Assembly: GCA_964360585.1 (NCBI GenBank)
Contig: CAYHXC010000001.1
Location: 87,907 to 141,204 of the forward strand
Length of the DNA: 53,298 nt
Source of the DNA: an uncultured Candidatus Saccharibacteria bacterium
GTDB lineage: Bacteria; Patescibacteriota; Minisyncoccia; UBA6257; 2-01-FULL-56-20
Direction: 5' to 3'
Under the pieces are notes generated by a model. That model made no database searches, was not told the origin of the DNA, and was given only the letters and a program-made list of their open reading frames with translations. The number at the start of each line of letters is the position of its first letter. The stretch's first letter is position 1. This document shows positions 1 to 53,298 of this stretch, in pieces. The position numbers and the translations under genes were made by a program.

Positions 1-390
1 AAAAGCGGCTACAAGGCTACCACTCCCCGCCTGGCAGTCTTAAACATTCTTCAAAAAGAGAAGAACCCTCTGAGCGCACAGGACATTATTGATATCTTGA
101 AAAACGAGATGGACAAGGCAACAGTTTATCGAATTTTAAAAGCGCTCAAAGAAAAGGGTCTGATCCGACAGGTTGATCTGCGACACAATCACGCGCACTA
201 CGAGATCACAAGCGACACTGAACACCATCATCTGGTATGCACAGAATGCGGACGAGTGGAAGATGTTCATGATTGTGGCGTAGAAGATACACATACTCTG
301 ATTCTTCGTCACTCCAAACACTTTTCCGAGATCAAACAACACGCACTTGAATTCTACGGCATCTGTAAGTCGTGTTCTAAAAAACGATGA
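1..390 (+). CDS. Fur-family (Fur/Zur/PerR) transcriptional regulator, 5'-truncated by window edge
   Basis: Frame 1 is open from base 1 (KSGYKATTPRLAVLNIL...ATVYRIL...HHHLVCTECG...FYGICKSC); these are Fur-family motifs with two CxxC. Confidence 0.92.
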   Translation, partial: KSGYKATTPRLAVLNILQKEKNPLSAQDIIDILKNEMDKATVYRILKALKEKGLIRQVDLRHNHAHYEITSDTEHHHLVCTECGRVEDVHDCGVEDTHTLILRHSKHFSEIKQHALEFYGICKSCSKKR

Positions 391-1526
391 ACATGACGAA
401 GCGATCTCGGTGTTTCATTTTCTCTTCAGTCGGAATAATTATTCTGGCATTGATTTTCATTGGACTCCGACCTGACTCTTTGCAGTTTCTTCTTGCCAAA
501 ACATTTCCTTCCGATAAAGTCCTGTTGGCTAAGGTAGTCTCTGTGCATGAAGAAAGACAGGACATTAATGGCGAACCATCTTTCTGGGATACTATCGTGA
601 TCGAATTCTTAACTGGCTCAGTTCGCGGTGAGAAAACGGATATCCATAACCGCCTTTCTGCAACTGCTGACCCGAAACAAAAAATCAAAGTCGGCGAAAC
701 AATTATTGTTGCTGAAAGTACCGACTTCCAAGGTGATCGATATTATATGGCAGATCGATATCGACTCCCTACGTTAGTTTTTCTTGGTTTGATATTTGTC
801 TTAGCAATTGTAGTAATCGGAGGGATCCGCGGACTCACTTCTCTTCTAGGACTAGCGGCAAGTTTAGCAGTGTTACTTCTTTTTATAATCCCGAGGATTC
901 TCTCTGGTAATGATCCGTTAGTAATTAGTTTTATTGGCGCAGTAGTGATTGCGGTTGTTTCCTTATATCTAGCTCATGGTTTCAGTAAAAGAACTACTGT
1001 GGCATTAGCGGGAACTCTCATTACGCTGGTAATTGCGATTATTCTGACTGTCATCTTCACTTCAGCGACCAACTTACTCGGTATTGCTACCGAGGAGAGT
1101 TTTCTTTTAAAGCTCAACGTAGGAAACATCAGTCTCCGTGGGCTACTTCTAGCTGGCATAATTATTGGCATGCTTGGTGTTCTAGACGATGTAACCATTG
1201 GCCAGGCGGCAACAGTGCAGGAGATCAAAGAAGCGAATCCAACCCTTGGACTCCAAGAGCTCTATCGCCGAGGAATAACGGTCGGTAAGGAACATATTGC
1301 CTCACTAGTGAATACGCTGGTCTTGGCCTATGCGGGAACCGCCCTCCCCCTACTTCTTCTTTTGGTTGTGCAGGGTGATAACGTCCCATTTTGGTTGGCA
1401 ATAAATGGTGAACCGATTGCAGAAGAAATTGTCCGTACTCTCGTAGGAAGTTTGGCCCTGGTGTTCGCCGTACCGATCACCACCCTCATAGCAGCGTATT
1501 ACTACGGGAAGGCGAGACACTCCTAG
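387..1526 (+). CDS. YibE/F family membrane protein
   Basis: Multiple TM helices; GIIIGMLGVLDDVT, NTLVLAYAG and EEIVRTLVGS motifs; ATGA overlap with the Fur gene. Confidence 0.9.
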   Translation: MNMTKRSRCFIFSSVGIIILALIFIGLRPDSLQFLLAKTFPSDKVLLAKVVSVHEERQDINGEPSFWDTIVIEFLTGSVRGEKTDIHNRLSATADPKQKIKVGETIIVAESTDFQGDRYYMADRYRLPTLVFLGLIFVLAIVVIGGIRGLTSLLGLAASLAVLLLFIIPRILSGNDPLVISFIGAVVIAVVSLYLAHGFSKRTTVALAGTLITLVIAIILTVIFTSATNLLGIATEESFLLKLNVGNISLRGLLLAGIIIGMLGVLDDVTIGQAATVQEIKEANPTLGLQELYRRGITVGKEHIASLVNTLVLAYAGTALPLLLLLVVQGDNVPFWLAINGEPIAEEIVRTLVGSLALVFAVPITTLIAAYYYGKARHS

Positions 1527-1534
1527 GTGCCACG

Positions 1535-1655
1535 AAACTGTCTCATTTGTCTCATTTACCCTAGACCGAGATGGGTCCATTACTCCCCTATTTCGACTCT
1601 CAGAAAACCCTTATACTGATTGAAAGTTCCTAGTACTAGACCGAGGTACACAGCC
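1535..1655. repeat. Imperfect direct repeat, copy 1 (copy 2 at 5679-5872)
   Basis: Three collinear blocks match copy 2 at 20/21, 24/29 and 33/42 nt (AAACTGTCTCATTTGT..., CCCCTATT...AAACCCTTA, TACTGATTGAAAGTTC...). Confidence 0.85.
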
Positions 1656-1691
1656 AACTCGTGATAGGTTATCCCGCTCAAAGAGCGTAGA

Positions 1692-2339
1692 TCATTTAGC
1701 TGGAATCATCTGTTTCGTGTATCCCAATTCAATGAGCCTTTCATAGGCCTCCCAAACATCGGTTGGAACTTCTTGAGGAATTTGAAATCCTTTTTCAGCA
1801 TAAAGTTTTATCCTCTGAAGGTCACCGACCATGATGTTAATCACATCTTCCCTGGAACGAAGATGATCGGGATACTCCTCAAAAGGTATCGGCGGCGAGG
1901 TAACGATCACTTCTTTTTCGGGCCAGTTCCTTTTGAAAGTGGCGTACGCTCGCCGTTCCATATATGGTTTCTGGACAACGATGAACTTTCTAGGATCAAT
2001 TCCTTTTTCTTCTATAAGCTTCTTAGTGAAAAGAATATTAGCCTGTGTATTAGTGGATTTATTCTCAATGATGATCTTATTTTGAGGAACTCCCATACTC
2101 ATAGCAATTTCTGCAAATCTATCCCCTTCAGGCTTATCCCATAATCCTTTGGTTAGCCTTCCTAATCCACCGGAAAATATGATGAGTGACGCCCAACCTT
2201 CAAGAAATAATTTACTTGCATACTGAGCAACTCGCTCATCGTGGCTACCCAGAACCAAAATACAGTCTGCCTTTTCGAGCTTCTGATTCATATGATGGTA
2301 ATCCCAAATCTTTTCGGCCAGGATTTCAGCTTCTGTCAT
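1692..2339 (-). CDS. YdcF/SanA (DUF218) family protein
   Basis: ADCILVLGS, IIFSGG, ENKSTNTQAN and VQKPYMERRA motifs. Start refined to MTEAE at 2339, which lies 7 nt after TATAAT. Confidence 0.88.
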   Translation of the reverse strand: MTEAEILAEKIWDYHHMNQKLEKADCILVLGSHDERVAQYASKLFLEGWASLIIFSGGLGRLTKGLWDKPEGDRFAEIAMSMGVPQNKIIIENKSTNTQANILFTKKLIEEKGIDPRKFIVVQKPYMERRAYATFKRNWPEKEVIVTSPPIPFEEYPDHLRSREDVINIMVGDLQRIKLYAEKGFQIPQEVPTDVWEAYERLIELGYTKQMIPAK

Positions 2340-2406
2340 AGTTAACATTATAGCGATTTGTCGTACAACAGCCCTTGTGGGACGGAAAATAAGCGAATTC
2401 CCGAAG

Positions 2407-2583
2407 TTAGTTTTCTCTGCTCGGAACGAACAGAAAGAAAATGACAATCCAGACAGTACAAGCTGCCATGAACTGCATGGTTCGGTCCCAATCCCACCCA
2501 AAGAAGAAAAAGGTGATGAGGAGAAATCCAAGCAAAAACACAACCATCTTCCCAAATTTATTTTTCAGTATAGTTTGCAACAT
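2407..2583 (-). CDS. Small two-TM membrane protein (58 aa), not in ORF track
   Basis: MLQTILKNKFGKMVVFLLGFLLITFFFFGWDWDRTMQFMAACTVWIVIFFLFVPSREN*; starts 4 nt after the upstream gene's stop. Confidence 0.6.
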   Translation of the reverse strand: MLQTILKNKFGKMVVFLLGFLLITFFFFGWDWDRTMQFMAACTVWIVIFFLFVPSREN

Positions 2584-2587
2584 ATTT

Positions 2588-4972
2588 CTATAACCCTACA
2601 ACACTGTTGATCTGCGTTCTTGTTTTGATACCAACATAGCCATTCGCCGGAACAATACCGTTGTCGACCTGGAATTGGACTACGGCTTTTTTTGTGAGCG
2701 GGCCAAAGTAACCTGAAAAAATTGCTTCTGGATAATAGCCTTCTTTCACGAGCCATCTCTGCAAAACTGCGACATCATCTCCCTGTACTCCGAGCGAGAG
2801 ATCTCGAGAAAACGCAGGATCGTTCTCGGACAAATATCGTAAAGCAGAGTAGGATTCCAACTTTGTACGCGTGGGCCCATCAACCACACCCGTAACTCGA
2901 AGCTTATGTATTTCCTGGAATCGAATAAGCGCAGACTGAGTTAATGATCCAAAGTATCCGGTAACCAATCCTTGAGGATACAATTTTTCTTCGGTGGCCA
3001 GCAAAACTTGCAGATGCACCACATCACGTCCCGTTGCGCCAATGCCGAAGTTCTTCTCAAATACAAAGTACGGTGTTTTTGCTGCAGAGACGGGAGTAGC
3101 TTCAAGCTCTGTTTGGTCTTCGCTTACTGTTGGCGTAGCGGCGAGAAGGATTCCTTTTGAGGCGCCTCGGAACTGACTGACGTGGTAAATACCATAGTGA
3201 TAGGTGTGGTTATTTATCAGACCGGTGTCGGTGAAAGATTTGGCCGTACCTTCGTACACAATTTTCCCATCCCAGGCATTTCTGGGACTGACCGCATTCC
3301 GACGTACTACACGGATACGATCGTTCGGAGATTTTTTATCGAACACGAAGAGAACCTGGCTTTCCAAAGCATCAGCCTTAATCAGCTGCGGCTTTGGAAG
3401 CGAGGTTGGCGGTCGTACTCCCCCAATCAGAACTGGCGGTGGCGGAGTGATGTCGGGCGGATCGGGTAAGAGAACAGTGTTATTTTCCTCAAAAGAACTT
3501 CCTTCGATTCCAGAAAAAGAATCTGTCCGGAATGTCCGGTCTTTAGAAATTGTGGTATTCCCTGCCTCGTCAGTAACCGTTGCTTGATAATGATACGCGG
3601 TGTCGGACGAAAGTCCTTGGACCTCATGGACATGATCGATCAGCCGCACACTATGTTTCCCCGCCGATGACACGTAAGCTGTCGAAGTTCCGTAGTGGAG
3701 ATCTCCCTCAGTGGGCACATTGGTAGTCCAGATAATTCTCGCCGTCGAGGTGCCAATCTGACTGACCTGAACATTTGATATGTGAGGTTGTACAGCCACT
3801 GTCGCTCTCGGCAGGGTGGTGAATTCTAAGTTATCTATCGCCGCGTTTTGACCATCGGCGGCTTCCGAACGAATACCGTATCTATAACTCGTTTCTGGAC
3901 GAAGACCGATAAGTACCACGCTGTGGTTCAAAGAGAGATTAGTTCCCTTAATCGTTGACGATCCATATGAACTCGTGAAACCGTAGAGCACTTGTCGGGT
4001 GGCTGGTTCAGATGTGGTCCACGTAATCTTCACGGTCGAAGTGCTAACCGATACAACCAGTGGATCCGTGGCAAAAAGTGGCGTTGCAGTTTCTGATGTA
4101 CTGACTGACTCTGTTGTCGTGGCCGTAGGTGTCGTAGTAGTACTCACAGTCGTCGTGACACTATTTTCTACCGATTCTGTTATTTCCGAGGTGGAAGTTG
4201 GAGTAGTCTGAGTGCTCGTCGCGGTAGTGGTAGTAGCGGTAGTTGTAGGCTGAGAAACTGTTAAAGCCTTGGTCCGAAAGGTGTTATCGAAAGAATGGGC
4301 CACGTTTCCAGACTCGTCTTCAGCTATCACGCGATAGTGATACACCGTATCTGGGAAAAGCCCGGTAATATTCATCTGGTGATCAAGAGAAAACTCTTCG
4401 CCTGCCGTCACAAAACTTCCGTAATTTTCTGTTTTGCCATACTCAACCCTGACCTCTGAAAGTTCATCGGTGATTACAGTAATCGTAGCAGTAGTCGTCG
4501 CTACTCCAATAACACCGACTTCCGTAATCAAAGGCGGTTCATTATCAGTGGGCGTTGGTTCTGCGGCGGTTTTCATCAGATGATCCGACGAATACGAAAT
4601 ATTTCCGGCCGCATCCTTAGCTACCACGCGATAGTGGTAGGTCGTGTCCGGAGTCAGTCCGGCGATAATCGCCGTGCCCTCGAGCGAAGCAGTGACACTC
4701 TCGGAAGTTTGTAGGCCATAACTTGAACTCAAACCATACTCAACGTAGCTTGTCGCCACTTCATCCATCGTCCAGACAACGGTCAGCTCGTCAGGCAAAA
4801 CAGAAACGGCTTGAACCGAAGTAAATGTCGGACCAGTTGTATTCTGCTCTTGCTCCGGTATGTTTTCCGTGGGCGACGAAGTATCGAGTTGCGCAAAGAC
4901 AGATACTCCTTGTCCCAAAATCAAAACGGCGGCAGTAAAAACAGCGACCCACTTTTGATTTGTAAGGTTCAC
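2588..4972 (-). CDS. Secreted surface protein: tandem FN3-like repeats, Thr-rich stalk, two C-terminal peptidoglycan-binding (PG_binding_1-like) domains
   Basis: Signal peptide; four repeats of W.T.E....V.YG...SYG...L.P.T.Y.YR; TTTATTTT linker; twice DV..LQ..L...GYFG.LT..A...FQ. Confidence 0.85.
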   Translation of the reverse strand: MNLTNQKWVAVFTAAVLILGQGVSVFAQLDTSSPTENIPEQEQNTTGPTFTSVQAVSVLPDELTVVWTMDEVATSYVEYGLSSSYGLQTSESVTASLEGTAIIAGLTPDTTYHYRVVAKDAAGNISYSSDHLMKTAAEPTPTDNEPPLITEVGVIGVATTTATITVITDELSEVRVEYGKTENYGSFVTAGEEFSLDHQMNITGLFPDTVYHYRVIAEDESGNVAHSFDNTFRTKALTVSQPTTTATTTTATSTQTTPTSTSEITESVENSVTTTVSTTTTPTATTTESVSTSETATPLFATDPLVVSVSTSTVKITWTTSEPATRQVLYGFTSSYGSSTIKGTNLSLNHSVVLIGLRPETSYRYGIRSEAADGQNAAIDNLEFTTLPRATVAVQPHISNVQVSQIGTSTARIIWTTNVPTEGDLHYGTSTAYVSSAGKHSVRLIDHVHEVQGLSSDTAYHYQATVTDEAGNTTISKDRTFRTDSFSGIEGSSFEENNTVLLPDPPDITPPPPVLIGGVRPPTSLPKPQLIKADALESQVLFVFDKKSPNDRIRVVRRNAVSPRNAWDGKIVYEGTAKSFTDTGLINNHTYHYGIYHVSQFRGASKGILLAATPTVSEDQTELEATPVSAAKTPYFVFEKNFGIGATGRDVVHLQVLLATEEKLYPQGLVTGYFGSLTQSALIRFQEIHKLRVTGVVDGPTRTKLESYSALRYLSENDPAFSRDLSLGVQGDDVAVLQRWLVKEGYYPEAIFSGYFGPLTKKAVVQFQVDNGIVPANGYVGIKTRTQINSVVGL

Positions 4973-5631
4973 AACTTTTTGGGTTTACGATAGAGCTTGT
5001 GGAACCCCATGGCTAAAAAGACAACCAAACTGCCAATCAGAATCCCGAGAACGTTCAGCAGGAAGATCAGGAAAGTTCTCTGCGCGGGAAAACTCGTCGG
5101 ATCAACAATCCCAATACCGGTCGCGACCAAAGGCGGCATGAGTGAGACCGCAATTCCGATGCCCGTTAGAGAACTGCCTACTTTTGAACGAACCAGACCA
5201 TAGGCCGCAACGAATCCGGCAATAAGCGCAATCGCTGTCGCCAGATAAAGATCGGAACCAAAGGACACAAATATTGGATCGACGCGAACATGTCCGAAGT
5301 AAAATGTGAGACCGCCGGCCAGGAGAATCGCGAGGCCGAGAGAAACCACGAGCATACCAGTAGTCCGGAGCATCAAACGTCCGTCTCCGCCGACAATACC
5401 GAGACTCAAGCCTAAAATAGGATAGGCCAGTGGCGCCACGATCATGCTGGCGATCAGGACAGCGATACTGTCGAGAAAAATACCGCACACCGCGAGAAGT
5501 ATCGCGCCGGTGACAAGAAGATAAAAATCTCGATCGGGAACTGTTTTATCAAGGAGTTCGGCTATGGCTTGTTTTTTATCTGCCTCTCGGAAGGGACGAG
5601 AAGAGTACCAGAGCCGATCTTTGGAGATCAT
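4969..5631 (-). CDS. DUF389 (TIGR00341-like) hydrophobic membrane protein
   Basis: DSIAVLIASMIVAPL and GIGIAVSLMPPL motifs; GTGA overlap with the downstream gene. Confidence 0.85.
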   Translation of the reverse strand: MISKDRLWYSSRPFREADKKQAIAELLDKTVPDRDFYLLVTGAILLAVCGIFLDSIAVLIASMIVAPLAYPILGLSLGIVGGDGRLMLRTTGMLVVSLGLAILLAGGLTFYFGHVRVDPIFVSFGSDLYLATAIALIAGFVAAYGLVRSKVGSSLTGIGIAVSLMPPLVATGIGIVDPTSFPAQRTFLIFLLNVLGILIGSLVVFLAMGFHKLYRKPKKL

Positions 5632-5678
5632 TTAGGAAGTATACCACTATTCATTATTTAATAGCGGTTTGGATGAAA

Positions 5679-5872
5679 AAACTGTCTCATTTGTTTCATC
5701 CCCTATTCTGACACTCAAGAAACCCTTACTGTGTCCGTCCGACTTGTCTGCCACAGCCTCTGCCTGTGCGTGTTCGCACGCAGACAGGTCAGCGACGGCA
5801 GAAGCTTGCTACAATGGAAGCGAAAGAGGATACTGATTGAAAGTTCTCGGTATTAGACTTAGGAGCACAACC
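5679..5872. repeat. Imperfect direct repeat, copy 2, interrupted by ~100 bp of nested palindromes (5732-5830)
   Basis: Aligns to 1535-1655; the extra segment is flanked by TACTG at 5727-5731 and 5831-5835. Confidence 0.85.
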
Positions 5873-5918
5873 GAGTTGAATTGAGTTCTGGCGCCGGGAA
5901 TACATTAAAATTAGACAA

Positions 5919-6293
5919 ATGAAGCTAAAAAGGAAATTGGTTAAAATTCTAGAAGACCGCAGTGTAACAAAGGCAACCGATATTTCGAGCCAGGGTTTTA
6001 TCAACTACATCATCAATGATTATAAATGGCTTCGTATTAATCATTTCGGATTTAACAAAAGTAAATATTCCAGAAAGATTAATCATATTATTGAGGATTG
6101 TATAGAGGGTAAGTATATCTGTGAAAACGATGATTCAAACGTTAGTGTTATTAGAAGAGGAAGAGACCTCATAAAGTGGACGGGTTTTGCTGAGGATTAT
6201 CTTAGAAGCAGAGCAAGATTGCATCGTGCATTATTGCAAGTATTGTCTGGTGCTGTAGGAGGTTCAGTTGTAACTTGGCTATTAATCAGATAG
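5919..6293 (+). CDS. Hypothetical protein with C-terminal TM helix
   Basis: 124-aa AT-rich ORF with TAAAAT 7 nt upstream of ATG. Confidence 0.6.
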   Translation: MKLKRKLVKILEDRSVTKATDISSQGFINYIINDYKWLRINHFGFNKSKYSRKINHIIEDCIEGKYICENDDSNVSVIRRGRDLIKWTGFAEDYLRSRARLHRALLQVLSGAVGGSVVTWLLIR

Positions 6294-6305
6294 CGAGGTA
6301 AACCC

Positions 6306-6518
6306 ATGACTTATAAAACACTTTCAAAAATCTGCCTCGCAATATCTGGCTCATCAATCGTGTACATGTTTTTGATTATTTACGAAGGCACCAACTTTGG
6401 TTGGACGGTGTTCTTTGTGTTTTTGGTATTCGCAATTTTATTTCACACTCTGGACGAGAAAGAGAAGGAGGTAGGGATACTTCGTTCGTCGAAAGAAAGA
6501 AAACAAACAAAAGAGTAG
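6306..6518 (+). CDS. Small two-TM hypothetical protein
   Basis: 70 aa, two hydrophobic segments and a charged tail. Confidence 0.55.
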   Translation: MTYKTLSKICLAISGSSIVYMFLIIYEGTNFGWTVFFVFLVFAILFHTLDEKEKEVGILRSSKERKQTKE

Positions 6519-6573
6519 AGATAAGAAATCGACGCGCCCGAGGAGGGTCAAAATATTAATTTAAAATACACCT

Positions 6574-6843
6574 ATGCGGTACATCTGGCTCATATTCACA
6601 ATTATATTTATTGCTTTGGCAAGGTACCACTTTCGTCAATCGAGGTTTAAAATAGAAAATATAGAAAGTAAAGCCAATATTAAAACTATAAATGGTACTA
6701 ATCTCGGGATTGCTGAATTTATCTCTGAGTTTAATGGTTATATTGACAAACAAAATAGAAGTAATAAAGAAATAAATATTGTACAAAGTGTGGGGTACCT
6801 GGTAGCAGCAGCGACTGCACTATTCTCTTTCTTTCTAAGTTAA
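6574..6843 (+). CDS. Small membrane hypothetical protein
   Basis: 89 aa, N- and C-terminal TM segments; TAAAAT 6 nt before ATG. Confidence 0.6.
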   Translation: MRYIWLIFTIIFIALARYHFRQSRFKIENIESKANIKTINGTNLGIAEFISEFNGYIDKQNRSNKEINIVQSVGYLVAAATALFSFFLS

Positions 6844-7151
6844 CACTACCTGGGACCCGTCGTTATTGGACTCACCCCGCAAGGTTCTAGCTCGAAACGA
6901 TCAGCCAGATAAAAAACAGAGAGACGAAAGAACGCCACGATGTTAAACAAGAATACCTCGACCAAGCGCGCGCAGAAATGGAAACTCCTCAATCAGATGA
7001 AAAAGTTTTTGTGTTTACGCCAGAAACCGATCTTACGGAGTGGTTGCGTAGATTGGACTAAACTATACGCAAAGCTTCAGAGAAATCCTTCACCATAACT
7101 TTATCTGCTTCTTGATACTCTAAAAATACACACCGTGATAGAATCACCATT

Positions 7152-7781
7152 ATGCGTAAAATTATCAGCACAACGTTTGTAACTTTGGATGGCGTCATGC
7201 AGGCACCCGGCGGACCAGAAGAAGACAAAACGAATGGTTTCAAATATGGCGGCTGGCAAGTGGCCGTGCCCATGGACAAGATGATGGAATCTACTCTCTC
7301 GGCGATAATGAACGCCCCATTCGAACTGCTTCTCGGTAAGACCACGTACAATATATTTGCCTCCTACTGGCCCCATGCGAAGATAGACAACGAAGTGGCG
7401 GTGCCGTTTAATGCCACGAAAAAATATGTGGTGTCCCACACCTCCTTCGAGCCTTCATGGAACAATTCGGTCTGCGTGACCGGCGATGTCCCAGCACAAC
7501 TCCAAAAACTCAAGGAAGAGAACGGTCCAAATTTGTGGGTTTGGGGTAGCGGAAATCTTATTCAAACATTACTCAAGGATCATTTGATCGATCGCATGCA
7601 ACTCTGGATCTATCCTTTAACCATCGGCAGCGGCCCTGGCCGGGCAGGCAAAAAACTTTTCGAGGAGGGAACGGGGCCTGAGAAGTTCAAACTTGCCGAG
7701 TCCAAGATCTCTACGACCGGCGTGATCCTCGCAACCTACGAGCCTGTGGGCGGATTCAAGACCGGCACAATTGGTGAATAG
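7152..7781 (+). CDS. Dihydrofolate reductase-like / RibD C-terminal domain protein
   Basis: MRKII..FVTLDGVMQAPGG, LLLGKTTY, KYVVS and WGSGNLIQTL motifs. Confidence 0.9.
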   Translation: MRKIISTTFVTLDGVMQAPGGPEEDKTNGFKYGGWQVAVPMDKMMESTLSAIMNAPFELLLGKTTYNIFASYWPHAKIDNEVAVPFNATKKYVVSHTSFEPSWNNSVCVTGDVPAQLQKLKEENGPNLWVWGSGNLIQTLLKDHLIDRMQLWIYPLTIGSGPGRAGKKLFEEGTGPEKFKLAESKISTTGVILATYEPVGGFKTGTIGE

Positions 7782-7783
7782 AC

Positions 7784-8431
7784 TTATGCTCCAATTTTTT
7801 TGCCCAAAATGAAGTTATTCAAGTGATAAGTAAATACTTTCTCCACAGCGAATCCTGTATTCTCAAGGAGTTGCTTCAACTCCCCCTGATCGTAAATGTG
7901 CTTATGAACTTCAAATATCCTGCCCAGATACCTAAAAATAAGCCTTTGTAAAAAAGTATCGGCCCCGGGATCAACCAGAAGGAGCCTCCCTTCCTCTTTT
8001 AGTTTTTGAGCTAGCACAAGAAGTACTTCCTGCGGCTCCCAAAAATGGTGGAAGGCTTCAGACGAAATAATAAGATCGAAACTGTCCTCATCGAAAGGCA
8101 CCTCCTCTGCATTACTCACCACGAAAGAAATATTCCGTAAATCTCCAATTTTATTTTTGGCCTCTGTAATCATTTGACGAGAGCCGTCTACTCCCCAGAA
8201 AGTGCTCTCCGGATATCGCCGGGCCAAACGCAGCACGACCTCTCCGGTACCGCAGGCTACGTCCAGTACGCGCATTTTCGGTTGGACTAATTTCTCTTCC
8301 TGAATAGTCTCCACAATCTTCTGGTAGAGAGATTCGAAATAAAATCGAGAAATATGGGAGTCGTACCTACTCGCCATCCGATCAAAGAAATGGGTAGTGC
8401 GATTTTCAAATTTTGTTTTCTGGTCAGTCAT
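7784..8431 (-). CDS. Class I SAM-dependent methyltransferase (UbiE-like)
   Basis: VLDVACGTG, GVD, VPF..DSFDLI and AFHH motifs. Confidence 0.88.
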   Translation of the reverse strand: MTDQKTKFENRTTHFFDRMASRYDSHISRFYFESLYQKIVETIQEEKLVQPKMRVLDVACGTGEVVLRLARRYPESTFWGVDGSRQMITEAKNKIGDLRNISFVVSNAEEVPFDEDSFDLIISSEAFHHFWEPQEVLLVLAQKLKEEGRLLLVDPGADTFLQRLIFRYLGRIFEVHKHIYDQGELKQLLENTGFAVEKVFTYHLNNFILGKKIGA

Positions 8432-8434
8432 GTT

Positions 8435-8872
8435 TTACCAGTTTTTACAACACTCGATCATCTTTTTACCAACATTTTGCCATTTTTGGTTCTCATATAA
8501 AATAAAAATGACGATAAAGACTGCCCAGACACCAAGTAAAAACAAGATCTCGTTTAAGTTGCCCTGCGGTAATCCAGTAATCAGCTGATAGGCTATCCAG
8601 AAAAAAGAAATAAGGGCCGGAAATTTGAAGATCTGATACGTCGTTGAAGTCTTGGAAAAAAAATAGTACATTCCGCCAACCGCACTGCCACCCAGAAGAA
8701 TTCCGATCAAGACTGGATCGCCAGCACCATAAACCCAGTGGTTGTAAAGCAAAACTAGCCAGGTCGCGCTTACCGAAACGCACAGAGCGCAAATTTTTTT
8801 GCTGCCAAACTCTCGTCCTAAAATAGCAAGGATGAAAAAACTAAGAAGTAGGGAGAGGGGAAAGAACATCAT
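8435..8872 (-). CDS. Uncharacterised four-TM membrane protein with CxxC (ICALC) and C-terminal CC motif
   Basis: Hydrophobic ORF inside the copper operon; overlaps the upstream gene by 4 nt. Confidence 0.75.
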   Translation of the reverse strand: MMFFPLSLLLSFFILAILGREFGSKKICALCVSVSATWLVLLYNHWVYGAGDPVLIGILLGGSAVGGMYYFFSKTSTTYQIFKFPALISFFWIAYQLITGLPQGNLNEILFLLGVWAVFIVIFILYENQKWQNVGKKMIECCKNW

Positions 8873-9387
8873 AGTAGGATTTCTACGATTGCCGAAGCTA
8901 GAAGAAGTAAAACAAAAGTGAGGGTAATGCCTTGGTATGGCAATAACTTTCCTCTCGCTTTTGTAATGAGGCGACTGATCGGTGGTACAACAAGAATAAT
9001 ACTGGCTCCGATAACTACTCCAACCAAGTAAAGATCAATAGTGTAAGTGTTATGAAATAACGTCCCATAGTCCCCCCACCAACTTATATAGAACGGATCG
9101 TAGTCTCGGATAAGCGGCATAATGGGAATGACTGTACCGAGGAAAACGAGAATGGGAATGATAGAATATTGCCACGGAATGTACTGTTTCTTCGGTAACC
9201 CTCCGAGCCACAGTCCCAAGGCTAGAGCAAATGCTCCAATCATGATTCCGACGACCACGGAAGAAATTCCTAAGGACACCGCAAGGACAGCAAGGACTCC
9301 TGCCCCAGCCGTACACAAAGGACAGTGGGCTAAGGCAAGCTGCGGGAAAAATAGAAATGGCGCAGGTAGCCAAAGAAATTTCTTCAT
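8869..9387 (-). CDS. Uncharacterised membrane protein with N-terminal HCPLC motif
   Basis: Signal-like MKKF...ALA followed by HCPLCT and TM helices; tightly packed in the operon. Confidence 0.78.
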   Translation of the reverse strand: MKKFLWLPAPFLFFPQLALAHCPLCTAGAGVLAVLAVSLGISSVVVGIMIGAFALALGLWLGGLPKKQYIPWQYSIIPILVFLGTVIPIMPLIRDYDPFYISWWGDYGTLFHNTYTIDLYLVGVVIGASIILVVPPISRLITKARGKLLPYQGITLTFVLLLLASAIVEILL

Positions 9388-9390
9388 AGG

Positions 9391-9879
9391 TCAATACTTC
9401 ATAAATTCACTGACCGAACCGTCCTTTCCTAAAGCGAAAATAGTCCAAGGTTCCGTTTTTGGTCCAGGCATCCCTGGCGAACCAGAAGGCATGCCAGGAA
9501 GCGCAATGCCCTTAATATCCGGTTTTTCGGAGATCAATTTACTTATCACCGCGAGCGGGATATGGCCCTCAACAACATACCCGTTGATGATTGAGGTGTG
9601 ACAGCTTTGTAGATTTGCCGGGATGCCATACTGGTTTTTGATTGGAGCGAGGTCGGGAACATCATTCGTTTCGACAACGAGACCCTCATGCTCTAAGTAT
9701 TGAGCATACACATGACAACAGCCGCAGGTAGGGGTTTTATAAACTGTGGCTTGAAGCGCCAATCCCATACTGGTCTTTGCAGTATCTGGTTTATTAGTGA
9801 AGTTGCCAAGAACAACCAAACCACCGATAAAAATGATCCCTCCCAGAAGCAGAATCCAATGTGTAGAGTATTTTTTCAT
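9391..9879 (-). CDS. DUF411 (CopG-like) metal-binding protein
   Basis: YKTPTCGCC, SCHT, VEGHIP and LPGMPSGSPGM motifs; start refined to MKKYST. Confidence 0.9.
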   Translation of the reverse strand: MKKYSTHWILLLGGIIFIGGLVVLGNFTNKPDTAKTSMGLALQATVYKTPTCGCCHVYAQYLEHEGLVVETNDVPDLAPIKNQYGIPANLQSCHTSIINGYVVEGHIPLAVISKLISEKPDIKGIALPGMPSGSPGMPGPKTEPWTIFALGKDGSVSEFMKY

Positions 9880-9886
9880 TGGCCCG

Positions 9887-10489
9887 TTATTTTGACCAAG
9901 TTGCATACCAACTCCGCATCATATCGATTTCCCCGGATTGTGAGATGATAATCTGATCCGCCAATTCTTTCATTTCTTTTCGATTACTAGTTGCCGCTAA
10001 CATCCGCGCCATCATAATTGCCATCTCGTGATGAGGAATCATCTGATTGATAAACTCAAGATCAAAATCTTTGGCATTTTCTAATGTCGTGGAATTTCCC
10101 ACAAAACCCGTCATCGGCATCATCATGCCGCCGTGTCCCATCATGGACGATGAGTAATTTGGCACATCGCTACCAAACCAGTCTTCGTACCAACTCTTCA
10201 TGTTATTAATTTCTCTGGTTTGGGCTTCGATAATCCCATTAGCCAGAGAAAGAATCTCTGGTCGTTTTGATTTTTCCAAAGCCAGTTTGGCCATAGTAAT
10301 TGCGCCCTCATGATGCGGAATCATCTGCTCGATAAAATGCTGATCGATATTTCCCATCATCGAAGTGTTTGATCCCCGATAGAAACCACTCATCATTCCA
10401 CCCATCCCCCAGCCGCCGAAGAACATAGGGGCGATGAGCACGCCAAGAAGAATCCCTCCTAATCCAAAAATAATGTTTTCTTTCCCCAT
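9887..10489 (-). CDS. DUF305 (CopM-like) His/Met-rich metal-binding protein
   Basis: Two F...MIPHH.GA/MAI.MA...I...Q..EI..M..W repeats; N-terminal TM segment. Confidence 0.9.
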   Translation of the reverse strand: MGKENIIFGLGGILLGVLIAPMFFGGWGMGGMMSGFYRGSNTSMMGNIDQHFIEQMIPHHEGAITMAKLALEKSKRPEILSLANGIIEAQTREINNMKSWYEDWFGSDVPNYSSSMMGHGGMMMPMTGFVGNSTTLENAKDFDLEFINQMIPHHEMAIMMARMLAATSNRKEMKELADQIIISQSGEIDMMRSWYATWSK

Positions 10490-10506
10490 GTTTTTGTTGA
10501 TTATTT

Positions 10507-12516
10507 TTACAAAGTTTTTTGCCGTAAAAGTACTGCATTCAAGGCCACAATTATTGTCGAAAGCGACATCAAAGCTGCTGCTAATGCTGGTTCAAGAAAT
10601 ACTCCCCACGAGGCAAGCACGCCCGCTGCTAAAGGAATCGCTATCACGTTATACCCGGTAGCCCAAAAAAGATTTTGGACCATTTTCTGATAGGTCAGTT
10701 TGGAAAGCCGCACAATCTTCACAATATCTCGCGGATCATTCTTGACAAGAATAATCCCGGCCGACTCAATCGCTACATTTGTTCCGGCGCCCACTGCCAC
10801 TCCCAAGTCTGCTTGCGTGAGGGCCGGCGCATCGTTGATTCCATCTCCCACCATGGCGACCTTTCTGCCTTGCCCTTGAAGCAGTTTCACTTTTTCCGAT
10901 TTATCTTTCGGCATCACTCGCGCGAAGTAATCATCCAGGTCAAGCTCTTTGGCTACCCACTGCGCCACATCTTCGGCATCTCCTGTTATCATCATCACCT
11001 TCATTCCGAGATTTTTGAGACTCCGAACTGCTTCTCGGGATTCTTCGCGAATAACATCAGCGAGCGCAATAGCGCCAATCAGCGTGTTGTTTCGCATGAC
11101 GTACACAGTCGTCTTTCCTTCCGAGGAAAGCGCGGAGGCAATTTTTTTAAACTCCCCCTTAATTTCAATCTTTCTATCCGAGAGCAGCGACTCACTGCCA
11201 ACTACCACTTCATCGCCATCAATTTTGGCTGACGAACCTTGCCCGGCTAGACGAGTAAATTCCTGAATGTTTGGCAAGGTAATATTTTTCTTTCTGGCTT
11301 CTTGTACAATTGCTCTAGCTATTGGGTGTTCAGACTGGCTATCCACCGCAGCGGCCAACAGAAGAACTTCGTTTTCCGTTTTCTCCTCCGCGGGGATAAC
11401 CTTCGAAACTCCGAACTCTCCCTTGGTCAGCGTCCCGGTTTTATCAAACAAGACGATGTCGATAGCGCGGGCGGCTTCTAAAGCTAGGCGTTGCTTCACC
11501 AAGAATCCATTCTGGGCCGCTTTCGTGGTCGAGATAGAAGCCACAAGAGGAATCGCTAGACCTAACGCGTGGGGACAGGCAATCACGAGAACGGCTACCA
11601 TCCGTTCGACAGCAAAAGAAGGATCGGCCAAGAAGATCCAGGCAATCAGAGTTCCGAAACCCGCCACGATGGCAATGACGGTGAGATAGTACGCCGCTCT
11701 GTCAGAAAGAATTTGGAGACGCGACTTCGAAGCCTGGGCCTCGGCGACAAGACGCATCACTCCCGCGAGGAAGGTGTGCTCCCCCACTTTGTCGATGGTA
11801 ATGGTTAATGACCCGTCGCCGTTTATAGTGCCCGCGATAACGACATCTCCTTTGTGTTTAGAGACGGGCTTCGATTCTCCCGTAGCAATTGCTTCATCAA
11901 CTTCAGAGTCGCCTTCTGTTATTACTCCATCAGCAGGAATCTTACTTCCTGGTCGTACCAAAACGAGATCTCCTTCCTGTAATTCCTCAAGGGGAATGAC
12001 CACCGTCTTTGCATCGCCAGCCTCGCCGAGTCTAGGCGGGCGGATAACTTCTGCTTGATCAGGCAATAGCTTGGAGAGTTCCTTTAAAGCGCCTTGCGCG
12101 CCAGAAACAGCCCGCATCTCGATCCAGTGCCCGAGAAGCATAATCGTAATCAACGTTGCGAGCTCCCAAAAAAGTGTATGCGGCTCACCTCTCAAGAAAA
12201 CATAAAGGCTGTACACATAAGCAACCGAGATGGCCAGCGAGATCAACGTCATCATCCCGGGCAACTTCGCGTTTATTTCTTTACGAGCGCTTTCGATGAA
12301 TATCCAACCTCCGTAAAAGAAAATGATCGAGGAAAGTATGGGTACGAGAAATTGCCAACCGGGAAATTGAGGCGGCTGCCAATTGAAGAGTATTTGGACG
12401 ATATCCGAATAAAGAACTATTGGGATCGTCAAAACCAGAGATACAAAAAACTTTTTCTTAAAGGCCTCAATATGATGGCCGGCATGCTTATTGAAATTAT
12501 GAAGATTATGTTGCAT
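10507..12516 (-). CDS. copB: Copper-exporting P1B-3-type ATPase
   Basis: CPH intramembrane motif, DKTGT, TGES, GDGINDAPAL, YN and MSxS motifs; short His-rich N-terminus. Confidence 0.92.
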   Translation of the reverse strand: MQHNLHNFNKHAGHHIEAFKKKFFVSLVLTIPIVLYSDIVQILFNWQPPQFPGWQFLVPILSSIIFFYGGWIFIESARKEINAKLPGMMTLISLAISVAYVYSLYVFLRGEPHTLFWELATLITIMLLGHWIEMRAVSGAQGALKELSKLLPDQAEVIRPPRLGEAGDAKTVVIPLEELQEGDLVLVRPGSKIPADGVITEGDSEVDEAIATGESKPVSKHKGDVVIAGTINGDGSLTITIDKVGEHTFLAGVMRLVAEAQASKSRLQILSDRAAYYLTVIAIVAGFGTLIAWIFLADPSFAVERMVAVLVIACPHALGLAIPLVASISTTKAAQNGFLVKQRLALEAARAIDIVLFDKTGTLTKGEFGVSKVIPAEEKTENEVLLLAAAVDSQSEHPIARAIVQEARKKNITLPNIQEFTRLAGQGSSAKIDGDEVVVGSESLLSDRKIEIKGEFKKIASALSSEGKTTVYVMRNNTLIGAIALADVIREESREAVRSLKNLGMKVMMITGDAEDVAQWVAKELDLDDYFARVMPKDKSEKVKLLQGQGRKVAMVGDGINDAPALTQADLGVAVGAGTNVAIESAGIILVKNDPRDIVKIVRLSKLTYQKMVQNLFWATGYNVIAIPLAAGVLASWGVFLEPALAAALMSLSTIIVALNAVLLRQKTL

Positions 12517-12528
12517 AGAACCCAAAGA

Positions 12529-12798
12529 TTATTTTTTCTTTGACCGTTTATATACTTTCATAATTTCCTTCATGGCCTGATCCTCTTTCCCACTCTTCAT
12601 CTGCTCCACCACATGCGTAGTCAGGTGATTTTCTAAAAGGAGATCCTCAACACTCGATAAGGCCTCTTTAATAGCCGATGACTGGGTAATAATATCAATA
12701 CAGTATTTTTCCTCATCAACCATCCGCTCTAAACCTCGCACCTGTCCCTCAATGCGGTGCAACCGAGAAGCCAGCTTGTTTTTTACATCCTTTCTCAT
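12529..12798 (-). CDS. csoR: CsoR/RcnR-family metal-sensing repressor
   Basis: RLHRIEGQVRGL..M.....YCIDI..Q..A...AL...LLENH; heads the copper operon. Confidence 0.93.
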   Translation of the reverse strand: MRKDVKNKLASRLHRIEGQVRGLERMVDEEKYCIDIITQSSAIKEALSSVEDLLLENHLTTHVVEQMKSGKEDQAMKEIMKVYKRSKKK

Positions 12799-12804
12799 GT
12801 GTTC

Positions 12805-12832
12805 ACTATACCCCCCGTGGGTATAATGTCAA
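12805..12832 (-). promoter_or_regulatory. csoR promoter (TTGACA-16-TATAGT) overlapping a CsoR operator, TATACCCCCCGTGGGTATA (12807-12825)
   Basis: Inverted repeat with central C/G tracts typical of CsoR operators; the -10 box lies 6 nt before the ATG (leaderless). Confidence 0.85.
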
Positions 12833-12890
12833 GGTCATCGAGGAGGCGGTACGATTTGTCAGTACTTTGAGACAACGGTATCTTTAGTCC

Positions 12891-13166
12891 ATGCTCCTCC
12901 CCTCTTTTAAGGTCTACGTGGCCGATTCGAAGATAGAAAACGGCAAGCGCGGTGTTTTTTCACTCGAGGAAATCGAGAAAGGTGAAATTATCGAACGCTG
13001 TCCGATTATTGAAATTGATGGAAAAGAAATCTGGCTCGGCTTTGGATTACTGTATCAACACTCCGATCAAGCTAATGCAACGTATGAAAATTTTCCCAAG
13101 GATAACCTCATCAAGTTCGTAGCCACTAAAAATATCGGCAAGAACGAAGAAATTACCGTGAAATAG
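12891..13166 (+). CDS. Minimal SET-domain-like protein (possibly degenerate)
   Basis: RGVF....I.KGEII and LYQHS..AN...A.K.I...EEITVK; ends before the usual DY. Confidence 0.7.
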   Translation: MLLPSFKVYVADSKIENGKRGVFSLEEIEKGEIIERCPIIEIDGKEIWLGFGLLYQHSDQANATYENFPKDNLIKFVATKNIGKNEEITVK

Positions 13167-13228
13167 TGAGCAAGGTGCTACAATAAGGTAAAGGTTACAT
13201 TTTTATTAATTTATTCATTATTACCGCC

Positions 13229-13612
13229 ATGGATATAACCATACAGCTCGCAGGGATTTGGGGGCCGGTTCTTTTAGCAGTTGGGATCGGTTTTTTTGTC
13301 AGCACTAAGTATTACGCAAAAATTTATCGGGATCTCGAGAAAGAATCATTAGCTGTCTTGATTTTTGGCGTAGCTGGCATGTCCGCCGGAATTGCTCATG
13401 TCAGTATTCATAATGTTTGGGAAACGGCACCCCAAATCGTAATCAGTCTTCTCGGCTGGGGCCTTCTCGTCAAAAGCACGATATTCACCGTAGCTCCTGG
13501 TTTGGTTGATATGGGAGGAGATTGGGCAATTCACTCCAAGCTCATTCCGACTGTCGGCGGAGCACTGATCATTTTAGGCGCCTATCTTTCCTGGATCGGG
13601 TATTTTGCGTAG
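13229..13612 (+). CDS. Hypothetical four-TM membrane protein
   Basis: Hydrophobic 127-aa ORF with HVSIHNVW and LGWGLLVK. Confidence 0.75.
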   Translation: MDITIQLAGIWGPVLLAVGIGFFVSTKYYAKIYRDLEKESLAVLIFGVAGMSAGIAHVSIHNVWETAPQIVISLLGWGLLVKSTIFTVAPGLVDMGGDWAIHSKLIPTVGGALIILGAYLSWIGYFA

Positions 13613-13641
13613 AACTGAAAATATAAAAAAGACACTGCAGG

Positions 13642-14061
13642 TCATGCGGTGTCTAAAATTTCCTGTCCCTTCTCGTCGAGTAACCGATAAATATACGAGT
13701 CGTTGTCATCCGGATCGTATGCCGTCGTGCAACCAGCCACCAACACTGTTCCCGGGGCGAAACAGTTGGCATGAGCGATGTACGGCGGAACAACGATACG
13801 AAAACCTTGTCCCAGATCCCTGAACACCTCTCGCTCCCCTGTTCGTATGTCTTTGAGCACGAGGACTGTCATGCACCCCGTAACCACAAAGAAATATTCT
13901 GTAAGTCGGAGATGGAAGTGATTACCACCTGACGTCTCTGACGGATAGAACTCGAAGGCTTGGAGTCGTTCGAGATGAATACCGTTCACCGGCTCCCAAA
14001 TTAATCGCCTCTTGTTCCGACTGGTTGGCTCGATTCGCGTCACCAACTCGCGTAATCTCAT
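13642..14061 (-). CDS. Cupin-fold protein, WxcM/FdtA/CapF-C-terminal-like (nucleotide-sugar isomerase family)
   Basis: GGNHFH...EYFFV..G, VPPYIAH and YDPDDND motifs; start refined to MRLREL after an AGAGGAG SD. Confidence 0.7.
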   Translation of the reverse strand: MRLRELVTRIEPTSRNKRRLIWEPVNGIHLERLQAFEFYPSETSGGNHFHLRLTEYFFVVTGCMTVLVLKDIRTGEREVFRDLGQGFRIVVPPYIAHANCFAPGTVLVAGCTTAYDPDDNDSYIYRLLDEKGQEILDTA

Positions 14062-14154
14062 AAGATCTCCTCTCGTTGCTGGCCACACTATACAATGTTT
14101 CTCCGAAAACGCAAGGCTCCGAATAATCCTATAGGTAGGTGATACAATGAGGAA

Positions 14155-14400
14155 ATGGAATACTTTGTCTATATCCTCGAATGCGCTGACGGTAGTCTTT
14201 ACACCGGCATTACCACGGATTTGAAAAGACGGTTCGCTGAACACAAAAATAAAAAAGGTGGTGGGTATACCCAGGCACATCCGGTCAGAAAAATTGTGTA
14301 CTCAGAAAAACTTACGAATCGGAGTGTCGCCTTAAAACGCGAGGCCGAGATCAAACGCATGAATCGAAAAGAAAAACTCTCCTTGATCAAGGCTGTTTAA
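14155..14400 (+). CDS. GIY-YIG nuclease family protein (UPF0213/YhbQ-like)
   Basis: YFVYILECADGSLYTGITTDL.RR..EH and ALKRE..IK motifs. Confidence 0.92.
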   Translation: MEYFVYILECADGSLYTGITTDLKRRFAEHKNKKGGGYTQAHPVRKIVYSEKLTNRSVALKREAEIKRMNRKEKLSLIKAV

Positions 14401-14428
14401 TAACCAGTTTTTTATTTACTATAACTGT

Positions 14429-16558
14429 GTGGCGAAAACCATTATCCGTAAGCTCAAACCCTTCTTCTCGCGAGAGAAGATAAAAGATACTCTCCTTCTT
14501 CTTGGGGGAGCTCTTTTCCTTATCCTCGGCATTCTCTATGGCCTGAACGCGCATCTCCACAATCTCTATCTCCAGCAGTTATCTATTCCCATCCTTGACC
14601 GGAATGGACAAGAAATTGAACTGCGTCCAAATATCAAAAAATACTATACGCGAACCATTGAAGAAGTTCCTCAAAATCTTAAACATCTCCTCCTTCAAAA
14701 AGAGGATCGCTATTTCTTTTTTCATTTAGGCATAAATCCTGTGAGTATCGTTCGGGACATGCTTTCTTATTTCCAGCGCGGCCGACTCGGAGGGTCGAGC
14801 ACAATCTCGCAGCAATTAGTAAAAAATCTACTCTCTCAAGAAAATGAGCGGACGGTTTTTAATAAGTTGATAGAAACTGGGTACACACTTGGTCTCGAGA
14901 TTTTTACACCGAAGGATCAGGTCCTTACGATGTACGCGAATACTGCCTATCTCGGGAGGCAGGCGCAGGGCTTTGGCGAAGCCAGTAACTATTATTTTGG
15001 GGTGATTCCTGAAGCGCTGACTAATCGCCAAACACTTTCTCTTCTTGCCACTCTCAATAATCCTTCGGAGCGATACCCGGGGACTTCTCGAAATAGTGCA
15101 GCTACGGAACTTTTGGCAAAAAATCTCGGCGTAACACTAGAAACAAGTACTCCCGCACTGTCCTCTGGATATCAATCGAGAAAAAGCGATGCATCGTTTG
15201 AACTTCAGGGGCTTGATATCAAGTGTTTAGAATCATGCAGTCTGACACTCGACCAAGAGCTAACAGAAAACATTCGGGAAATTCTGAAAAGGCATCTATC
15301 ATCACAAGCGCTCGACTCGGTAGAAAATGGAGCAATCGTAGTTTTAAGAACTTCTCCTAAAGAAGATCGGAATGAGCTTCTGGCAATTGTTGGCTCTCCT
15401 AATCCAGAATCACGTACACTCGGCCAGCAGATTAACCTGGCACTTCGACCGCGGCCAATCGGATCTACGATTAAGCCATTTATTTACACCAAAGCATTTG
15501 AGAAAGGACTCCGGCCTTACACGCTCGTTGATGATCGTGAGTATCGCTACACCATTGGCACCGGTTATTCTTTCTATCCAAAAAATTTCGACGGCCAGTA
15601 CCGCGGCCTCGTTACCCTGCATCAAGCACTTTCTAATAGCTTGAACGTCCCGACGGTAAAAGTCCTGGAGCATCTCGGCATTCGAAACTTCAATCAGTTC
15701 CTCGAAAACGATCTCGCCTTCCGCTCACGTCAACCGCTTGAAAATTACGAACTCAGCATCGCCTTGGGTGGTTTAGAGATGGACCTCCTCACCCTCACGA
15801 ACTATTTTTCTGTCTTTCCTAATAATGGTGTTCTGAAGCCGTTGATGATTGGTAAAGAAAATGTCAGAAACCCACTGATTACGCTCCCCATGGCCCAAAA
15901 CGTAGAATCACCTAAGAAGATATTCGACTCCCGCTACGTGGAACTCACCAACACTATCCTGAATGATCGAAAAACAGGTGTAAATCAATTCGGCCTCAAA
16001 AGTAATCTGAATCTGAGCGAGGATAATTACGGCGTGAAAACAGGAACCAGTTATGATTTTCACGACAGCTGGACAGTTGGCTTCACGCCAGACTTTGTAG
16101 TTGGTGTTTGGCTCGGAAATAGCGACAACACGCCTATTCGCCAAGTCACAGGACAAGCTGGCGCTGGAACAATCTGGCATGACGTCATGGAGGTCTTACT
16201 CAACTCTCCGTACAACCTCCACACGTCTCTTTCAAAAAACGAAATTCAAACTTTTTCGGAATCAACTACCCTTGAGTACGGCTTACCCGGGGATGACTAT
16301 CGAACAATTCGAGAAGGGCTTACGGGAGAAAAACTTATCCTTGAACCTCACCAGGAAGATGTCTATTTGTATGAATCAAGAATGACTATCCCCTTCAAAT
16401 CACAGACGCGAGTAACTTGGTTTATAAATAATCTGCCCGTAGCGAAAAACACAACCGAGTTCGAATGGCATCCCACCAAATCTGGAATATATACGATTGA
16501 GGCAAAAACAGCTGATACAACGGAACGTATTCGAGTAACACTGAAGGAAGAAGAATAA
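14429..16558 (+). CDS. pbpC: Penicillin-binding protein 1C (transglycosylase + transpeptidase)
   Basis: EDRYF..H.G and GSSTISQQLVKN (GT51); STIK, SLN and KTG (transpeptidase); C-terminal Ig-like domain; adjacent to alpha-2-macroglobulin. Confidence 0.88.
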   Translation: MAKTIIRKLKPFFSREKIKDTLLLLGGALFLILGILYGLNAHLHNLYLQQLSIPILDRNGQEIELRPNIKKYYTRTIEEVPQNLKHLLLQKEDRYFFFHLGINPVSIVRDMLSYFQRGRLGGSSTISQQLVKNLLSQENERTVFNKLIETGYTLGLEIFTPKDQVLTMYANTAYLGRQAQGFGEASNYYFGVIPEALTNRQTLSLLATLNNPSERYPGTSRNSAATELLAKNLGVTLETSTPALSSGYQSRKSDASFELQGLDIKCLESCSLTLDQELTENIREILKRHLSSQALDSVENGAIVVLRTSPKEDRNELLAIVGSPNPESRTLGQQINLALRPRPIGSTIKPFIYTKAFEKGLRPYTLVDDREYRYTIGTGYSFYPKNFDGQYRGLVTLHQALSNSLNVPTVKVLEHLGIRNFNQFLENDLAFRSRQPLENYELSIALGGLEMDLLTLTNYFSVFPNNGVLKPLMIGKENVRNPLITLPMAQNVESPKKIFDSRYVELTNTILNDRKTGVNQFGLKSNLNLSEDNYGVKTGTSYDFHDSWTVGFTPDFVVGVWLGNSDNTPIRQVTGQAGAGTIWHDVMEVLLNSPYNLHTSLSKNEIQTFSESTTLEYGLPGDDYRTIREGLTGEKLILEPHQEDVYLYESRMTIPFKSQTRVTWFINNLPVAKNTTEFEWHPTKSGIYTIEAKTADTTERIRVTLKEEE

Positions 16559-19500
16559 CTACTCCTTTACTTCAAAAGAATCTCCAGCTGTTCTACCAAA
16601 GTTCTCCGGGAAATACAGCTCGCTCACCGTCGCTGGCAAGTGACCATACGATCCGGGTATAAGCGCTCGGACAAAGTAATCATACTCATACACTCCAGGC
16701 TGTAGCCGTTGTTTGAAAAGAAGTAGACGATCGTCGTGTGATTCTTCGTGATCAGGATAGAACATCCTCGTTTGACGCCCCGTGCCATAGAGTAAAACAT
16801 CATCAGGAGAAGTGTCGCCAATACCGAGCGTCGCATCTCCCGCCTGCCCCCAAAGTCCTTTTACCCAACCGATTGCATCACTAACGCTCGCTATACTTAG
16901 TGATGATCGGGATCCAAAAAATTCTGACGGGTATTCTTGGTTATCAAGTTTTCGTAAGCTTTGATCCTCTATGGCCAGTTTCAAATTGACCAGCTCCATG
17001 CCAGCCGGAATAAAGTCTTCTATGGTCACAAAATTTCTAGCTTCGGGAACGGTAATCGTGAGACGCCCACGCAAGACTTCTCCGGGCTTTGCCTCTTTGA
17101 GAGGATGCTCTAGATTCCCATCTTTCGCGTCATAGAAAGAACGCGCTATAGAGAATCCTTCATCTCGCGGAGGCAGCGCGTCAACCGGCAAGAAATACTT
17201 CAAGGAGAGGTCGTAATACAAGCCATTCGGTAGATTATTTTTATTATCTTTCTTGAGACTGATGGTGTGTAATTGATTCTGAGAAATTTCTTCAGTCGGA
17301 ATAAAGTGATTCAAAGTTCCGAAAATGTTTTTCGAACCGAATGAAAAATTATCAAGCTCTTTGTCGTCGAACAGCAGTGAAACATCAAACTCAGATTCGG
17401 TCTCACGCTTCCAACTGAGAAGTTCGGAGAAGGCATCGACAACCGCAAGCGTGTTGTTCGTAGAAGCCCAGGCGCCATCCTTATCACGACTTCTTAAGAG
17501 CCAGCGGACTGTCTTGTCTAAAATGGGACCATCTCTCCTTGTCGCAGCAGAGGCTTTTAAGAAAAGGGCAGTGTCCTTAATCGGTGTTTGATAATAGGCA
17601 AAAAGACGATTGCTTGTTCCTTGCTTCACGTGAGCCCCTCGGGAATCAATATCGATCCGGCCATCAAGAATCTGGAAGATCGAATTCTTCGTGGTTTCCG
17701 AATATCCTTTTTGATGCAAGTAGAGTGCGATATGGGAAAGACTAATGTTCGATATCTTCTCCTGAAGATAGGCTTGGTCGTTTAAAATTCCTTGCATCTT
17801 TGTCGTTATCACTGCACTTTCTGCGGCATTGGGTATTCGTGATAACGTGTATGCCGAAAGTATGATCAGATCTCGATCGTTGAGATATTCTCGACGAGAA
17901 GAAATCTCTCGATTCATATAGAGCGCGGCGTTATTGATGACTCTATCCTCAACTTCGTAGCCAGCTTCCTTCAGGTCAAGCAAGGCATTCAACACATGCA
18001 TGGTGAGATAATACTCTGGCTGAAGATTTTTATAGTACGAAAAGCCTCCGGAGTAGGTCTGATTTTCATAGATCCGCGCTAATCCCCGTTTCACCGCTTC
18101 ATCCACGGTGTACTCCACGCCATCCAATGTCACTTTGCCGATTTTCCAAGTTTCGCCAACGTTTTTAATATTGAGACCGCGTTCAACAATAGCAATTGCG
18201 CTCAACTTACTTGCCAACTGTTCACTACACCCATAGGGGTAAGTGAAAAGGTAGGAAAGGGCATCGGACACAAAATTTGCCAAGGTAGCATTCATATTCA
18301 CCTCCAACCCACCACGATTTGGAACAACTACGTCCGGAAGAAAAACATACTCTTTCGTTATGGCGTTGGTCGTATATCCGGCCGTGGCCACTGCTTCGAA
18401 TGTGTTGTTGCGCGTAATGGGAATTCTCATCTCGACAACATCTTCGTAAAGATTATTTTTTGCAGATAGGGTGAAAAGATGATTTCCCTTCTCAACTCTC
18501 TCCGGTGCCTGCACCTTGAAGTAAACAGTTTCAGATGTACCTGGTTTCAAGGTAATTGATTTCGTGCCGCTGTCTTTTTTCTCAAGAGCCGGACTGTCGA
18601 GGGTTACTGAGAAAGTCTGCGTCTCAGACGTTTGATTAAATATATTTCCACCAAGACTAAAAGTATCCCCAGGAACAATAAACCGGGGCGCGAGAGGGAC
18701 AGCCATTACTTCTTTTCGGGCAGTGAACTCTTTGTAGTCAACGCCAACTTTCGTATCTTTTGTTATTCCTACAGATTCGATCTGCCAGGAGGTGAGGTTA
18801 TCCGGTAACGTAAAGGATAGCGTCGCTACTCCTGCTTCATTCGTTCGAACAGTGCCGTCCCAAAGTGCTGTCTCACGAAACTCACCACGCTTCTTCTTCG
18901 CCAACTCTTCCGGTGATTCTCCACCGCCGCCCTTCGTGCCGGCTGGAATCTCCGCCTCAAAGAGAACATTTTTTACATTAGAGGCAGTCACAACTGAAAG
19001 CGGAAAGCCGTCGTAGAAAAATACCAGCGGATTCTTTTTAATATTCCCTTTCAATGCCAGAACACTCATATCAACCACCGCTAACGATAATTCGGCAGGC
19101 ACCCCCTTACCACCCACATCTTTTGTTTCAATTGTGAGATTTACTTTTTCTCCAGGCAAGTACTCCTTTTTATCTGACTTAACATTTATCGAAAGCGCAA
19201 CGTCTTTCGTATTTACCTGGTACTCGATCTGCCCATATTTGATCTCTGGACCGTTCGAGAGTAACAATACCGAAGCATAAATATTTGGCACATACGGCGA
19301 CCGAACATCAAACTGGTACTGCCCCAAACCCCCATTCACGTCGATGATGCGATAGTCGAAAATCTGTCCGCGCTCGATTGTAATCAGAGCTTTGGCAACC
19401 TGGAATGGCGATTTAATTACAAAAGAAGTTTTCTCTCCAACATCAACTTTGGATTTATCCGTAACCAGTTCAAGTGTGGCATTGTTTGTTGGCCGCACCT

Positions 19501-22500
19501 GAACCGTGCCGGTTCCATAGACATAGAAATACTGCTCAACGGTAATCTCGTTCCCACGACTATCTTTTTTGATCAACGCTAGCTCATATTCTCCTTCTTT
19601 ATCGACATGCACCGTGTGAAGAGTGTTGCCATCCCGATCCGTGCCGACAGTATCCTTTTTAACAACTTCCTTCTTTTGTTCGCTCTTGTAGTAATAACGT
19701 CCGTCCACTTCCTGTCTCCGAGAACTTATCCAACTCACTTTTCGCACCTCAACTGTTATACCGGAAATTGCCTGGGGATTACCTTTTATATCCACAGTTT
19801 TAAACCGCGCTGTCAGATCCTCACCTTTGCCCGCAAATATTCGATCCATCCGAACGCCAAGATAAAGATCCCCCCGATGGACTATGAATGATTTTTGAGC
19901 TGAGACTGACTGGCCGTTTTTATTTTTGACCGTCACGTGCATCACAAAAATTTTGCTGCGCTTTCCGTCCTCTCCTTTGAAAAGCTCGGCAAAATTTAGC
20001 TTCTGTGAAATAGTGGCCTTGCCATTACTGCCTACCGTTGTCTTGCCACGCGTGATAAATGTATCTCTCCAGCCATCATAATAGTAGTTCCCGCCAAAGT
20101 TGAAGTATCCTTCGCCCTTGTACTTATCGAAATAATAATCCTGACTAGTCAGCGAATACTCTACCTCGCCGCCATCAAGCGGCACCCCGAAGAAATAATC
20201 TGCCTGGACATCCAAGTTCATCGCATCCTGAGCGATATATTCTTCCTTATCAGCTTTGAGATTTACTTGGAATGCCGAAGGAACATACTCTTCAACATCA
20301 AAAGAGGCGTACCCATTACCCGCACTCATGTAGTAGCTGCCAAGAGGCGCGCCGCTATCCAAAACGAGCTCCGTTGTAAACGTGCCATACTCATTCAGCG
20401 TCACATCTTTTTCCATAACGACGTTATTGCGACTGTCGCGAATCGCGAGCTTAATCACTTTACCCGTAGCAGTTTCGTAATCGCCATCATACCCCAGCCG
20501 ATAGAGTCCCTTAATAAATACCTTTTGTCCCGGACGATAGATAGGACGATCGGTGTAGAGGTACATCTTCGTGGCTGAGTGCGCCGGATACGCATACTGA
20601 AGACTGTCTACTGCCTCAGAGATAATAGCGGCATCGCCGCCACTGCGAATAATTGCCGCCCGGGCGTTTGGCACAACTCGAAGAAGAGCTACTCCCTGAC
20701 TATCGGTTGTTCCGGAAGCCAACAAGGCAAGATCCTTGTCATAAATCTGAACGGTAGCCGCGATCACCGGACGCAATGTTTTAAATTCAGACACCCAGTA
20801 CAAACTTTGAGGATTCTTGAGAAGCACTCCCGAAACGGTCGCTTTATTGGGATCGCTATCGCTTTCCTGCCACTTCACCTGTTTTTCCTGAACCGCTAAA
20901 CGAGTAACACTTACATATGTCCGCTCATACACTGGCAGACTCTCTTCTCGCACATACTTTCTTTGCGCTTGATCCCAAATTTGATCAACGCGACGATGGT
21001 CCGGATGACTGAAGGTTACAATATATTGACCAAGAGGATTCTGAACATAGTCAGCAAGATTTATCTGGAAATAGTTCCGGGTCCAGTATCGATCGGGAAG
21101 ATCAACGGTCCGATTGATAGTTTCTTCGCAATCAAAACTTGAAGGCGCCATCAAGACATCAGATCTTTTATCAAGATATCGCAGCATATTCTCGGGTGAA
21201 ACCTTACAAATGTTCAAATTAAGATAATCGAAATTTTCAACTGAGTAGGTTAGCTTCGTTTTGTCAGGAGAAGTAACATTATACACACTCTGGGAGTGAT
21301 GGAAGTTTCGCGACAGCTCTGGAACCTTTCCTGTTCGGAAGTTAATTTGTGTTTGTGCTTTCTGACCAAAATCATCCACCACATTCAAGGAAACTTCTAT
21401 GTCTCTCTCAGGAGCTAAGCCAACACGGATCGTATTCACAAACTCACCAACTGAACACGGAGTTCCGAACTGCTCACGCTGTACTTGATACGGCTGATAC
21501 CACTCCCAAAGGCCAATGGGTAAGTTTGTTTTGAACTGCGCATTAAAATTATCCTCTGTCGCGGGACGCAAAGGAGAGTTGGTACAGAGGGTCACCGACT
21601 CTGGCTTAGCGTTCGTTCCTCCATTGGCCGGTACGGTTTTTAAAATCCGAAGCGCGGGATAGACAGTGATATTTTTTACAATTTTTTCTGGATTTAGTTG
21701 TAATCCTTCCCGATTCACAACCCGCTCAAACTGGATCGGTGCTGTCTCGCCAACCTGAAACCCCGTCGGATTAAAATGAAGAACTAACTTCTTCTTGTCC
21801 TCTTCTTTTTCACATCCACCCTGCTGCCATACAATATTTCCATACTCATCTTCTTTACAGGACTCTCCGTACGTAATGTTTTTTAGATTTTTTACTTGGA
21901 TGCTACTCCTCTGAATCTCGATCGTTTCTGGAAATTCGACAATAATCGTCCCTCGCGGATCGAAAAGCTCGGGAGAAACGAGCGTACTACTCGGAGATTC
22001 AGCCTCGAAGGAAGTAATCAGCTCTCCCACTTGATACACACTTTGTCGTTGTTCCTTGAGTGGGATATCCCCTTCGACCGGTACGGCTTCGGAAACAGTG
22101 AGCGTGTAATTCGTGTTGAAATCCCAAAGATCTTTTCTGCCAAATCTATCTTGGGCGTTGTAGATCTCAACCAAACCACGATCGGTCACCTTCCGCTCCT
22201 TCCCATTCTTGGGGTCACGAACCATTCGTGTTCCATAACGAACCGAAAAAGAAACTGCCTGGCCACGGGCCTCCGTTACTTTTATAAACGCTTTTGTTTT
22301 TTCGAGATCAACTGGCTGATTAAAAACTACCCGCATTGGTTGGCTGTAAGACAAAGGTCCTGAGGTGATCTGCTCGTAACGCAAAGGGCGTGTCGTAAAC
22401 GCAAACTGACCCGAAGGCACCGCCAACCCTTCGACAGACTTAAATCCAGGTTTTACCTCAACTCGATACTGAGCCGAACGCATCAAACGTGTTTCGGGGA

Positions 22501-23128
22501 TAAACTGAAGGTTTCGAGTACTCGTCCATTTAAATTTTCCTGGAGTAGCGGGCGTAACACTGACTAATTGAGCCGCGTCCGGCGTAAATGCATCGAGTAC
22601 GGTTAAGGGCACCATTGGCCGATTAAACACGATTGTAATCTCTGAAAACTCGCTCGCCGGAGTGCTCGATGCCGGGAAAATGGCGGTGATTTTAGGATCC
22701 TCATCAATCAGAAAATCTTTTGAGAGCTTCGTATCGCTCGCCGTTAACGTGGCGGTAAAATATTTTCCCAACGGAAGTTTCTCTTTCGGCTGAAAAATAA
22801 GCTGGTCTGCTACTCCACTCTTCAGCCAGGTACCGGATATCTCCGGCTCAAACGTGATCGCCGTTGCCGCCTCAGCGACGGCAACACCCTTTGGCAAGCG
22901 AATAACAATTGAAGCGCTCTGGGATACTTTATCCGAAATGAGGGCGTAGGACTCTTCGAAAGAACGCCGATCCAGTGAACGAGGAAAGACAGCAACTCCA
23001 AATCCAATGAGAACGGCGAGGACTACAATTGCTGATCCAAAAAGAATAGCCCGATGTTTATGTTCCCCTCTCGTCGGGGGCAAAATTGCTGGCGGCACCG
23101 ATACGTTGACTGTTGGTGTGTTTGCCAC
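16559..23128 (-). CDS. Bacterial alpha-2-macroglobulin with N-terminal TM anchor and Ig-like domains
   Basis: YTDRPIYRPG, VEEY, LAVVD, LPDNLTSW, thioester YPYGCSEQ and C-terminal YFPENFGRT motifs. Confidence 0.95.
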   Translation of the reverse strand: MANTPTVNVSVPPAILPPTRGEHKHRAILFGSAIVVLAVLIGFGVAVFPRSLDRRSFEESYALISDKVSQSASIVIRLPKGVAVAEAATAITFEPEISGTWLKSGVADQLIFQPKEKLPLGKYFTATLTASDTKLSKDFLIDEDPKITAIFPASSTPASEFSEITIVFNRPMVPLTVLDAFTPDAAQLVSVTPATPGKFKWTSTRNLQFIPETRLMRSAQYRVEVKPGFKSVEGLAVPSGQFAFTTRPLRYEQITSGPLSYSQPMRVVFNQPVDLEKTKAFIKVTEARGQAVSFSVRYGTRMVRDPKNGKERKVTDRGLVEIYNAQDRFGRKDLWDFNTNYTLTVSEAVPVEGDIPLKEQRQSVYQVGELITSFEAESPSSTLVSPELFDPRGTIIVEFPETIEIQRSSIQVKNLKNITYGESCKEDEYGNIVWQQGGCEKEEDKKKLVLHFNPTGFQVGETAPIQFERVVNREGLQLNPEKIVKNITVYPALRILKTVPANGGTNAKPESVTLCTNSPLRPATEDNFNAQFKTNLPIGLWEWYQPYQVQREQFGTPCSVGEFVNTIRVGLAPERDIEVSLNVVDDFGQKAQTQINFRTGKVPELSRNFHHSQSVYNVTSPDKTKLTYSVENFDYLNLNICKVSPENMLRYLDKRSDVLMAPSSFDCEETINRTVDLPDRYWTRNYFQINLADYVQNPLGQYIVTFSHPDHRRVDQIWDQAQRKYVREESLPVYERTYVSVTRLAVQEKQVKWQESDSDPNKATVSGVLLKNPQSLYWVSEFKTLRPVIAATVQIYDKDLALLASGTTDSQGVALLRVVPNARAAIIRSGGDAAIISEAVDSLQYAYPAHSATKMYLYTDRPIYRPGQKVFIKGLYRLGYDGDYETATGKVIKLAIRDSRNNVVMEKDVTLNEYGTFTTELVLDSGAPLGSYYMSAGNGYASFDVEEYVPSAFQVNLKADKEEYIAQDAMNLDVQADYFFGVPLDGGEVEYSLTSQDYYFDKYKGEGYFNFGGNYYYDGWRDTFITRGKTTVGSNGKATISQKLNFAELFKGEDGKRSKIFVMHVTVKNKNGQSVSAQKSFIVHRGDLYLGVRMDRIFAGKGEDLTARFKTVDIKGNPQAISGITVEVRKVSWISSRRQEVDGRYYYKSEQKKEVVKKDTVGTDRDGNTLHTVHVDKEGEYELALIKKDSRGNEITVEQYFYVYGTGTVQVRPTNNATLELVTDKSKVDVGEKTSFVIKSPFQVAKALITIERGQIFDYRIIDVNGGLGQYQFDVRSPYVPNIYASVLLLSNGPEIKYGQIEYQVNTKDVALSINVKSDKKEYLPGEKVNLTIETKDVGGKGVPAELSLAVVDMSVLALKGNIKKNPLVFFYDGFPLSVVTASNVKNVLFEAEIPAGTKGGGGESPEELAKKKRGEFRETALWDGTVRTNEAGVATLSFTLPDNLTSWQIESVGITKDTKVGVDYKEFTARKEVMAVPLAPRFIVPGDTFSLGGNIFNQTSETQTFSVTLDSPALEKKDSGTKSITLKPGTSETVYFKVQAPERVEKGNHLFTLSAKNNLYEDVVEMRIPITRNNTFEAVATAGYTTNAITKEYVFLPDVVVPNRGGLEVNMNATLANFVSDALSYLFTYPYGCSEQLASKLSAIAIVERGLNIKNVGETWKIGKVTLDGVEYTVDEAVKRGLARIYENQTYSGGFSYYKNLQPEYYLTMHVLNALLDLKEAGYEVEDRVINNAALYMNREISSRREYLNDRDLIILSAYTLSRIPNAAESAVITTKMQGILNDQAYLQEKISNISLSHIALYLHQKGYSETTKNSIFQILDGRIDIDSRGAHVKQGTSNRLFAYYQTPIKDTALFLKASAATRRDGPILDKTVRWLLRSRDKDGAWASTNNTLAVVDAFSELLSWKRETESEFDVSLLFDDKELDNFSFGSKNIFGTLNHFIPTEEISQNQLHTISLKKDNKNNLPNGLYYDLSLKYFLPVDALPPRDEGFSIARSFYDAKDGNLEHPLKEAKPGEVLRGRLTITVPEARNFVTIEDFIPAGMELVNLKLAIEDQSLRKLDNQEYPSEFFGSRSSLSIASVSDAIGWVKGLWGQAGDATLGIGDTSPDDVLLYGTGRQTRMFYPDHEESHDDRLLLFKQRLQPGVYEYDYFVRALIPGSYGHLPATVSELYFPENFGRTAGDSFEVKE

Positions 23129-23278
23129 TTTTCTTCATTTTACACGCAATAACCAAAAAGCGACACTCGTTATGCCCATAATATTTACTAAGAAGGATCG
23201 CACTTCTTCGCAGGCCTTCCGAATGGGCATGTCTCTTCATTTGCACTCCTAGAAAGCACTTATGGTAAAATACAAATT

Positions 23279-24190
23279 ATGAGAAACACACTTATTATCA
23301 TTATTATTGTTCTTCTGGTGGGCGCGGGGGTATATTTCTATTTTTTAAATAATCCTCTGTCCCTTGATGCCACGCCAAATAAACCGAGCCCGTACACATC
23401 CGAAGAACAAAACGGCAGTTCGATGAATGTCGCAGGGCAAGAAAATAAAGATATGACGATCATCGGCACTTCCGTCGGCGGCCGCGATATCGTCGCCTAC
23501 CATTTCGGATCCGGCGAGAAAGAACTGCTCTTCGTGGGCGGCATTCATGGCGGCTATGAATGGAACACGGCGCTTCTTGGGAATACGCTTGTTGATTATT
23601 TAAAAACACATCCCGAAGTCATTCCGACCAGTACAAAAGTTACGGTGATCCCCGTTCTCAACCCCGATGGCTTGAGTAAAGTTGTGAGCAGCACCAACTC
23701 ATTCTCGGCCGCCAATGTTTCGCCTTCGCAAACACTGCAGGTGGCCGGCCGCTTCAATGGAAACACTGTCGACCTGAACCGCAACTTTGACTGCGATTGG
23801 CAAACAAATGCTGTCTGGCAGAGCAAACCCGTGAGCGGAGGCAGTACAGCGTTTTCTGAGCCAGAAAGTGTGGCGGTTAAGAACTATATCGCCGCTCACA
23901 AACCAACCGCCGCAGTCGTTTGGTACAGTTCCGCCGGCGGCGTATTCGCCTCGAACTGTCATAACGGCGTCTCAACCAGCACGCAAAAAATTACGAATGT
24001 GTACGCCAAGGCATCCGGCTATCCGGCTTACGAAAGTTTCGATTTCTACGAAGTAACCGGCGATATGGTCAACTGGCTGGCCAAGAGCGATATCCCGGCC
24101 ATCAGCGTTCTCCTGACCAACCATACCGATATCGAGTGGGCTAAAAATCTCGCCGGCATTCAAGCCTTTCTCCAGCACTACGCGCAGTAA
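23279..24190 (+). CDS. M14 zinc carboxypeptidase-like protein (MpaA-like), predicted catalytically inactive
   Basis: GGIHGGYE, NPDG, VDLNRNF and FSEPES present, but WYS replaces WHS and SVLL replaces TVEL relative to the paralog. Confidence 0.85.
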   Translation: MRNTLIIIIIVLLVGAGVYFYFLNNPLSLDATPNKPSPYTSEEQNGSSMNVAGQENKDMTIIGTSVGGRDIVAYHFGSGEKELLFVGGIHGGYEWNTALLGNTLVDYLKTHPEVIPTSTKVTVIPVLNPDGLSKVVSSTNSFSAANVSPSQTLQVAGRFNGNTVDLNRNFDCDWQTNAVWQSKPVSGGSTAFSEPESVAVKNYIAAHKPTAAVVWYSSAGGVFASNCHNGVSTSTQKITNVYAKASGYPAYESFDFYEVTGDMVNWLAKSDIPAISVLLTNHTDIEWAKNLAGIQAFLQHYAQ

Positions 24191-25062
24191 TGTTTCCCCG
24201 CCGCACAAAACGGGCCGCTACGCTCGCTGTCGTTTTTGCCATCGCGCTTGGCATTGGTCTTTTCTTTTTTCTTCGCGGGCCAGAAGCGCCTGAGGAACAA
24301 ATCGCTCCGACAACCAGCGCGCCGCGCGAAACGACGATTGGCTCGTCCGTTCAGAATCGAACTATAAAAGCCTTCACCTTCGGACACGGGACAAAGAAAC
24401 TGCTTTTCGTGGGCGGCATTCATGGCGGCTATGAATGGAACAGTGTCCATCTGGCCTACACGTTTATGGACTATCTCGAGGCAAACCCATCGGCTATTCC
24501 GGATAATCTCAAAATAACCGTCATTCCCTCTGTTAATCCTGACGGTGTCTACAAAATTATCGGCAAAGAAGGACGTTTTACCGCGGCTGACGTGCCAAGC
24601 GCGGCGGATCAGTCTCCGGGCCGGTTCAACGCAAACAATGTCGACCTGAACCGCAACTTCGACTGCAAGTGGCAATCGGAAAGCACCTGGCGAAATCGAG
24701 CGGTAAGCGCCGGCACTGCTCCTTTCTCCGAACCGGAAAGTCGAGCGATTCGCGATTTTGTTTTAAAAAATCAGCCGGCCGCCGTCATTTTCTGGCACAG
24801 CCAAGCCAATGCGGTTTATGCTTCGGAGTGTAAAAACGGCATCCTTCCCCAAACACTCGCCATTATGAATGCCTACGCCAAGGCATCGGGCTATCCGGCA
24901 GTGAAAACATTCGACAGCTACGCTGTGACCGGCGATGCCGAAGGGTGGCTGGCCTCTATTAACATTCCCGCCATCACCGTCGAACTGAAAACGCACGAAA
25001 CTATCGAGTGGAATAAAAATCTCCCGGGCATTTTGGCTTTGTTCGAATACTTCTCACGATAA
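24190..25062 (+). CDS. M14 zinc carboxypeptidase (MpaA-like), membrane-anchored
   Basis: GGIHGGYE, NPDG, DLNRNF, FWHS and ITVEL motifs; TAATG coupling to the paralog. Confidence 0.88.
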   Translation: MFPRRTKRAATLAVVFAIALGIGLFFFLRGPEAPEEQIAPTTSAPRETTIGSSVQNRTIKAFTFGHGTKKLLFVGGIHGGYEWNSVHLAYTFMDYLEANPSAIPDNLKITVIPSVNPDGVYKIIGKEGRFTAADVPSAADQSPGRFNANNVDLNRNFDCKWQSESTWRNRAVSAGTAPFSEPESRAIRDFVLKNQPAAVIFWHSQANAVYASECKNGILPQTLAIMNAYAKASGYPAVKTFDSYAVTGDAEGWLASINIPAITVELKTHETIEWNKNLPGILALFEYFSR

Positions 25063-25119
25063 AGAACTGGGATAGGAAACATTTTTGAGACGAGCTCTAG
25101 GCGTTATATAATAAAACTG

Positions 25120-26064
25120 ATGGATTACCACGTACTACAAGAACGTCTCCGAGAAAATCGTTATTGGATAGCCATCGGCATGATTGTCCTTCTTGTGATT
25201 GGCGGCTTTCTTTTCACGTTTCTCAAAATCTCGTCTCTCAATGAACGTATCCTCGCGCTTTCTTTAAAGGTTGACGGATCAACAAGCGCGCTGGCTCAGA
25301 ATATTTATCACCTGCGATCGGAGACTGGCGGCCTATCCAAAACGCTGACCGACACCAAAAAAGAAATCGCAACGGCCAACAATGACTTGAACGCGGTGAA
25401 AAACCAAGTCGGCGGCGTGGAACAAACCGTTGGTTCGATTTCCGGCACCGTCTCGACACTCAAGAAACTGGCGGCGATCGATCCCGAGCTTCTTAAAAAA
25501 TACTCCAAGGTCTATTTCTTGAACGAGAATTACACGCCAGCGCACGTAACCCCGATTCCACAAAGATACGTTTATAGCAACAGCGTGCAAGAATCATATC
25601 TCGCCGAATCCTGGCCCTTTTTGGAGCGGCTGCTCGACTCGGCCAAAGCAAACAACGTGGAGCTCTATATCAGCTCCGCTTATCGCTCATTCGCGAAACA
25701 ACAGATGATCAAATCTGACTATGTCGTCACCTATGGCGCGGGAACAGCCAATTCCTTTTCTGCCGACCAGGGGTACTCCGAACACCAATTAGGCACGGCG
25801 ATCGATGTAATAACAACCGGTCTCGGTGGCCAACTTTCCCAAGCCTTCGATAAAACCGCGGCATACAAATGGCTCGAAAACAACGCTTATCAGTTTGGCT
25901 TCGTTCTCTCGTATCCTAAAACCAACACGTATTATATCTACGAACCCTGGCACTGGCGCTTTGTCGGCGTGAAACTGGCGACGTATCTCCATAACAACGC
26001 CAAGAGCTTCTATGATATGGATCAGCGGGATATCGACACCTATCTCGTGAACCTTTTCGACTAG
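25120..26064 (+). CDS. M15B (VanY/LdcB-like) carboxypeptidase with TM anchor and coiled-coil stalk
   Basis: SAYRS, GYSEHQLGTAID and YEPWHWRFVG motifs. Confidence 0.9.
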   Translation: MDYHVLQERLRENRYWIAIGMIVLLVIGGFLFTFLKISSLNERILALSLKVDGSTSALAQNIYHLRSETGGLSKTLTDTKKEIATANNDLNAVKNQVGGVEQTVGSISGTVSTLKKLAAIDPELLKKYSKVYFLNENYTPAHVTPIPQRYVYSNSVQESYLAESWPFLERLLDSAKANNVELYISSAYRSFAKQQMIKSDYVVTYGAGTANSFSADQGYSEHQLGTAIDVITTGLGGQLSQAFDKTAAYKWLENNAYQFGFVLSYPKTNTYYIYEPWHWRFVGVKLATYLHNNAKSFYDMDQRDIDTYLVNLFD

Positions 26065-26132
26065 ACTAAATCATTCGCTACAGTCCAGAAACTTCATGAT
26101 GGCGTCATTGTCGCTTTTGGTATAATACGGTC

Positions 26133-26918
26133 ATGAATAAAACAGTAGTAATACTCATTGGAGTGGTCGGAATTGCAGTGGGGTTGTGGCTGATTCTTGG
26201 GGATAATCAAATGAAAAACGCCGAGATGATGCAGAACGGTAGTACAACCGAAATTGTTATTCAGGACAATGTCGAGTACATTGCTGGTGCCAAAGGATAC
26301 TTCGTTCGTCCAAAGGCCTCAGGCACGTATCCAGGCGTAGTCATGATTCACGAGAACCGTGGCTTGCGTCCGGAGATCAAACAGACTGCCGAGACTTTGG
26401 CAAAAGAAGGTTACATGGTCTTGGCGGTTGATCTTTTTGGCGGCGTGGCCGAGGATCAGACTGGCGCTCGAGAATTGACCTCGAAATTTACGCAAGCCAG
26501 CGGTACTCAAAACATGCGCGCGGCGGCGGCGTATTTACGCGAACAAGGAGCAGTGAAAATTGCCTCACTCGGCTGGTGCTTTGGCGGACGACAGTCTATT
26601 GAACTCGCGATCTCTGGCGAAAAACTGGACGCCACTGTTGTTTACTACGGCGGCGGCATGGCCAGCACCACCGAAAAACTCGCCCCAATCAAGTGGCCGG
26701 TACTTGGTATCTTCGGCGATCAGGATCAGGCTATCCCCACTTCAACCGTCCGCGCTTTCGAAACATCACTGGACACGCTCGGTGTGAAAAACGAGATCCA
26801 TATCTATCCCGGTGTCGGTCACGCTTTCGCTAACCCCTCGGGCATGAACTATGCACCCGAAGAAACTATGGACGCCTGGGCGAAAACACTCACCTTCTTA
26901 AATTTGAATCTTAAATAA
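26133..26918 (+). CDS. Dienelactone hydrolase family protein with N-terminal anchor
   Basis: VVMIHE..GL, GWCFGG, FGDQD and YPGVGHAFAN motifs. Confidence 0.9.
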   Translation: MNKTVVILIGVVGIAVGLWLILGDNQMKNAEMMQNGSTTEIVIQDNVEYIAGAKGYFVRPKASGTYPGVVMIHENRGLRPEIKQTAETLAKEGYMVLAVDLFGGVAEDQTGARELTSKFTQASGTQNMRAAAAYLREQGAVKIASLGWCFGGRQSIELAISGEKLDATVVYYGGGMASTTEKLAPIKWPVLGIFGDQDQAIPTSTVRAFETSLDTLGVKNEIHIYPGVGHAFANPSGMNYAPEETMDAWAKTLTFLNLNLK

Positions 26919-26938
26919 AACAATAAATTATTAAAAAC

Positions 26939-27373
26939 ATGGCACGAACTAGTATCTACTTAAATTTTCCACGTTCGACTGAGGAAGCATTCACTTTTTA
27001 TAAATCCGTATTTGGCGGTGAGTTTCAAGGTGGTATTCATCGGATGGGCGAAGTTCCTCCGCAGCCGGATAAACCGCTCGCTGAAGCAGATAAGAATTTG
27101 GTCATGCATATTGCTCTTCCAATCACCGGCGGCCTGATGCTCATGGGAACCGATGCTCCGGAATCCATGGGATTCACCGTCACGCATGGCAATAATATTT
27201 ATATCAATCTTGAGCCGGACACACGAGTGGAAACAGAGCGATTATTCAAAGCCTTATCCGACGGTGGTAAAGTAGAGATGCAATTGCAGGAAATGTTCTG
27301 GGGCGACTATTTCGGTTCGTGCAAAGACAAGTTTGGCGTGAATTGGATGTTTAACTGCTCGAACAAGGTGTAG
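26939..27373 (+). CDS. VOC/glyoxalase superfamily protein (PhnB-like)
   Basis: YLNF...EEAF.FY.SVFG, VMH, LS.GG.V.M and FWG..FG...DKFGVNW motifs. Confidence 0.9.
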   Translation: MARTSIYLNFPRSTEEAFTFYKSVFGGEFQGGIHRMGEVPPQPDKPLAEADKNLVMHIALPITGGLMLMGTDAPESMGFTVTHGNNIYINLEPDTRVETERLFKALSDGGKVEMQLQEMFWGDYFGSCKDKFGVNWMFNCSNKV

Positions 27374-27484
27374 GCTCGGAAAATCGGAAAAAAGGTTCAT
27401 CCCCGCTTCACTTCCCTTGTGTCTATAATGAAGTTACAATAAGGCCTCCAAAGGTCGTCGTTATAACCTTTCAAGAAAAAACAT

Positions 27485-27814
27485 ATGAAAAAATTTATTG
27501 TGCTCTATATGCTCCCGATCGCCGCGATTGACCAAATGATGCAAAACTCCACGCCGGAACAGCGCCAAGCTGGGATGGAGGAGTGGAAGAATTGGCAGAA
27601 GACGCACGCCAGTGACGTTGTCGAAATGGGCGCGCCAGTTGGTCGGAATAAACGCGTGACCGGAAGTGGCGTCACCGACACCAGAAACGAAGTCGGCGGC
27701 TACTCTATCGTCCAAGCCGAATCGCACGATGCGGCGGCGAAACTCTTTAGCGACAATCCCCACTTCAAGATCCCCGGTGCTTACATCGACATCATGGAGT
27801 GTACAGCGATGTGA
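27485..27814 (+). CDS. YciI/DGPF-like dimeric alpha-beta barrel protein
   Basis: MKKFIVLY, W..W and GGYSIVQAES.D.A......PH motifs. Confidence 0.75.
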   Translation: MKKFIVLYMLPIAAIDQMMQNSTPEQRQAGMEEWKNWQKTHASDVVEMGAPVGRNKRVTGSGVTDTRNEVGGYSIVQAESHDAAAKLFSDNPHFKIPGAYIDIMECTAM

Positions 27815-27870
27815 TCGTAAACTAATGACTGATAACCGATAACAAACAACTAAAAACTGTTGACGATACT

Positions 27871-27894
27871 AAACCCCTTCGGGGGTTTTGTGTT
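27871..27894 (+). terminator. Rho-independent terminator (identical copy at 28762-28785)
   Basis: AAACCCC-TTCG-GGGGTTT followed by a T-rich tail. Confidence 0.8.
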
Positions 27895-27900
27895 ACCGTA

Positions 27901-27938
27901 ATAGACGCCCACGGGTTTACCCGTGAGCGTCTATTTTT
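27901..27938 (+). terminator. Second hairpin or REP-like palindrome
   Basis: ATAGACGCCCACGGG-TTTA-CCCGTGAGCGTCTAT followed by TTTT. Confidence 0.6.
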
Positions 27939-28002
27939 GTCTTCAGAAAACATTCATATCTCATCGCCTACCTTCAAAACACAAACCTGATATACTACTT
28001 TT

Positions 28003-28731
28003 ATGAACCACAAAAATATTCTGTTCGTTATTACCACGGTCGCGTTGATTGGTGGGGTCATGTATATGGTCTCGAAAAAACAAAGTATCGTTCCTGATGG
28101 AGACATAGCCTGCACCGAAGAAGCTTTGATCTGTCCCGATGGTTCCGGAGTGGGCCGCGGTGGACAAGAGTGTAAGTTCGCTGCCTGCCCACAGCAAGCG
28201 TCGTTAATCGGAATCCTCAAGCAAGACACGAATGGGTTTATGTTAGTCGTGAATGGCTCTTCCGGCGTGGAAACAATGGAGAGAACCTATACCTTACCAC
28301 TGAAAGGTAAAGTCAGTAATGTACTGGATCAACTAGTGAATCAAAAAGTTCGTGCGTATGGCTCGTTCATCGAGGGTACCACGTATTCTGTAGATAGAAT
28401 CGAAGAACTCCCCAGCGATCTTGGAGAAGTTGGTGTCGGAAAAACGGTTTTTATAAACGGCGTGTGGATAACGCTCAATAAAATTGTTCAGGATAATCGC
28501 TGCCCAACGGATAGAAATATACAGTGTGACAAGGCCGGCTGGGTAACCGTGAATGTGACGCTCCAAAGTGGCACGAACAAAGAAACACGTGATATCGCCT
28601 CAAATGGTTTTTCCGTCGCTTTTGACTCGTATCAGATCTCAATCGTAGACACCAAACCCTCACGTATTTCAACCGAACCAGTACCGAAGGATAGCTACTT
28701 GATCACTTTCCGGGTCAAATCGAACAAATAA
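28003..28731 (+). CDS. Membrane-anchored surface protein with a Cys-rich ACTEEALICPDGS..GR....C.F..CP motif
   Basis: N-terminal TM; Cys motif recurrent in CPR surface proteins; second D.RCP....QC..AG domain. Confidence 0.75.
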   Translation: MNHKNILFVITTVALIGGVMYMVSKKQSIVPDGDIACTEEALICPDGSGVGRGGQECKFAACPQQASLIGILKQDTNGFMLVVNGSSGVETMERTYTLPLKGKVSNVLDQLVNQKVRAYGSFIEGTTYSVDRIEELPSDLGEVGVGKTVFINGVWITLNKIVQDNRCPTDRNIQCDKAGWVTVNVTLQSGTNKETRDIASNGFSVAFDSYQISIVDTKPSRISTEPVPKDSYLITFRVKSNK

Positions 28732-28761
28732 CTAACTACCAACACCTAAAACTATCGCACC

Positions 28762-28785
28762 AAACCCCTTCGGGGGTTTTGTGTT
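28762..28785 (+). terminator. Rho-independent terminator, 24-bp identical to 27871-27894
   Basis: AAACCCCTTCGGGGGTTTTGTGTT. Confidence 0.8.
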
Positions 28786-28817
28786 TTATTCCACTCGTTT
28801 GATTCCTGCAACTCTAC

Positions 28818-29273
28818 CTATCGAGTAATGCTAATGGTTGAACTTTGTTCGGCGCTTGGAGCAGAAACGGTTAACCGGCCATTTGATGATTTGGAAATAA
28901 AATAACCTGTCCCGCTTGCGGAAACCGCTATCGGGTCGGTCGGAAGAGAAACGAGATATTTCTGACTGGCGGCTAAAACATCGGTGAGGTTGGTGAGCGA
29001 GCCGCAACTGCTGGTCGCGATCGTGGAACGGCAAATTTCAACGAGTGTCGTACTCACGGTCGTTGGCAACGTGCCATTATTATCAATCGTATACTGATAA
29101 ACCGCGTTTAAAATGGTATTCACGTCCACGCGCCGCTGGGCATTTCTCGTGTCACCAAGCTGTTTATTGGGGTTAATGGCCAGAATGACAATGCCCGCCA
29201 AAATAGCGATGGCCGCGACGACGAGGAGGATTTCGATCAGGGTAAATCCCTTTTTACTTTTTACGAGTTCCAT
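28818..29273 (-). CDS. Type IV major pilin-like protein 2
   Basis: MELVKSKKG|FTLIEILLVV; start refined to 29273 (TAATG overlap with the upstream pilin). Confidence 0.9.
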   Translation of the reverse strand: MELVKSKKGFTLIEILLVVAAIAILAGIVILAINPNKQLGDTRNAQRRVDVNTILNAVYQYTIDNNGTLPTTVSTTLVEICRSTIATSSCGSLTNLTDVLAASQKYLVSLPTDPIAVSASGTGYFISKSSNGRLTVSAPSAEQSSTISITR

Positions 29274-29749
29274 TAGCGGGAAACTGAAATTGTCTGTCCC
29301 TGTTCGGCCGCCGGAGCGCATACGGTTATGCGATTCGTCGTAGCGCTTTTCCAAACATAATAGGCGGTGCCGTTGGTGGTTGAACTGCCGGGATCAAGCG
29401 GCATCGAGACAAGATATTTTGCCGTGCTCGTTACTAAATAGGTGCTTAAGTCGGTGAGTCCCGTGCACACTCCTCCGGTTTTACAGATTTCCTGGCCAGA
29501 CACGCTCCCGCAGGTCGCACCGGTTGAAGTAACCGTCGTTGGCAAGTTGCCATCGTTATCCAATGCGTACTGGTAGACCCCGTTTAAAATCGTAGTCACA
29601 TCGGCCGAACGCTGGGCGTTTCTCGTGTCACCAAGCTGTTTATTGGGATTAATGGCCAGAATGACAATGCCCGCCAAAATAGCGATGGCCGCGACAACCA
29701 AAAGGATTTCTATAAGGGTAAACCCGGACCGCCCATGTGTTTTATTCAT
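29273..29749 (-). CDS. Type IV major pilin-like protein 1
   Basis: MNKTHGRSG|FTLIEILLVV...AINP.KQL..RNAQR. Confidence 0.92.
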   Translation of the reverse strand: MNKTHGRSGFTLIEILLVVAAIAILAGIVILAINPNKQLGDTRNAQRSADVTTILNGVYQYALDNDGNLPTTVTSTGATCGSVSGQEICKTGGVCTGLTDLSTYLVTSTAKYLVSMPLDPGSSTTNGTAYYVWKSATTNRITVCAPAAEQGQTISVSR

Positions 29750-29806
29750 ATCTCTATTTTAATAAGAAACCACGACAATCGCCAGTAAAGTTATCGACAG
29801 CCAGTC

Positions 29807-29985
29807 AGCCCCCATCTCAAAAATATATCCAGTCGCGATAGAGGAGAATTTAGAGGAAGACCAGGAATAACAACGAAGGTGTGCCCTGAGGCACAACGAG
29901 GAGGAAATGACACCGTCTTCCTCTAAATTCTCCCTATCCTTCGGTTCCAAGGGAACGCGGCGGAGCTATTTTTGAGATGGGGGCT
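29807..29985. mobile_element. MITE-like structured element, family B, copy 1
   Basis: Perfect 19-bp terminal inverted repeat AGCCCCCATCTCAAAAATA; perfect internal 19-bp stem; homologous to 43981-44265 in the opposite orientation. Confidence 0.75.
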
Positions 29986-30392
29986 TAATCGGCCACCTCC
30001 TGCCAGGACGAGATGGTAATCAAAGGAGTTATGGCGCTCACCGAAACGCGAGCGCGACGGACAATCGTGCCGACAGTGCCGGTGGCCATAACAGTCCGGC
30101 TTTGGCCGCCATCATTCGTCACACTGTACTCGCACGAACCTTCGCTTTGCGTCGAAGTGCCGTTCCCCGTAAACGAAGTGACGTCGCGAATCTGCTGCAG
30201 GCCTTCCTCAATGCAGAGGTGAGCCATGGCCCGAGCAGTGGCTGACTGCTGATAAGCAAAACTGGAACGGGAAGAACCAAGGCCAAGCCAGATGAGTGAG
30301 GTGGCGACTCCCACGGTCACCGCGCCGACCACCAGCACGCTCACGAGCGTGATATAACCGCCTTCTTTCGCTATGTGCATTTTGCTATTCAT
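29985..30392 (-). CDS. PilX/GspK-like minor pilin
   Basis: KEGG|YITLVSVLVV lacking Glu5; A...A..CIEEGL; C-terminal SWQEV. Confidence 0.8.
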   Translation of the reverse strand: MNSKMHIAKEGGYITLVSVLVVGAVTVGVATSLIWLGLGSSRSSFAYQQSATARAMAHLCIEEGLQQIRDVTSFTGNGTSTQSEGSCEYSVTNDGGQSRTVMATGTVGTIVRRARVSVSAITPLITISSWQEVAD

Positions 30393-30938
30393 TTAAGGAA
30401 ATCGGAGCGCGGCGCTCCCGTAAAAAGTTTTACTGAAAGTATACTCGCTTTTTCCCGTCGAAGTGACGTGCTGTATCGTAAATTGAATTTGGACAACCCC
30501 GGGCGTGCTGGTTCGGGAGAAATTCGAAAAAAGAAGATCGGAAACAAGTATCCGGTTATTGGTGAGCGCAACGGGCGGCGTGGTACTTTCGATGATTTGC
30601 ATAACCGACTCAGCGAGATTAAACACGGTCGGCGTAGTGGTCGCAGCGTACGTTGCTAATGTTAGTGTTGAAGAGGTAGTACTGGTCGCGGGACCAACGA
30701 TGCTTGCGGCATTTCGGACGGTCTGGGTAATTATTTGCATCGCCTGCAGTCCCTGCTGTTCTACTTCCGCAATCGTCTGATTTTTCACGCGCGACTCTAA
30801 AAGTGTTCCGAGAAAAACTGAAATCGAAAGAAGCATGATCGATAACGTCGCCACATAAAGGAGGAGTTCAATCAGTGAAAACCCCCTCACCTCATGCATA
30901 TTTTTTAATTTGGGAAAAGAATTGAAATTGATATTCAT
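30393..30938 (-). CDS. PilW/GspJ-like minor pilin whose leader is supplied by an inserted element
   Basis: VRG|FSLIELLLYV. The ancestral start is probably the ATG at 31003 (MNRNNSGF). Confidence 0.85.
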   Translation of the reverse strand: MNINFNSFPKLKNMHEVRGFSLIELLLYVATLSIMLLSISVFLGTLLESRVKNQTIAEVEQQGLQAMQIITQTVRNAASIVGPATSTTSSTLTLATYAATTTPTVFNLAESVMQIIESTTPPVALTNNRILVSDLLFSNFSRTSTPGVVQIQFTIQHVTSTGKSEYTFSKTFYGSAALRFP

Positions 30939-30979
30939 ACAAGGAGAAAAACTTGGTTGAATGTTTGAGGTGTGGGGGT
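30881..30979. mobile_element. ~100-bp TIR element (family A) at the prepilin cleavage site, copy 1
   Basis: TIR ACCCCCACACCTCA / TGAGGTGAGGGGGT (13/14); ~83% identical to 49269-49368; removing it plus a 2-bp TT duplication restores MNRNNSGFSLIELL. Confidence 0.8.
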
Positions 30980-31004
30980 AAAACCGGAATTATTTCTATT
31001 CATA

Positions 31005-32759
31005 TTAAAATCGTGAGAAGGAGAACCAAAAGGGGTTGTTTACTGCTTGCGGCAGTGTTGTCTCGAGCGCCGCTCCATCGGAATTCGTCCAGGTAAAGGT
31101 CGCGGGTGCGGTTAAGACTAATCGCTTGGCAAAAAGATCGTTATTGCTATCGGAAAAGAGATACATGAGCTGATTTTTGTTCACCGGATTCATCTCAACG
31201 AACTGCGTTCGCCGTAGATTAGAACCGCCCGGAGAAATAGTTATGTCTGCTTGGGGAGTGAATGTGCCGCCATTCCCAAGATACCAGTTGATCGCGTTTG
31301 AATTATTGTCTCCGTAGACTACGACCGATCTTGTTGTTCCGCCGTCTACTACCCAGCCGGTTGCCACATGCTTTGAAGCGGCCACGGGCGTACTGCACGA
31401 AGTATCGGCATTGGCGGTGTTGGCCCAAGCCGAACCGCTCCAACGCCCGAACTGCAAGTCGCTTCCGGCGTTGCCAATGGAAGCAAAAACTATTTCGTCG
31501 GTGTTGGGATTGGCGGAGATATCAAGATTGGTGGCGTCGTCGGAAAATGTCGGAGGCGTGGTGACTGCGTTCCAGGTGCACGCCGAAGTTCCCCCGGTGC
31601 AGGTTCGATATCTCACGCCATTCGTGCCGTTTGCTCCGGCTGAGTTGGCCCAGACCACCATCACATCACCCGAAAGTGATTCGTATTCGATATCAAAATC
31701 CTCAATATCCTGGGCGAGAGAAACGATCTCAAGCGAGGTTTCGGTCGCGGCCGTTGGTTCATTGCCCCACGTTGCACCATTCCAGATCATGGCCGAAAGA
31801 TCACGGTTTGCATCAGCCCAAACGGCGGCAATAAGGTTTTGGCCCGCTCGCCTGTCCCAAGCCATCCTGACCCAATGGATGAGGCCGGACGTCCGCACGG
31901 GATTAAGACTGTTTACTCCCGACCAGTTCCCTGAACCGCATCCGGTCGTTCCCAATTTCGTTCGATAGGCGAGCTCGTTGGTCGTTGTCGCGGCGCTTCC
32001 ATAGAGCACCATCACATCACCGGAGTCCGTTTCATAGGCTATGTTGAACGGACGGGAAGCTACGGGACCGCCCACCGTCGCTGTCCACTCCTCTGTCCAG
32101 TCGGCGCCGTCATAACAAAAAACGCGAAGTTCGCCGGTTGAAGTAAATAATCCGGCCACTGCCTCAGAGCTGGTGGGTGAAACGCGAACAATAAATGAGC
32201 GGCCGCTCGCCGAACTGACGGTTGATGATTCTGCGGAAAAAGTATTGAGACTTGTATCATATGTCCTGAACTTCGGCGCTGTCGTACCGTCTCCATAGAT
32301 AAGAATATGATTGGGCACGAGGCCGGACGCCAGCCAGTTTGTAAATCGCGTGACCAACTGCACAATGCCGGTCCGCTGATTATTCTGCTGCCAGGTAACA
32401 GTCGAGGTAACGTGTTTGCGTTTGTCGTCAATCGCGCTAATCGCGATCTGCCGCGTAAAAATATCGATCGTGTTTGATGTCCCCGATAGATTCCAATAAT
32501 TACTCGTCGTCGCCAAGCCATACGTGCCGTCCACGAGATTAACGAAGCCAGCGTCGCGAATACTTTCTACGGCTTCCAGTCCCTCCTCGGCGAGCATCGA
32601 CGCGCGCGCCCGACTTCCCGCGAGCGCGGTAGACTCCTGGCCGTAAAGGTACACGCCGAGAAGCGCGGTCACGATCAAAGCGAAAATAGAAGCGGCGAGG
32701 AGCACTTCCACCACCGAAAATCCTCCCTGCTTATTAATACGTGACTGTGCCTTTCGCAT
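31005..32759 (-). CDS. PilV-like minor pilin fused to a ~440-aa Trp/Thr/Asn-rich beta-structured (adhesin-like) domain
   Basis: KQGG|FSVVEVLLA and A..LAEEGLEAV motifs; repeated W.G..W blade-like motifs. Alternative start at 32783. Confidence 0.82.
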   Translation of the reverse strand: MRKAQSRINKQGGFSVVEVLLAASIFALIVTALLGVYLYGQESTALAGSRARASMLAEEGLEAVESIRDAGFVNLVDGTYGLATTSNYWNLSGTSNTIDIFTRQIAISAIDDKRKHVTSTVTWQQNNQRTGIVQLVTRFTNWLASGLVPNHILIYGDGTTAPKFRTYDTSLNTFSAESSTVSSASGRSFIVRVSPTSSEAVAGLFTSTGELRVFCYDGADWTEEWTATVGGPVASRPFNIAYETDSGDVMVLYGSAATTTNELAYRTKLGTTGCGSGNWSGVNSLNPVRTSGLIHWVRMAWDRRAGQNLIAAVWADANRDLSAMIWNGATWGNEPTAATETSLEIVSLAQDIEDFDIEYESLSGDVMVVWANSAGANGTNGVRYRTCTGGTSACTWNAVTTPPTFSDDATNLDISANPNTDEIVFASIGNAGSDLQFGRWSGSAWANTANADTSCSTPVAASKHVATGWVVDGGTTRSVVVYGDNNSNAINWYLGNGGTFTPQADITISPGGSNLRRTQFVEMNPVNKNQLMYLFSDSNNDLFAKRLVLTAPATFTWTNSDGAALETTLPQAVNNPFWFSFSRF

Positions 32760-33180
32760 TGATGCTGATGATTCTCGTTTCATCGCTGGGTGAGATTAAA
32801 GCGGTACTGCCGGAAGCAACGGGAAATCCGGTGAGTTTCGAAAAAACATACTCCACCGTTCCGGATACCGCCGATAACGCCAAGGGGTACACCTCATCGA
32901 CGCTCGTTGCCCGTCCGGCATAACTCGTCCCTTGGAAAATCGTAAGGCTGGTCGTGGTCACCTGGATTCCCCAACTGACACTGCCGTCCATTGCTTGGGA
33001 AAGCATCTCTGCCCGCCGCGCGCTCTGCGCCATCATTGTTGCGGCAATATCCAATTCGTTTCTGGTCTCAAATGAGTGGTAGACCGGAACGCCGATCCCC
33101 GCCAGGATGGCGATGGCCGCGACGGAAAGTATAATTTCCACCAAAGAAAATGCTCGGCAATCGCGAGTAAATTTCCTCAT
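32734..33180 (-). CDS. FimT/GspH-like minor pilin
   Basis: RA|FSLVEIILSV; C-terminal ISINAKG. Confidence 0.82.
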   Translation of the reverse strand: MRKFTRDCRAFSLVEIILSVAAIAILAGIGVPVYHSFETRNELDIAATMMAQSARRAEMLSQAMDGSVSWGIQVTTTSLTIFQGTSYAGRATSVDEVYPLALSAVSGTVEYVFSKLTGFPVASGSTALISPSDETRIISINAKGTVTY

Positions 33181-34286
33181 GGGTTCGTCTGTAGTCCGCC
33201 GATAAGGCTATATATAGGAAGGACGACCGCGAGCGCCACCCCGATTACCCCCAGCCAAACGATGACGAGAAGGATCGGTTCGAGAATAATCGCGAGATCT
33301 TTAGCGGTTGTGTCCGCCTTGGCCTCATAGTCTTCGCCGATCCGGATTAAGGTCGCCGACAGCGTCCCCGACTGCTCGCCGGCGCTAATCAACTGCTGAA
33401 CTGTGGCTGGTAGGAGTTTTCCGGATTTTTTATACAACGCGAAATTCTTGCGAAAAGAATTTCCGTCACTCACGCCGTCGTGCAAAAAACGGTAGAATTT
33501 TCGATACCGATAAAACGGCGTGGCCTGTGACAGTGAGTCGAGCGCGTCGGTCGGCGGCAAGCCGGCGGAGATTAACGATCCCAAAAGATATCCCATGCGA
33601 GCGATCTCCGTTTCCCGACTCAACTTCCGCACGCCTGGTATGCAAAAAATAATATACTCCCCGATAACGCGCGTTTTGGAAAAAGAAAATGTGAAATATA
33701 AAAACGCGCCGATAAAAATGATGAAACCCGGCACGGCGTAGATGCCATACTCGCCCAGAAACAAACCGAAACGGATAAGCATATCGGTGATGAACGGCAA
33801 CTGTATTTTCATCTGCGAAAAAACCATGGCCAACTTCGGCAAGATAAACCAAGCGATACCGGCGCCGATAATAAGGGTGAGCGACAGAACAAAAACCGGA
33901 TACATGGCCGCCGAACGAAGCTTTGACCGCAAAACTCGTTCCTTCTTCTGTTCAACGGCAATCACTTTCAGGTTTTCCACCAAACGGCCGGACCGCTCCC
34001 CCGCCCGAATGAGCGAAGCAACATGCGGAGAAAAAAGTCCGGTATTTTCCAATCCGGCGGACAGCGACTGGCCAGCCTCGATCTCGACAGTCAGTTTTTG
34101 CGCAATTTTTTTGAGCCGATAAGAACGGATCTCCTTGTCCACGGCAGTCAGAGCATCGAGAATAGGGATTCCCGAGGCGAGAAGCGAGCTCAAATTTTCC
34201 AGAAAAAAATCACGCTCTTCGCCGATTCCAAAATGGGAGAACCGAGATGGCTTTTTTTGTTTTCGCGGCGGATTCGTTTTGGGCAT
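33177..34286 (-). CDS. pilC: Type IV pilus / T2SS inner-membrane platform protein (PilC/GspF)
   Basis: LL.SGIPILDAL, AGERSGRL, AMYP, AGEQSGTL and LEPIL motifs. Confidence 0.93.
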   Translation of the reverse strand: MPKTNPPRKQKKPSRFSHFGIGEERDFFLENLSSLLASGIPILDALTAVDKEIRSYRLKKIAQKLTVEIEAGQSLSAGLENTGLFSPHVASLIRAGERSGRLVENLKVIAVEQKKERVLRSKLRSAAMYPVFVLSLTLIIGAGIAWFILPKLAMVFSQMKIQLPFITDMLIRFGLFLGEYGIYAVPGFIIFIGAFLYFTFSFSKTRVIGEYIIFCIPGVRKLSRETEIARMGYLLGSLISAGLPPTDALDSLSQATPFYRYRKFYRFLHDGVSDGNSFRKNFALYKKSGKLLPATVQQLISAGEQSGTLSATLIRIGEDYEAKADTTAKDLAIILEPILLVIVWLGVIGVALAVVLPIYSLIGGLQTNP

Positions 34287-34297
34287 AAAGTGTTAGG

Positions 34298-36016
34298 CTA
34301 CTGGGGCGCCTCAGCCACGCGCAACAGTTCTTCGAGCGTGGTCGTTCCGCTTTTCACTTTCTCAATCCCGTCCTCAAAAAGCGTTTTTGATCCCTGCTCG
34401 CGGGCAAGCTTCCAGATTTCCTGCGTAGCCGGATGTTTTAGAGTCAGATTCTGCATCTCCGGCGTGACGCGGATCACCTCGAAAATCGCGGTTCGTCCAT
34501 GGTAACCGGAATGGCCGCAGACGTCACAGCCGTTCGCCTGGTACAGCGTGTAGCTCTTGTTGGGAAAAAATGTTTTTAAGTTGGCGTATTTTTTCGCGAT
34601 ATCCTCATCCGACAAGGCAACGCTATAGCGGCAGTGGGTACAGATCTTTCGAACCAACCGCTGAGCCACAACCAGTTCGAGCGTCGAGGCAAGCAAAAAT
34701 GGCTCAATCCCCATGTCGAGTAATCGAGGGATGGCAGTCGCGGCATCATTAGCGTGGAAGGTCGACATGAGCAGGTGTCCGGTTAAGGCGGCGTTCACGG
34801 CAATCTCCGCCGTTTCCTGATCGCGGATTTCTCCCACCAAAATAATATCCGGATCCTGCCGGACGATAGACCGCAATCCTTTGGCGAAAGTTAAGTTGGT
34901 GATCAAGTTCACCTGAATCTGGTTCACTCCTTTCATCTTATACTCAACCGGATCTTCGATGGACGTAATATTCACGTCCGACTGGTTCAGCATTTTGAGC
35001 AACGCGTAGAGCGTGGTGGTTTTCCCCGAACCGGTGGGGCCGACAACCAAGATCATGCCGAACGGTTTATCGGCCGACTCTTCCATAAACTTCTGGTTCT
35101 CCGGAGAAAATCCAAGGTCGCCGAGATTCAAACCCTCGACATAGAGACTCAAAACACGAAGAACGACCTTCTCCCCTTCGACGGTAGGCACGACCGAAAC
35201 ACGCAGGTCAATAATGGTCTGATCCTTGCGGAACTGCATCGCGCCGTCTTGCGCCGCGTAGTGTTCGTCAAGACGGATACCGCTTTGCACTTTGATTCTG
35301 TTTAAAATATTTTCGTAGTACTCCCGAGGCAGACGGCCAACGTCATGCAACACGCCGTCGATCCGGAATCGCAAAAGCACATCGGATACTCCCGGCTCGA
35401 AGTGGATGTCGGACGCGCGCAAACTAACGGCATCAATAAAAACCGTGTCGAGAATTTCAGGCGCAATCCGCGTGCCGCTCTGAATGATGGCGGAAAATCG
35501 CGTCTGGATGGTTTTTTCATACGAACTCAGAATCTTGTCAATGTCTTCGGAAAAAGCGAAAGCGAGCGAAATCTTTTTCTCAGGAAACAGCTTTCCGAGT
35601 TCTATGTGAAGATCTGCTTGATCGGGATTGTCTGTTGCGATTACCACCTCCGTTTCTTTACTCTTCAGGCTTTTCAGGTCGAAAGGAGCGATGGCGTTTT
35701 TCAAGAATGATGACTTCTCCGCCGCTTTCTTCAGTTCGTAGAGAACGACGCGAAACTTCCTGGCTGTTTCTTCGTTAATTAAAACAATCTGCTCCTTGGT
35801 CGGCGGATTCACATTCAAGTCGGCAAAGATAACTTTGTACGATTCAGCGATAGCTTGCCCGAGAATGGTCTGGTTGATGAAACCTTCGGCCAGAAGGTAG
35901 TCAAGAAGCGACGATCGCCGATTGCCGGAATCCTCCTCCGCCTTTTTCAAGTCGGCTTCCTTTATGTAGTTACCGGCGAGGAGCACTTTTCTCAAAAAAG
36001 CGTCTGTGAATTTCAT
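34298..36016 (-). CDS. pilB: Type IV pilus assembly ATPase (PilB/GspE)
   Basis: ASDIHFEP, RFRIDG, GPTGSGKTTT, EDPVEY, RQDPD.ILVGEIRD and TGHL motifs, plus two CxxC. Confidence 0.95.
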   Translation of the reverse strand: MKFTDAFLRKVLLAGNYIKEADLKKAEEDSGNRRSSLLDYLLAEGFINQTILGQAIAESYKVIFADLNVNPPTKEQIVLINEETARKFRVVLYELKKAAEKSSFLKNAIAPFDLKSLKSKETEVVIATDNPDQADLHIELGKLFPEKKISLAFAFSEDIDKILSSYEKTIQTRFSAIIQSGTRIAPEILDTVFIDAVSLRASDIHFEPGVSDVLLRFRIDGVLHDVGRLPREYYENILNRIKVQSGIRLDEHYAAQDGAMQFRKDQTIIDLRVSVVPTVEGEKVVLRVLSLYVEGLNLGDLGFSPENQKFMEESADKPFGMILVVGPTGSGKTTTLYALLKMLNQSDVNITSIEDPVEYKMKGVNQIQVNLITNLTFAKGLRSIVRQDPDIILVGEIRDQETAEIAVNAALTGHLLMSTFHANDAATAIPRLLDMGIEPFLLASTLELVVAQRLVRKICTHCRYSVALSDEDIAKKYANLKTFFPNKSYTLYQANGCDVCGHSGYHGRTAIFEVIRVTPEMQNLTLKHPATQEIWKLAREQGSKTLFEDGIEKVKSGTTTLEELLRVAEAPQ

Positions 36017-36162
36017 GGATGAGGTGGGAGTAGTTACGTATCAAAAATCAATCTTTCGAATGTCATATATATTGTATCAAGAATTGAATGTTTGGAGAAT
36101 GCTCTCGGGGTGATGTTTCCCCCTCCATTGACTCCCCTTGCGGGAAGCGCAGGTGTGTTCGT

Positions 36163-36198
36163 AAAAATAAAAAGCCTTCAGGAAATAATCCTGAAGGT
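36163..36198 (-). terminator. Rho-independent terminator of the histidine phosphatase gene
   Basis: Minus strand ACCTTCAGGA-TTATT-TCCTGAAGGC followed by TTTTTATTTTT. Confidence 0.75.
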
Positions 36199-36207
36199 TA
36201 GAGACTA

Positions 36208-37011
36208 CTATCGTAGCATTGCTGGCGTTTGTAAAACAATATCCAGCAATTCCGTGTTGGAGTACCGAGGACGCTCAATTGCCATCCATGGGATGTGCCA
36301 GACAGGATTATCCGTGGGACGAACCAACCTCACCCATCCAGCATAGGGCGCTCGCCTACCTACTCCGTTTTCTCGACGTGAGTAATGAATAATCTGGCAG
36401 TTGTGGATCCTATCTTCAGTCTTTTCGGAAAAGACCAACTCACGAAATCGAGCTTGCGACATGCGTTCGATCCGGATTTGGAAGGCACGCATGACTTCTC
36501 CGTGACAAACGATAATTACTCGCTTGTCACTACACTCACGATGAAGCGTGTGTAGCACACGATCGACTCGCAAACATAGGTCGGCAAATGTTTCTCCGTT
36601 CGGTGGTCGCCAGAAGAACGGTTCTGCTTCGCGACGCTTGAGCGCTTCTCCAAACTTTTCCTCACGCTCATCTTCTGGACAAATGTCGAGATCCCCCCAG
36701 TCACGTTCGGTGAGATAAAAGTCCGAGAACCATGATGCGTACGGCAAGCGCAAGTTCGCTGCTGTTTCCATAGCCCGCAGGTATTCGGAAACAAGATAGC
36801 GATCGAATCCATTGGGAAATTCGCGCTCGATCCACTCTCCGGCTGTTTGCGCTTGTTTTCGTCCAAGATCGGTCAAACGAAGACTAGCTGAGTGGCGGTT
36901 TCGGAACTCTTTCGTGTAGGCCGTATGATCGCTTTTCTCCGAAAGACGCTTGGCCGCATTCCCTTCTGACTGGCCGTGACGGACCAGAATGAGGTCTAAC
37001 GGTAATGCCAT
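36208..37011 (-). CDS. Histidine phosphatase / phosphoglycerate mutase family protein
   Basis: LVRHGQSEGN, LT..G..QA, S.YLRA.ET, ERDWG and VCHGE motifs; AAGGAG SD. Confidence 0.9.
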   Translation of the reverse strand: MALPLDLILVRHGQSEGNAAKRLSEKSDHTAYTKEFRNRHSASLRLTDLGRKQAQTAGEWIEREFPNGFDRYLVSEYLRAMETAANLRLPYASWFSDFYLTERDWGDLDICPEDEREEKFGEALKRREAEPFFWRPPNGETFADLCLRVDRVLHTLHRECSDKRVIIVCHGEVMRAFQIRIERMSQARFRELVFSEKTEDRIHNCQIIHYSRRENGVGRRAPYAGWVRLVRPTDNPVWHIPWMAIERPRYSNTELLDIVLQTPAMLR

Positions 37012-37202
37012 TTCTCTTTACTCCTTCTGTCTGTGTTCTAATTTAACCAAATCACAAAGCAAGGTTTTGTGTCAAATAGCACGTTTGACTCCCCTTGCTA
37101 CAAGGTAATCGTGTGCTATCCTATTTCCAGTTCGCCAACAAATGATTTGGCCTAATGCCAAACGCCTAGCTCACTAGGTCTAATGGGCGACAAGGAGGCA
37201 TT

Positions 37203-37805
37203 GTGCGTACAAATTTCTGGGATAAGGTCACTATGACCTGGGACACCCACGGTAGCAATTTTGGGACGAGTGTTCATTACGACGGACACTTGGATCATAA
37301 GTTGCACGATCCGAGGGTTTTCGGTTCCGGTGACGGTCTGATCCACGGCATCTTCGGTATTGAAGCCGTGTCCCTATACTCCAGGGATCTGACTCATCGA
37401 GCCGGAGAAATGAAGCTCAACATCCAACGACGAGGTCCCGCTCACCCTCCCAATCGGGAAGCTATCGTTAACTTTCTTCTCGCCAGATTTCAGTATGAGA
37501 CGGATCAGAGACATTTCAAGTACTGCCCCTCTGTCGTGGGACCGATCAATGAATCTTGGACGGAAACGATATTCACCGTATCGTTCATCCTGGGCAACGA
37601 CGAACATTTCTGCGACATGGCAATTGAGATTGCACGAGCGGTTTTCATCGCCTTGGGCGTTCACGATGAAAATGGCTACTATCTCGCCCGATTTGCTGTG
37701 AAGCGAGAAACGTTCGCTATGATTGATGCGTCATGGATAACCTTTCCCCGTTGGTTGCGAATGAAACATCGCCTACCAATCGTGGGACCAGAGGATCCGC
37801 TCTAG
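37203..37805 (+). CDS. Hypothetical protein
   Basis: 200-aa ORF with AAGGAGG SD before GTG; followed by a hairpin and T-tract. Confidence 0.65.
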   Translation: MRTNFWDKVTMTWDTHGSNFGTSVHYDGHLDHKLHDPRVFGSGDGLIHGIFGIEAVSLYSRDLTHRAGEMKLNIQRRGPAHPPNREAIVNFLLARFQYETDQRHFKYCPSVVGPINESWTETIFTVSFILGNDEHFCDMAIEIARAVFIALGVHDENGYYLARFAVKRETFAMIDASWITFPRWLRMKHRLPIVGPEDPL

Positions 37806-37834
37806 CCAGAAACCAAGGAGACACACACTGTCTT

Positions 37835-37879
37835 CTTTTTTATTTGACTCTCCTATCAAGAAGCATAGAATGAGGGCAT
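37835..37879 (+). promoter_or_regulatory. Repeated promoter-like motif TTGACT-N16-TAGAAT-GAGGGCAT, copy A
   Basis: 40/45 nt identical to 40659-40703; looser copy at 41671-41706. Confidence 0.75.
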
Positions 37880-37910
37880 AAAACTAACAAAAAACTGATA
37901 ACTTATAACT

Positions 37911-38039
37911 ATGAGATATACCCTCACCAAAGCATCGAATATTCCGAAAAAAGAAAAGTTTGGAATCAACTTGGATATCTACCCGAATAGAAAAAATGAA
38001 TCTGGTTCAAGAGTGGTGTCCTCCAAACCCGATATTTGA
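37911..38039 (+). pseudogene. 42-codon ORF, probable gene remnant
   Basis: MRYTLTKASNIPKKEKFGINLDIYPN... directly after the repeated promoter; short and apparently truncated. Confidence 0.4.
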
Positions 38040-38106
38040 TGATTAATCCTCATTCTCGATCTGCCACTGAACTCATTCTTTTATATTGCAATACAACGAC
38101 CACCGC

Positions 38107-39852
38107 ATGACCCAAGAGGAAGCGCTCGCCATTTTAAAAACTGGCGCCAGTGTATTTTTAACCGGTGAACCAGGCAGTGGGAAGTCTCACACGATTAATC
38201 GTTTCGTGACTTGGCTCCGAGAACATGATATTCGAGTAGCTATTACCGCTTCAACGGGTATCGCGGCCACGCACATTAGCGGATCGACTATTCACTCCTG
38301 GAGTGGCATCGGCGTAAGAAAAGAACTTACGAAATTTGACTTACAGCGGATTCTCAAAAATAAGAGTGCGGTACGTCGCATACGGGACGCGCGCACGCTT
38401 ATTATTGACGAGATTTCGATGCTCTCCGCGAATACCTTCACCTTAGCCGAAACCACCTGTCGAGTGATCCGAGGTAACTCGATGCCTTTTGGCGGACTGC
38501 AGGTTGTACTGGTAGGAGACTTTTTTCAGCTTCCGCCTATCATCGCTCGCGACGAGGAAGATAATCTGAAGGGTGCTCCCTCTGAAATCCTGATGACTGA
38601 AAAACAAAATAGTTTTGCATTTAACGCGCCTGCCTGGCATGCCCTCAATTTACATACCTGCTATCTCAGTGAACAGTACCGGCAAGATGATACAAAGTTT
38701 CTTGAGATTCTCTCGGCAATTCGTTCTGGGCGAGTGTCGGCAGAACATCGCAATACGCTTGAAACACGACTTGCGCGTCAAGTAACGGACGGTACCACAC
38801 AATTTTTCTCGCATAACGCCGAGGTTGATCGTGTGAATAGCGCTAAACTAGAACAACTGTCTGGAGAAGCGCTCTTATTCGCCATGGAAAGCCATGGACC
38901 GAAGCAACTCGTACTGCGTCTCAAAAACGGATGCCTCTCGCCCGAAACCCTCGCGCTTAAAGTTGGCGCCCGGGTAATGTTCACAAAAAATGATACGAGA
39001 CAGCATCGTTTCGTAAATGGAACGCTCGGTACAGTTATTGGATTTTCAAAAGAAAATGATGGCCCGATCGTAAAAACAAACACAGGATTGAACATAGTTG
39101 CAGAACCAGTTGATTGGAGCATGGAAGAGGGTGGACGAGTTCTTGCCAGTGTTACCCAAATTCCTCTTCGGCTCGCCTGGGCTATTACCGTGCATAAAAG
39201 CCAGGGGATGTCTCTGGATGCCGCGCATATGGATCTGAGAGACACTTTCGAGTACGGACAAGGATATGTGGCAATCTCCCGCGTGCGAACTCTGGCCGGA
39301 CTTTCCCTCGTCGGTTTTAATGAACGCGCGCTTGAAGTGCACCCGGATATTGCCGCTCAGGATATTCAGTTTCGCGAAGCCTCGCGTAACACGCAAGAAC
39401 ATTTTGAAAGTACCCCGCACGAAAAAGTTGATCAGCAACACAATGATTTTATTGTGCGGTGCGGCGGCAGTTTGAAACCAATTGAGAATATAACGCCAGC
39501 AGATCATCATGCTCATACCGCCAAAACTCTCCAAAAGGAACACCGATGGGAACACACGCTCACTCTGATTCGAGAAGGAAAAAGCCTAGAAGAAACGGCC
39601 GGTGCACGAGGGCGAAAAACCGAGACCATCCTTCAACACCTTGAAGAGCTCCTCACTCTCAATAAATTGCGCTATTCGGATATTTCACATCTTGCAAGAG
39701 GAAAAGAAAATATAATCGCAGAAATTCATAACTCGTTTGAGCAGTTTGGCATTGAACGTCTCAAACCAACCTATGACGCTTTCAACGGACGTTTCCCATA
39801 TCAGGTAATCCGTTTAGCGCGACTACTTTTTAAGAGCAATGGCGTGATATAA
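38107..39852 (+). CDS. Pif1-family 5'-3' DNA helicase with C-terminal HTH domain
   Basis: FLTGEPGSGKS, TASTGIAA, LIIDEISM, PFGG.Q..LVGDFFQLPP, LAWAITVHKSQG and GQGYVAISR motifs. Confidence 0.92.
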   Translation: MTQEEALAILKTGASVFLTGEPGSGKSHTINRFVTWLREHDIRVAITASTGIAATHISGSTIHSWSGIGVRKELTKFDLQRILKNKSAVRRIRDARTLIIDEISMLSANTFTLAETTCRVIRGNSMPFGGLQVVLVGDFFQLPPIIARDEEDNLKGAPSEILMTEKQNSFAFNAPAWHALNLHTCYLSEQYRQDDTKFLEILSAIRSGRVSAEHRNTLETRLARQVTDGTTQFFSHNAEVDRVNSAKLEQLSGEALLFAMESHGPKQLVLRLKNGCLSPETLALKVGARVMFTKNDTRQHRFVNGTLGTVIGFSKENDGPIVKTNTGLNIVAEPVDWSMEEGGRVLASVTQIPLRLAWAITVHKSQGMSLDAAHMDLRDTFEYGQGYVAISRVRTLAGLSLVGFNERALEVHPDIAAQDIQFREASRNTQEHFESTPHEKVDQQHNDFIVRCGGSLKPIENITPADHHAHTAKTLQKEHRWEHTLTLIREGKSLEETAGARGRKTETILQHLEELLTLNKLRYSDISHLARGKENIIAEIHNSFEQFGIERLKPTYDAFNGRFPYQVIRLARLLFKSNGVI

Positions 39853-39856
39853 CACC

Positions 39857-40591
39857 ATGGATTATAAAACACCAGAGCAAGTAGAAAAAGAATTGCAGGC
39901 GCTCCTAGAAAAACATAAGCTTTCTCATAAGTTATCCATTACGCAAATCAAGCAATGGGTTTTTGAGGAACGGGATGATAAAAATGATTCTCCGCTACAG
40001 GCCTCGAACGCATTCCAAAAGCGATGTATGCGGTATTTCTCACGCGTCAGATCAGATGACGAGTTTTTCACGATTATGCAAACTCTGACTGACGCCTGGA
40101 ATTATTTCCCTCACCAAGTTCTTTCTGGAAAATCACCGTGGCAGGTGATTCAGAAGGAGTCAAAGAAACACCCGATGTCACAGTCGGAGCGTACAATGCC
40201 AGACGTTGTTGTGGGCGGACAAACTATGCGATGGGAAGAGTACGAAGCAATTCTTGCCGAGATGGAACGCCTGCAGGTCCCCTTTAAGAATCGGATTGAA
40301 ACGGATATTCTTCCAAACTACAAAAGGTATCTCCAACTAAAAGCGGGAAAGAAAACCGTGTTAAAACACACGAGAGTTGCCGAACTATTCTTTGATCGAG
40401 TTCTTCATGTTGGATTCATTAGACTGGACGAAGTACGTTCTGCCTTTATTCAGAAAGAATTTCCCCTCTGGTGGCAAACTCACGTAATGATGGATAACCT
40501 CAACGAACGCGAGGTTCTCTCATCACTGAAAAAACTGTTTGAATTCGTAAGCGAGCGATATGCAATTGATATCGGACAGTTTGGTTTCTGA
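39857..40591 (+). CDS. Hypothetical protein
   Basis: 244-aa ORF starting 4 nt after the helicase; AWNYFPH..L.GKSP motif. Confidence 0.7.
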   Translation: MDYKTPEQVEKELQALLEKHKLSHKLSITQIKQWVFEERDDKNDSPLQASNAFQKRCMRYFSRVRSDDEFFTIMQTLTDAWNYFPHQVLSGKSPWQVIQKESKKHPMSQSERTMPDVVVGGQTMRWEEYEAILAEMERLQVPFKNRIETDILPNYKRYLQLKAGKKTVLKHTRVAELFFDRVLHVGFIRLDEVRSAFIQKEFPLWWQTHVMMDNLNEREVLSSLKKLFEFVSERYAIDIGQFGF

Positions 40592-40658
40592 TTACTCTAT
40601 TTTCCTATATCCTTTGATCCAAGCTGCGGGAAAAAGTCGAGGAAACAAACAATGCCTC

Positions 40659-40703
40659 CTTTTTTATTTGACTCCCCTCGCGAGAGGCATAGAATGAGGG
40701 CAT
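40659..40703 (+). promoter_or_regulatory. Repeated promoter-like motif, copy B
   Basis: CTTTTTTATTTGACTCCCCTCGCGAGAGGCATAGAATGAGGGCAT. Confidence 0.75.
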
Positions 40704-40708
40704 TCATT

Positions 40709-41032
40709 ATGTCCGATCTTATTATTGGTAAAGGAAATTTAACTGGGAAAGGAGTCTACGCTGGCCGAGATTTCAAGAAAGGTGAGGTCGTTAGTAAATA
40801 CAGTCTTAAGGAATTAACGGAGAAAGAGTACCAAAAACTACCAGAAAGTGAAAAAGTGTTCACGCATTATCACTGGGGGGTCATATACCTTTATTTGGAA
40901 CCGGATAGGTACGTGAACCATTCAGAAACACCGAACACGCATCAGGACCATAAAAATCAGTGCGACGTCGCCGCGCGAGACATCAAAAAAGGAGAGATGA
41001 TTACCTGCGACGCCACAAAGGATGACATTTAA
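40709..41032 (+). CDS. SET-domain protein
   Basis: GKGVYA.RDFKKGEVV, RYVNHS..PN and AARDIKKGEMITCD motifs; start refined to MSDLII. Confidence 0.85.
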   Translation: MSDLIIGKGNLTGKGVYAGRDFKKGEVVSKYSLKELTEKEYQKLPESEKVFTHYHWGVIYLYLEPDRYVNHSETPNTHQDHKNQCDVAARDIKKGEMITCDATKDDI

Positions 41033-41037
41033 ATTTC

Positions 41038-41604
41038 ATGGAAATTACTTTCATTACTGGAAACGCTTCTAAGGCTGCACAACTTGCAAGACATTTGGAG
41101 TATCCAATAACACACAAAAAACTTGATCTGGCTGAAATACAGTCATTGGATCTGCGCGAGATTGTTGAGCACAAAGCACGGGAAGCATACAAGCAGATCC
41201 ACACTACAGTCCTTGTGGAGGATACGTCGCTCACCTTTCGCGCTCTGGGTAAACTGCCAGGGCCACTTATTAAATGGTTTCTTACAGAGCTTGATAATCA
41301 TGGCCTTTGCAAGATACTCGATGGGTACGAAAACCGAGACGCGCTCGCTCAAGTTTGCTTCGGCCTTTACGATGGCAAAGATCTTCACTTCTTTGAGGGA
41401 CGAACGGAGGGTACTATCGTGAAAAATCCTAAAGGCGAACGTGGATTCGGCTGGGATCCGATATTCGTACCAAAAGGACATAAGAAAACCTGGGGAGAAA
41501 TGAACCTAGAAGAGCAAAATAAAACATCAATGCGAAGAATAGCTTTGAAGAAGTTAGAGAATTTTTTAAAAGGCAAACCCGTACAGCCGCCCAAAAGATT
41601 TTGA
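41038..41604 (+). CDS. Non-canonical purine NTP pyrophosphatase (Ham1/RdgB/ITPase)
   Basis: FITGN..K, EIQ, VEDT.L...ALG.LPGP.IKWF, FGWDPIF and KTSMR motifs. Confidence 0.92.
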   Translation: MEITFITGNASKAAQLARHLEYPITHKKLDLAEIQSLDLREIVEHKAREAYKQIHTTVLVEDTSLTFRALGKLPGPLIKWFLTELDNHGLCKILDGYENRDALAQVCFGLYDGKDLHFFEGRTEGTIVKNPKGERGFGWDPIFVPKGHKKTWGEMNLEEQNKTSMRRIALKKLENFLKGKPVQPPKRF

Positions 41605-41713
41605 GGATATCAAAATGGTGAAAGATTATCTTGCCAGGAACTGAGCTCTAGGTTTTAGAATTTATATACATATTTGACTCCTACTCCCAGCAGACTAAAA
41701 TGAGGCAACTGTT

Positions 41714-41947
41714 ATGAATATAGGGGAGACGCACAACAAGCATTTATTATGGGTTCTAGAGAAGATCTACAAAGAATCCTTAATAACCCGTAAAGATTCT
41801 CCTATAGAATATTGGATCAACTTCGACAATTTAAATAAGAACGATGAATCTCCTAACCCCCGAGAAGAAGCGAAACTACTGGAGAAATGCGAAGAAATGG
41901 GACTGATTCAAATATTAAACAGAGGCGGAACATGGGAATATGAATAA
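41714..41947 (+). CDS. Hypothetical protein (possibly the N-terminal part of a split gene)
   Basis: AT-rich 77-aa ORF after promoter copy C; overlaps the next ORF by 8 nt. Confidence 0.5.
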   Translation: MNIGETHNKHLLWVLEKIYKESLITRKDSPIEYWINFDNLNKNDESPNPREEAKLLEKCEEMGLIQILNRGGTWEYE

Positions 41948-42332
41948 GTTGTATAAAATAAAAATTATTAACACAAAATTCGAGGCGCACTATACATCTT
42001 TAAAATCTCTTTACCCCTCGGAGAAGAAAACTGAAAGCCTTTCCCCTACCCTAGAAGGAAACCTGTACTCGGGTATATCTATTAACGCAAAAAATATTGA
42101 AAACAACGGCTTAATAACTGGACCCTTAGTAGATATAACTACAAATAATTACTCAGGCAGTGGTGAAATTTCAAGTTTTCCAAAACACAAGAATCCAGAA
42201 CCCAAACAAAATTTCCTTGAGAGAATAACTAACAATCAAACTTTTGCCATGGTTGCAGGCACAGTGATCGCGCTTTTGACACTGTATGCTATATACCATT
42301 ATTTCGGAGTGAACCTTTCTCAATTTAGTTAG
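41940..42332 (+). CDS. Hypothetical protein with C-terminal TM segment
   Basis: AT-rich 130-aa ORF. Confidence 0.55.
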   Translation: MNKLYKIKIINTKFEAHYTSLKSLYPSEKKTESLSPTLEGNLYSGISINAKNIENNGLITGPLVDITTNNYSGSGEISSFPKHKNPEPKQNFLERITNNQTFAMVAGTVIALLTLYAIYHYFGVNLSQFS

Positions 42333-42352
42333 AAGATTTTTAATAATCCTAA

Positions 42353-42955
42353 ATGTTCAAGGCAACTTTGTTTGATGTGGATGGCGTAGTGCTTCAACCG
42401 AGAAAAGAGTTCTTCAGCTTGAAGTTCGCGCGAGAGCAAGGGATTCCCAAAGAGGCGGTCGAGGAGTTTTTTCTTGGAGACTTCAAGAAATGTCCTCTCG
42501 GTCAGGGTGATTTAAAAGAGCTGATCACTCCCTACCTCCCTAAATGGAAATGGGATAAGGGTGTCGATGCATTTCTGAAATACTGGTTCGACAGCGAGAA
42601 CGAGAAAAACGAGGAGGTGCTTAAGTTAGTCGCCGATCTGCGTAGCAAAGGCATTAAGTGCTACTTAGCTACTCAACAGGAAAAGTATCGGCTCCAGTAT
42701 CTTCTCGATACTATCGGTCTTAAAAACTACTTCGACGGCGCGTTCTCTACCTGCGAGGTTGGGTGCGAAAAAAAACAACCGGAGTTCCATATGTTTGTTT
42801 TAAAAAAACTTGGCCTTAATCCTTCGGAAATTCTCTATTTCGATGACAATGAGAAAAATATTCAAACAGCTCGCCAGCTCGGCATTGAGGCTTATATATA
42901 TGAAAACTTGGAAACATTAAAACAACAAACGAATCAAGGATCTTATCCCTCATAA
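42353..42955 (+). CDS. HAD-superfamily hydrolase (subfamily IA)
   Basis: LFDVDGV, LAT, K..PE and YFDD.EKN...AR.LGI motifs. Confidence 0.9.
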   Translation: MFKATLFDVDGVVLQPRKEFFSLKFAREQGIPKEAVEEFFLGDFKKCPLGQGDLKELITPYLPKWKWDKGVDAFLKYWFDSENEKNEEVLKLVADLRSKGIKCYLATQQEKYRLQYLLDTIGLKNYFDGAFSTCEVGCEKKQPEFHMFVLKKLGLNPSEILYFDDNEKNIQTARQLGIEAYIYENLETLKQQTNQGSYPS

Positions 42956-43004
42956 AAATATATAGGTGTTTGCCTCTTTAATTTGGGAGTTTTATCATGT
43001 TTAT

Positions 43005-43406
43005 ATGAGACATATAGAATCATACCAACCAGATACTAACCGAGAAGTAGAAGAAAATGAGATCGAAGAGGCGCTCCACAACGCTGGTCTAAACTTAAAA
43101 GCTCCCCGTCCAGAAACCGAGGCATATAAGCGGCTTTATGCGGCGGCTGAAGAATACATGCGATCTGTACTGAACCACGGCAAAGCAAGTATTCCTCCGC
43201 AATTCCGTCCGGACGGAGAAAATTACTTCCGGCCAAAACCAAAAATGATTAACCCTGCAGAGGATATCCGGCGTGAACATCACAATACCTTAGCGAAATT
43301 ACTATTCGGGAAACCCGTTAATGAATTGCCACGTGCAGAGCGAGACAAAATCAGTAATTTTTCCGCTTATCTCACCGGACACGTCGATTATGTCGACCAG
43401 TGGTAA
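43005..43406 (+). CDS. Hypothetical protein
   Basis: Start refined to MRHIES, 6 nt after TATCAT, with TTGCCT 17 nt further upstream. Confidence 0.65.
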   Translation: MRHIESYQPDTNREVEENEIEEALHNAGLNLKAPRPETEAYKRLYAAAEEYMRSVLNHGKASIPPQFRPDGENYFRPKPKMINPAEDIRREHHNTLAKLLFGKPVNELPRAERDKISNFSAYLTGHVDYVDQW

Positions 43407-43423
43407 GCTCTACGGGTTGGTTG

Positions 43424-43452
43424 ATATGTCCCCTCTCCTTACATTAGCCACC
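43424..43452. repeat. 29-bp direct repeat, copy 1 (copy 2 at 44365-44393)
   Basis: ATATGTCCCCTCTCCTTACATTAGCCACC vs ATATGTCCTCTCTCCTCACATTAGCCACC, 27/29 identical. Confidence 0.85.
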
Positions 43453-43491
43453 CGTCTTGCTCATGATGTTTTTTCATGCTAGATTCAGCAC

Positions 43492-43689
43492 ATGTCTCAT
43501 CAGATTGCAACAATATCAAAAAAGGTAAGCGGTGGGGAAGAGCTCATCGTCGTGAAGAAGAAGGACTTCGAGCAGTTTATGAAATGGCAGGAAGAGATGC
43601 GCGATGTTTTGACCAAGGTGCGGCGCGGCCGCGCAGAGTATCGAAGTAAAAAAACGATCGTAGCGGATTCACCAAAAAGATTTCGGTAA
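43492..43689 (+). CDS. Putative type II antitoxin
   Basis: 65 aa, immediately upstream of the RelE-like toxin; own promoter TTGCTC-17-TAGATT. Confidence 0.7.
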   Translation: MSHQIATISKKVSGGEELIVVKKKDFEQFMKWQEEMRDVLTKVRRGRAEYRSKKTIVADSPKRFR

Positions 43690-43697
43690 TTTCTGAT

Positions 43698-43964
43698 ATG
43701 GGTGGAATCAACGTCATCCATTATACTTCGGACTTCCGTAAGGCGTACAAGAAGTTGCCTCACGAGATACAAAACACGATCGACCGAAAAGACAAGATTT
43801 TTCGTGGAAATCCTTTTCAGCCTAGTCTAAAGACGCACAAGCTCCACGGTCCATTGAGTGGTCTGTGGTCATTTTGGATTACGCGAGACTATCGAATTCT
43901 TTTTGAATTTGTAAAAGACGGCGCAATCTTTCACGATATCGGAACACACGAAATATACCGATAA
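43698..43964 (+). CDS. Type II toxin, RelE/StbE/YafQ-like mRNA interferase
   Basis: F.KAYKKL, F..NPF.PSLKTHKL.G.L.G.WSF.I..DYRI.F and DIGTHEIY motifs. Confidence 0.88.
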   Translation: MGGINVIHYTSDFRKAYKKLPHEIQNTIDRKDKIFRGNPFQPSLKTHKLHGPLSGLWSFWITRDYRILFEFVKDGAIFHDIGTHEIYR

Positions 43965-43980
43965 CTCCAGATAAAGGTGT

Positions 43981-44265
43981 AGAACTCATCTCGAAAATAG
44001 CTCCGTCGCGTTCCCCTTTCGTTTCTCCGTCCATCAAGGCACGACCTGCCGGCAGGCAGGCGAGGAGACATAGGCCTGAGTCTAGGCTCCGAGGAGTAAC
44101 GAAGATGGCGGAGAAACGAAAGAGAACCGGAAGGATAGGAAATACCCTGGCGGAGACATTGTTCCTGCGTTCTCGATGTACCGTTGGGTACACCTTCGAA
44201 CTGGCGCCTCGTCTTCGCCAGGGTATTTCACTATCGCGACAGGATATATTTTTGAGATGAGTTCT
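43981..44265. mobile_element. MITE-like structured element, family B, copy 2, with a nested hairpin module and palindrome
   Basis: 18/19-bp TIR AGAACTCATCTC(G/A)AAAATA with TA at both edges; minus strand is collinear with 29807-29985; CCTGCCGGCAGGCAGG at 44045-44060. Confidence 0.75.
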
Positions 44266-44366
44266 AGTCAGAAAAAGTGCTACCCAAAAAGTCATCGAGA
44301 ACTTGAAGTAAGACGATCCGGAGGCTGATTTAATAATCAAACGATCAACAGCCTAGTACGCAATAT

Positions 44367-45047
44367 ATGTCCTCTCTCCTCACATTAGCCACCGATCCAC
44401 ATCAGTACGAAGGTGTCGACGGTAAAAACTGGCAAGACACTGCCGTCGATGCGGCTTCACCTCGGAATCGTCTCTATCTAAAATACTTGGAAGGAATAAA
44501 TTGGCACGGGAAAAAGATTCTGGATGTCGGTTCAGGAACCGGTTGGCTTTATCCTCATCTCATGCAAACGGGCGCAACATCTGTGCGCGGCATCGAACCA
44601 GCTCACAATCACGTCGCCCTATCGCGAAAAAATCATCCGGAGTTTGAAGTTTTTGAAGGCACGCTCGATGAGTATGAAACAAACGAACAGTTCGACGCGA
44701 TTCTTTTTATTATGGTCCTCGTTCATATCGGAGATATTGGAAAAACGTTCGAGAAGGCATCACAACTCCTTTCACCAAGCGGAAAGATAATCGCTATGGT
44801 GACACACTTTTACGAAAACTCAGAAACGCGCGCCAAGCGAAATGGCAAAGAATACGACGTTGAAATCATTGATGATAACCAGTACACCGATAAAGCCAGG
44901 GCGCCAGGATCCGTAACGGATATTGTCCGTCGGATAAAATATTATGAACGTATCGCCCCTCAACACGGGTTGATCCTTTCTGAACATACGGAGTTCGCTG
45001 AAGAAAATCACTCCCCGAAACATTTACTTGTTTTCAATAAAAAATAG
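44367..45047 (+). CDS. Class I SAM-dependent methyltransferase
   Basis: ILDVGSGTG, GIEP, FDAI...MVLVHI and L.P.G motifs. Confidence 0.85.
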   Translation: MSSLLTLATDPHQYEGVDGKNWQDTAVDAASPRNRLYLKYLEGINWHGKKILDVGSGTGWLYPHLMQTGATSVRGIEPAHNHVALSRKNHPEFEVFEGTLDEYETNEQFDAILFIMVLVHIGDIGKTFEKASQLLSPSGKIIAMVTHFYENSETRAKRNGKEYDVEIIDDNQYTDKARAPGSVTDIVRRIKYYERIAPQHGLILSEHTEFAEENHSPKHLLVFNKK

Positions 45048-45113
45048 ACGCCTTTACAACCGCCTCTAATAGGAGGAAAATCCTGGTAGTTATCTGACAT
45101 AAGGAGGCTACGC

Positions 45114-46334
45114 ATGAGAAACCGTTGGTCTGTGGTTTGTCTCTTCGCCTTTCTTCTCTTTGCACCTCTCGCCGCTCACGGACAGAAAGTATCTCTTGAT
45201 GAGGTGTGGTGGAAACTTTCCGAAGAACCGTGCCTGCGCTCGATTGTGGAAAAACGGGATGCAGAGCTGGGTATGCTCATCTATCTTCTCCATAGTCGTC
45301 ATCGCTACCACTACCCGCTTCGTGATTTTTGCTTTAACGGCAAATCGTTTACACGGGAAGAAATTCAGGGCTTCATGGACAAGTGGTCGTACATCAAAGA
45401 AAAGAAAAAGAAAACTCGCTCATCGCCGCCCACGTTTAATCTCAGGTTTATGGTGGTCGATGGCCTGCCCCTTCTCATTTATGTTGACCGAGACGGCCCC
45501 GCTTTCGAAGCTGGTCTTCGACGTGGCGATCTTCTCATGAGTCTGGACGGCACGCGCTTCAGAGGAATGAATCAGGCTCTAAAACTATTTTCCCTTCCGC
45601 CAGGAAGAGTGGCAACGATCGCATTCTGGAGAGATGGGATTACGCGCCACACTGAGGTCGACACTCGCGTTTCCCGAACGCCGACCTATCGAATGTACCG
45701 GTTTGGATCCTACGTCTATCTCGAAGTGAACGAACTCCGTATGGATTACCAAAGAATTCGACACGACCTTCGGCGCGCCTACCTCGACTTTCCTTTTAGC
45801 GGCATCATTCTGGATTTTCAGGGCTGCATCGGAGGATACGTGTACGAGGCTGAGCTCGTCAGCGGATGGTTTCTTGGTGACACAACGAACTATCTTGAAA
45901 CCGTACCGACCAAGAACACTTACTTCCAAGAGGTGCAGACGCTTACCATCAAGGACCATCTCCTCGAACAGACCCTCAAATCAGTACCTCTTGTAGTATT
46001 GGTCAGTAGGGACACTTTCTCGGCTTGCGAGATTATCGCGGGAGCAGTTCAACATCATAAGCGGGCGCTCCTTATCGGCAGTCGAACAGGTGGCAAAGGA
46101 ACGATCCTCACTCCATTTGACTGGACTGCGGGAAGAAAACTATTCCTCGCTACTTCCCTTTGGTACACTCCCAACGGAACCACTGTTGAAGATCGCGGAC
46201 TAGATCCTGACCTTGGTCCGGAAAGCCATCCTGAGGTAATTGAGAAATTCCGTAATACTTGCGATGATGCCTGTGATCTTCTGGAGCACCCGGAGATGCA
46301 GACTGCTTTCTACCTGCTTGATCGTATGCAGTAA
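45114..46334 (+). CDS. S41 family C-terminal processing peptidase (PDZ + S41), secreted
   Basis: Signal peptide, GPA.EAGLRRGD (PDZ), VLVS..TFSACE (Ser), GSRT.GKG (Lys) and WYTPNG....GL.PD motifs. Confidence 0.85.
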   Translation: MRNRWSVVCLFAFLLFAPLAAHGQKVSLDEVWWKLSEEPCLRSIVEKRDAELGMLIYLLHSRHRYHYPLRDFCFNGKSFTREEIQGFMDKWSYIKEKKKKTRSSPPTFNLRFMVVDGLPLLIYVDRDGPAFEAGLRRGDLLMSLDGTRFRGMNQALKLFSLPPGRVATIAFWRDGITRHTEVDTRVSRTPTYRMYRFGSYVYLEVNELRMDYQRIRHDLRRAYLDFPFSGIILDFQGCIGGYVYEAELVSGWFLGDTTNYLETVPTKNTYFQEVQTLTIKDHLLEQTLKSVPLVVLVSRDTFSACEIIAGAVQHHKRALLIGSRTGGKGTILTPFDWTAGRKLFLATSLWYTPNGTTVEDRGLDPDLGPESHPEVIEKFRNTCDDACDLLEHPEMQTAFYLLDRMQ

Positions 46335-46338
46335 AACC

Positions 46339-46366
46339 AAAACCCACTTTTCCAAGTGGGTTTTTT
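46339..46366. terminator. Bidirectional terminator
   Basis: AAAACCCACTT-TTCC-AAGTGGGTTTTTT between convergent genes. Confidence 0.85.
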
Positions 46367-46367
46367 A

Positions 46368-47648
46368 TTATGCCTGTCGTTGAGGACGCGGCGAGGGATA
46401 CGGCGAAGGACGACGTCCGCGAGAACTGCTTCTGTTTCCTTGAAATCGAGACTGGCCATACGGACGACTGGCCTGTGGGCGGGATGAAGGAAAACGCGGA
46501 CGAAATTCGCGCGTCGGTAATGGCGTGGCGCGATGGGGCGGCAACTCTGGGAGTCTCGTGGGCGGCAAGGTTACTCGAATTAGTCGTTCGATATCTCGGA
46601 TATCGCTTTTTTGATCCGGCGTGGCAAATGACACGGCGTGTCCGGCGGCGCCGGCTCGAGCTGTTCGGCCGATACGATGGACATAATCGTCGGGACTCGA
46701 TGGCAGGTCGTAGTTCACCACCAGTTCAATTCCTTTGACATCAATTCCCCGCGCGGCGATATCGGTGGCCACAAGAATCCGATACCGGCCATTCCGAAAA
46801 CCATCGAGTGCTTCTCGTCGCTGATTCAATGATTTATTGGAGTGGAGTTCAGTCGTCGTGTGGCCCAGCACGCGAACACCGGCAGAGATCCGTTTGGCGC
46901 CAAATTTTGTCCGCGAGAAAACGAGAACCGAACCCCGATACTCCGAAAGAAGTTTTTCCAGCAATCGCGGTTTGTCCTGTTTGGCCAGAAAGAAAACTTC
47001 CTGCGTCACTTTGGCGCTGGCGGTGCCCGGCGGCGCAATCTCGATCCGAATCGGTAGCTTCATATATGAATGAGCGAGTTGGACAATCGCGTCCGGCATG
47101 GTCGCGGAAAAAAGCATTGTCTGGCGTTCTTTGGGAACAGTCATGAGGAGTCGCTTCAGCTGCGGCGCGAATCCCATATCGAGCATCCGGTCAGCTTCGT
47201 CCAAAACTAAAATTCCCACCTGACTTAAGGAAAGTGTTTTCTGTTCTAAATGATCGATCATCCGGCCTGGCGTTCCAATAATAATTACAGGATTGCTCCG
47301 GAGTTGGGACAGCTGGCGCGACATCGACTCGCCGCCAACCAAAAGCACCGTGCGAATGCCGAGCGGCGCGCCGATTTTGTGAAATGTTTCCTTAACCTGT
47401 AGCGCCAGTTCGCGCGTCGGCAAAACCACTAATCCCCGCTTGCCGCGAAGCGCCGCTTGAATCATCGGAATACCGAAAGCCAGGGTTTTCCCTGTTCCCG
47501 TCTGGGCCAGACCCATTAAATCCTTTCCTTCCACCGCCTGCGGAATGGATTTCTGCTGAATCGGGGTCGGTGTTGTAAAATTCAACTTATCAAGAATCGC
47601 CAGGATATTTGGCGCAATGCCAAGGCCATAGAAGTTCGGATCAGACAT
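46368..47648 (-). CDS. rhlE: DEAD-box RNA helicase (RhlE-like)
   Basis: Q motif, AQTGTGKT, PTRELA, TPGR, DEAD, SAT, ARGID and HRIGRTAR motifs; Arg/Ser/Pro-rich tail. Confidence 0.9.
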   Translation of the reverse strand: MSDPNFYGLGIAPNILAILDKLNFTTPTPIQQKSIPQAVEGKDLMGLAQTGTGKTLAFGIPMIQAALRGKRGLVVLPTRELALQVKETFHKIGAPLGIRTVLLVGGESMSRQLSQLRSNPVIIIGTPGRMIDHLEQKTLSLSQVGILVLDEADRMLDMGFAPQLKRLLMTVPKERQTMLFSATMPDAIVQLAHSYMKLPIRIEIAPPGTASAKVTQEVFFLAKQDKPRLLEKLLSEYRGSVLVFSRTKFGAKRISAGVRVLGHTTTELHSNKSLNQRREALDGFRNGRYRILVATDIAARGIDVKGIELVVNYDLPSSPDDYVHRIGRTARAGAAGHAVSFATPDQKSDIRDIERLIRVTLPPTRLPELPPHRATPLPTREFRPRFPSSRPQASRPYGQSRFQGNRSSSRGRRPSPYPSPRPQRQA

Positions 47649-47709
47649 AGTGCCTAGACTATACTACACCTTTACCGCCTTTAATAGAGCTGACGGAAGA
47701 TTATGTTGA

Positions 47710-47966
47710 CTAAGTTGCATCCCAACTCCGCATCGTATCTATCTCCCAAGATTGCGACGTTATGATCTGGTCGGCCAGATTTTTCATTTCTTCTTGGTCG
47801 GTTGTCGCTCCAAGCATTTGCGCCATCATGTTCCCCGTTCGTAAGCCGCTATTCCGATAAAAACCTTTCATCATCGAACCACCTCCCCATCCTTCCAAGA
47901 GAAGCGGCGCGATAAGAATGCCGATGGTTACACCGCCAAACCAATAATAATGTTTTCTTTTTTCAT
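47710..47966 (-). pseudogene. DUF305 (CopM-like) pseudogene with a frameshift and a large internal deletion
   Basis: MKKENII, then a frameshift, then GGVTIGILIAP..GWG..MM.GFYR fused directly to MMAQML..EMK.LADQII.SQS.EID.MRSW; matches both ends of 9887-10489. Confidence 0.85.
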
Positions 47967-47970
47967 ATTG

Positions 47971-48351
47971 TTATCTAAACCATCCCTTTATGGTTTTTGG
48001 CCACCCGATCAAGAAGAGTAAGGCAAGCGGCGCGCCCCAATTAGCCGAACGCTCGACGAAATCCCAGATCGGCATACCGACGATCGGACGGATAAGCGCC
48101 GTCCAAAATCCCCAAAACGTCATCCAGAGAAGGACTGCTCGCACAGGTCGGATAAGGATGAGGATGGCAAGAAGAATATCCAACAATCCGACAAAAAATA
48201 AAATCTGGGCGGCCACTGTCGTGTCACTAACACCGAATGTACTAAACCATCCGATCCAATCTTTTTTTCCTTGCAAGGCAAAGACTCCGTGACCAATGAA
48301 CTCGCCAGCGACCGCAATCCGCAAAATCCATTCTGCTGTTTTATTATTCAT
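47971..48351 (-). CDS. DoxX-like membrane protein
   Basis: WILRIAVA.EFIGHG, three to four TM segments, WDFVER.ANWGAPLAL. Confidence 0.7.
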   Translation of the reverse strand: MNNKTAEWILRIAVAGEFIGHGVFALQGKKDWIGWFSTFGVSDTTVAAQILFFVGLLDILLAILILIRPVRAVLLWMTFWGFWTALIRPIVGMPIWDFVERSANWGAPLALLFLIGWPKTIKGWFR

Positions 48352-48612
48352 GTTTTAAAAAATTAATTTTGTTAGGCAATGAATCGACCTGAGTATCTCC
48401 TCCTATGAGAAGATCCCTGTACATTGCTCTTTCTTACATTATACCTCATCGCCCATCCAGCACATTAAGTATTTTACTGGTGAAATTAAAAACTCCGAAG
48501 TTTTGATCTTCGGAGTCAGTTGACTAGAACCTCCTCTCCCCAGCCGGCTCCTTCTTTGTTTATGAAATTTCTCTGTTTTTGAGATGGGTTCTGGTGTAGT
48601 AGAATAAGGGGG

Positions 48613-49212
48613 ATGAGTAAAAACCTCGCCATCTCCATTCTGGTTGCCATTGTTGTCGGCTTAGGAGCCTACTTTTTCTTCGGCCAGCCGATGTTGTTTA
48701 CTATTCAGTCTCCAATAGTTATTTCACGCGAAGAAATTACGCCAAAACCATTTGATCCTTTGAATGCTACATACTCGATCGACGAAGAAGCATTCACACT
48801 TACGAATGGAAAATCGGAAACGGAACTGGTGCCAGGGTCGGCCATAAAAGACGAAATCGAGACTTTTGGTAAAGCGATACTTGGTGATCTTGATCGCGAT
48901 GGAAAAGATGATGCTGCAATTCTCTTCATGGAAAACTCCGGCGGAACGGGGATATTTTATTATGTGGCTGCGGCTTTGCGTACGAGCAAAGGAGCTCTCG
49001 GCACCAATGCCATTTTCCTCGGCGACCGTATTGCACCGCAAACGTTGGAGATACGAAATAACATCATTATCGTGAACTACGCTGATCGCAAAGAAAACGA
49101 ACCGATGGCTGCCCAACCTTCAGTTGGCGTAACAAAATATTTTGTGGTCTCCCAGAATATTCTCCGCGAAACAGAAAATATTCCTCAGCCGAACGAAACA
49201 GCTGATCAGTAA
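48613..49212 (+). CDS. Membrane-anchored conserved hypothetical protein
   Basis: N-terminal TM; DP.NATY.I, GDLDRDG.DD and SGGTGIFYYV..LGDRIAPQ motifs. Confidence 0.75.
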   Translation: MSKNLAISILVAIVVGLGAYFFFGQPMLFTIQSPIVISREEITPKPFDPLNATYSIDEEAFTLTNGKSETELVPGSAIKDEIETFGKAILGDLDRDGKDDAAILFMENSGGTGIFYYVAAALRTSKGALGTNAIFLGDRIAPQTLEIRNNIIIVNYADRKENEPMAAQPSVGVTKYFVVSQNILRETENIPQPNETADQ

Positions 49213-49241
49213 CCCAAACCACCCGTCATGCCTTCAGTTTC

Positions 49242-51302
49242 GTGGAGTCTCGAAAAACAGTTGGTTTCGCCCCCGCACCTCAAAAAATTCAACCAAGTCT
49301 TTCTTCTCGTATGAATACCCCTTTCGATTCTTTTCCCAAATTGAAAAGTACGCATACGGTGAGGGGTTTCACACTGGTTGAACTTTTAATACTCATAGCC
49401 CTTATTGCGACTTTAAGTGTTGTTGTTCTTCTGATTCTAAATCCCGCCGAGCAATTCAAAGCCGCCCGCGATTCACGACGACTCAGTGATCTGAATACTG
49501 TAAACCGGGCCTTGAGTATTGTTGAAGCCGTAACCCAAAACCCCTCGCCCGGAAGTTCAAGCATTGTGTACGTCTCGCTTCCTGATTCTGATTCTCTCTG
49601 CGGTAGCTATGTCTTGCCGAGTTTACAAATTGGCTGGATGTACCACTGTTCCCCGTCTTCAACCTACCACGCGGCTGATGGTTCGGGCTGGATCCCGGGT
49701 AATTTTTCGGCGACAGCAAACCAGGCGCTCGCCACCCTTCCCGTTGATCCAGTAAATATGGCGACTGGATCGCTTTACTACACCTACGTTCGCGGCGGCA
49801 GTTGGGAACTTTCCGCCACGATGGAATCGAATAAATATAAAAATCTCACGACTTCGGATAACGGCGATGACTCGACTGTTTTTGAAGCTGGCACGGATCT
49901 TTCCTTGACCCCGCTTCGCGTTACCAGTTCGATCGCCACCCGCAACTGGCGCTACTGGCCGTTTAGCCAGACTTCTCCCTGGAACTATCCGATCGGAAGC
50001 GGCGCAACCTACGCCACAGTTCCTGGACTGTCATTACTGCCGACTACATTTAACACCGGCGGTCGATGGACGGCTTCGATTATTATCGCGACTACAACCG
50101 ATCCCCTCACAACTCTGTACTACACGCCGGGCAGTGGACCGTCATCAACGTTCGCTTTTTTGGCAGGCGGCGGCGCGAACTGCGGCAACAGCGGTGGAAC
50201 GGAAACGACAATCATGACCTGGACTTCGACTGGTCTCCCTGCTGACGGCAATTATTACTCCACCCTCTCCACACCAGACGACACGCAGTGGATTCTTCCC
50301 ACGAGTTATCACAAGTCCTACGAAGATTACGTTCACCAAATGAAAATGCCTTCGAGCGCCTGCCCTTCGCCGGACTCCGATGGCCTGATGACCGTGATTC
50401 AACCTGACGGCTGGGCCGTTGATACGTATGCAACGATTGTTCTCTCCGGTAATCGCGTGGTCGCAACTATGGGCAGTTACATTGACACACGCGGCTCGGG
50501 CATCGGCTGGTGGAATGGCCGCCGCGCCAGTATGTTCCCATCGTTCGCCGGCATTATCCGCACCGGCGAAATTGCGAACGGTCTCATTCCCCACGCGCTT
50601 ATCGCCCAAATGCCCCCATCGATTTTAACCGAGCAAGCAATCTGGCCGGCGTACACGTTTGATCGAACCTCTGGTTACACTGGAACTTTGCCAATGGGCG
50701 CGCTTCTCGCCATTCCTTCTTCAACCGATATCAATACACTCGGCCTCACCACTCAAGGAAAAGTGGTGGCCAAAGCGGCGCAGGACTACGGTGTCTACGC
50801 CGGCGATCGCGGCGGGAGCGGCATCGCGATTCTCATGGAGTACGGCAATCCTGATATCTGGCCGAACTCGTATCTGGATCTTCAAAAAATTCGCGATGTG
50901 CTTCGTTGGGTGACGAACAATGATTCGACCAATCGTGGCGGGGGCGGTACACCGCTCGCTTCGTTCCCCCCGCCGTTTTACGATGGTTCGACTGCGTCAA
51001 TATCGCCAACACCGGACTCAACCGCGCCAACTGTTCCAACCAATCTTACCGCCACCACTCCCGCCTGCAATCAAGTGAAGCTTGACTGGAACCCCTCAAT
51101 CGATAGCGGTATCTCCGGACTAAAAGGCTACACAATTTACAAAAATGATGTTTTCTTGAAAAAAATCAGTGCTCCCGAACTCACGACGATCGCCGGCGGT
51201 CTCATCAAAAACTATCCGTACATTTTCGGCGTCTCTGCGATTGATAACGCCAATAACATTTCAGCCACCACAACCGCAAACATCACCACGCTTGATTGTT
51301 AA
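49242..51302 (+). CDS. Orphan type IV pilin fused to a ~340-aa domain of unknown function and a C-terminal FN3 domain
   Basis: VRG|FTLVELLI...LNPAEQ...ARDSRRLSDL; PFS..SPWN.PIG, G.IPHAL, WPA and AAQDYG.Y..DRG motifs; APT.PTNL.A FN3. Alternative start at ATG 49311. Confidence 0.85.
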   Translation: MESRKTVGFAPAPQKIQPSLSSRMNTPFDSFPKLKSTHTVRGFTLVELLILIALIATLSVVVLLILNPAEQFKAARDSRRLSDLNTVNRALSIVEAVTQNPSPGSSSIVYVSLPDSDSLCGSYVLPSLQIGWMYHCSPSSTYHAADGSGWIPGNFSATANQALATLPVDPVNMATGSLYYTYVRGGSWELSATMESNKYKNLTTSDNGDDSTVFEAGTDLSLTPLRVTSSIATRNWRYWPFSQTSPWNYPIGSGATYATVPGLSLLPTTFNTGGRWTASIIIATTTDPLTTLYYTPGSGPSSTFAFLAGGGANCGNSGGTETTIMTWTSTGLPADGNYYSTLSTPDDTQWILPTSYHKSYEDYVHQMKMPSSACPSPDSDGLMTVIQPDGWAVDTYATIVLSGNRVVATMGSYIDTRGSGIGWWNGRRASMFPSFAGIIRTGEIANGLIPHALIAQMPPSILTEQAIWPAYTFDRTSGYTGTLPMGALLAIPSSTDINTLGLTTQGKVVAKAAQDYGVYAGDRGGSGIAILMEYGNPDIWPNSYLDLQKIRDVLRWVTNNDSTNRGGGGTPLASFPPPFYDGSTASISPTPDSTAPTVPTNLTATTPACNQVKLDWNPSIDSGISGLKGYTIYKNDVFLKKISAPELTTIAGGLIKNYPYIFGVSAIDNANNISATTTANITTLDC
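49269..49368. mobile_element. ~100-bp TIR element (family A) at the prepilin cleavage site, copy 2
   Basis: GGTTTC is duplicated 102 bp apart (49263 and 49365); homologous to 30881-30979. Confidence 0.8.
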
Positions 51303-51308
51303 AAATAA

Positions 51309-51441
51309 ATCCACCCACCTCATGAGAAACCAATCGCAACGGTGATTGAGACTCCGGGCAGAACTATTTTACTTTTTATAAACTTTGGTGGAAAAAATTG
51401 TTTAGTTTTTCTAGAATTCATTTCTCATGAGGTGTTGGGAT
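51309..51441. repeat. 133-bp element with 18/21-bp TIR sharing the CACCTCA/TGAGGTG core of family A
   Basis: ATCCACCCACCTCATGAGAAA ... TTTCTCATGAGGTGTTGGGAT. Confidence 0.65.
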
Positions 51442-51476
51442 AAAAAAGTCCGAGAGCTTTAATGCTCTTCGGACTT
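51442..51476 (-). terminator. Rho-independent terminator
   Basis: AAGTCCGA-GAGC/GCTC-TCGGACTT stem with an A-tract on the + side. Confidence 0.65.
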
Positions 51477-51693
51477 ACGAAATATCTGAACCGTCATTGG
51501 CCACGACTTTTTTTGACTCTCCGGTCTGGATCGGGTTTTCCCGGTCCCAGGCCAGACCGAAAAAGAATGTAACGATTCCTAACATCACTCCAGCGGTAAG
51601 AAATGTGTAGTTCAGTCCGGACTCTTGCCGGGACATACCGAACACAACACCACAGGCGGCCGCTAGGAACAAACCCACAATTATCTTCAACAT
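51475..51693 (-). CDS. Small two-TM membrane protein
   Basis: 72 aa; AGAGGAG SD 7 nt upstream. Confidence 0.65.
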   Translation of the reverse strand: MLKIIVGLFLAAACGVVFGMSRQESGLNYTFLTAGVMLGIVTFFFGLAWDRENPIQTGESKKVVANDGSDIS

Positions 51694-51844
51694 ACGTCAT
51701 CTCCTCTCTGTCTTGATTTATAGATTTTGATACTTATGAAGTCAAGAACGTTAGGAAAATATTAAAAAAGAAAAAACCCGGAACAGCATGTGCCATTCCG
51801 GGCGTTGAGAGAAATCTTGTTGAGGACTCTCTCGGTATCCTCTA

Positions 51845-53083
51845 CTACTGGTTCTGACGCCCTGGAACAATACCTGGAACCGGGACTGCGGCGTTCTTAG
51901 GACTGACAACTGCCGCACCCACGAGAGCATTCAGCATGTCCGGCGGCATGAGGAGCGTACTCGGAAGCCGTTTAGCCATGCCGGTAGCCAGACCTGTTTT
52001 GACCTGAATGTCCGCCAAAGCCTGGAGGGTGTGAATATGCGGCTCGAGGATGCTGGCCACATAGCGGCTGTCGAGAGCATCTTGAACTTTGTCGCTGAAG
52101 TGGAACGTGTCCCCCCAACCGAAAAAGCTCATGGTGATGCCGACTTCCTTGAACCGTTTCTCGATGTTCTTCTCCACGTTGTCGATGATTTGGCCGGCTT
52201 CCTTATTGACATCCTCGAAGAGTCGCTTGGTTGTTTCGGCACAGATCGCTGCCTGAGTCTCGGTGAAACCGAAGGTATCCATCACGTCGGATAGGGTTCG
52301 TGCATGAAAAACCGAAGTGAAAATGACTTCCGGCACTGTCCGATCACCTTCCGGAGGAATGATGCCGAAGTTGTAGAGATAATTCGGCGAATCATCTTCG
52401 TGGACCGTTACGCCGAGGGCGATGCCGACCTTGATGTCGAGTCCGTCCATTGATTGACAGTGGATTGACTGGTCGCTTTCGGACGTGCCGCGACCACCTT
52501 GGGCATCTACCCAGTGCCTGCTGTAGGGTGCACGATCAACGATGATCAGACGTCCGGATGGCACGAAGTAGTTCCGCCACACACTCGAGTTACTGAGCTG
52601 AGTGTGTGGAATACTGAAACGCTTGGCGGGAATCTTGTTCTCCGCCAAATACTCCTTGGAACCGAATTTGACTTGACTGTCCTTGTTAGCACCGACATCC
52701 GGGATGAAGAAGGCACTCTCGTTCGGGAGGATGAAGTAGGTTTCAGCGTAGTCGGTCTGCGCATAATAGGCCCGGACCGGCACTGCTCCGAGAAGAACAA
52801 TGCCAATCATTGCTGCGCTGGTGAGCGCTGTCCATCCTTGCTTCACGTACTTCCACCAGATGATTGCGAGGACGACGACGAAGAGGATGGCTGGCAATCC
52901 CTCTCCCGTGAAGAACTGGGCGAACCGCGAAATACCGTAGGAAACGTTCGAGTTGTCGAACTGCTTTCCGGCAAGCTCGGCGCTCACGATGGTAGATCCG
53001 GCATTCAGAAGGACGTTCATCACACGCCATCCGATGACCGCGAGAAAGGTCGCGATTACCCGCAGAATGATACTGCGCTTCAT
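51845..53083 (-). CDS. Membrane protein with an SPFH/band-7-like domain
   Basis: Three N-terminal TM segments, then S.DG....VG......V...D...YLY.F, L..VMD and F...GIT...G pattern; GGAG SD. Confidence 0.6.
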   Translation of the reverse strand: MKRSIILRVIATFLAVIGWRVMNVLLNAGSTIVSAELAGKQFDNSNVSYGISRFAQFFTGEGLPAILFVVVLAIIWWKYVKQGWTALTSAAMIGIVLLGAVPVRAYYAQTDYAETYFILPNESAFFIPDVGANKDSQVKFGSKEYLAENKIPAKRFSIPHTQLSNSSVWRNYFVPSGRLIIVDRAPYSRHWVDAQGGRGTSESDQSIHCQSMDGLDIKVGIALGVTVHEDDSPNYLYNFGIIPPEGDRTVPEVIFTSVFHARTLSDVMDTFGFTETQAAICAETTKRLFEDVNKEAGQIIDNVEKNIEKRFKEVGITMSFFGWGDTFHFSDKVQDALDSRYVASILEPHIHTLQALADIQVKTGLATGMAKRLPSTLLMPPDMLNALVGAAVVSPKNAAVPVPGIVPGRQNQ

Positions 53084-53298
53084 TATCTTATCTCCCTTCT
53101 TTAAGACAATTCCGAAAAACTTACATCGGAAACTTGAGTTGTGTCTTGATAAACTGTTGCCCTTCCTTACTCAGGATCAGGGTGTCTCAAGACGGTACTA
53201 GGGCAGGATTATAGGACATAGAGTTGATTTTGTCAAGTATTACTGTACAATCTCGGCGCGTTAGTACGTTTTTGGACACAAAGAAAGACTCGGTTCGG

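Follow-up and report, generated by a model that had tools for sequence, protein, structure and literature searches.

REP and REPIN sequences with their RAYT (Y1) transposases are short palindromes which keep their hairpins, as does the element described here, and integron attC sites also keep structure rather than sequence. In contrast to REP/REPIN-RAYT systems, for which no signature of terminal repeats and TA is expected, this element displays both and shows no association with Y1_Tnp genes.

Insertion sequences and small elements with terminal repeats offer further comparisons. The IS427 group of the IS5 family is tabulated with a length of 800–1000 bp, two overlapping frames with DDE and a 2-bp duplication (PMC3281130). 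Insertion sequences of 825–930 bp with these traits share identical or near-identical terminal repeats, the TA target and the 2-bp duplication with the element studied here, whereas the latter has no transposase and an unrelated interior; the likeness to named Paracoccus members of the group, e.g. IS1248, ISPaes1 and ISPpa6, is one of tabulated traits (PMC3281130). Comparison literature on MITEs and IS5-family elements also includes PMC10969869. BrickBuilt and MITE293/700 of Porphyromonas gingivalis are similar in that their ends are identical to those of IS5-family insertion sequences or within about one base of them and in that no transposase remnant is described inside (PMC4596501). The interior of BrickBuilt is, however, a minisatellite instead of two opposed hairpin arms, and the host phylum also differs (PMC4596501). 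The Correia/NEMIS elements of Neisseria and the RUP elements of Streptococcus pneumoniae are small, have terminal repeats and TA termini, are presumed to be mobilised in trans and give long stem-loop transcripts. As described in PMC2229807, they differ from the present element in their length of 100–155 bp, the lack of a conserved two-arm core and another parent, RUP being linked to IS630-Spn1. The CIR repeats of Caulobacter and Brucella, covered in the same paper (PMC2229807), have two long inverted repeats and thus two arms joined by a linker, as here; in a comparison made by description only, they are distinguished by the absence of terminal inverted repeats and the presence of a GANTC methylation motif.

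The segment analysed here, from the genome of a member of the Patescibacteria, is most probably a non-autonomous DNA transposon, i.e. a type-II MITE with terminal inverted repeats of the IS427 group. This reading is preferred because its ends match those of insertion sequences of 825–930 bp, because the copies in this genome are mostly flanked by TA, because one copy was found nested within another, and because the distribution among relatives is patchy. The flanks of copy 1 itself (CA/TT) do not fit the TA/TA pattern. A MITE with IS427-type ends is an ordinary kind of element, found here in an under-described host group; literature searches on miniature inverted-repeat elements in Patescibacteria and on MITEs and IS5-family elements returned no description of such a family there. 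A MITE family is documented in the reduced genomes of Patescibacteria and linked to an IS427-group element spread over many phyla, and a false lead is removed, namely that of a riboswitch-like RNA with a pseudoknot in the pilus operon.

Architecture of the two copies

The host is an ultra-small groundwater bacterium with a genome of 1.08 Mb, assembled in 31 contigs and 97.6% complete. Two copies of the element are present in the window, i.e. the whole stretch of 53,298 nucleotides that was analysed: copy 1 at positions 29807–29985 and copy 2 at 43981–44265 on the minus strand. The common architecture, the coordinates and the stems which a first-pass annotation had reported were recovered, and its proposal that both segments adopt one fold with differing stems holds, as P1 to P4 were found in each copy with differing stem sequences. 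P3 of copy 2 contains one A–C mismatch. Copy 1, which measures 179 nt including the outer A–T pair, was predicted to fold with −95.8 kcal/mol on the plus strand (z = −10.5) and −92.4 kcal/mol on the minus strand (z = −9.4), and none of 200 dinucleotide shuffles was as stable on either strand.

The 18-bp ends of the element read GAACCCATCTCAAAAATA, with GCCCCC at the start in copy 1. There, the left terminal inverted repeat (29808–29825, plus strand) is the variant GCCCCCATCTCAAAAATA and is flanked by the dinucleotide CA rather than TA, while the right one (29967–29984, minus strand) is perfectly complementary to the left repeat and is flanked by TT. Inside the repeats lies the short GC-rich stem P2 (TCC.GTCGC), the 5' strand of which covers 29828–29836 on the plus strand and pairs with 29957–29964 (GCGGCGGA). 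The inner CGCG of P2 is kept in sequence among related families with the same repeat type and displays no covariation.

P2 is followed by a hairpin module of 102 nt, designated the GATA arm (29837–29938, forward on the plus strand), which matched the arm model R1 (see below) with 100.3 bits. It consists of an outer stem of about 22 bp, the internal loops AGG and GAAGG, a 6-bp apical hairpin (29880–29895) and, on the 3' side, the loop CGAG and an AC-containing loop. The linker CTTCG between the arms (29939–29943, plus strand), which had been proposed as the partner of a pseudoknot, is variable among other copies. The remaining GTTCC-AAG-GGAAC (29944–29956, plus strand) is the stump of a second arm, designated the GTT arm, from which about 89 nt are deleted in comparison with the copy at C9:28703-28970. 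The earlier scheme of five stems is therefore retained in part: P3 and P4 together form the GATA arm, while P5 (GTTC/GAAC) is not a stem of its own but belongs to this 13-nt stump of an arm of about 103 nt. Copy 2 and most other copies have the second arm at its full length. Copy 1 is thus a deletion derivative with one full arm, and most of its second arm was probably lost by slippage across the palindrome. Copy 2 measures 285 nt and has both arms in full, its GTT arm containing an additional GC-rich mini-palindrome.

A degenerate remnant with a single recognisable terminal repeat (AGAACCCATCTCAAAAACA ... GGTTCT) was additionally located at 48526–48592 on the minus strand. Reading frames running through the elements were limited to one of 63 aa in copy 1 and one of 153 aa in copy 2, each along the repeat itself.

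Terminal repeats and the parent insertion sequence

With one mismatch allowed, the 19-mer AGAACCCATCTCAAAAATA was detected in 11 of 41 related genomes including that of the host, and a reversed control pattern gave no match; the 19-mer was not found in two genomes of the same genus. Exact matches to the 19-mer were obtained from at least 115 stretches of the species collection; these belong to Patescibacteria, Desulfobacterales, Bacteroidota, Chloroflexota and further groups, and most of them are small elements with lineage-specific interiors. One of these loci, L074, encloses 843 bp between exact 19-mer ends and contains two overlapping frames with matches to DUF4096 (9e-28) and DDE_Tnp_1 (3e-16). 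In four further loci, the C-terminus of the transposase lies directly against the repeat.

Using the Patescibacteria transposase copy L178 as query, at least 524 related stretches were retrieved from the species collection. Among the best 80 of these at least 524 loci, 67 display GAAGCCATCTCAAAAATA-like repeat pairs at a distance of 826–930 bp, which differ from the exact 19-mer at 1–5 of 18 bases per end, and 61 of the 67 are flanked by TA on both sides. A similar picture was obtained from transposase loci on metagenome contigs (repeat pairs in 58 of 80, TA/TA flanks in 52 of the 58). Within Patescibacteria, insertion sequences with related ends measure 825 bp (L178) and 873 bp (L181). The parent was assigned to the IS427 group since it agrees with the traits tabulated in PMC3281130 in its size, in having two frames and in the length of its duplication (2 bp). 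The earlier suggestion of a transposase-binding element is thus borne out as far as the ends are concerned, which are terminal repeats of the transposase type, as in L074 and in 67 of the best 80 transposase loci. Conversely, the strong match to an IS-end family, the IS427 group, takes away the novelty that had been claimed for the structured element.

Cargo forms with the same terminal repeats and without transposase were also encountered. One of them, at L136:6706-7404 in a Chloroflexia genome, carries a DinB-family gene; another one, in a relative, encloses a single DUF2007 gene (L047:1504-1851).

Dispersed copies and mobility

In a BLAST search of copy 1 against its own genome, 109 match rows were obtained. 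Genome-wide, there are 152 matches to the 13-mer core of the terminal repeat, many of them paired head to head 150–420 nt apart. After curation, 28 elements with these ends were retained; they are 162–352 nt in size, have no coding capacity and fall into four interior families. Family A includes copies 1 and 2 and ranges from 179 to 352 nt, family B consists of at least nine near-identical copies of 164 nt, and families C and D measure about 270 nt. Truncated elements and minimal forms of 55–63 nt are also present. Between left and right ends, only 14 of 504 positions are mismatched, in every case by a transition.

With the crude ORF calls that were used, 26 of 27 elements fall between ORFs, the exception being the 153-aa frame along copy 2 itself, and contact with a stop codon was seen for eight of the 27. 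On the same crude calls, the orientation to genes is mixed for family B, while the same arm leads on the presumed mRNA strand in all five family-A copies with co-directional neighbours, a small sample which was not relied upon.

The elements are mostly flanked by TA within (C/T)TA(G/A). Among the 28 elements, 17 are flanked by TA/TA, seven by CA/TA and four by other dinucleotides, copy 1 having degenerate flanks (CA/TT). CTAG is rare in this genome (1163 observed vs about 4200 expected). The gathering of copies at the 3' ends of genes would follow from the rarity of CTAG elsewhere and from the TAG that it contains on both strands; targeting of CTAG/TA would in this way place strong hairpins against stop codons, that next to copy 1 included.

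The CA variant of the flank occurred 10 times on the left in contig coordinates among the 28 elements and its mirror TG not once on the right, though the orientation of contigs should be arbitrary.

Mobility was demonstrated by a nested insertion at C-TA-G. Two family-A copies at different loci, on contigs C10 and C14, differ by one substitution, a 1-nt deletion and a block of 164 nucleotides present only in the copy on C14. This block is a family-B element of 162 nt plus TA, inserted at GTGCC-TA-GTCTCC. The two copies represent a pair of empty and filled sites, and the nested insertion with its TA duplication supports the claim that the element is mobile. Family B, with its near-identical copies, looks recently active. 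For copy 1, no empty site was found in the genomes of the same genus, where the flanks did not align and only a 67-nt match was obtained in G002. Likewise, no joint skipping the whole of copy 1 was seen in the contigs of four DNA runs, which are fragmentary and carry the element; they contained internal skips of 104 nt and 8 nt, each in a single contig.

According to the mechanism proposed for the MITE, a DDE transposase supplied in trans would bind the ends and insert the element at TA. The interior is unrelated to the parent insertion sequence and pseudo-symmetric, with two opposed arms of about 102 nt which would be joined at a four-way junction.

The two-arm core

The full element of about 270 nt is ordered as follows: terminal repeat (P1), GC stem P2, GATA arm of about 102 nt, CC-N3-4-GG linker, GTT arm of about 103 nt in the opposite orientation, P2' and second terminal repeat. 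Both types of arm follow one plan, which consists of an outer stem of about 22 bp, an AGG loop, a short middle helix, GAAGG, a 6-bp apical hairpin, CGA(G) and an AC loop. The length of the arms is near-constant (100–104 nt), and several GTT arms contain an extra GC-rich mini-palindrome.

The arm model R1 matched 41 times in the genome of the host, a lone arm included. In accordance with the covariance-model search of other genomes that had been suggested, it also detected arms in 11 of 150 other genomes of the class (12 of 151 with the host), usually as forward/reverse pairs about 8 nt apart. The outer repeats of the elements in these other genomes are different, and the arms occur with at least three kinds of terminal repeat altogether. 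Even within the host, the two-arm elements at C2:375-640 and C22:3935-4200 have another outer repeat, CCTCTGAACAAAT, which shows that the arm core can go with more than one type of end. Among 100 loci with the exact 19-mer, 20 gave arm matches, of which 18 are labelled as Patescibacteria lineages and two are weak matches elsewhere. A search of 70 transposase-encoding loci produced no arm match; the idea that the arms are a piece or a deletion remnant of the parent insertion sequence was therefore ruled out.

In one locus of another genome (L214, G520:C21, 1283–1602), a complete tRNA-Glu(TTC) lies between the arms of a two-arm element with different terminal repeats, and this element in turn occupies the CTAG in the D-loop region of a second tRNA-Glu copy. 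A further two such two-arm elements (L205, L206) are located directly beside genes for tRNA-Glu(CTC) and tRNA-Leu(CAA).

The mini-palindrome, (CCTGCC)n-GGCAGG(CAGG), was found at 10 sites in the host genome, six within family-A GTT arms and four elsewhere; among the sites are window positions 44045–44056 inside copy 2, C2:4181, C4:78660, C6:21723 and C17:18650. It is also present at other positions in elements of other genera (L040, L131), as if it were a separate tiny insertion.

Covariation of the arms

An alignment of 38 distinct arms, 18 from the host genome and 20 from 11 loci of other genomes, was made with MAFFT and was not fitted to the structure. RNAalifold predicted 29 pairs, 27 of which display double changes. 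Pairing is maintained in 91.9% of 1100 cells, in comparison with 61.1% in shuffles (none of 500 reached the observed value) and 36–44% with slid partners, and double-change cells numbered 347 vs 107 in shuffles. The proposal that compensatory change keeps the fold, and not only the ends, is clearly upheld by these values.

The 1100 cells comprise 979 Watson–Crick pairs, 32 G–U, 22 A–C and 67 others, and there is no strand bias (p = 0.22). This pattern favours a DNA palindrome, or use or folding of both strands, over a one-strand RNA; the rarity of wobble pairs and their lack of strand bias speak against the RNA-specific fold that had been considered. In the MITE, pairing would then be kept by Watson–Crick changes on both strands, as expected of a palindrome acting as DNA or read on both strands and not of a one-strand RNA gene. 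The mean pairwise identity of the loops (0.55) is only slightly higher than that of the stems (0.47), and the G of AGG and the AC on the 3' side are invariant in all 38 arms.

The pseudoknot between CGAAGG and CCTTCG was abandoned, as a full complement of six bases is present in only four of 25 two-arm elements, all of them close relatives in the host genome. While the motif in the arm is constant, the linker is in general a variable CC-N3-4-GG mini-hairpin with the variants CTTCG, CGTTCG, CCTTCGG, CCGAAGG, CCTAAGGG, CCGGAGG and others. No known RNA family was recognised either: the whole window gave no match to Rfam at the gathering score, and at E-values up to 10 the best scores around both copies were 11–21 bits, i.e. 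at chance level in view of cut-offs of 40–221 bits.

The arms present the MITE reading with a real puzzle, since they keep their pairing, recur with other ends and are found in carriers in which no cognate transposase was found. To our knowledge, interior hairpins are not required by any DDE transposase. We weighed, as a possibility of clearly lower probability than the MITE reading, that the function resides in the two-arm core, which would be a structured ssDNA or RNA module riding in MITEs and kept by selection. Such a core might aid propagation, for instance if folding of the transposon strand brought the ends together; alternatively, the host might use it as a bidirectional terminator, an insulator or a stabiliser of transcripts. 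The occurrence of R1 matches in the host and in other genomes of the class with several types of end, the double changes which keep pairing, the invariant loop positions and the uniform length of the arms all agree with it. Owing to the opposed arms, either strand shows one forward arm, and on both strands P2 is followed by TATTTTT, so that each strand ends with P2 and a run of five T. Against such a role, this combination was not flagged by a scan for a simple terminator pattern, and the 'loop' is a branched domain of 130–250 nt. Furthermore, the loops are barely more conserved than the stems, wobble pairs are unbiased with respect to the strand, copies which have lost arms persist (copy 1 and the 55–63-nt minimal forms), and class-wide presence need not mean long-term conservation when mobile elements spread horizontally.

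Only tentatively, the arm of about 102 nt is viewed as a conserved module whose structure would act as ssDNA or as RNA of either strand and which has been carried by MITEs with several types of end across this class of Patescibacteria. If so, the fold itself, besides the ends, would be needed for spread, or the host would gain a portable terminator or insulator. Such an arm would tolerate cargo at its linker, e.g. a tRNA gene, and would persist where no matching transposase is found.

Search for a transposase

A cognate transposase was sought in the host genome (a 31-contig draft, 97.6% complete) by tblastn and with PF01609 and PF13586, and none was found. A search in 10 other element-bearing genomes of Patescibacteria, all draft metagenome genomes, was negative as well (none in five and none in another five). 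The co-occurrence of a transposase, which had been named as a check on the element, was thus not observed in these drafts. Within the phylum, a homologue of the transposase was detected in only seven of 401 sampled genomes, and terminal repeats, which would have pointed to an unassembled insertion sequence, were absent from the last 400 nt of every contig end of the host genome. A sub-threshold match to PF13340 on contig C22 was judged spurious; it lies in non-coding DNA riddled with stop codons, which itself holds a two-arm element.

The host genome does contain a single intact Y1 (IS200/IS605-type) transposase gene (G000:C1:47388-47753, Y1_Tnp 116 bits), about 40 kb before the window. The gene adjoins a small ArsR-like gene and is bracketed by inverted repeats of 16–20 nt.

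A hairpin-dependent ssDNA element of the REP/REPIN or IS200/IS605 kind, moved by a Y1 (HUH) transposase, would have Watson–Crick covarying stems, as expected of DNA hairpins, and the Y1_Tnp gene is the one such gene in a genome in which no DDE transposase was found. Y1 elements are not known to have terminal inverted repeats or to make a target duplication, whereas the elements described here have 18-bp terminal repeats like the ends of DDE insertion sequences as well as TA duplications. In addition, neither arms nor the terminal repeats of the element flank the Y1 gene, and Y1_Tnp is not associated with the arms: it was detected in six of 12 arm-positive and 83 of 139 arm-negative genomes, i.e. 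in 89 of the 151 sampled genomes of the class. Mobilisation by Y1 is on these grounds considered very improbable.

Copy 1 and the pilin-like genes

Position 29985, the T of the outer pair of copy 1, is shared with the upstream gene, where it forms the final base of the TAA stop codon; this gene encodes 135 aa on the minus strand (29985–30392). On the other side, a pilin-like gene with an N_methyl motif (29273–29749, minus strand) lies 57 nt past the element. The N-terminal methylation motif of pilins was recognised in both downstream genes and in the gene two upstream of copy 1. The gene context given in the first-pass annotation was hence correct as to the contact with the stop codon and the pilin-like genes downstream; its label 'PilX-like' for the 135-aa gene is not sustained by any Pfam match.

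Least probable of all is that the pilin operon is served by a cis-acting structured RNA of its own (a riboregulator, ribozyme or processing site). This would suit the position on the transcribed side between the 135-aa gene and the pilin-like genes, the very stable fold and, on crude ORF calls, the same arm coming first on the presumed mRNA strand of those five family-A copies, but it is contradicted by near-identical copies beside unrelated genes (copy 2 lies between toxin-like and methyltransferase genes), by the lack of an Rfam match, of a G–U excess on either strand and of a pseudoknot that holds, and by the failure to find the element in the two genomes of the same genus that were searched.

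The earlier picture of a structured non-coding RNA regulating the pilins thus gives way to copies in unrelated intergenic contexts with a patchy distribution in other genera. With a MITE at this position, the pilin genes would be affected only incidentally, if at all. An operon transcript crossing the element would be predicted to form a hairpin with a folding energy of about −92 kcal/mol and, after it, a run of U; such a structure could pause, end or stabilise the transcript.

Copy 2 has a gene for a YafQ/RelE-like toxin on one side and a methyltransferase gene on the other. The former, just upstream of the element (43698–43964, plus strand), encodes 88 aa with sub-threshold matches to toxins of the YafQ/ParE/RelE type. 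It is preceded by a gene of 65 aa (43492–43689), which may encode its antitoxin.

Follow-up and report, generated by a model that had tools for sequence, protein, structure and literature searches.

Related hairpin elements at the prepilin cleavage codon of two unrelated pilin genes in a Candidatus Saccharibacteria genome

Results

Two pilin genes with related inserts

The window (the whole stretch of DNA analysed here, 53,298 nt of contig CAYHXC010000001.1 from an uncultured, very small Candidatus Saccharibacteria bacterium of groundwater) contains a small pilin gene within a type IV pilus gene cluster and, on the opposite strand, a giant pilin gene. In each, a related sequence (copy 1 and copy 2 respectively) is preceded by a short, canonical prepilin leader whose last residues are Gly-Phe, and is followed by another Gly-Phe that opens the mature pilin. 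The features are as follows, with a slash marking the Gly/Phe junction.

28818..34286, minus strand: type IV pilus gene cluster around copy 1, with several prepilin-like genes and a T2SS-F/PilC-type platform protein (ORFs and Pfam)
30393..30881, minus strand: mature small pilin coding region, FSLIELLL..., including the stop codon (ORF)
30881..30979, minus strand: copy 1, hairpin element, ACCCCCACACCTCA to TGAGGTGAGGGGGT, 99 nt, terminal stem intact (13 pairs with 1 mismatch)
30935..30938, minus strand: ATGA overlap between the TGA stop of the relic-leader frame and the element-borne ATG that opens a 181-aa prepilin ORF (sequence reading)
30980..31003, minus strand: relic short leader, ATG AAT AGA AAT AAT TCC GGT TTT (MNRNNSG/F), its ATG 1 nt past the stop of the upstream gene
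49242..49268, plus strand: short native-type leader, GTG..GGT TTC (M-ESRKTVG/F), 5' of the insert and in the same frame (ORF 49242..51302)
49269..49368, plus strand: copy 2, hairpin element, GCCCCCGCACC to GGTGAGGGGTT, 100 nt, terminal stem decayed
49311..49367, plus strand: element-borne ATG and 19-codon substitute leader MNTPFDSFPKLKSTHTVRG, last residue Gly(-1) (by alignment of the ATG to that of copy 1)
49368..51302, plus strand: mature giant pilin coding region, FTLVELL..., including the stop codon (ORF)

Both proteins have Gly at -1, Phe at +1, Glu at +5 and some 20 residues of hydrophobic sequence, reading VRG/FTLVELLILIALIATLSVVVLLIL and VRG/FSLIELLLYVATLSIMLLSIS, and the PF07963 scores of the small and giant pilins (21.0 and 16.3 bits) are under the 21.2 cut-off. 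PF07963 matches four further ORFs of the pilus cluster, PF00482 matches 33177..34286 with 173.6 bits, and the genome has a prepilin peptidase gene (PF01478, 49.7 bits). Leaders of related pilins are likewise short and basic with a final G or A. Orthologues of the small pilin with 40–52% identity are present in nine family genomes, and the one in G086 has the leader MKKQKIKINSG/F without an insert. The N-terminal 200 residues of the giant pilin have many paralogues across the family, and its C-terminal half resembles proteins of about 390 aa from other phyla, the best foreign matches covering that half only, at 50–57% identity; neither a metagenome scan with the protein nor a protein search found a close orthologue. 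A scan of 48500–49500 gave no promoter-like site.

The two copies are 83% identical by pairwise alignment (83 of 100 columns, end to end), and a search of the window for inverted repeats of 40 nt or longer detected this pair alone, with 102-nt arms (30865–30966 and 49283–49384) that are 83% complementary and 18316 nt apart. The alignment starts at GGTTT (49263 on the plus strand, 30985 on the minus strand) and ends at GAACT, just within the FxLxELL codons, with unlike flanks on both sides, and the mature proteins have only their first 23 residues in common, of which 11 are identical. In copy 2, GGTTTC at 49263–49268 recurs at 49365–49370, a spacing of exactly 102 nt or 34 codons, and the frame from the GTG at 49242 is open through both. 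Together with the duplication, the element measures 101 nt in copy 1 and 102 nt in copy 2, a 1-nt difference that puts copy 1 out of frame. The ATG at 49311 aligns with an ATG at 30938 in copy 1. A sequence-only reading had described a ~83% identical copy some 18 kb away on the opposite strand, the GGTTTC pair in an open frame, the conserved internal ATG, and similarity that stops near FxLxELL in otherwise unrelated pilins; the alignment and the inverted-repeat search bear out all of this, and the homology stops at the element boundaries without reaching into the flanking genes.

The copies themselves are 99 and 100 nt long, their sole internal reading frame is the 19-codon leader, and a transposase gene is absent. 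In the alignment, no run of exact identity between the arms exceeds 16 nt, and the differences between the two sets of leader codons are mostly amino-acid-changing. The DNA of copy 1 folds with -14.5 kcal/mol (z -2.67; 3 of 200 shuffles fold as well), and as RNA its ends are paired (z -2.96; as good in 0 of 200). For copy 2 the corresponding DNA fold is -9.1 kcal/mol (z -0.97), equalled in 34 of 200 shuffles, and no 3' arm was found when up to 2 mismatches were allowed. Given its decayed stem, copy 2 is probably immobile, a fossil.

Only these two copies were found by blastn in the whole 1.08-Mb genome, the four other matches being 14–19 nt long with E values of at least 0.4. With a 122-nt segment, blastn against 125 family genomes gave two 28-nt matches, both in G124 and both chance on inspection; exact-pattern scans of the species genome collection and of metagenome contigs yielded, respectively, one chance match (in an archaeal MAG) and 10 chance matches in AT-rich DNA, with no further copy in either. 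The exact subfamily sequence was thus not found outside this genome, among the 125 family genomes, the species genome collection and the metagenome contigs. An Rfam scan of the window matched zero families.

Both copies belong to a hairpin family

Both copies are gene-less members of a large hairpin (foldback, MITE-like) family, not a pilin-specific module. The family is abundant in the 1.08-Mb Patescibacteria genome and in its relatives, and its members have GC-rich inverted ends (ACCCCCACACC...GGTGTGGGGGT), variable interiors and, at either junction, a direct repeat of the GGTTT(N)AC type. The pattern GGTTTN{1,2}CCCCCRCAC has 17 matches in the 125 family genomes compared with 2 for the reversed control, and every one of the 17 marks a hairpin's 5' end. 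A complementary 3' arm (at most 2 mismatches) is present in 16 of the 17, giving elements 30–139 nt long; the 3' flank opens with TTAC, TTGAC, TGAC, TTAT or TTTCAC in 14 of these 16, and it co-varies with the 5' flank. In the genome itself, the CCCCACACC family has 66 arm pairs (both strands counted) as against 6 in the control. The same ends are found at promoters and other gene starts, outside pilins, and the junction words are subfamily-specific. Four copies of the subfamily are present in the genome (two in C1, one each in C2 and C20), and the C2 copy fits copy 1 better in antisense, with a score of 87 where 300 shuffles averaged 66.8 (sd 6.4) and reached at most 84.

Inserts recur at the Gly/Phe codon of pilins

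This genome has 14 pilin-like N-termini, three of them with an insert (copy 1, copy 2 and the C2 copy), and a hairpin abuts the pilin Gly/Phe in five other genomes (L013, L059 (= L081), L064, L085 and L157), with at least four different end sequences. Other pilins with such hairpins, whose absence from related genomes would have refuted the sequence-only reading, are found both in this genome and in other genomes. The pilin frame is open in all eight cases, with a start codon visible in seven, that of L064 being cut off by the end of the contig. Four cases are in frame (copy 2, C2, L064 and L157) and the other four (copy 1, L081, L085 and L013) are out of frame, each with an internal ATG in the pilin frame; L081 has a TAATG stop/start overlap arranged as in copy 1. 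The AT-rich 'hairpins' that the scan returned in L052 and L172 probably reflect chance pairing and were left out.

Target words and empty sites

The subfamily is located at GGGT-TT-ACCC-like sites, words that match both -35 boxes (TTTACA) and prepilin Gly-Phe-Thr codons, and the C20 sister copy sits within the -35 box of the ribosomal protein S2 gene. At the C20 position, the sequence of the two same-genus genomes is unbroken, reading ..GGGGTTTACAAAC.. or ..CCTTTACAAAT.. and then TATACT, and corresponds to an empty site. This fits an apparent 2-nt (TT) duplication, as judged at one intergenic site where the upstream sequence has diverged. In the C2 pilin the insert is 99 nt long and in frame, and it is absent from 27 of 29 sampled orthologues, including both same-genus ones (52–53% identity); of the remaining two, one has its own GC-rich hairpin and the other a doubtful AT-rich pairing. 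No empty allele of the copy 1 or copy 2 site was seen, the small-pilin orthologues being at most 52% identical and the giant pilin being without a close orthologue.

Pilin Gly/Phe codons hold only about 7 of the genome's 285 GGTT(T)(T/C)AC words, and the pilin bias therefore requires either a longer target or the loss of insertions elsewhere. Part of the enrichment may be survivorship, with insertions at such words in other coding DNA being lost. Insertion with sequence-specific targeting, as the initial reading of the window had proposed, is supported by the junction repeats, the empty sites of the two sister copies, the recurrence at Gly/Phe, and the homology that stops at the flanks.

Longer elements with matching ends encode a GIY-YIG nuclease

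Longer relatives with family ends (280–310 bp) carry as their sole gene a GIY-YIG nuclease of about 85 residues. One, at C5:26818-27118, is a 299-bp cassette with CCCCCACACC ends flanking an 85-aa GIY-YIG ORF, and the protein matches PF01541 (58.7 bits), has UPF0213 proteins as its nearest solved chains (E 1.6e-7), and has no NCBIfam match over the cut-off. Inverted ends of at least 9 nt are present at 23 of 30 GIY-YIG loci sampled from relatives, and in seven of those 23 (L100–L105 and L112) they are of the CCCCACACC type. The 18-nt ends of the L157 pilin-leader hairpin are identical to GIY-YIG cassette ends. From these common ends of 11–18 nt, which make up the whole of the link, we infer that the GIY-YIG nuclease is a candidate mobilising enzyme; this enzyme type is not known to serve as a bacterial transposase. 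None of the 30 sampled loci has a pilin N-terminus, and so no sampled cassette lies within a pilin leader. A GIY-YIG gene near a pilin in L022 was rejected as it is about 250 nt upstream, divergent and outside the leader.

Inversion of the intervening DNA

The suggestion that the two copies could promote inversion of the intervening 18 kb is not supported: exact identity between the arms extends over 16 nt at most, and no joint at either copy is present among the contig joints listed. These come from four of the seven public runs, from two studies, that are available as contigs, compared over 30300–49900; the contigs listed end near the elements (for example, a start at 30970 and an end at 49135) and are uninformative on excised or inverted alleles.

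Discussion

We consider it likely that copies 1 and 2 represent two insertions of one non-autonomous hairpin lineage, tolerated at the prepilin cleavage codon. The integration sites of the subfamily would be sequences that resemble the GGGT-TT-ACCC formed by its ends when joined, with an apparent duplication of 2 nt (TT). Both the TTTACA -35 box and the Gly-Phe-Thr codons (GGN-TTY-ACN) of the prepilin cleavage site contain words of this type, a coincidence that would lead to repeated landing at the same pilin codon. The original start, leader and Gly-Phe would remain upstream of the insert, and the 3' G-run of the element together with the duplicated TT would restore the Gly(-1)/Phe(+1) junction before an untouched mature pilin. 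Two routes to the pilin are plausible: read-through where insert plus duplication is divisible by three, as in copy 2 (102 nt), or a start at the element-internal ATG, as in copy 1, where ATGA overlaps the relic-leader stop. In either event, prepilin peptidase would presumably cut off the whole enlarged or substituted leader to give a normal mature pilin. An insertion at the leader-cleavage codon is probably tolerated since the leader is discarded; with the leader removed anyway, it would be of low cost and would therefore persist.

Several other explanations bear on the same observations. A selected cis-regulatory pilin module, in the form of an upstream ORF and RNA hairpin that tune translation, or of a pair of recombination sites whose inversion exchanges the 5' ends of the two pilin genes (phase variation), would accommodate the overlap of the upstream-frame stop with the new ATG in copy 1 (and likewise TAATG in L081), the copy 1 RNA fold with its paired ends (z -2.96, with 0 of 200 shuffles as good), and the mutual inversion of the copies. 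It is nonetheless improbable, given the decayed stem of copy 2, the mostly amino-acid-changing differences in the leader codons, the identical ends at promoters and other gene starts, the zero Rfam matches in the window, the longest identical arm run of 16 nt, and an inverted joint being absent among the listed contig joints. Without any mobile element, one pilin might have acquired its 5' untranslated region and leader from the other, through gene conversion or a segmental duplication of small size, the upstream pseudo-leaders being there by chance. Copies 1 and 2 are indeed closest to each other (83/100), their 3' boundary lies within the conserved FxLxELL codons where homology is possible, and no further exact copy was found in the 125 family genomes, the species genome collection or the metagenome contigs. 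However, the common sequence at the 5' boundary is only GGTTT, the inverted ends are common to dozens of non-pilin hairpins, sister copies have empty sites in same-genus genomes, a related copy is antisense in a third pilin, and both upstream leaders are leader-like, one resembling the leader of an orthologue; we regard such a transfer as very unlikely.

The nature of the mobilising enzyme could also be different, if the hairpins were REP/REPIN-like repeats and the sole Y1 transposase of the genome (IS200/RAYT-type), not a GIY-YIG protein, moved them. IS200/RAYT-type Y1 enzymes work on DNA hairpins and pick their targets by short sequences, the genome has one Y1_Tnp gene (116.2 bits, C1:47388-47753), and the element junction words are subfamily-specific. 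The element arms here, though, pair mutually with no separate subterminal hairpins; moreover, the hairpins on either side of the Y1 gene are its own and of a different kind, with no CCCCACACC core within 1.5 kb of the gene, and the CCCCACACC-ended cassettes contain the GIY-YIG gene, making a Y1 origin quite improbable. Programmed translational bypassing, in which translation would skip the insert, leaving at the first GGN-UUY and resuming at its second, matching counterpart, is formally like phage T4 gene 60 with its take-off and landing codons, and matched Gly-Phe codon pairs do flank an insert whose stem can join them. We find this explanation extremely improbable, since copy 2, C2, L064 and L157 are plainly in frame, all four out-of-frame cases have an in-frame internal ATG, no stop follows straight after the first Gly-Phe (in copy 1 it is 14 codons on), and the same elements occur in non-coding DNA. 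A diversity-generating retroelement, with its template/variable repeat pair, was dropped, given that the repeat extends over non-coding 5' sequence and its ends are inverted.

Insertion of hairpin elements, the reading that we favour, has parallels in known systems. Bacterial MITEs such as the Correia elements of Neisseria are short and numerous in each genome, have terminal inverted repeats and lack a transposase gene; they land within or beside genes, become co-transcribed, and can rebuild promoter or start signals. The hairpins here (30–140 nt) are alike in their terminal inverted repeats, lack of a transposase gene and multiple copies, but differ in the GGGT-TT-ACCC-like target and apparent 2-nt duplication, and in the gene content of the only longer elements with those ends, which is a GIY-YIG nuclease and not a known transposase. 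Inteins, self-splicing introns and translational bypass elements hide the cost of a selfish insert by its removal before the mature product is made. By analogy, the insert here would also be gone from the mature product, although removal would be by the host's ordinary leader peptidase at a rebuilt site, with the element itself inactive.

REP/REPIN repeats with RAYT, and IS200/IS605 'peel and paste' elements (summarised in PMC11893778), are also multicopy hairpin DNA repeats in which target or junction words are apparently carried with the element, as would suit recognition of a short specific sequence. The hairpins around the single Y1 gene of this genome, however, are other ones, and IS200/IS605 ends have separate subterminal hairpins and are not known to make a duplication. 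Ssn single-stranded-DNA nucleases are encoded by a stand-alone GIY-YIG gene of about 90 residues flanked by hairpin-forming NTS/SRM repeats, which also occur as many gene-less copies, and the authors point out the IS-like architecture and put mobility forward as a hypothesis (Chenal et al. 2025, PMC11893778). The small stand-alone GIY-YIG gene, flanking hairpin repeats and gene-less copies resemble those described here. The differences are that the SRM motif, in the form given there, matches none of five elements here and is not enriched in the genome (4 matches versus 3–7 in shuffles), and that each Ssn repeat is described as its own hairpin whereas here the arms pair across the gene or interior; the solved relatives of the GIY-YIG protein here are UPF0213 proteins, the comparison with Ssn being at the level of its published description. 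In the literature searched, as far as its text was accessible, we found no published description of the element or of recurrent landing on the prepilin cleavage codon.

It is possible, though we put it forward only tentatively, that the hairpins and the 280–310-bp cassettes make up a class of extremely small mobile elements, as yet undescribed, that the ~85-residue GIY-YIG nuclease mobilises, and one lineage of which uses the prepilin cleavage site as a safe harbour where the host leader peptidase removes the translated product.

Insertion at the cleavage codon would account for 100 bases common to unrelated pilus genes at exactly one codon, and it would offer an example of a selfish element within a coding region at almost no cost. 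Pili are central to host attachment and DNA uptake in these bacteria, and long, odd or split prepilin leaders annotated in ultra-small bacteria may be insertions and not pilus biology. If the GIY-YIG link is true, the family would be among the smallest autonomous mobile elements known, and would supply natural pairs of hairpin and target word for the study or use of sequence-specific nucleases. If the safe-harbour reading is also true, it would represent a protein-level counterpart of intron and intein removal, carried out wholly by host machinery.

The inverted repeat in two prepilin genes

The window holds a single long inverted repeat, with 102-nt arms at 30865-30966 and 49283-49384 that are 83% complementary and lie 18.3 kb apart. 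The two copies of the hairpin element involved each sit at the 5' end of a type IV prepilin gene (a slash marks the prepilin cleavage site, Gly(-1)/Phe(+1)):

30979-30881, minus strand: copy 1 element, 99 nt, starting ACCCCCACACCTCA and ending TGAGGTGAGGGGGT, then the mature codons FSLIELLL...
Minus strand: relic leader of the copy 1 pilin, ATG AAT AGA AAT AAT TCC GGT TTT (MNRNNSG/F), a normal short leader
49269-49368, plus strand: copy 2 element, 100 nt, preceded by GTG-ESRKTVG/F and followed by FTLVELL, with the same layout as copy 1

Copy 1 lies in a cluster of pilus genes, among them one for a PilC/T2SS-F protein and several that are prepilin-like. The ATG of its relic leader is 1 base past the stop of the preceding gene on the minus strand, and the relic-leader frame terminates at a TGA that overlaps an ATG internal to the element, as ATGA; this internal ATG opens a 19-codon substitute leader, MNINFNSFPKLKNMHEVRG, leading into the pilin. 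Copy 2 retains the same ATG (49311, the aligned counterpart of ATG 30938 in copy 1) and stays in frame throughout because it is 1 base longer: GGTTTC occurs at 49263-49268 and 49365-49370, a spacing of 102 nt or 34 codons, and the frame from GTG 49242 crosses both to give a 686-codon ORF. Folded as DNA, copy 1 still has paired ends (-14.5 kcal/mol, z -2.67, equalled by 3 of 200 shuffles), and those of copy 2 are unpaired (-9.1 kcal/mol, z -0.97, equalled by 34 of 200 shuffles).

Pairwise alignment of the two loci with their flanks places the boundaries of similarity at GGTTT and at GAACT, just within the FxLxELL codons, with no likeness on either side and no homology into the flanking genes; the mature giant and small pilins have only their first 23 residues in common. 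The repeat, the open frame, the aligned ATG and the limited protein sharing therefore bear out the sequence-only reading, which had described the element in the giant pilin as an in-frame second copy within an unlike gene. No copies beyond these two were detected by blastn in the whole 1.08-Mb genome. The same reading suggested that the pair could invert the intervening 18 kb. Nothing was found in favour of this. The arms match at 83% and share no uninterrupted identity beyond 16 nt, which is shorter than homologous recombination requires. The public contigs examined were uninformative on this point.

The first ~200 residues of the giant pilin (49311-51302, plus strand) form a pilin domain that has numerous paralogues across the family, and its C-terminal half has 50-57% identity to ~390-aa hypothetical proteins annotated as coming from Binatia, Deltaproteobacteria and other non-CPR bacteria; from these matches the gene looks like a fusion. 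Other repeats were also seen in the window. Two tandem major-pilin-like paralogues (29047-29249 and 29523-29725) are 83% alike across 203 nt and 476 nt apart; of their ORFs (28818..29354 and 29273..29749, minus strand), the downstream one, as listed, begins within the upstream one. A 64-nt direct repeat (37816-37879 and 40640-40703, 84% identical) contains TTGACT...TAGAAT and may be a duplicated promoter region. Three collinear repeat pairs, each spaced by 872 nt, link 23747-24190 with 24619-25062 and show that a gene has been duplicated in tandem.

A family of hairpin elements

A search of the taxonomic family (125 genomes) with the junction pattern GGTTTN{1,2}CCCCCRCAC gave 17 matches, compared with 2 for a reversed control pattern. 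All 17 mark the left end of a hairpin bounded by ACCCCCACACC...GGTGTGGGGGT, and the complementary right arm is present in all except copy 2 (16/17). These elements are 30-139 nt long with unrelated interiors. The right flank, which was not included in the search pattern, begins TTAC, TTGAC, TGAC, TTAT or TTTCAC in 14 of 16 elements and co-varies with the left: four elements have GGTTTGAC in both flanks, and another four have GGTTTAC in both.

A relaxed scan of the own genome for these or similar ends yielded 66 arm pairs, counted on both strands (control, 6), which divide into subfamilies, each marked by a junction word of its own. The window pair has two further relatives: one on contig C20 (4037-4134) in the same sense (alignment score 85; shuffle mean 63.5, sd 6.3), and one on contig C2 (47884-47980) in antisense (score 87; shuffle mean 66.8, sd 6.4, maximum 84 in 300 shuffles).

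The commonest subfamily, ATCCCCACACCTAAT...ATTAGGTGTGGGGAT (126-137 nt), is found outside the window, for example at C1:3467-3592, C3:32608-32742 and C5:47833-47966. Almost every copy has (A)TGA at its left junction and GAA(A) at its right, and so lies directly after a TGA stop or at an ATGAA word; this looks like the same logic with a different junction word. In two genera, an apparently identical locus (L077, G086:C13; L082, G016:C1) has a 30-nt hairpin with identical stem and differing loops, adjoining a conserved, possibly structured stretch (..TTTACGGCTCG..). This hairpin may derive from an old insertion, or it may be a terminator that has been conserved.

Empty sites and recurrence at the cleavage codon

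The C20 copy lies ~50 nt upstream of the ribosomal protein S2 gene, where its right end and flank read GGGGGT/TTACA (slash, junction), followed by 17 nt and TATACT. Both same-genus genomes have an uninterrupted GGGGTTTACAAAC or CCTTTACAAAT, then TATACT, equally far from the S2 gene, which argues that the element inserted into the -35 box and restored it, lengthening the site by the element itself and two T. The C2 copy is in a third prepilin gene, a single-copy minor pilin present in 112/125 genomes near the prepilin peptidase gene. Its product reads MNRIDYKNREG/F, 31 residues, GG/FTLIETL, with the whole 99-nt insert in frame. The hairpin is absent from 27 of 29 sampled orthologues in other genomes, including two of the same genus with leaders MKKFLLQSRQG/F and ...TETRGG/F; the remaining two are locus L157, with an independent hairpin, and one doubtful AT-rich match. 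Judged from these comparisons, the empty sites are proof that both sister copies are insertions.

We scanned 90 pilin loci, including 3 of the own genome, for hairpins with a right arm ending at the codon for Phe(+1). GC-ended hairpins were found at six: copy 1 (L010), the C2 pilin (L143), L013, L059 (the same locus as L081), L064 and L157. The scan did not pick up copy 2, which is decayed; two AT-rich matches are doubtful, and L085 came from the pattern search instead. The hairpin-bearing loci come from six genomes, cover four or more pilin groups and differ in end sequence. L013 is an orthologue of the copy 1 pilin, yet has a different element inside, and the ends of L157, CCCCCACGCCAGAACGAG...CTCGTTTGGTGTGGGGG, are the 18-nt ends of GIY-YIG nuclease cassettes. 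The pilin frame is open in all eight insert-bearing cases: four inserts are in frame (copy 2, C2, L064, whose start codon is beyond the contig end, and L157), and four are out of frame but supply an in-frame ATG (copy 1, L081, L085, L013). In each of the eight, the codon preceding Phe is Gly from the element's terminal G-run.

A further locus, L053 (G005:C5), reads A/FTLID, a short GC hairpin (TCCCCG..CGGGGA), then G/FTLIELL, with the first pilin codons duplicated around a hairpin ~80 nt before the Phe codon; with a right arm not adjacent to that codon, it went unscored.

A candidate mobilising enzyme

On contig C5 (26818-27118), a 299-bp unit has CCCCCACACC ends enclosing an 85-residue GIY-YIG ORF (PF01541, 58.7 bits), the solved relatives of which are UPF0213 proteins. 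Small GIY-YIG genes of this type are present in 85/125 family genomes. Inverted ends of at least 9 nt occur at 23 of 30 sampled loci, with units mostly of 277-311 bp (two of 325 and 343 bp, one of 442 bp). Ends of the CCCCACACC type occur at seven sampled loci, one having the exact ends of the own genome's commonest hairpin subfamily. Because hairpins and cassettes have end sequences in common, the nuclease is a candidate mobilising enzyme, by association only. The window also has a small stand-alone GIY-YIG gene (14161-14376, plus strand; 85-aa frame, PF01541, 63.4 bits), in whose flanks the CCCCACACC core was not found. The sole Y1 (IS200-type) transposase gene (C1:47388-47753, 147-aa frame, outside the window) is flanked by its own GC-rich hairpins, different from the family of copies 1 and 2.

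In the portions of the literature available to a full-text search, there was no account of prepilin leaders containing hairpin elements, or of GIY-YIG cassettes acting as transposons in bacteria. Only one paper came close; it describes the nearest published system, in which the Ssn nuclease is accompanied by NTS/SRM hairpin repeats, and its authors put forward an IS-like origin as a hypothesis (PMC11893778). The SRM motif matches none of five elements tested here.

Target choice and leader removal

The junctions are consistent with a target word that looks like the element's two ends joined together (GGGT-TT-ACCC) and with duplication of its TT. Such a word is spelled both by the codons GGN TTY ACN (Gly-Phe-Thr) and by a G-preceded TTTACA -35 box. 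The empty sister sites and the recurrence at G/F thus support the earlier proposal of independent, sequence-specific insertions, with a caveat of survivorship. Counting both strands, the own genome has 285 occurrences of GGTTTAC, GGTTTTAC, GGTTCAC and GGTTTCAC, about 7 of these at its 14 recognisable pilin N-termini; three of the four subfamily copies are in pilins. This bias possibly reflects a target longer than the words counted, or the loss of insertions inside other genes.

Class III signal peptides are established substrates of prepilin peptidase cleavage at such sites, and the own genome has a prepilin peptidase gene (PF01478, 49.7 bits). Since the G/F...E(+5) site is intact, the enlarged leader would be cut off by this peptidase. 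Under the second explanation of the bias, insertions may survive in the discarded leader or between genes.
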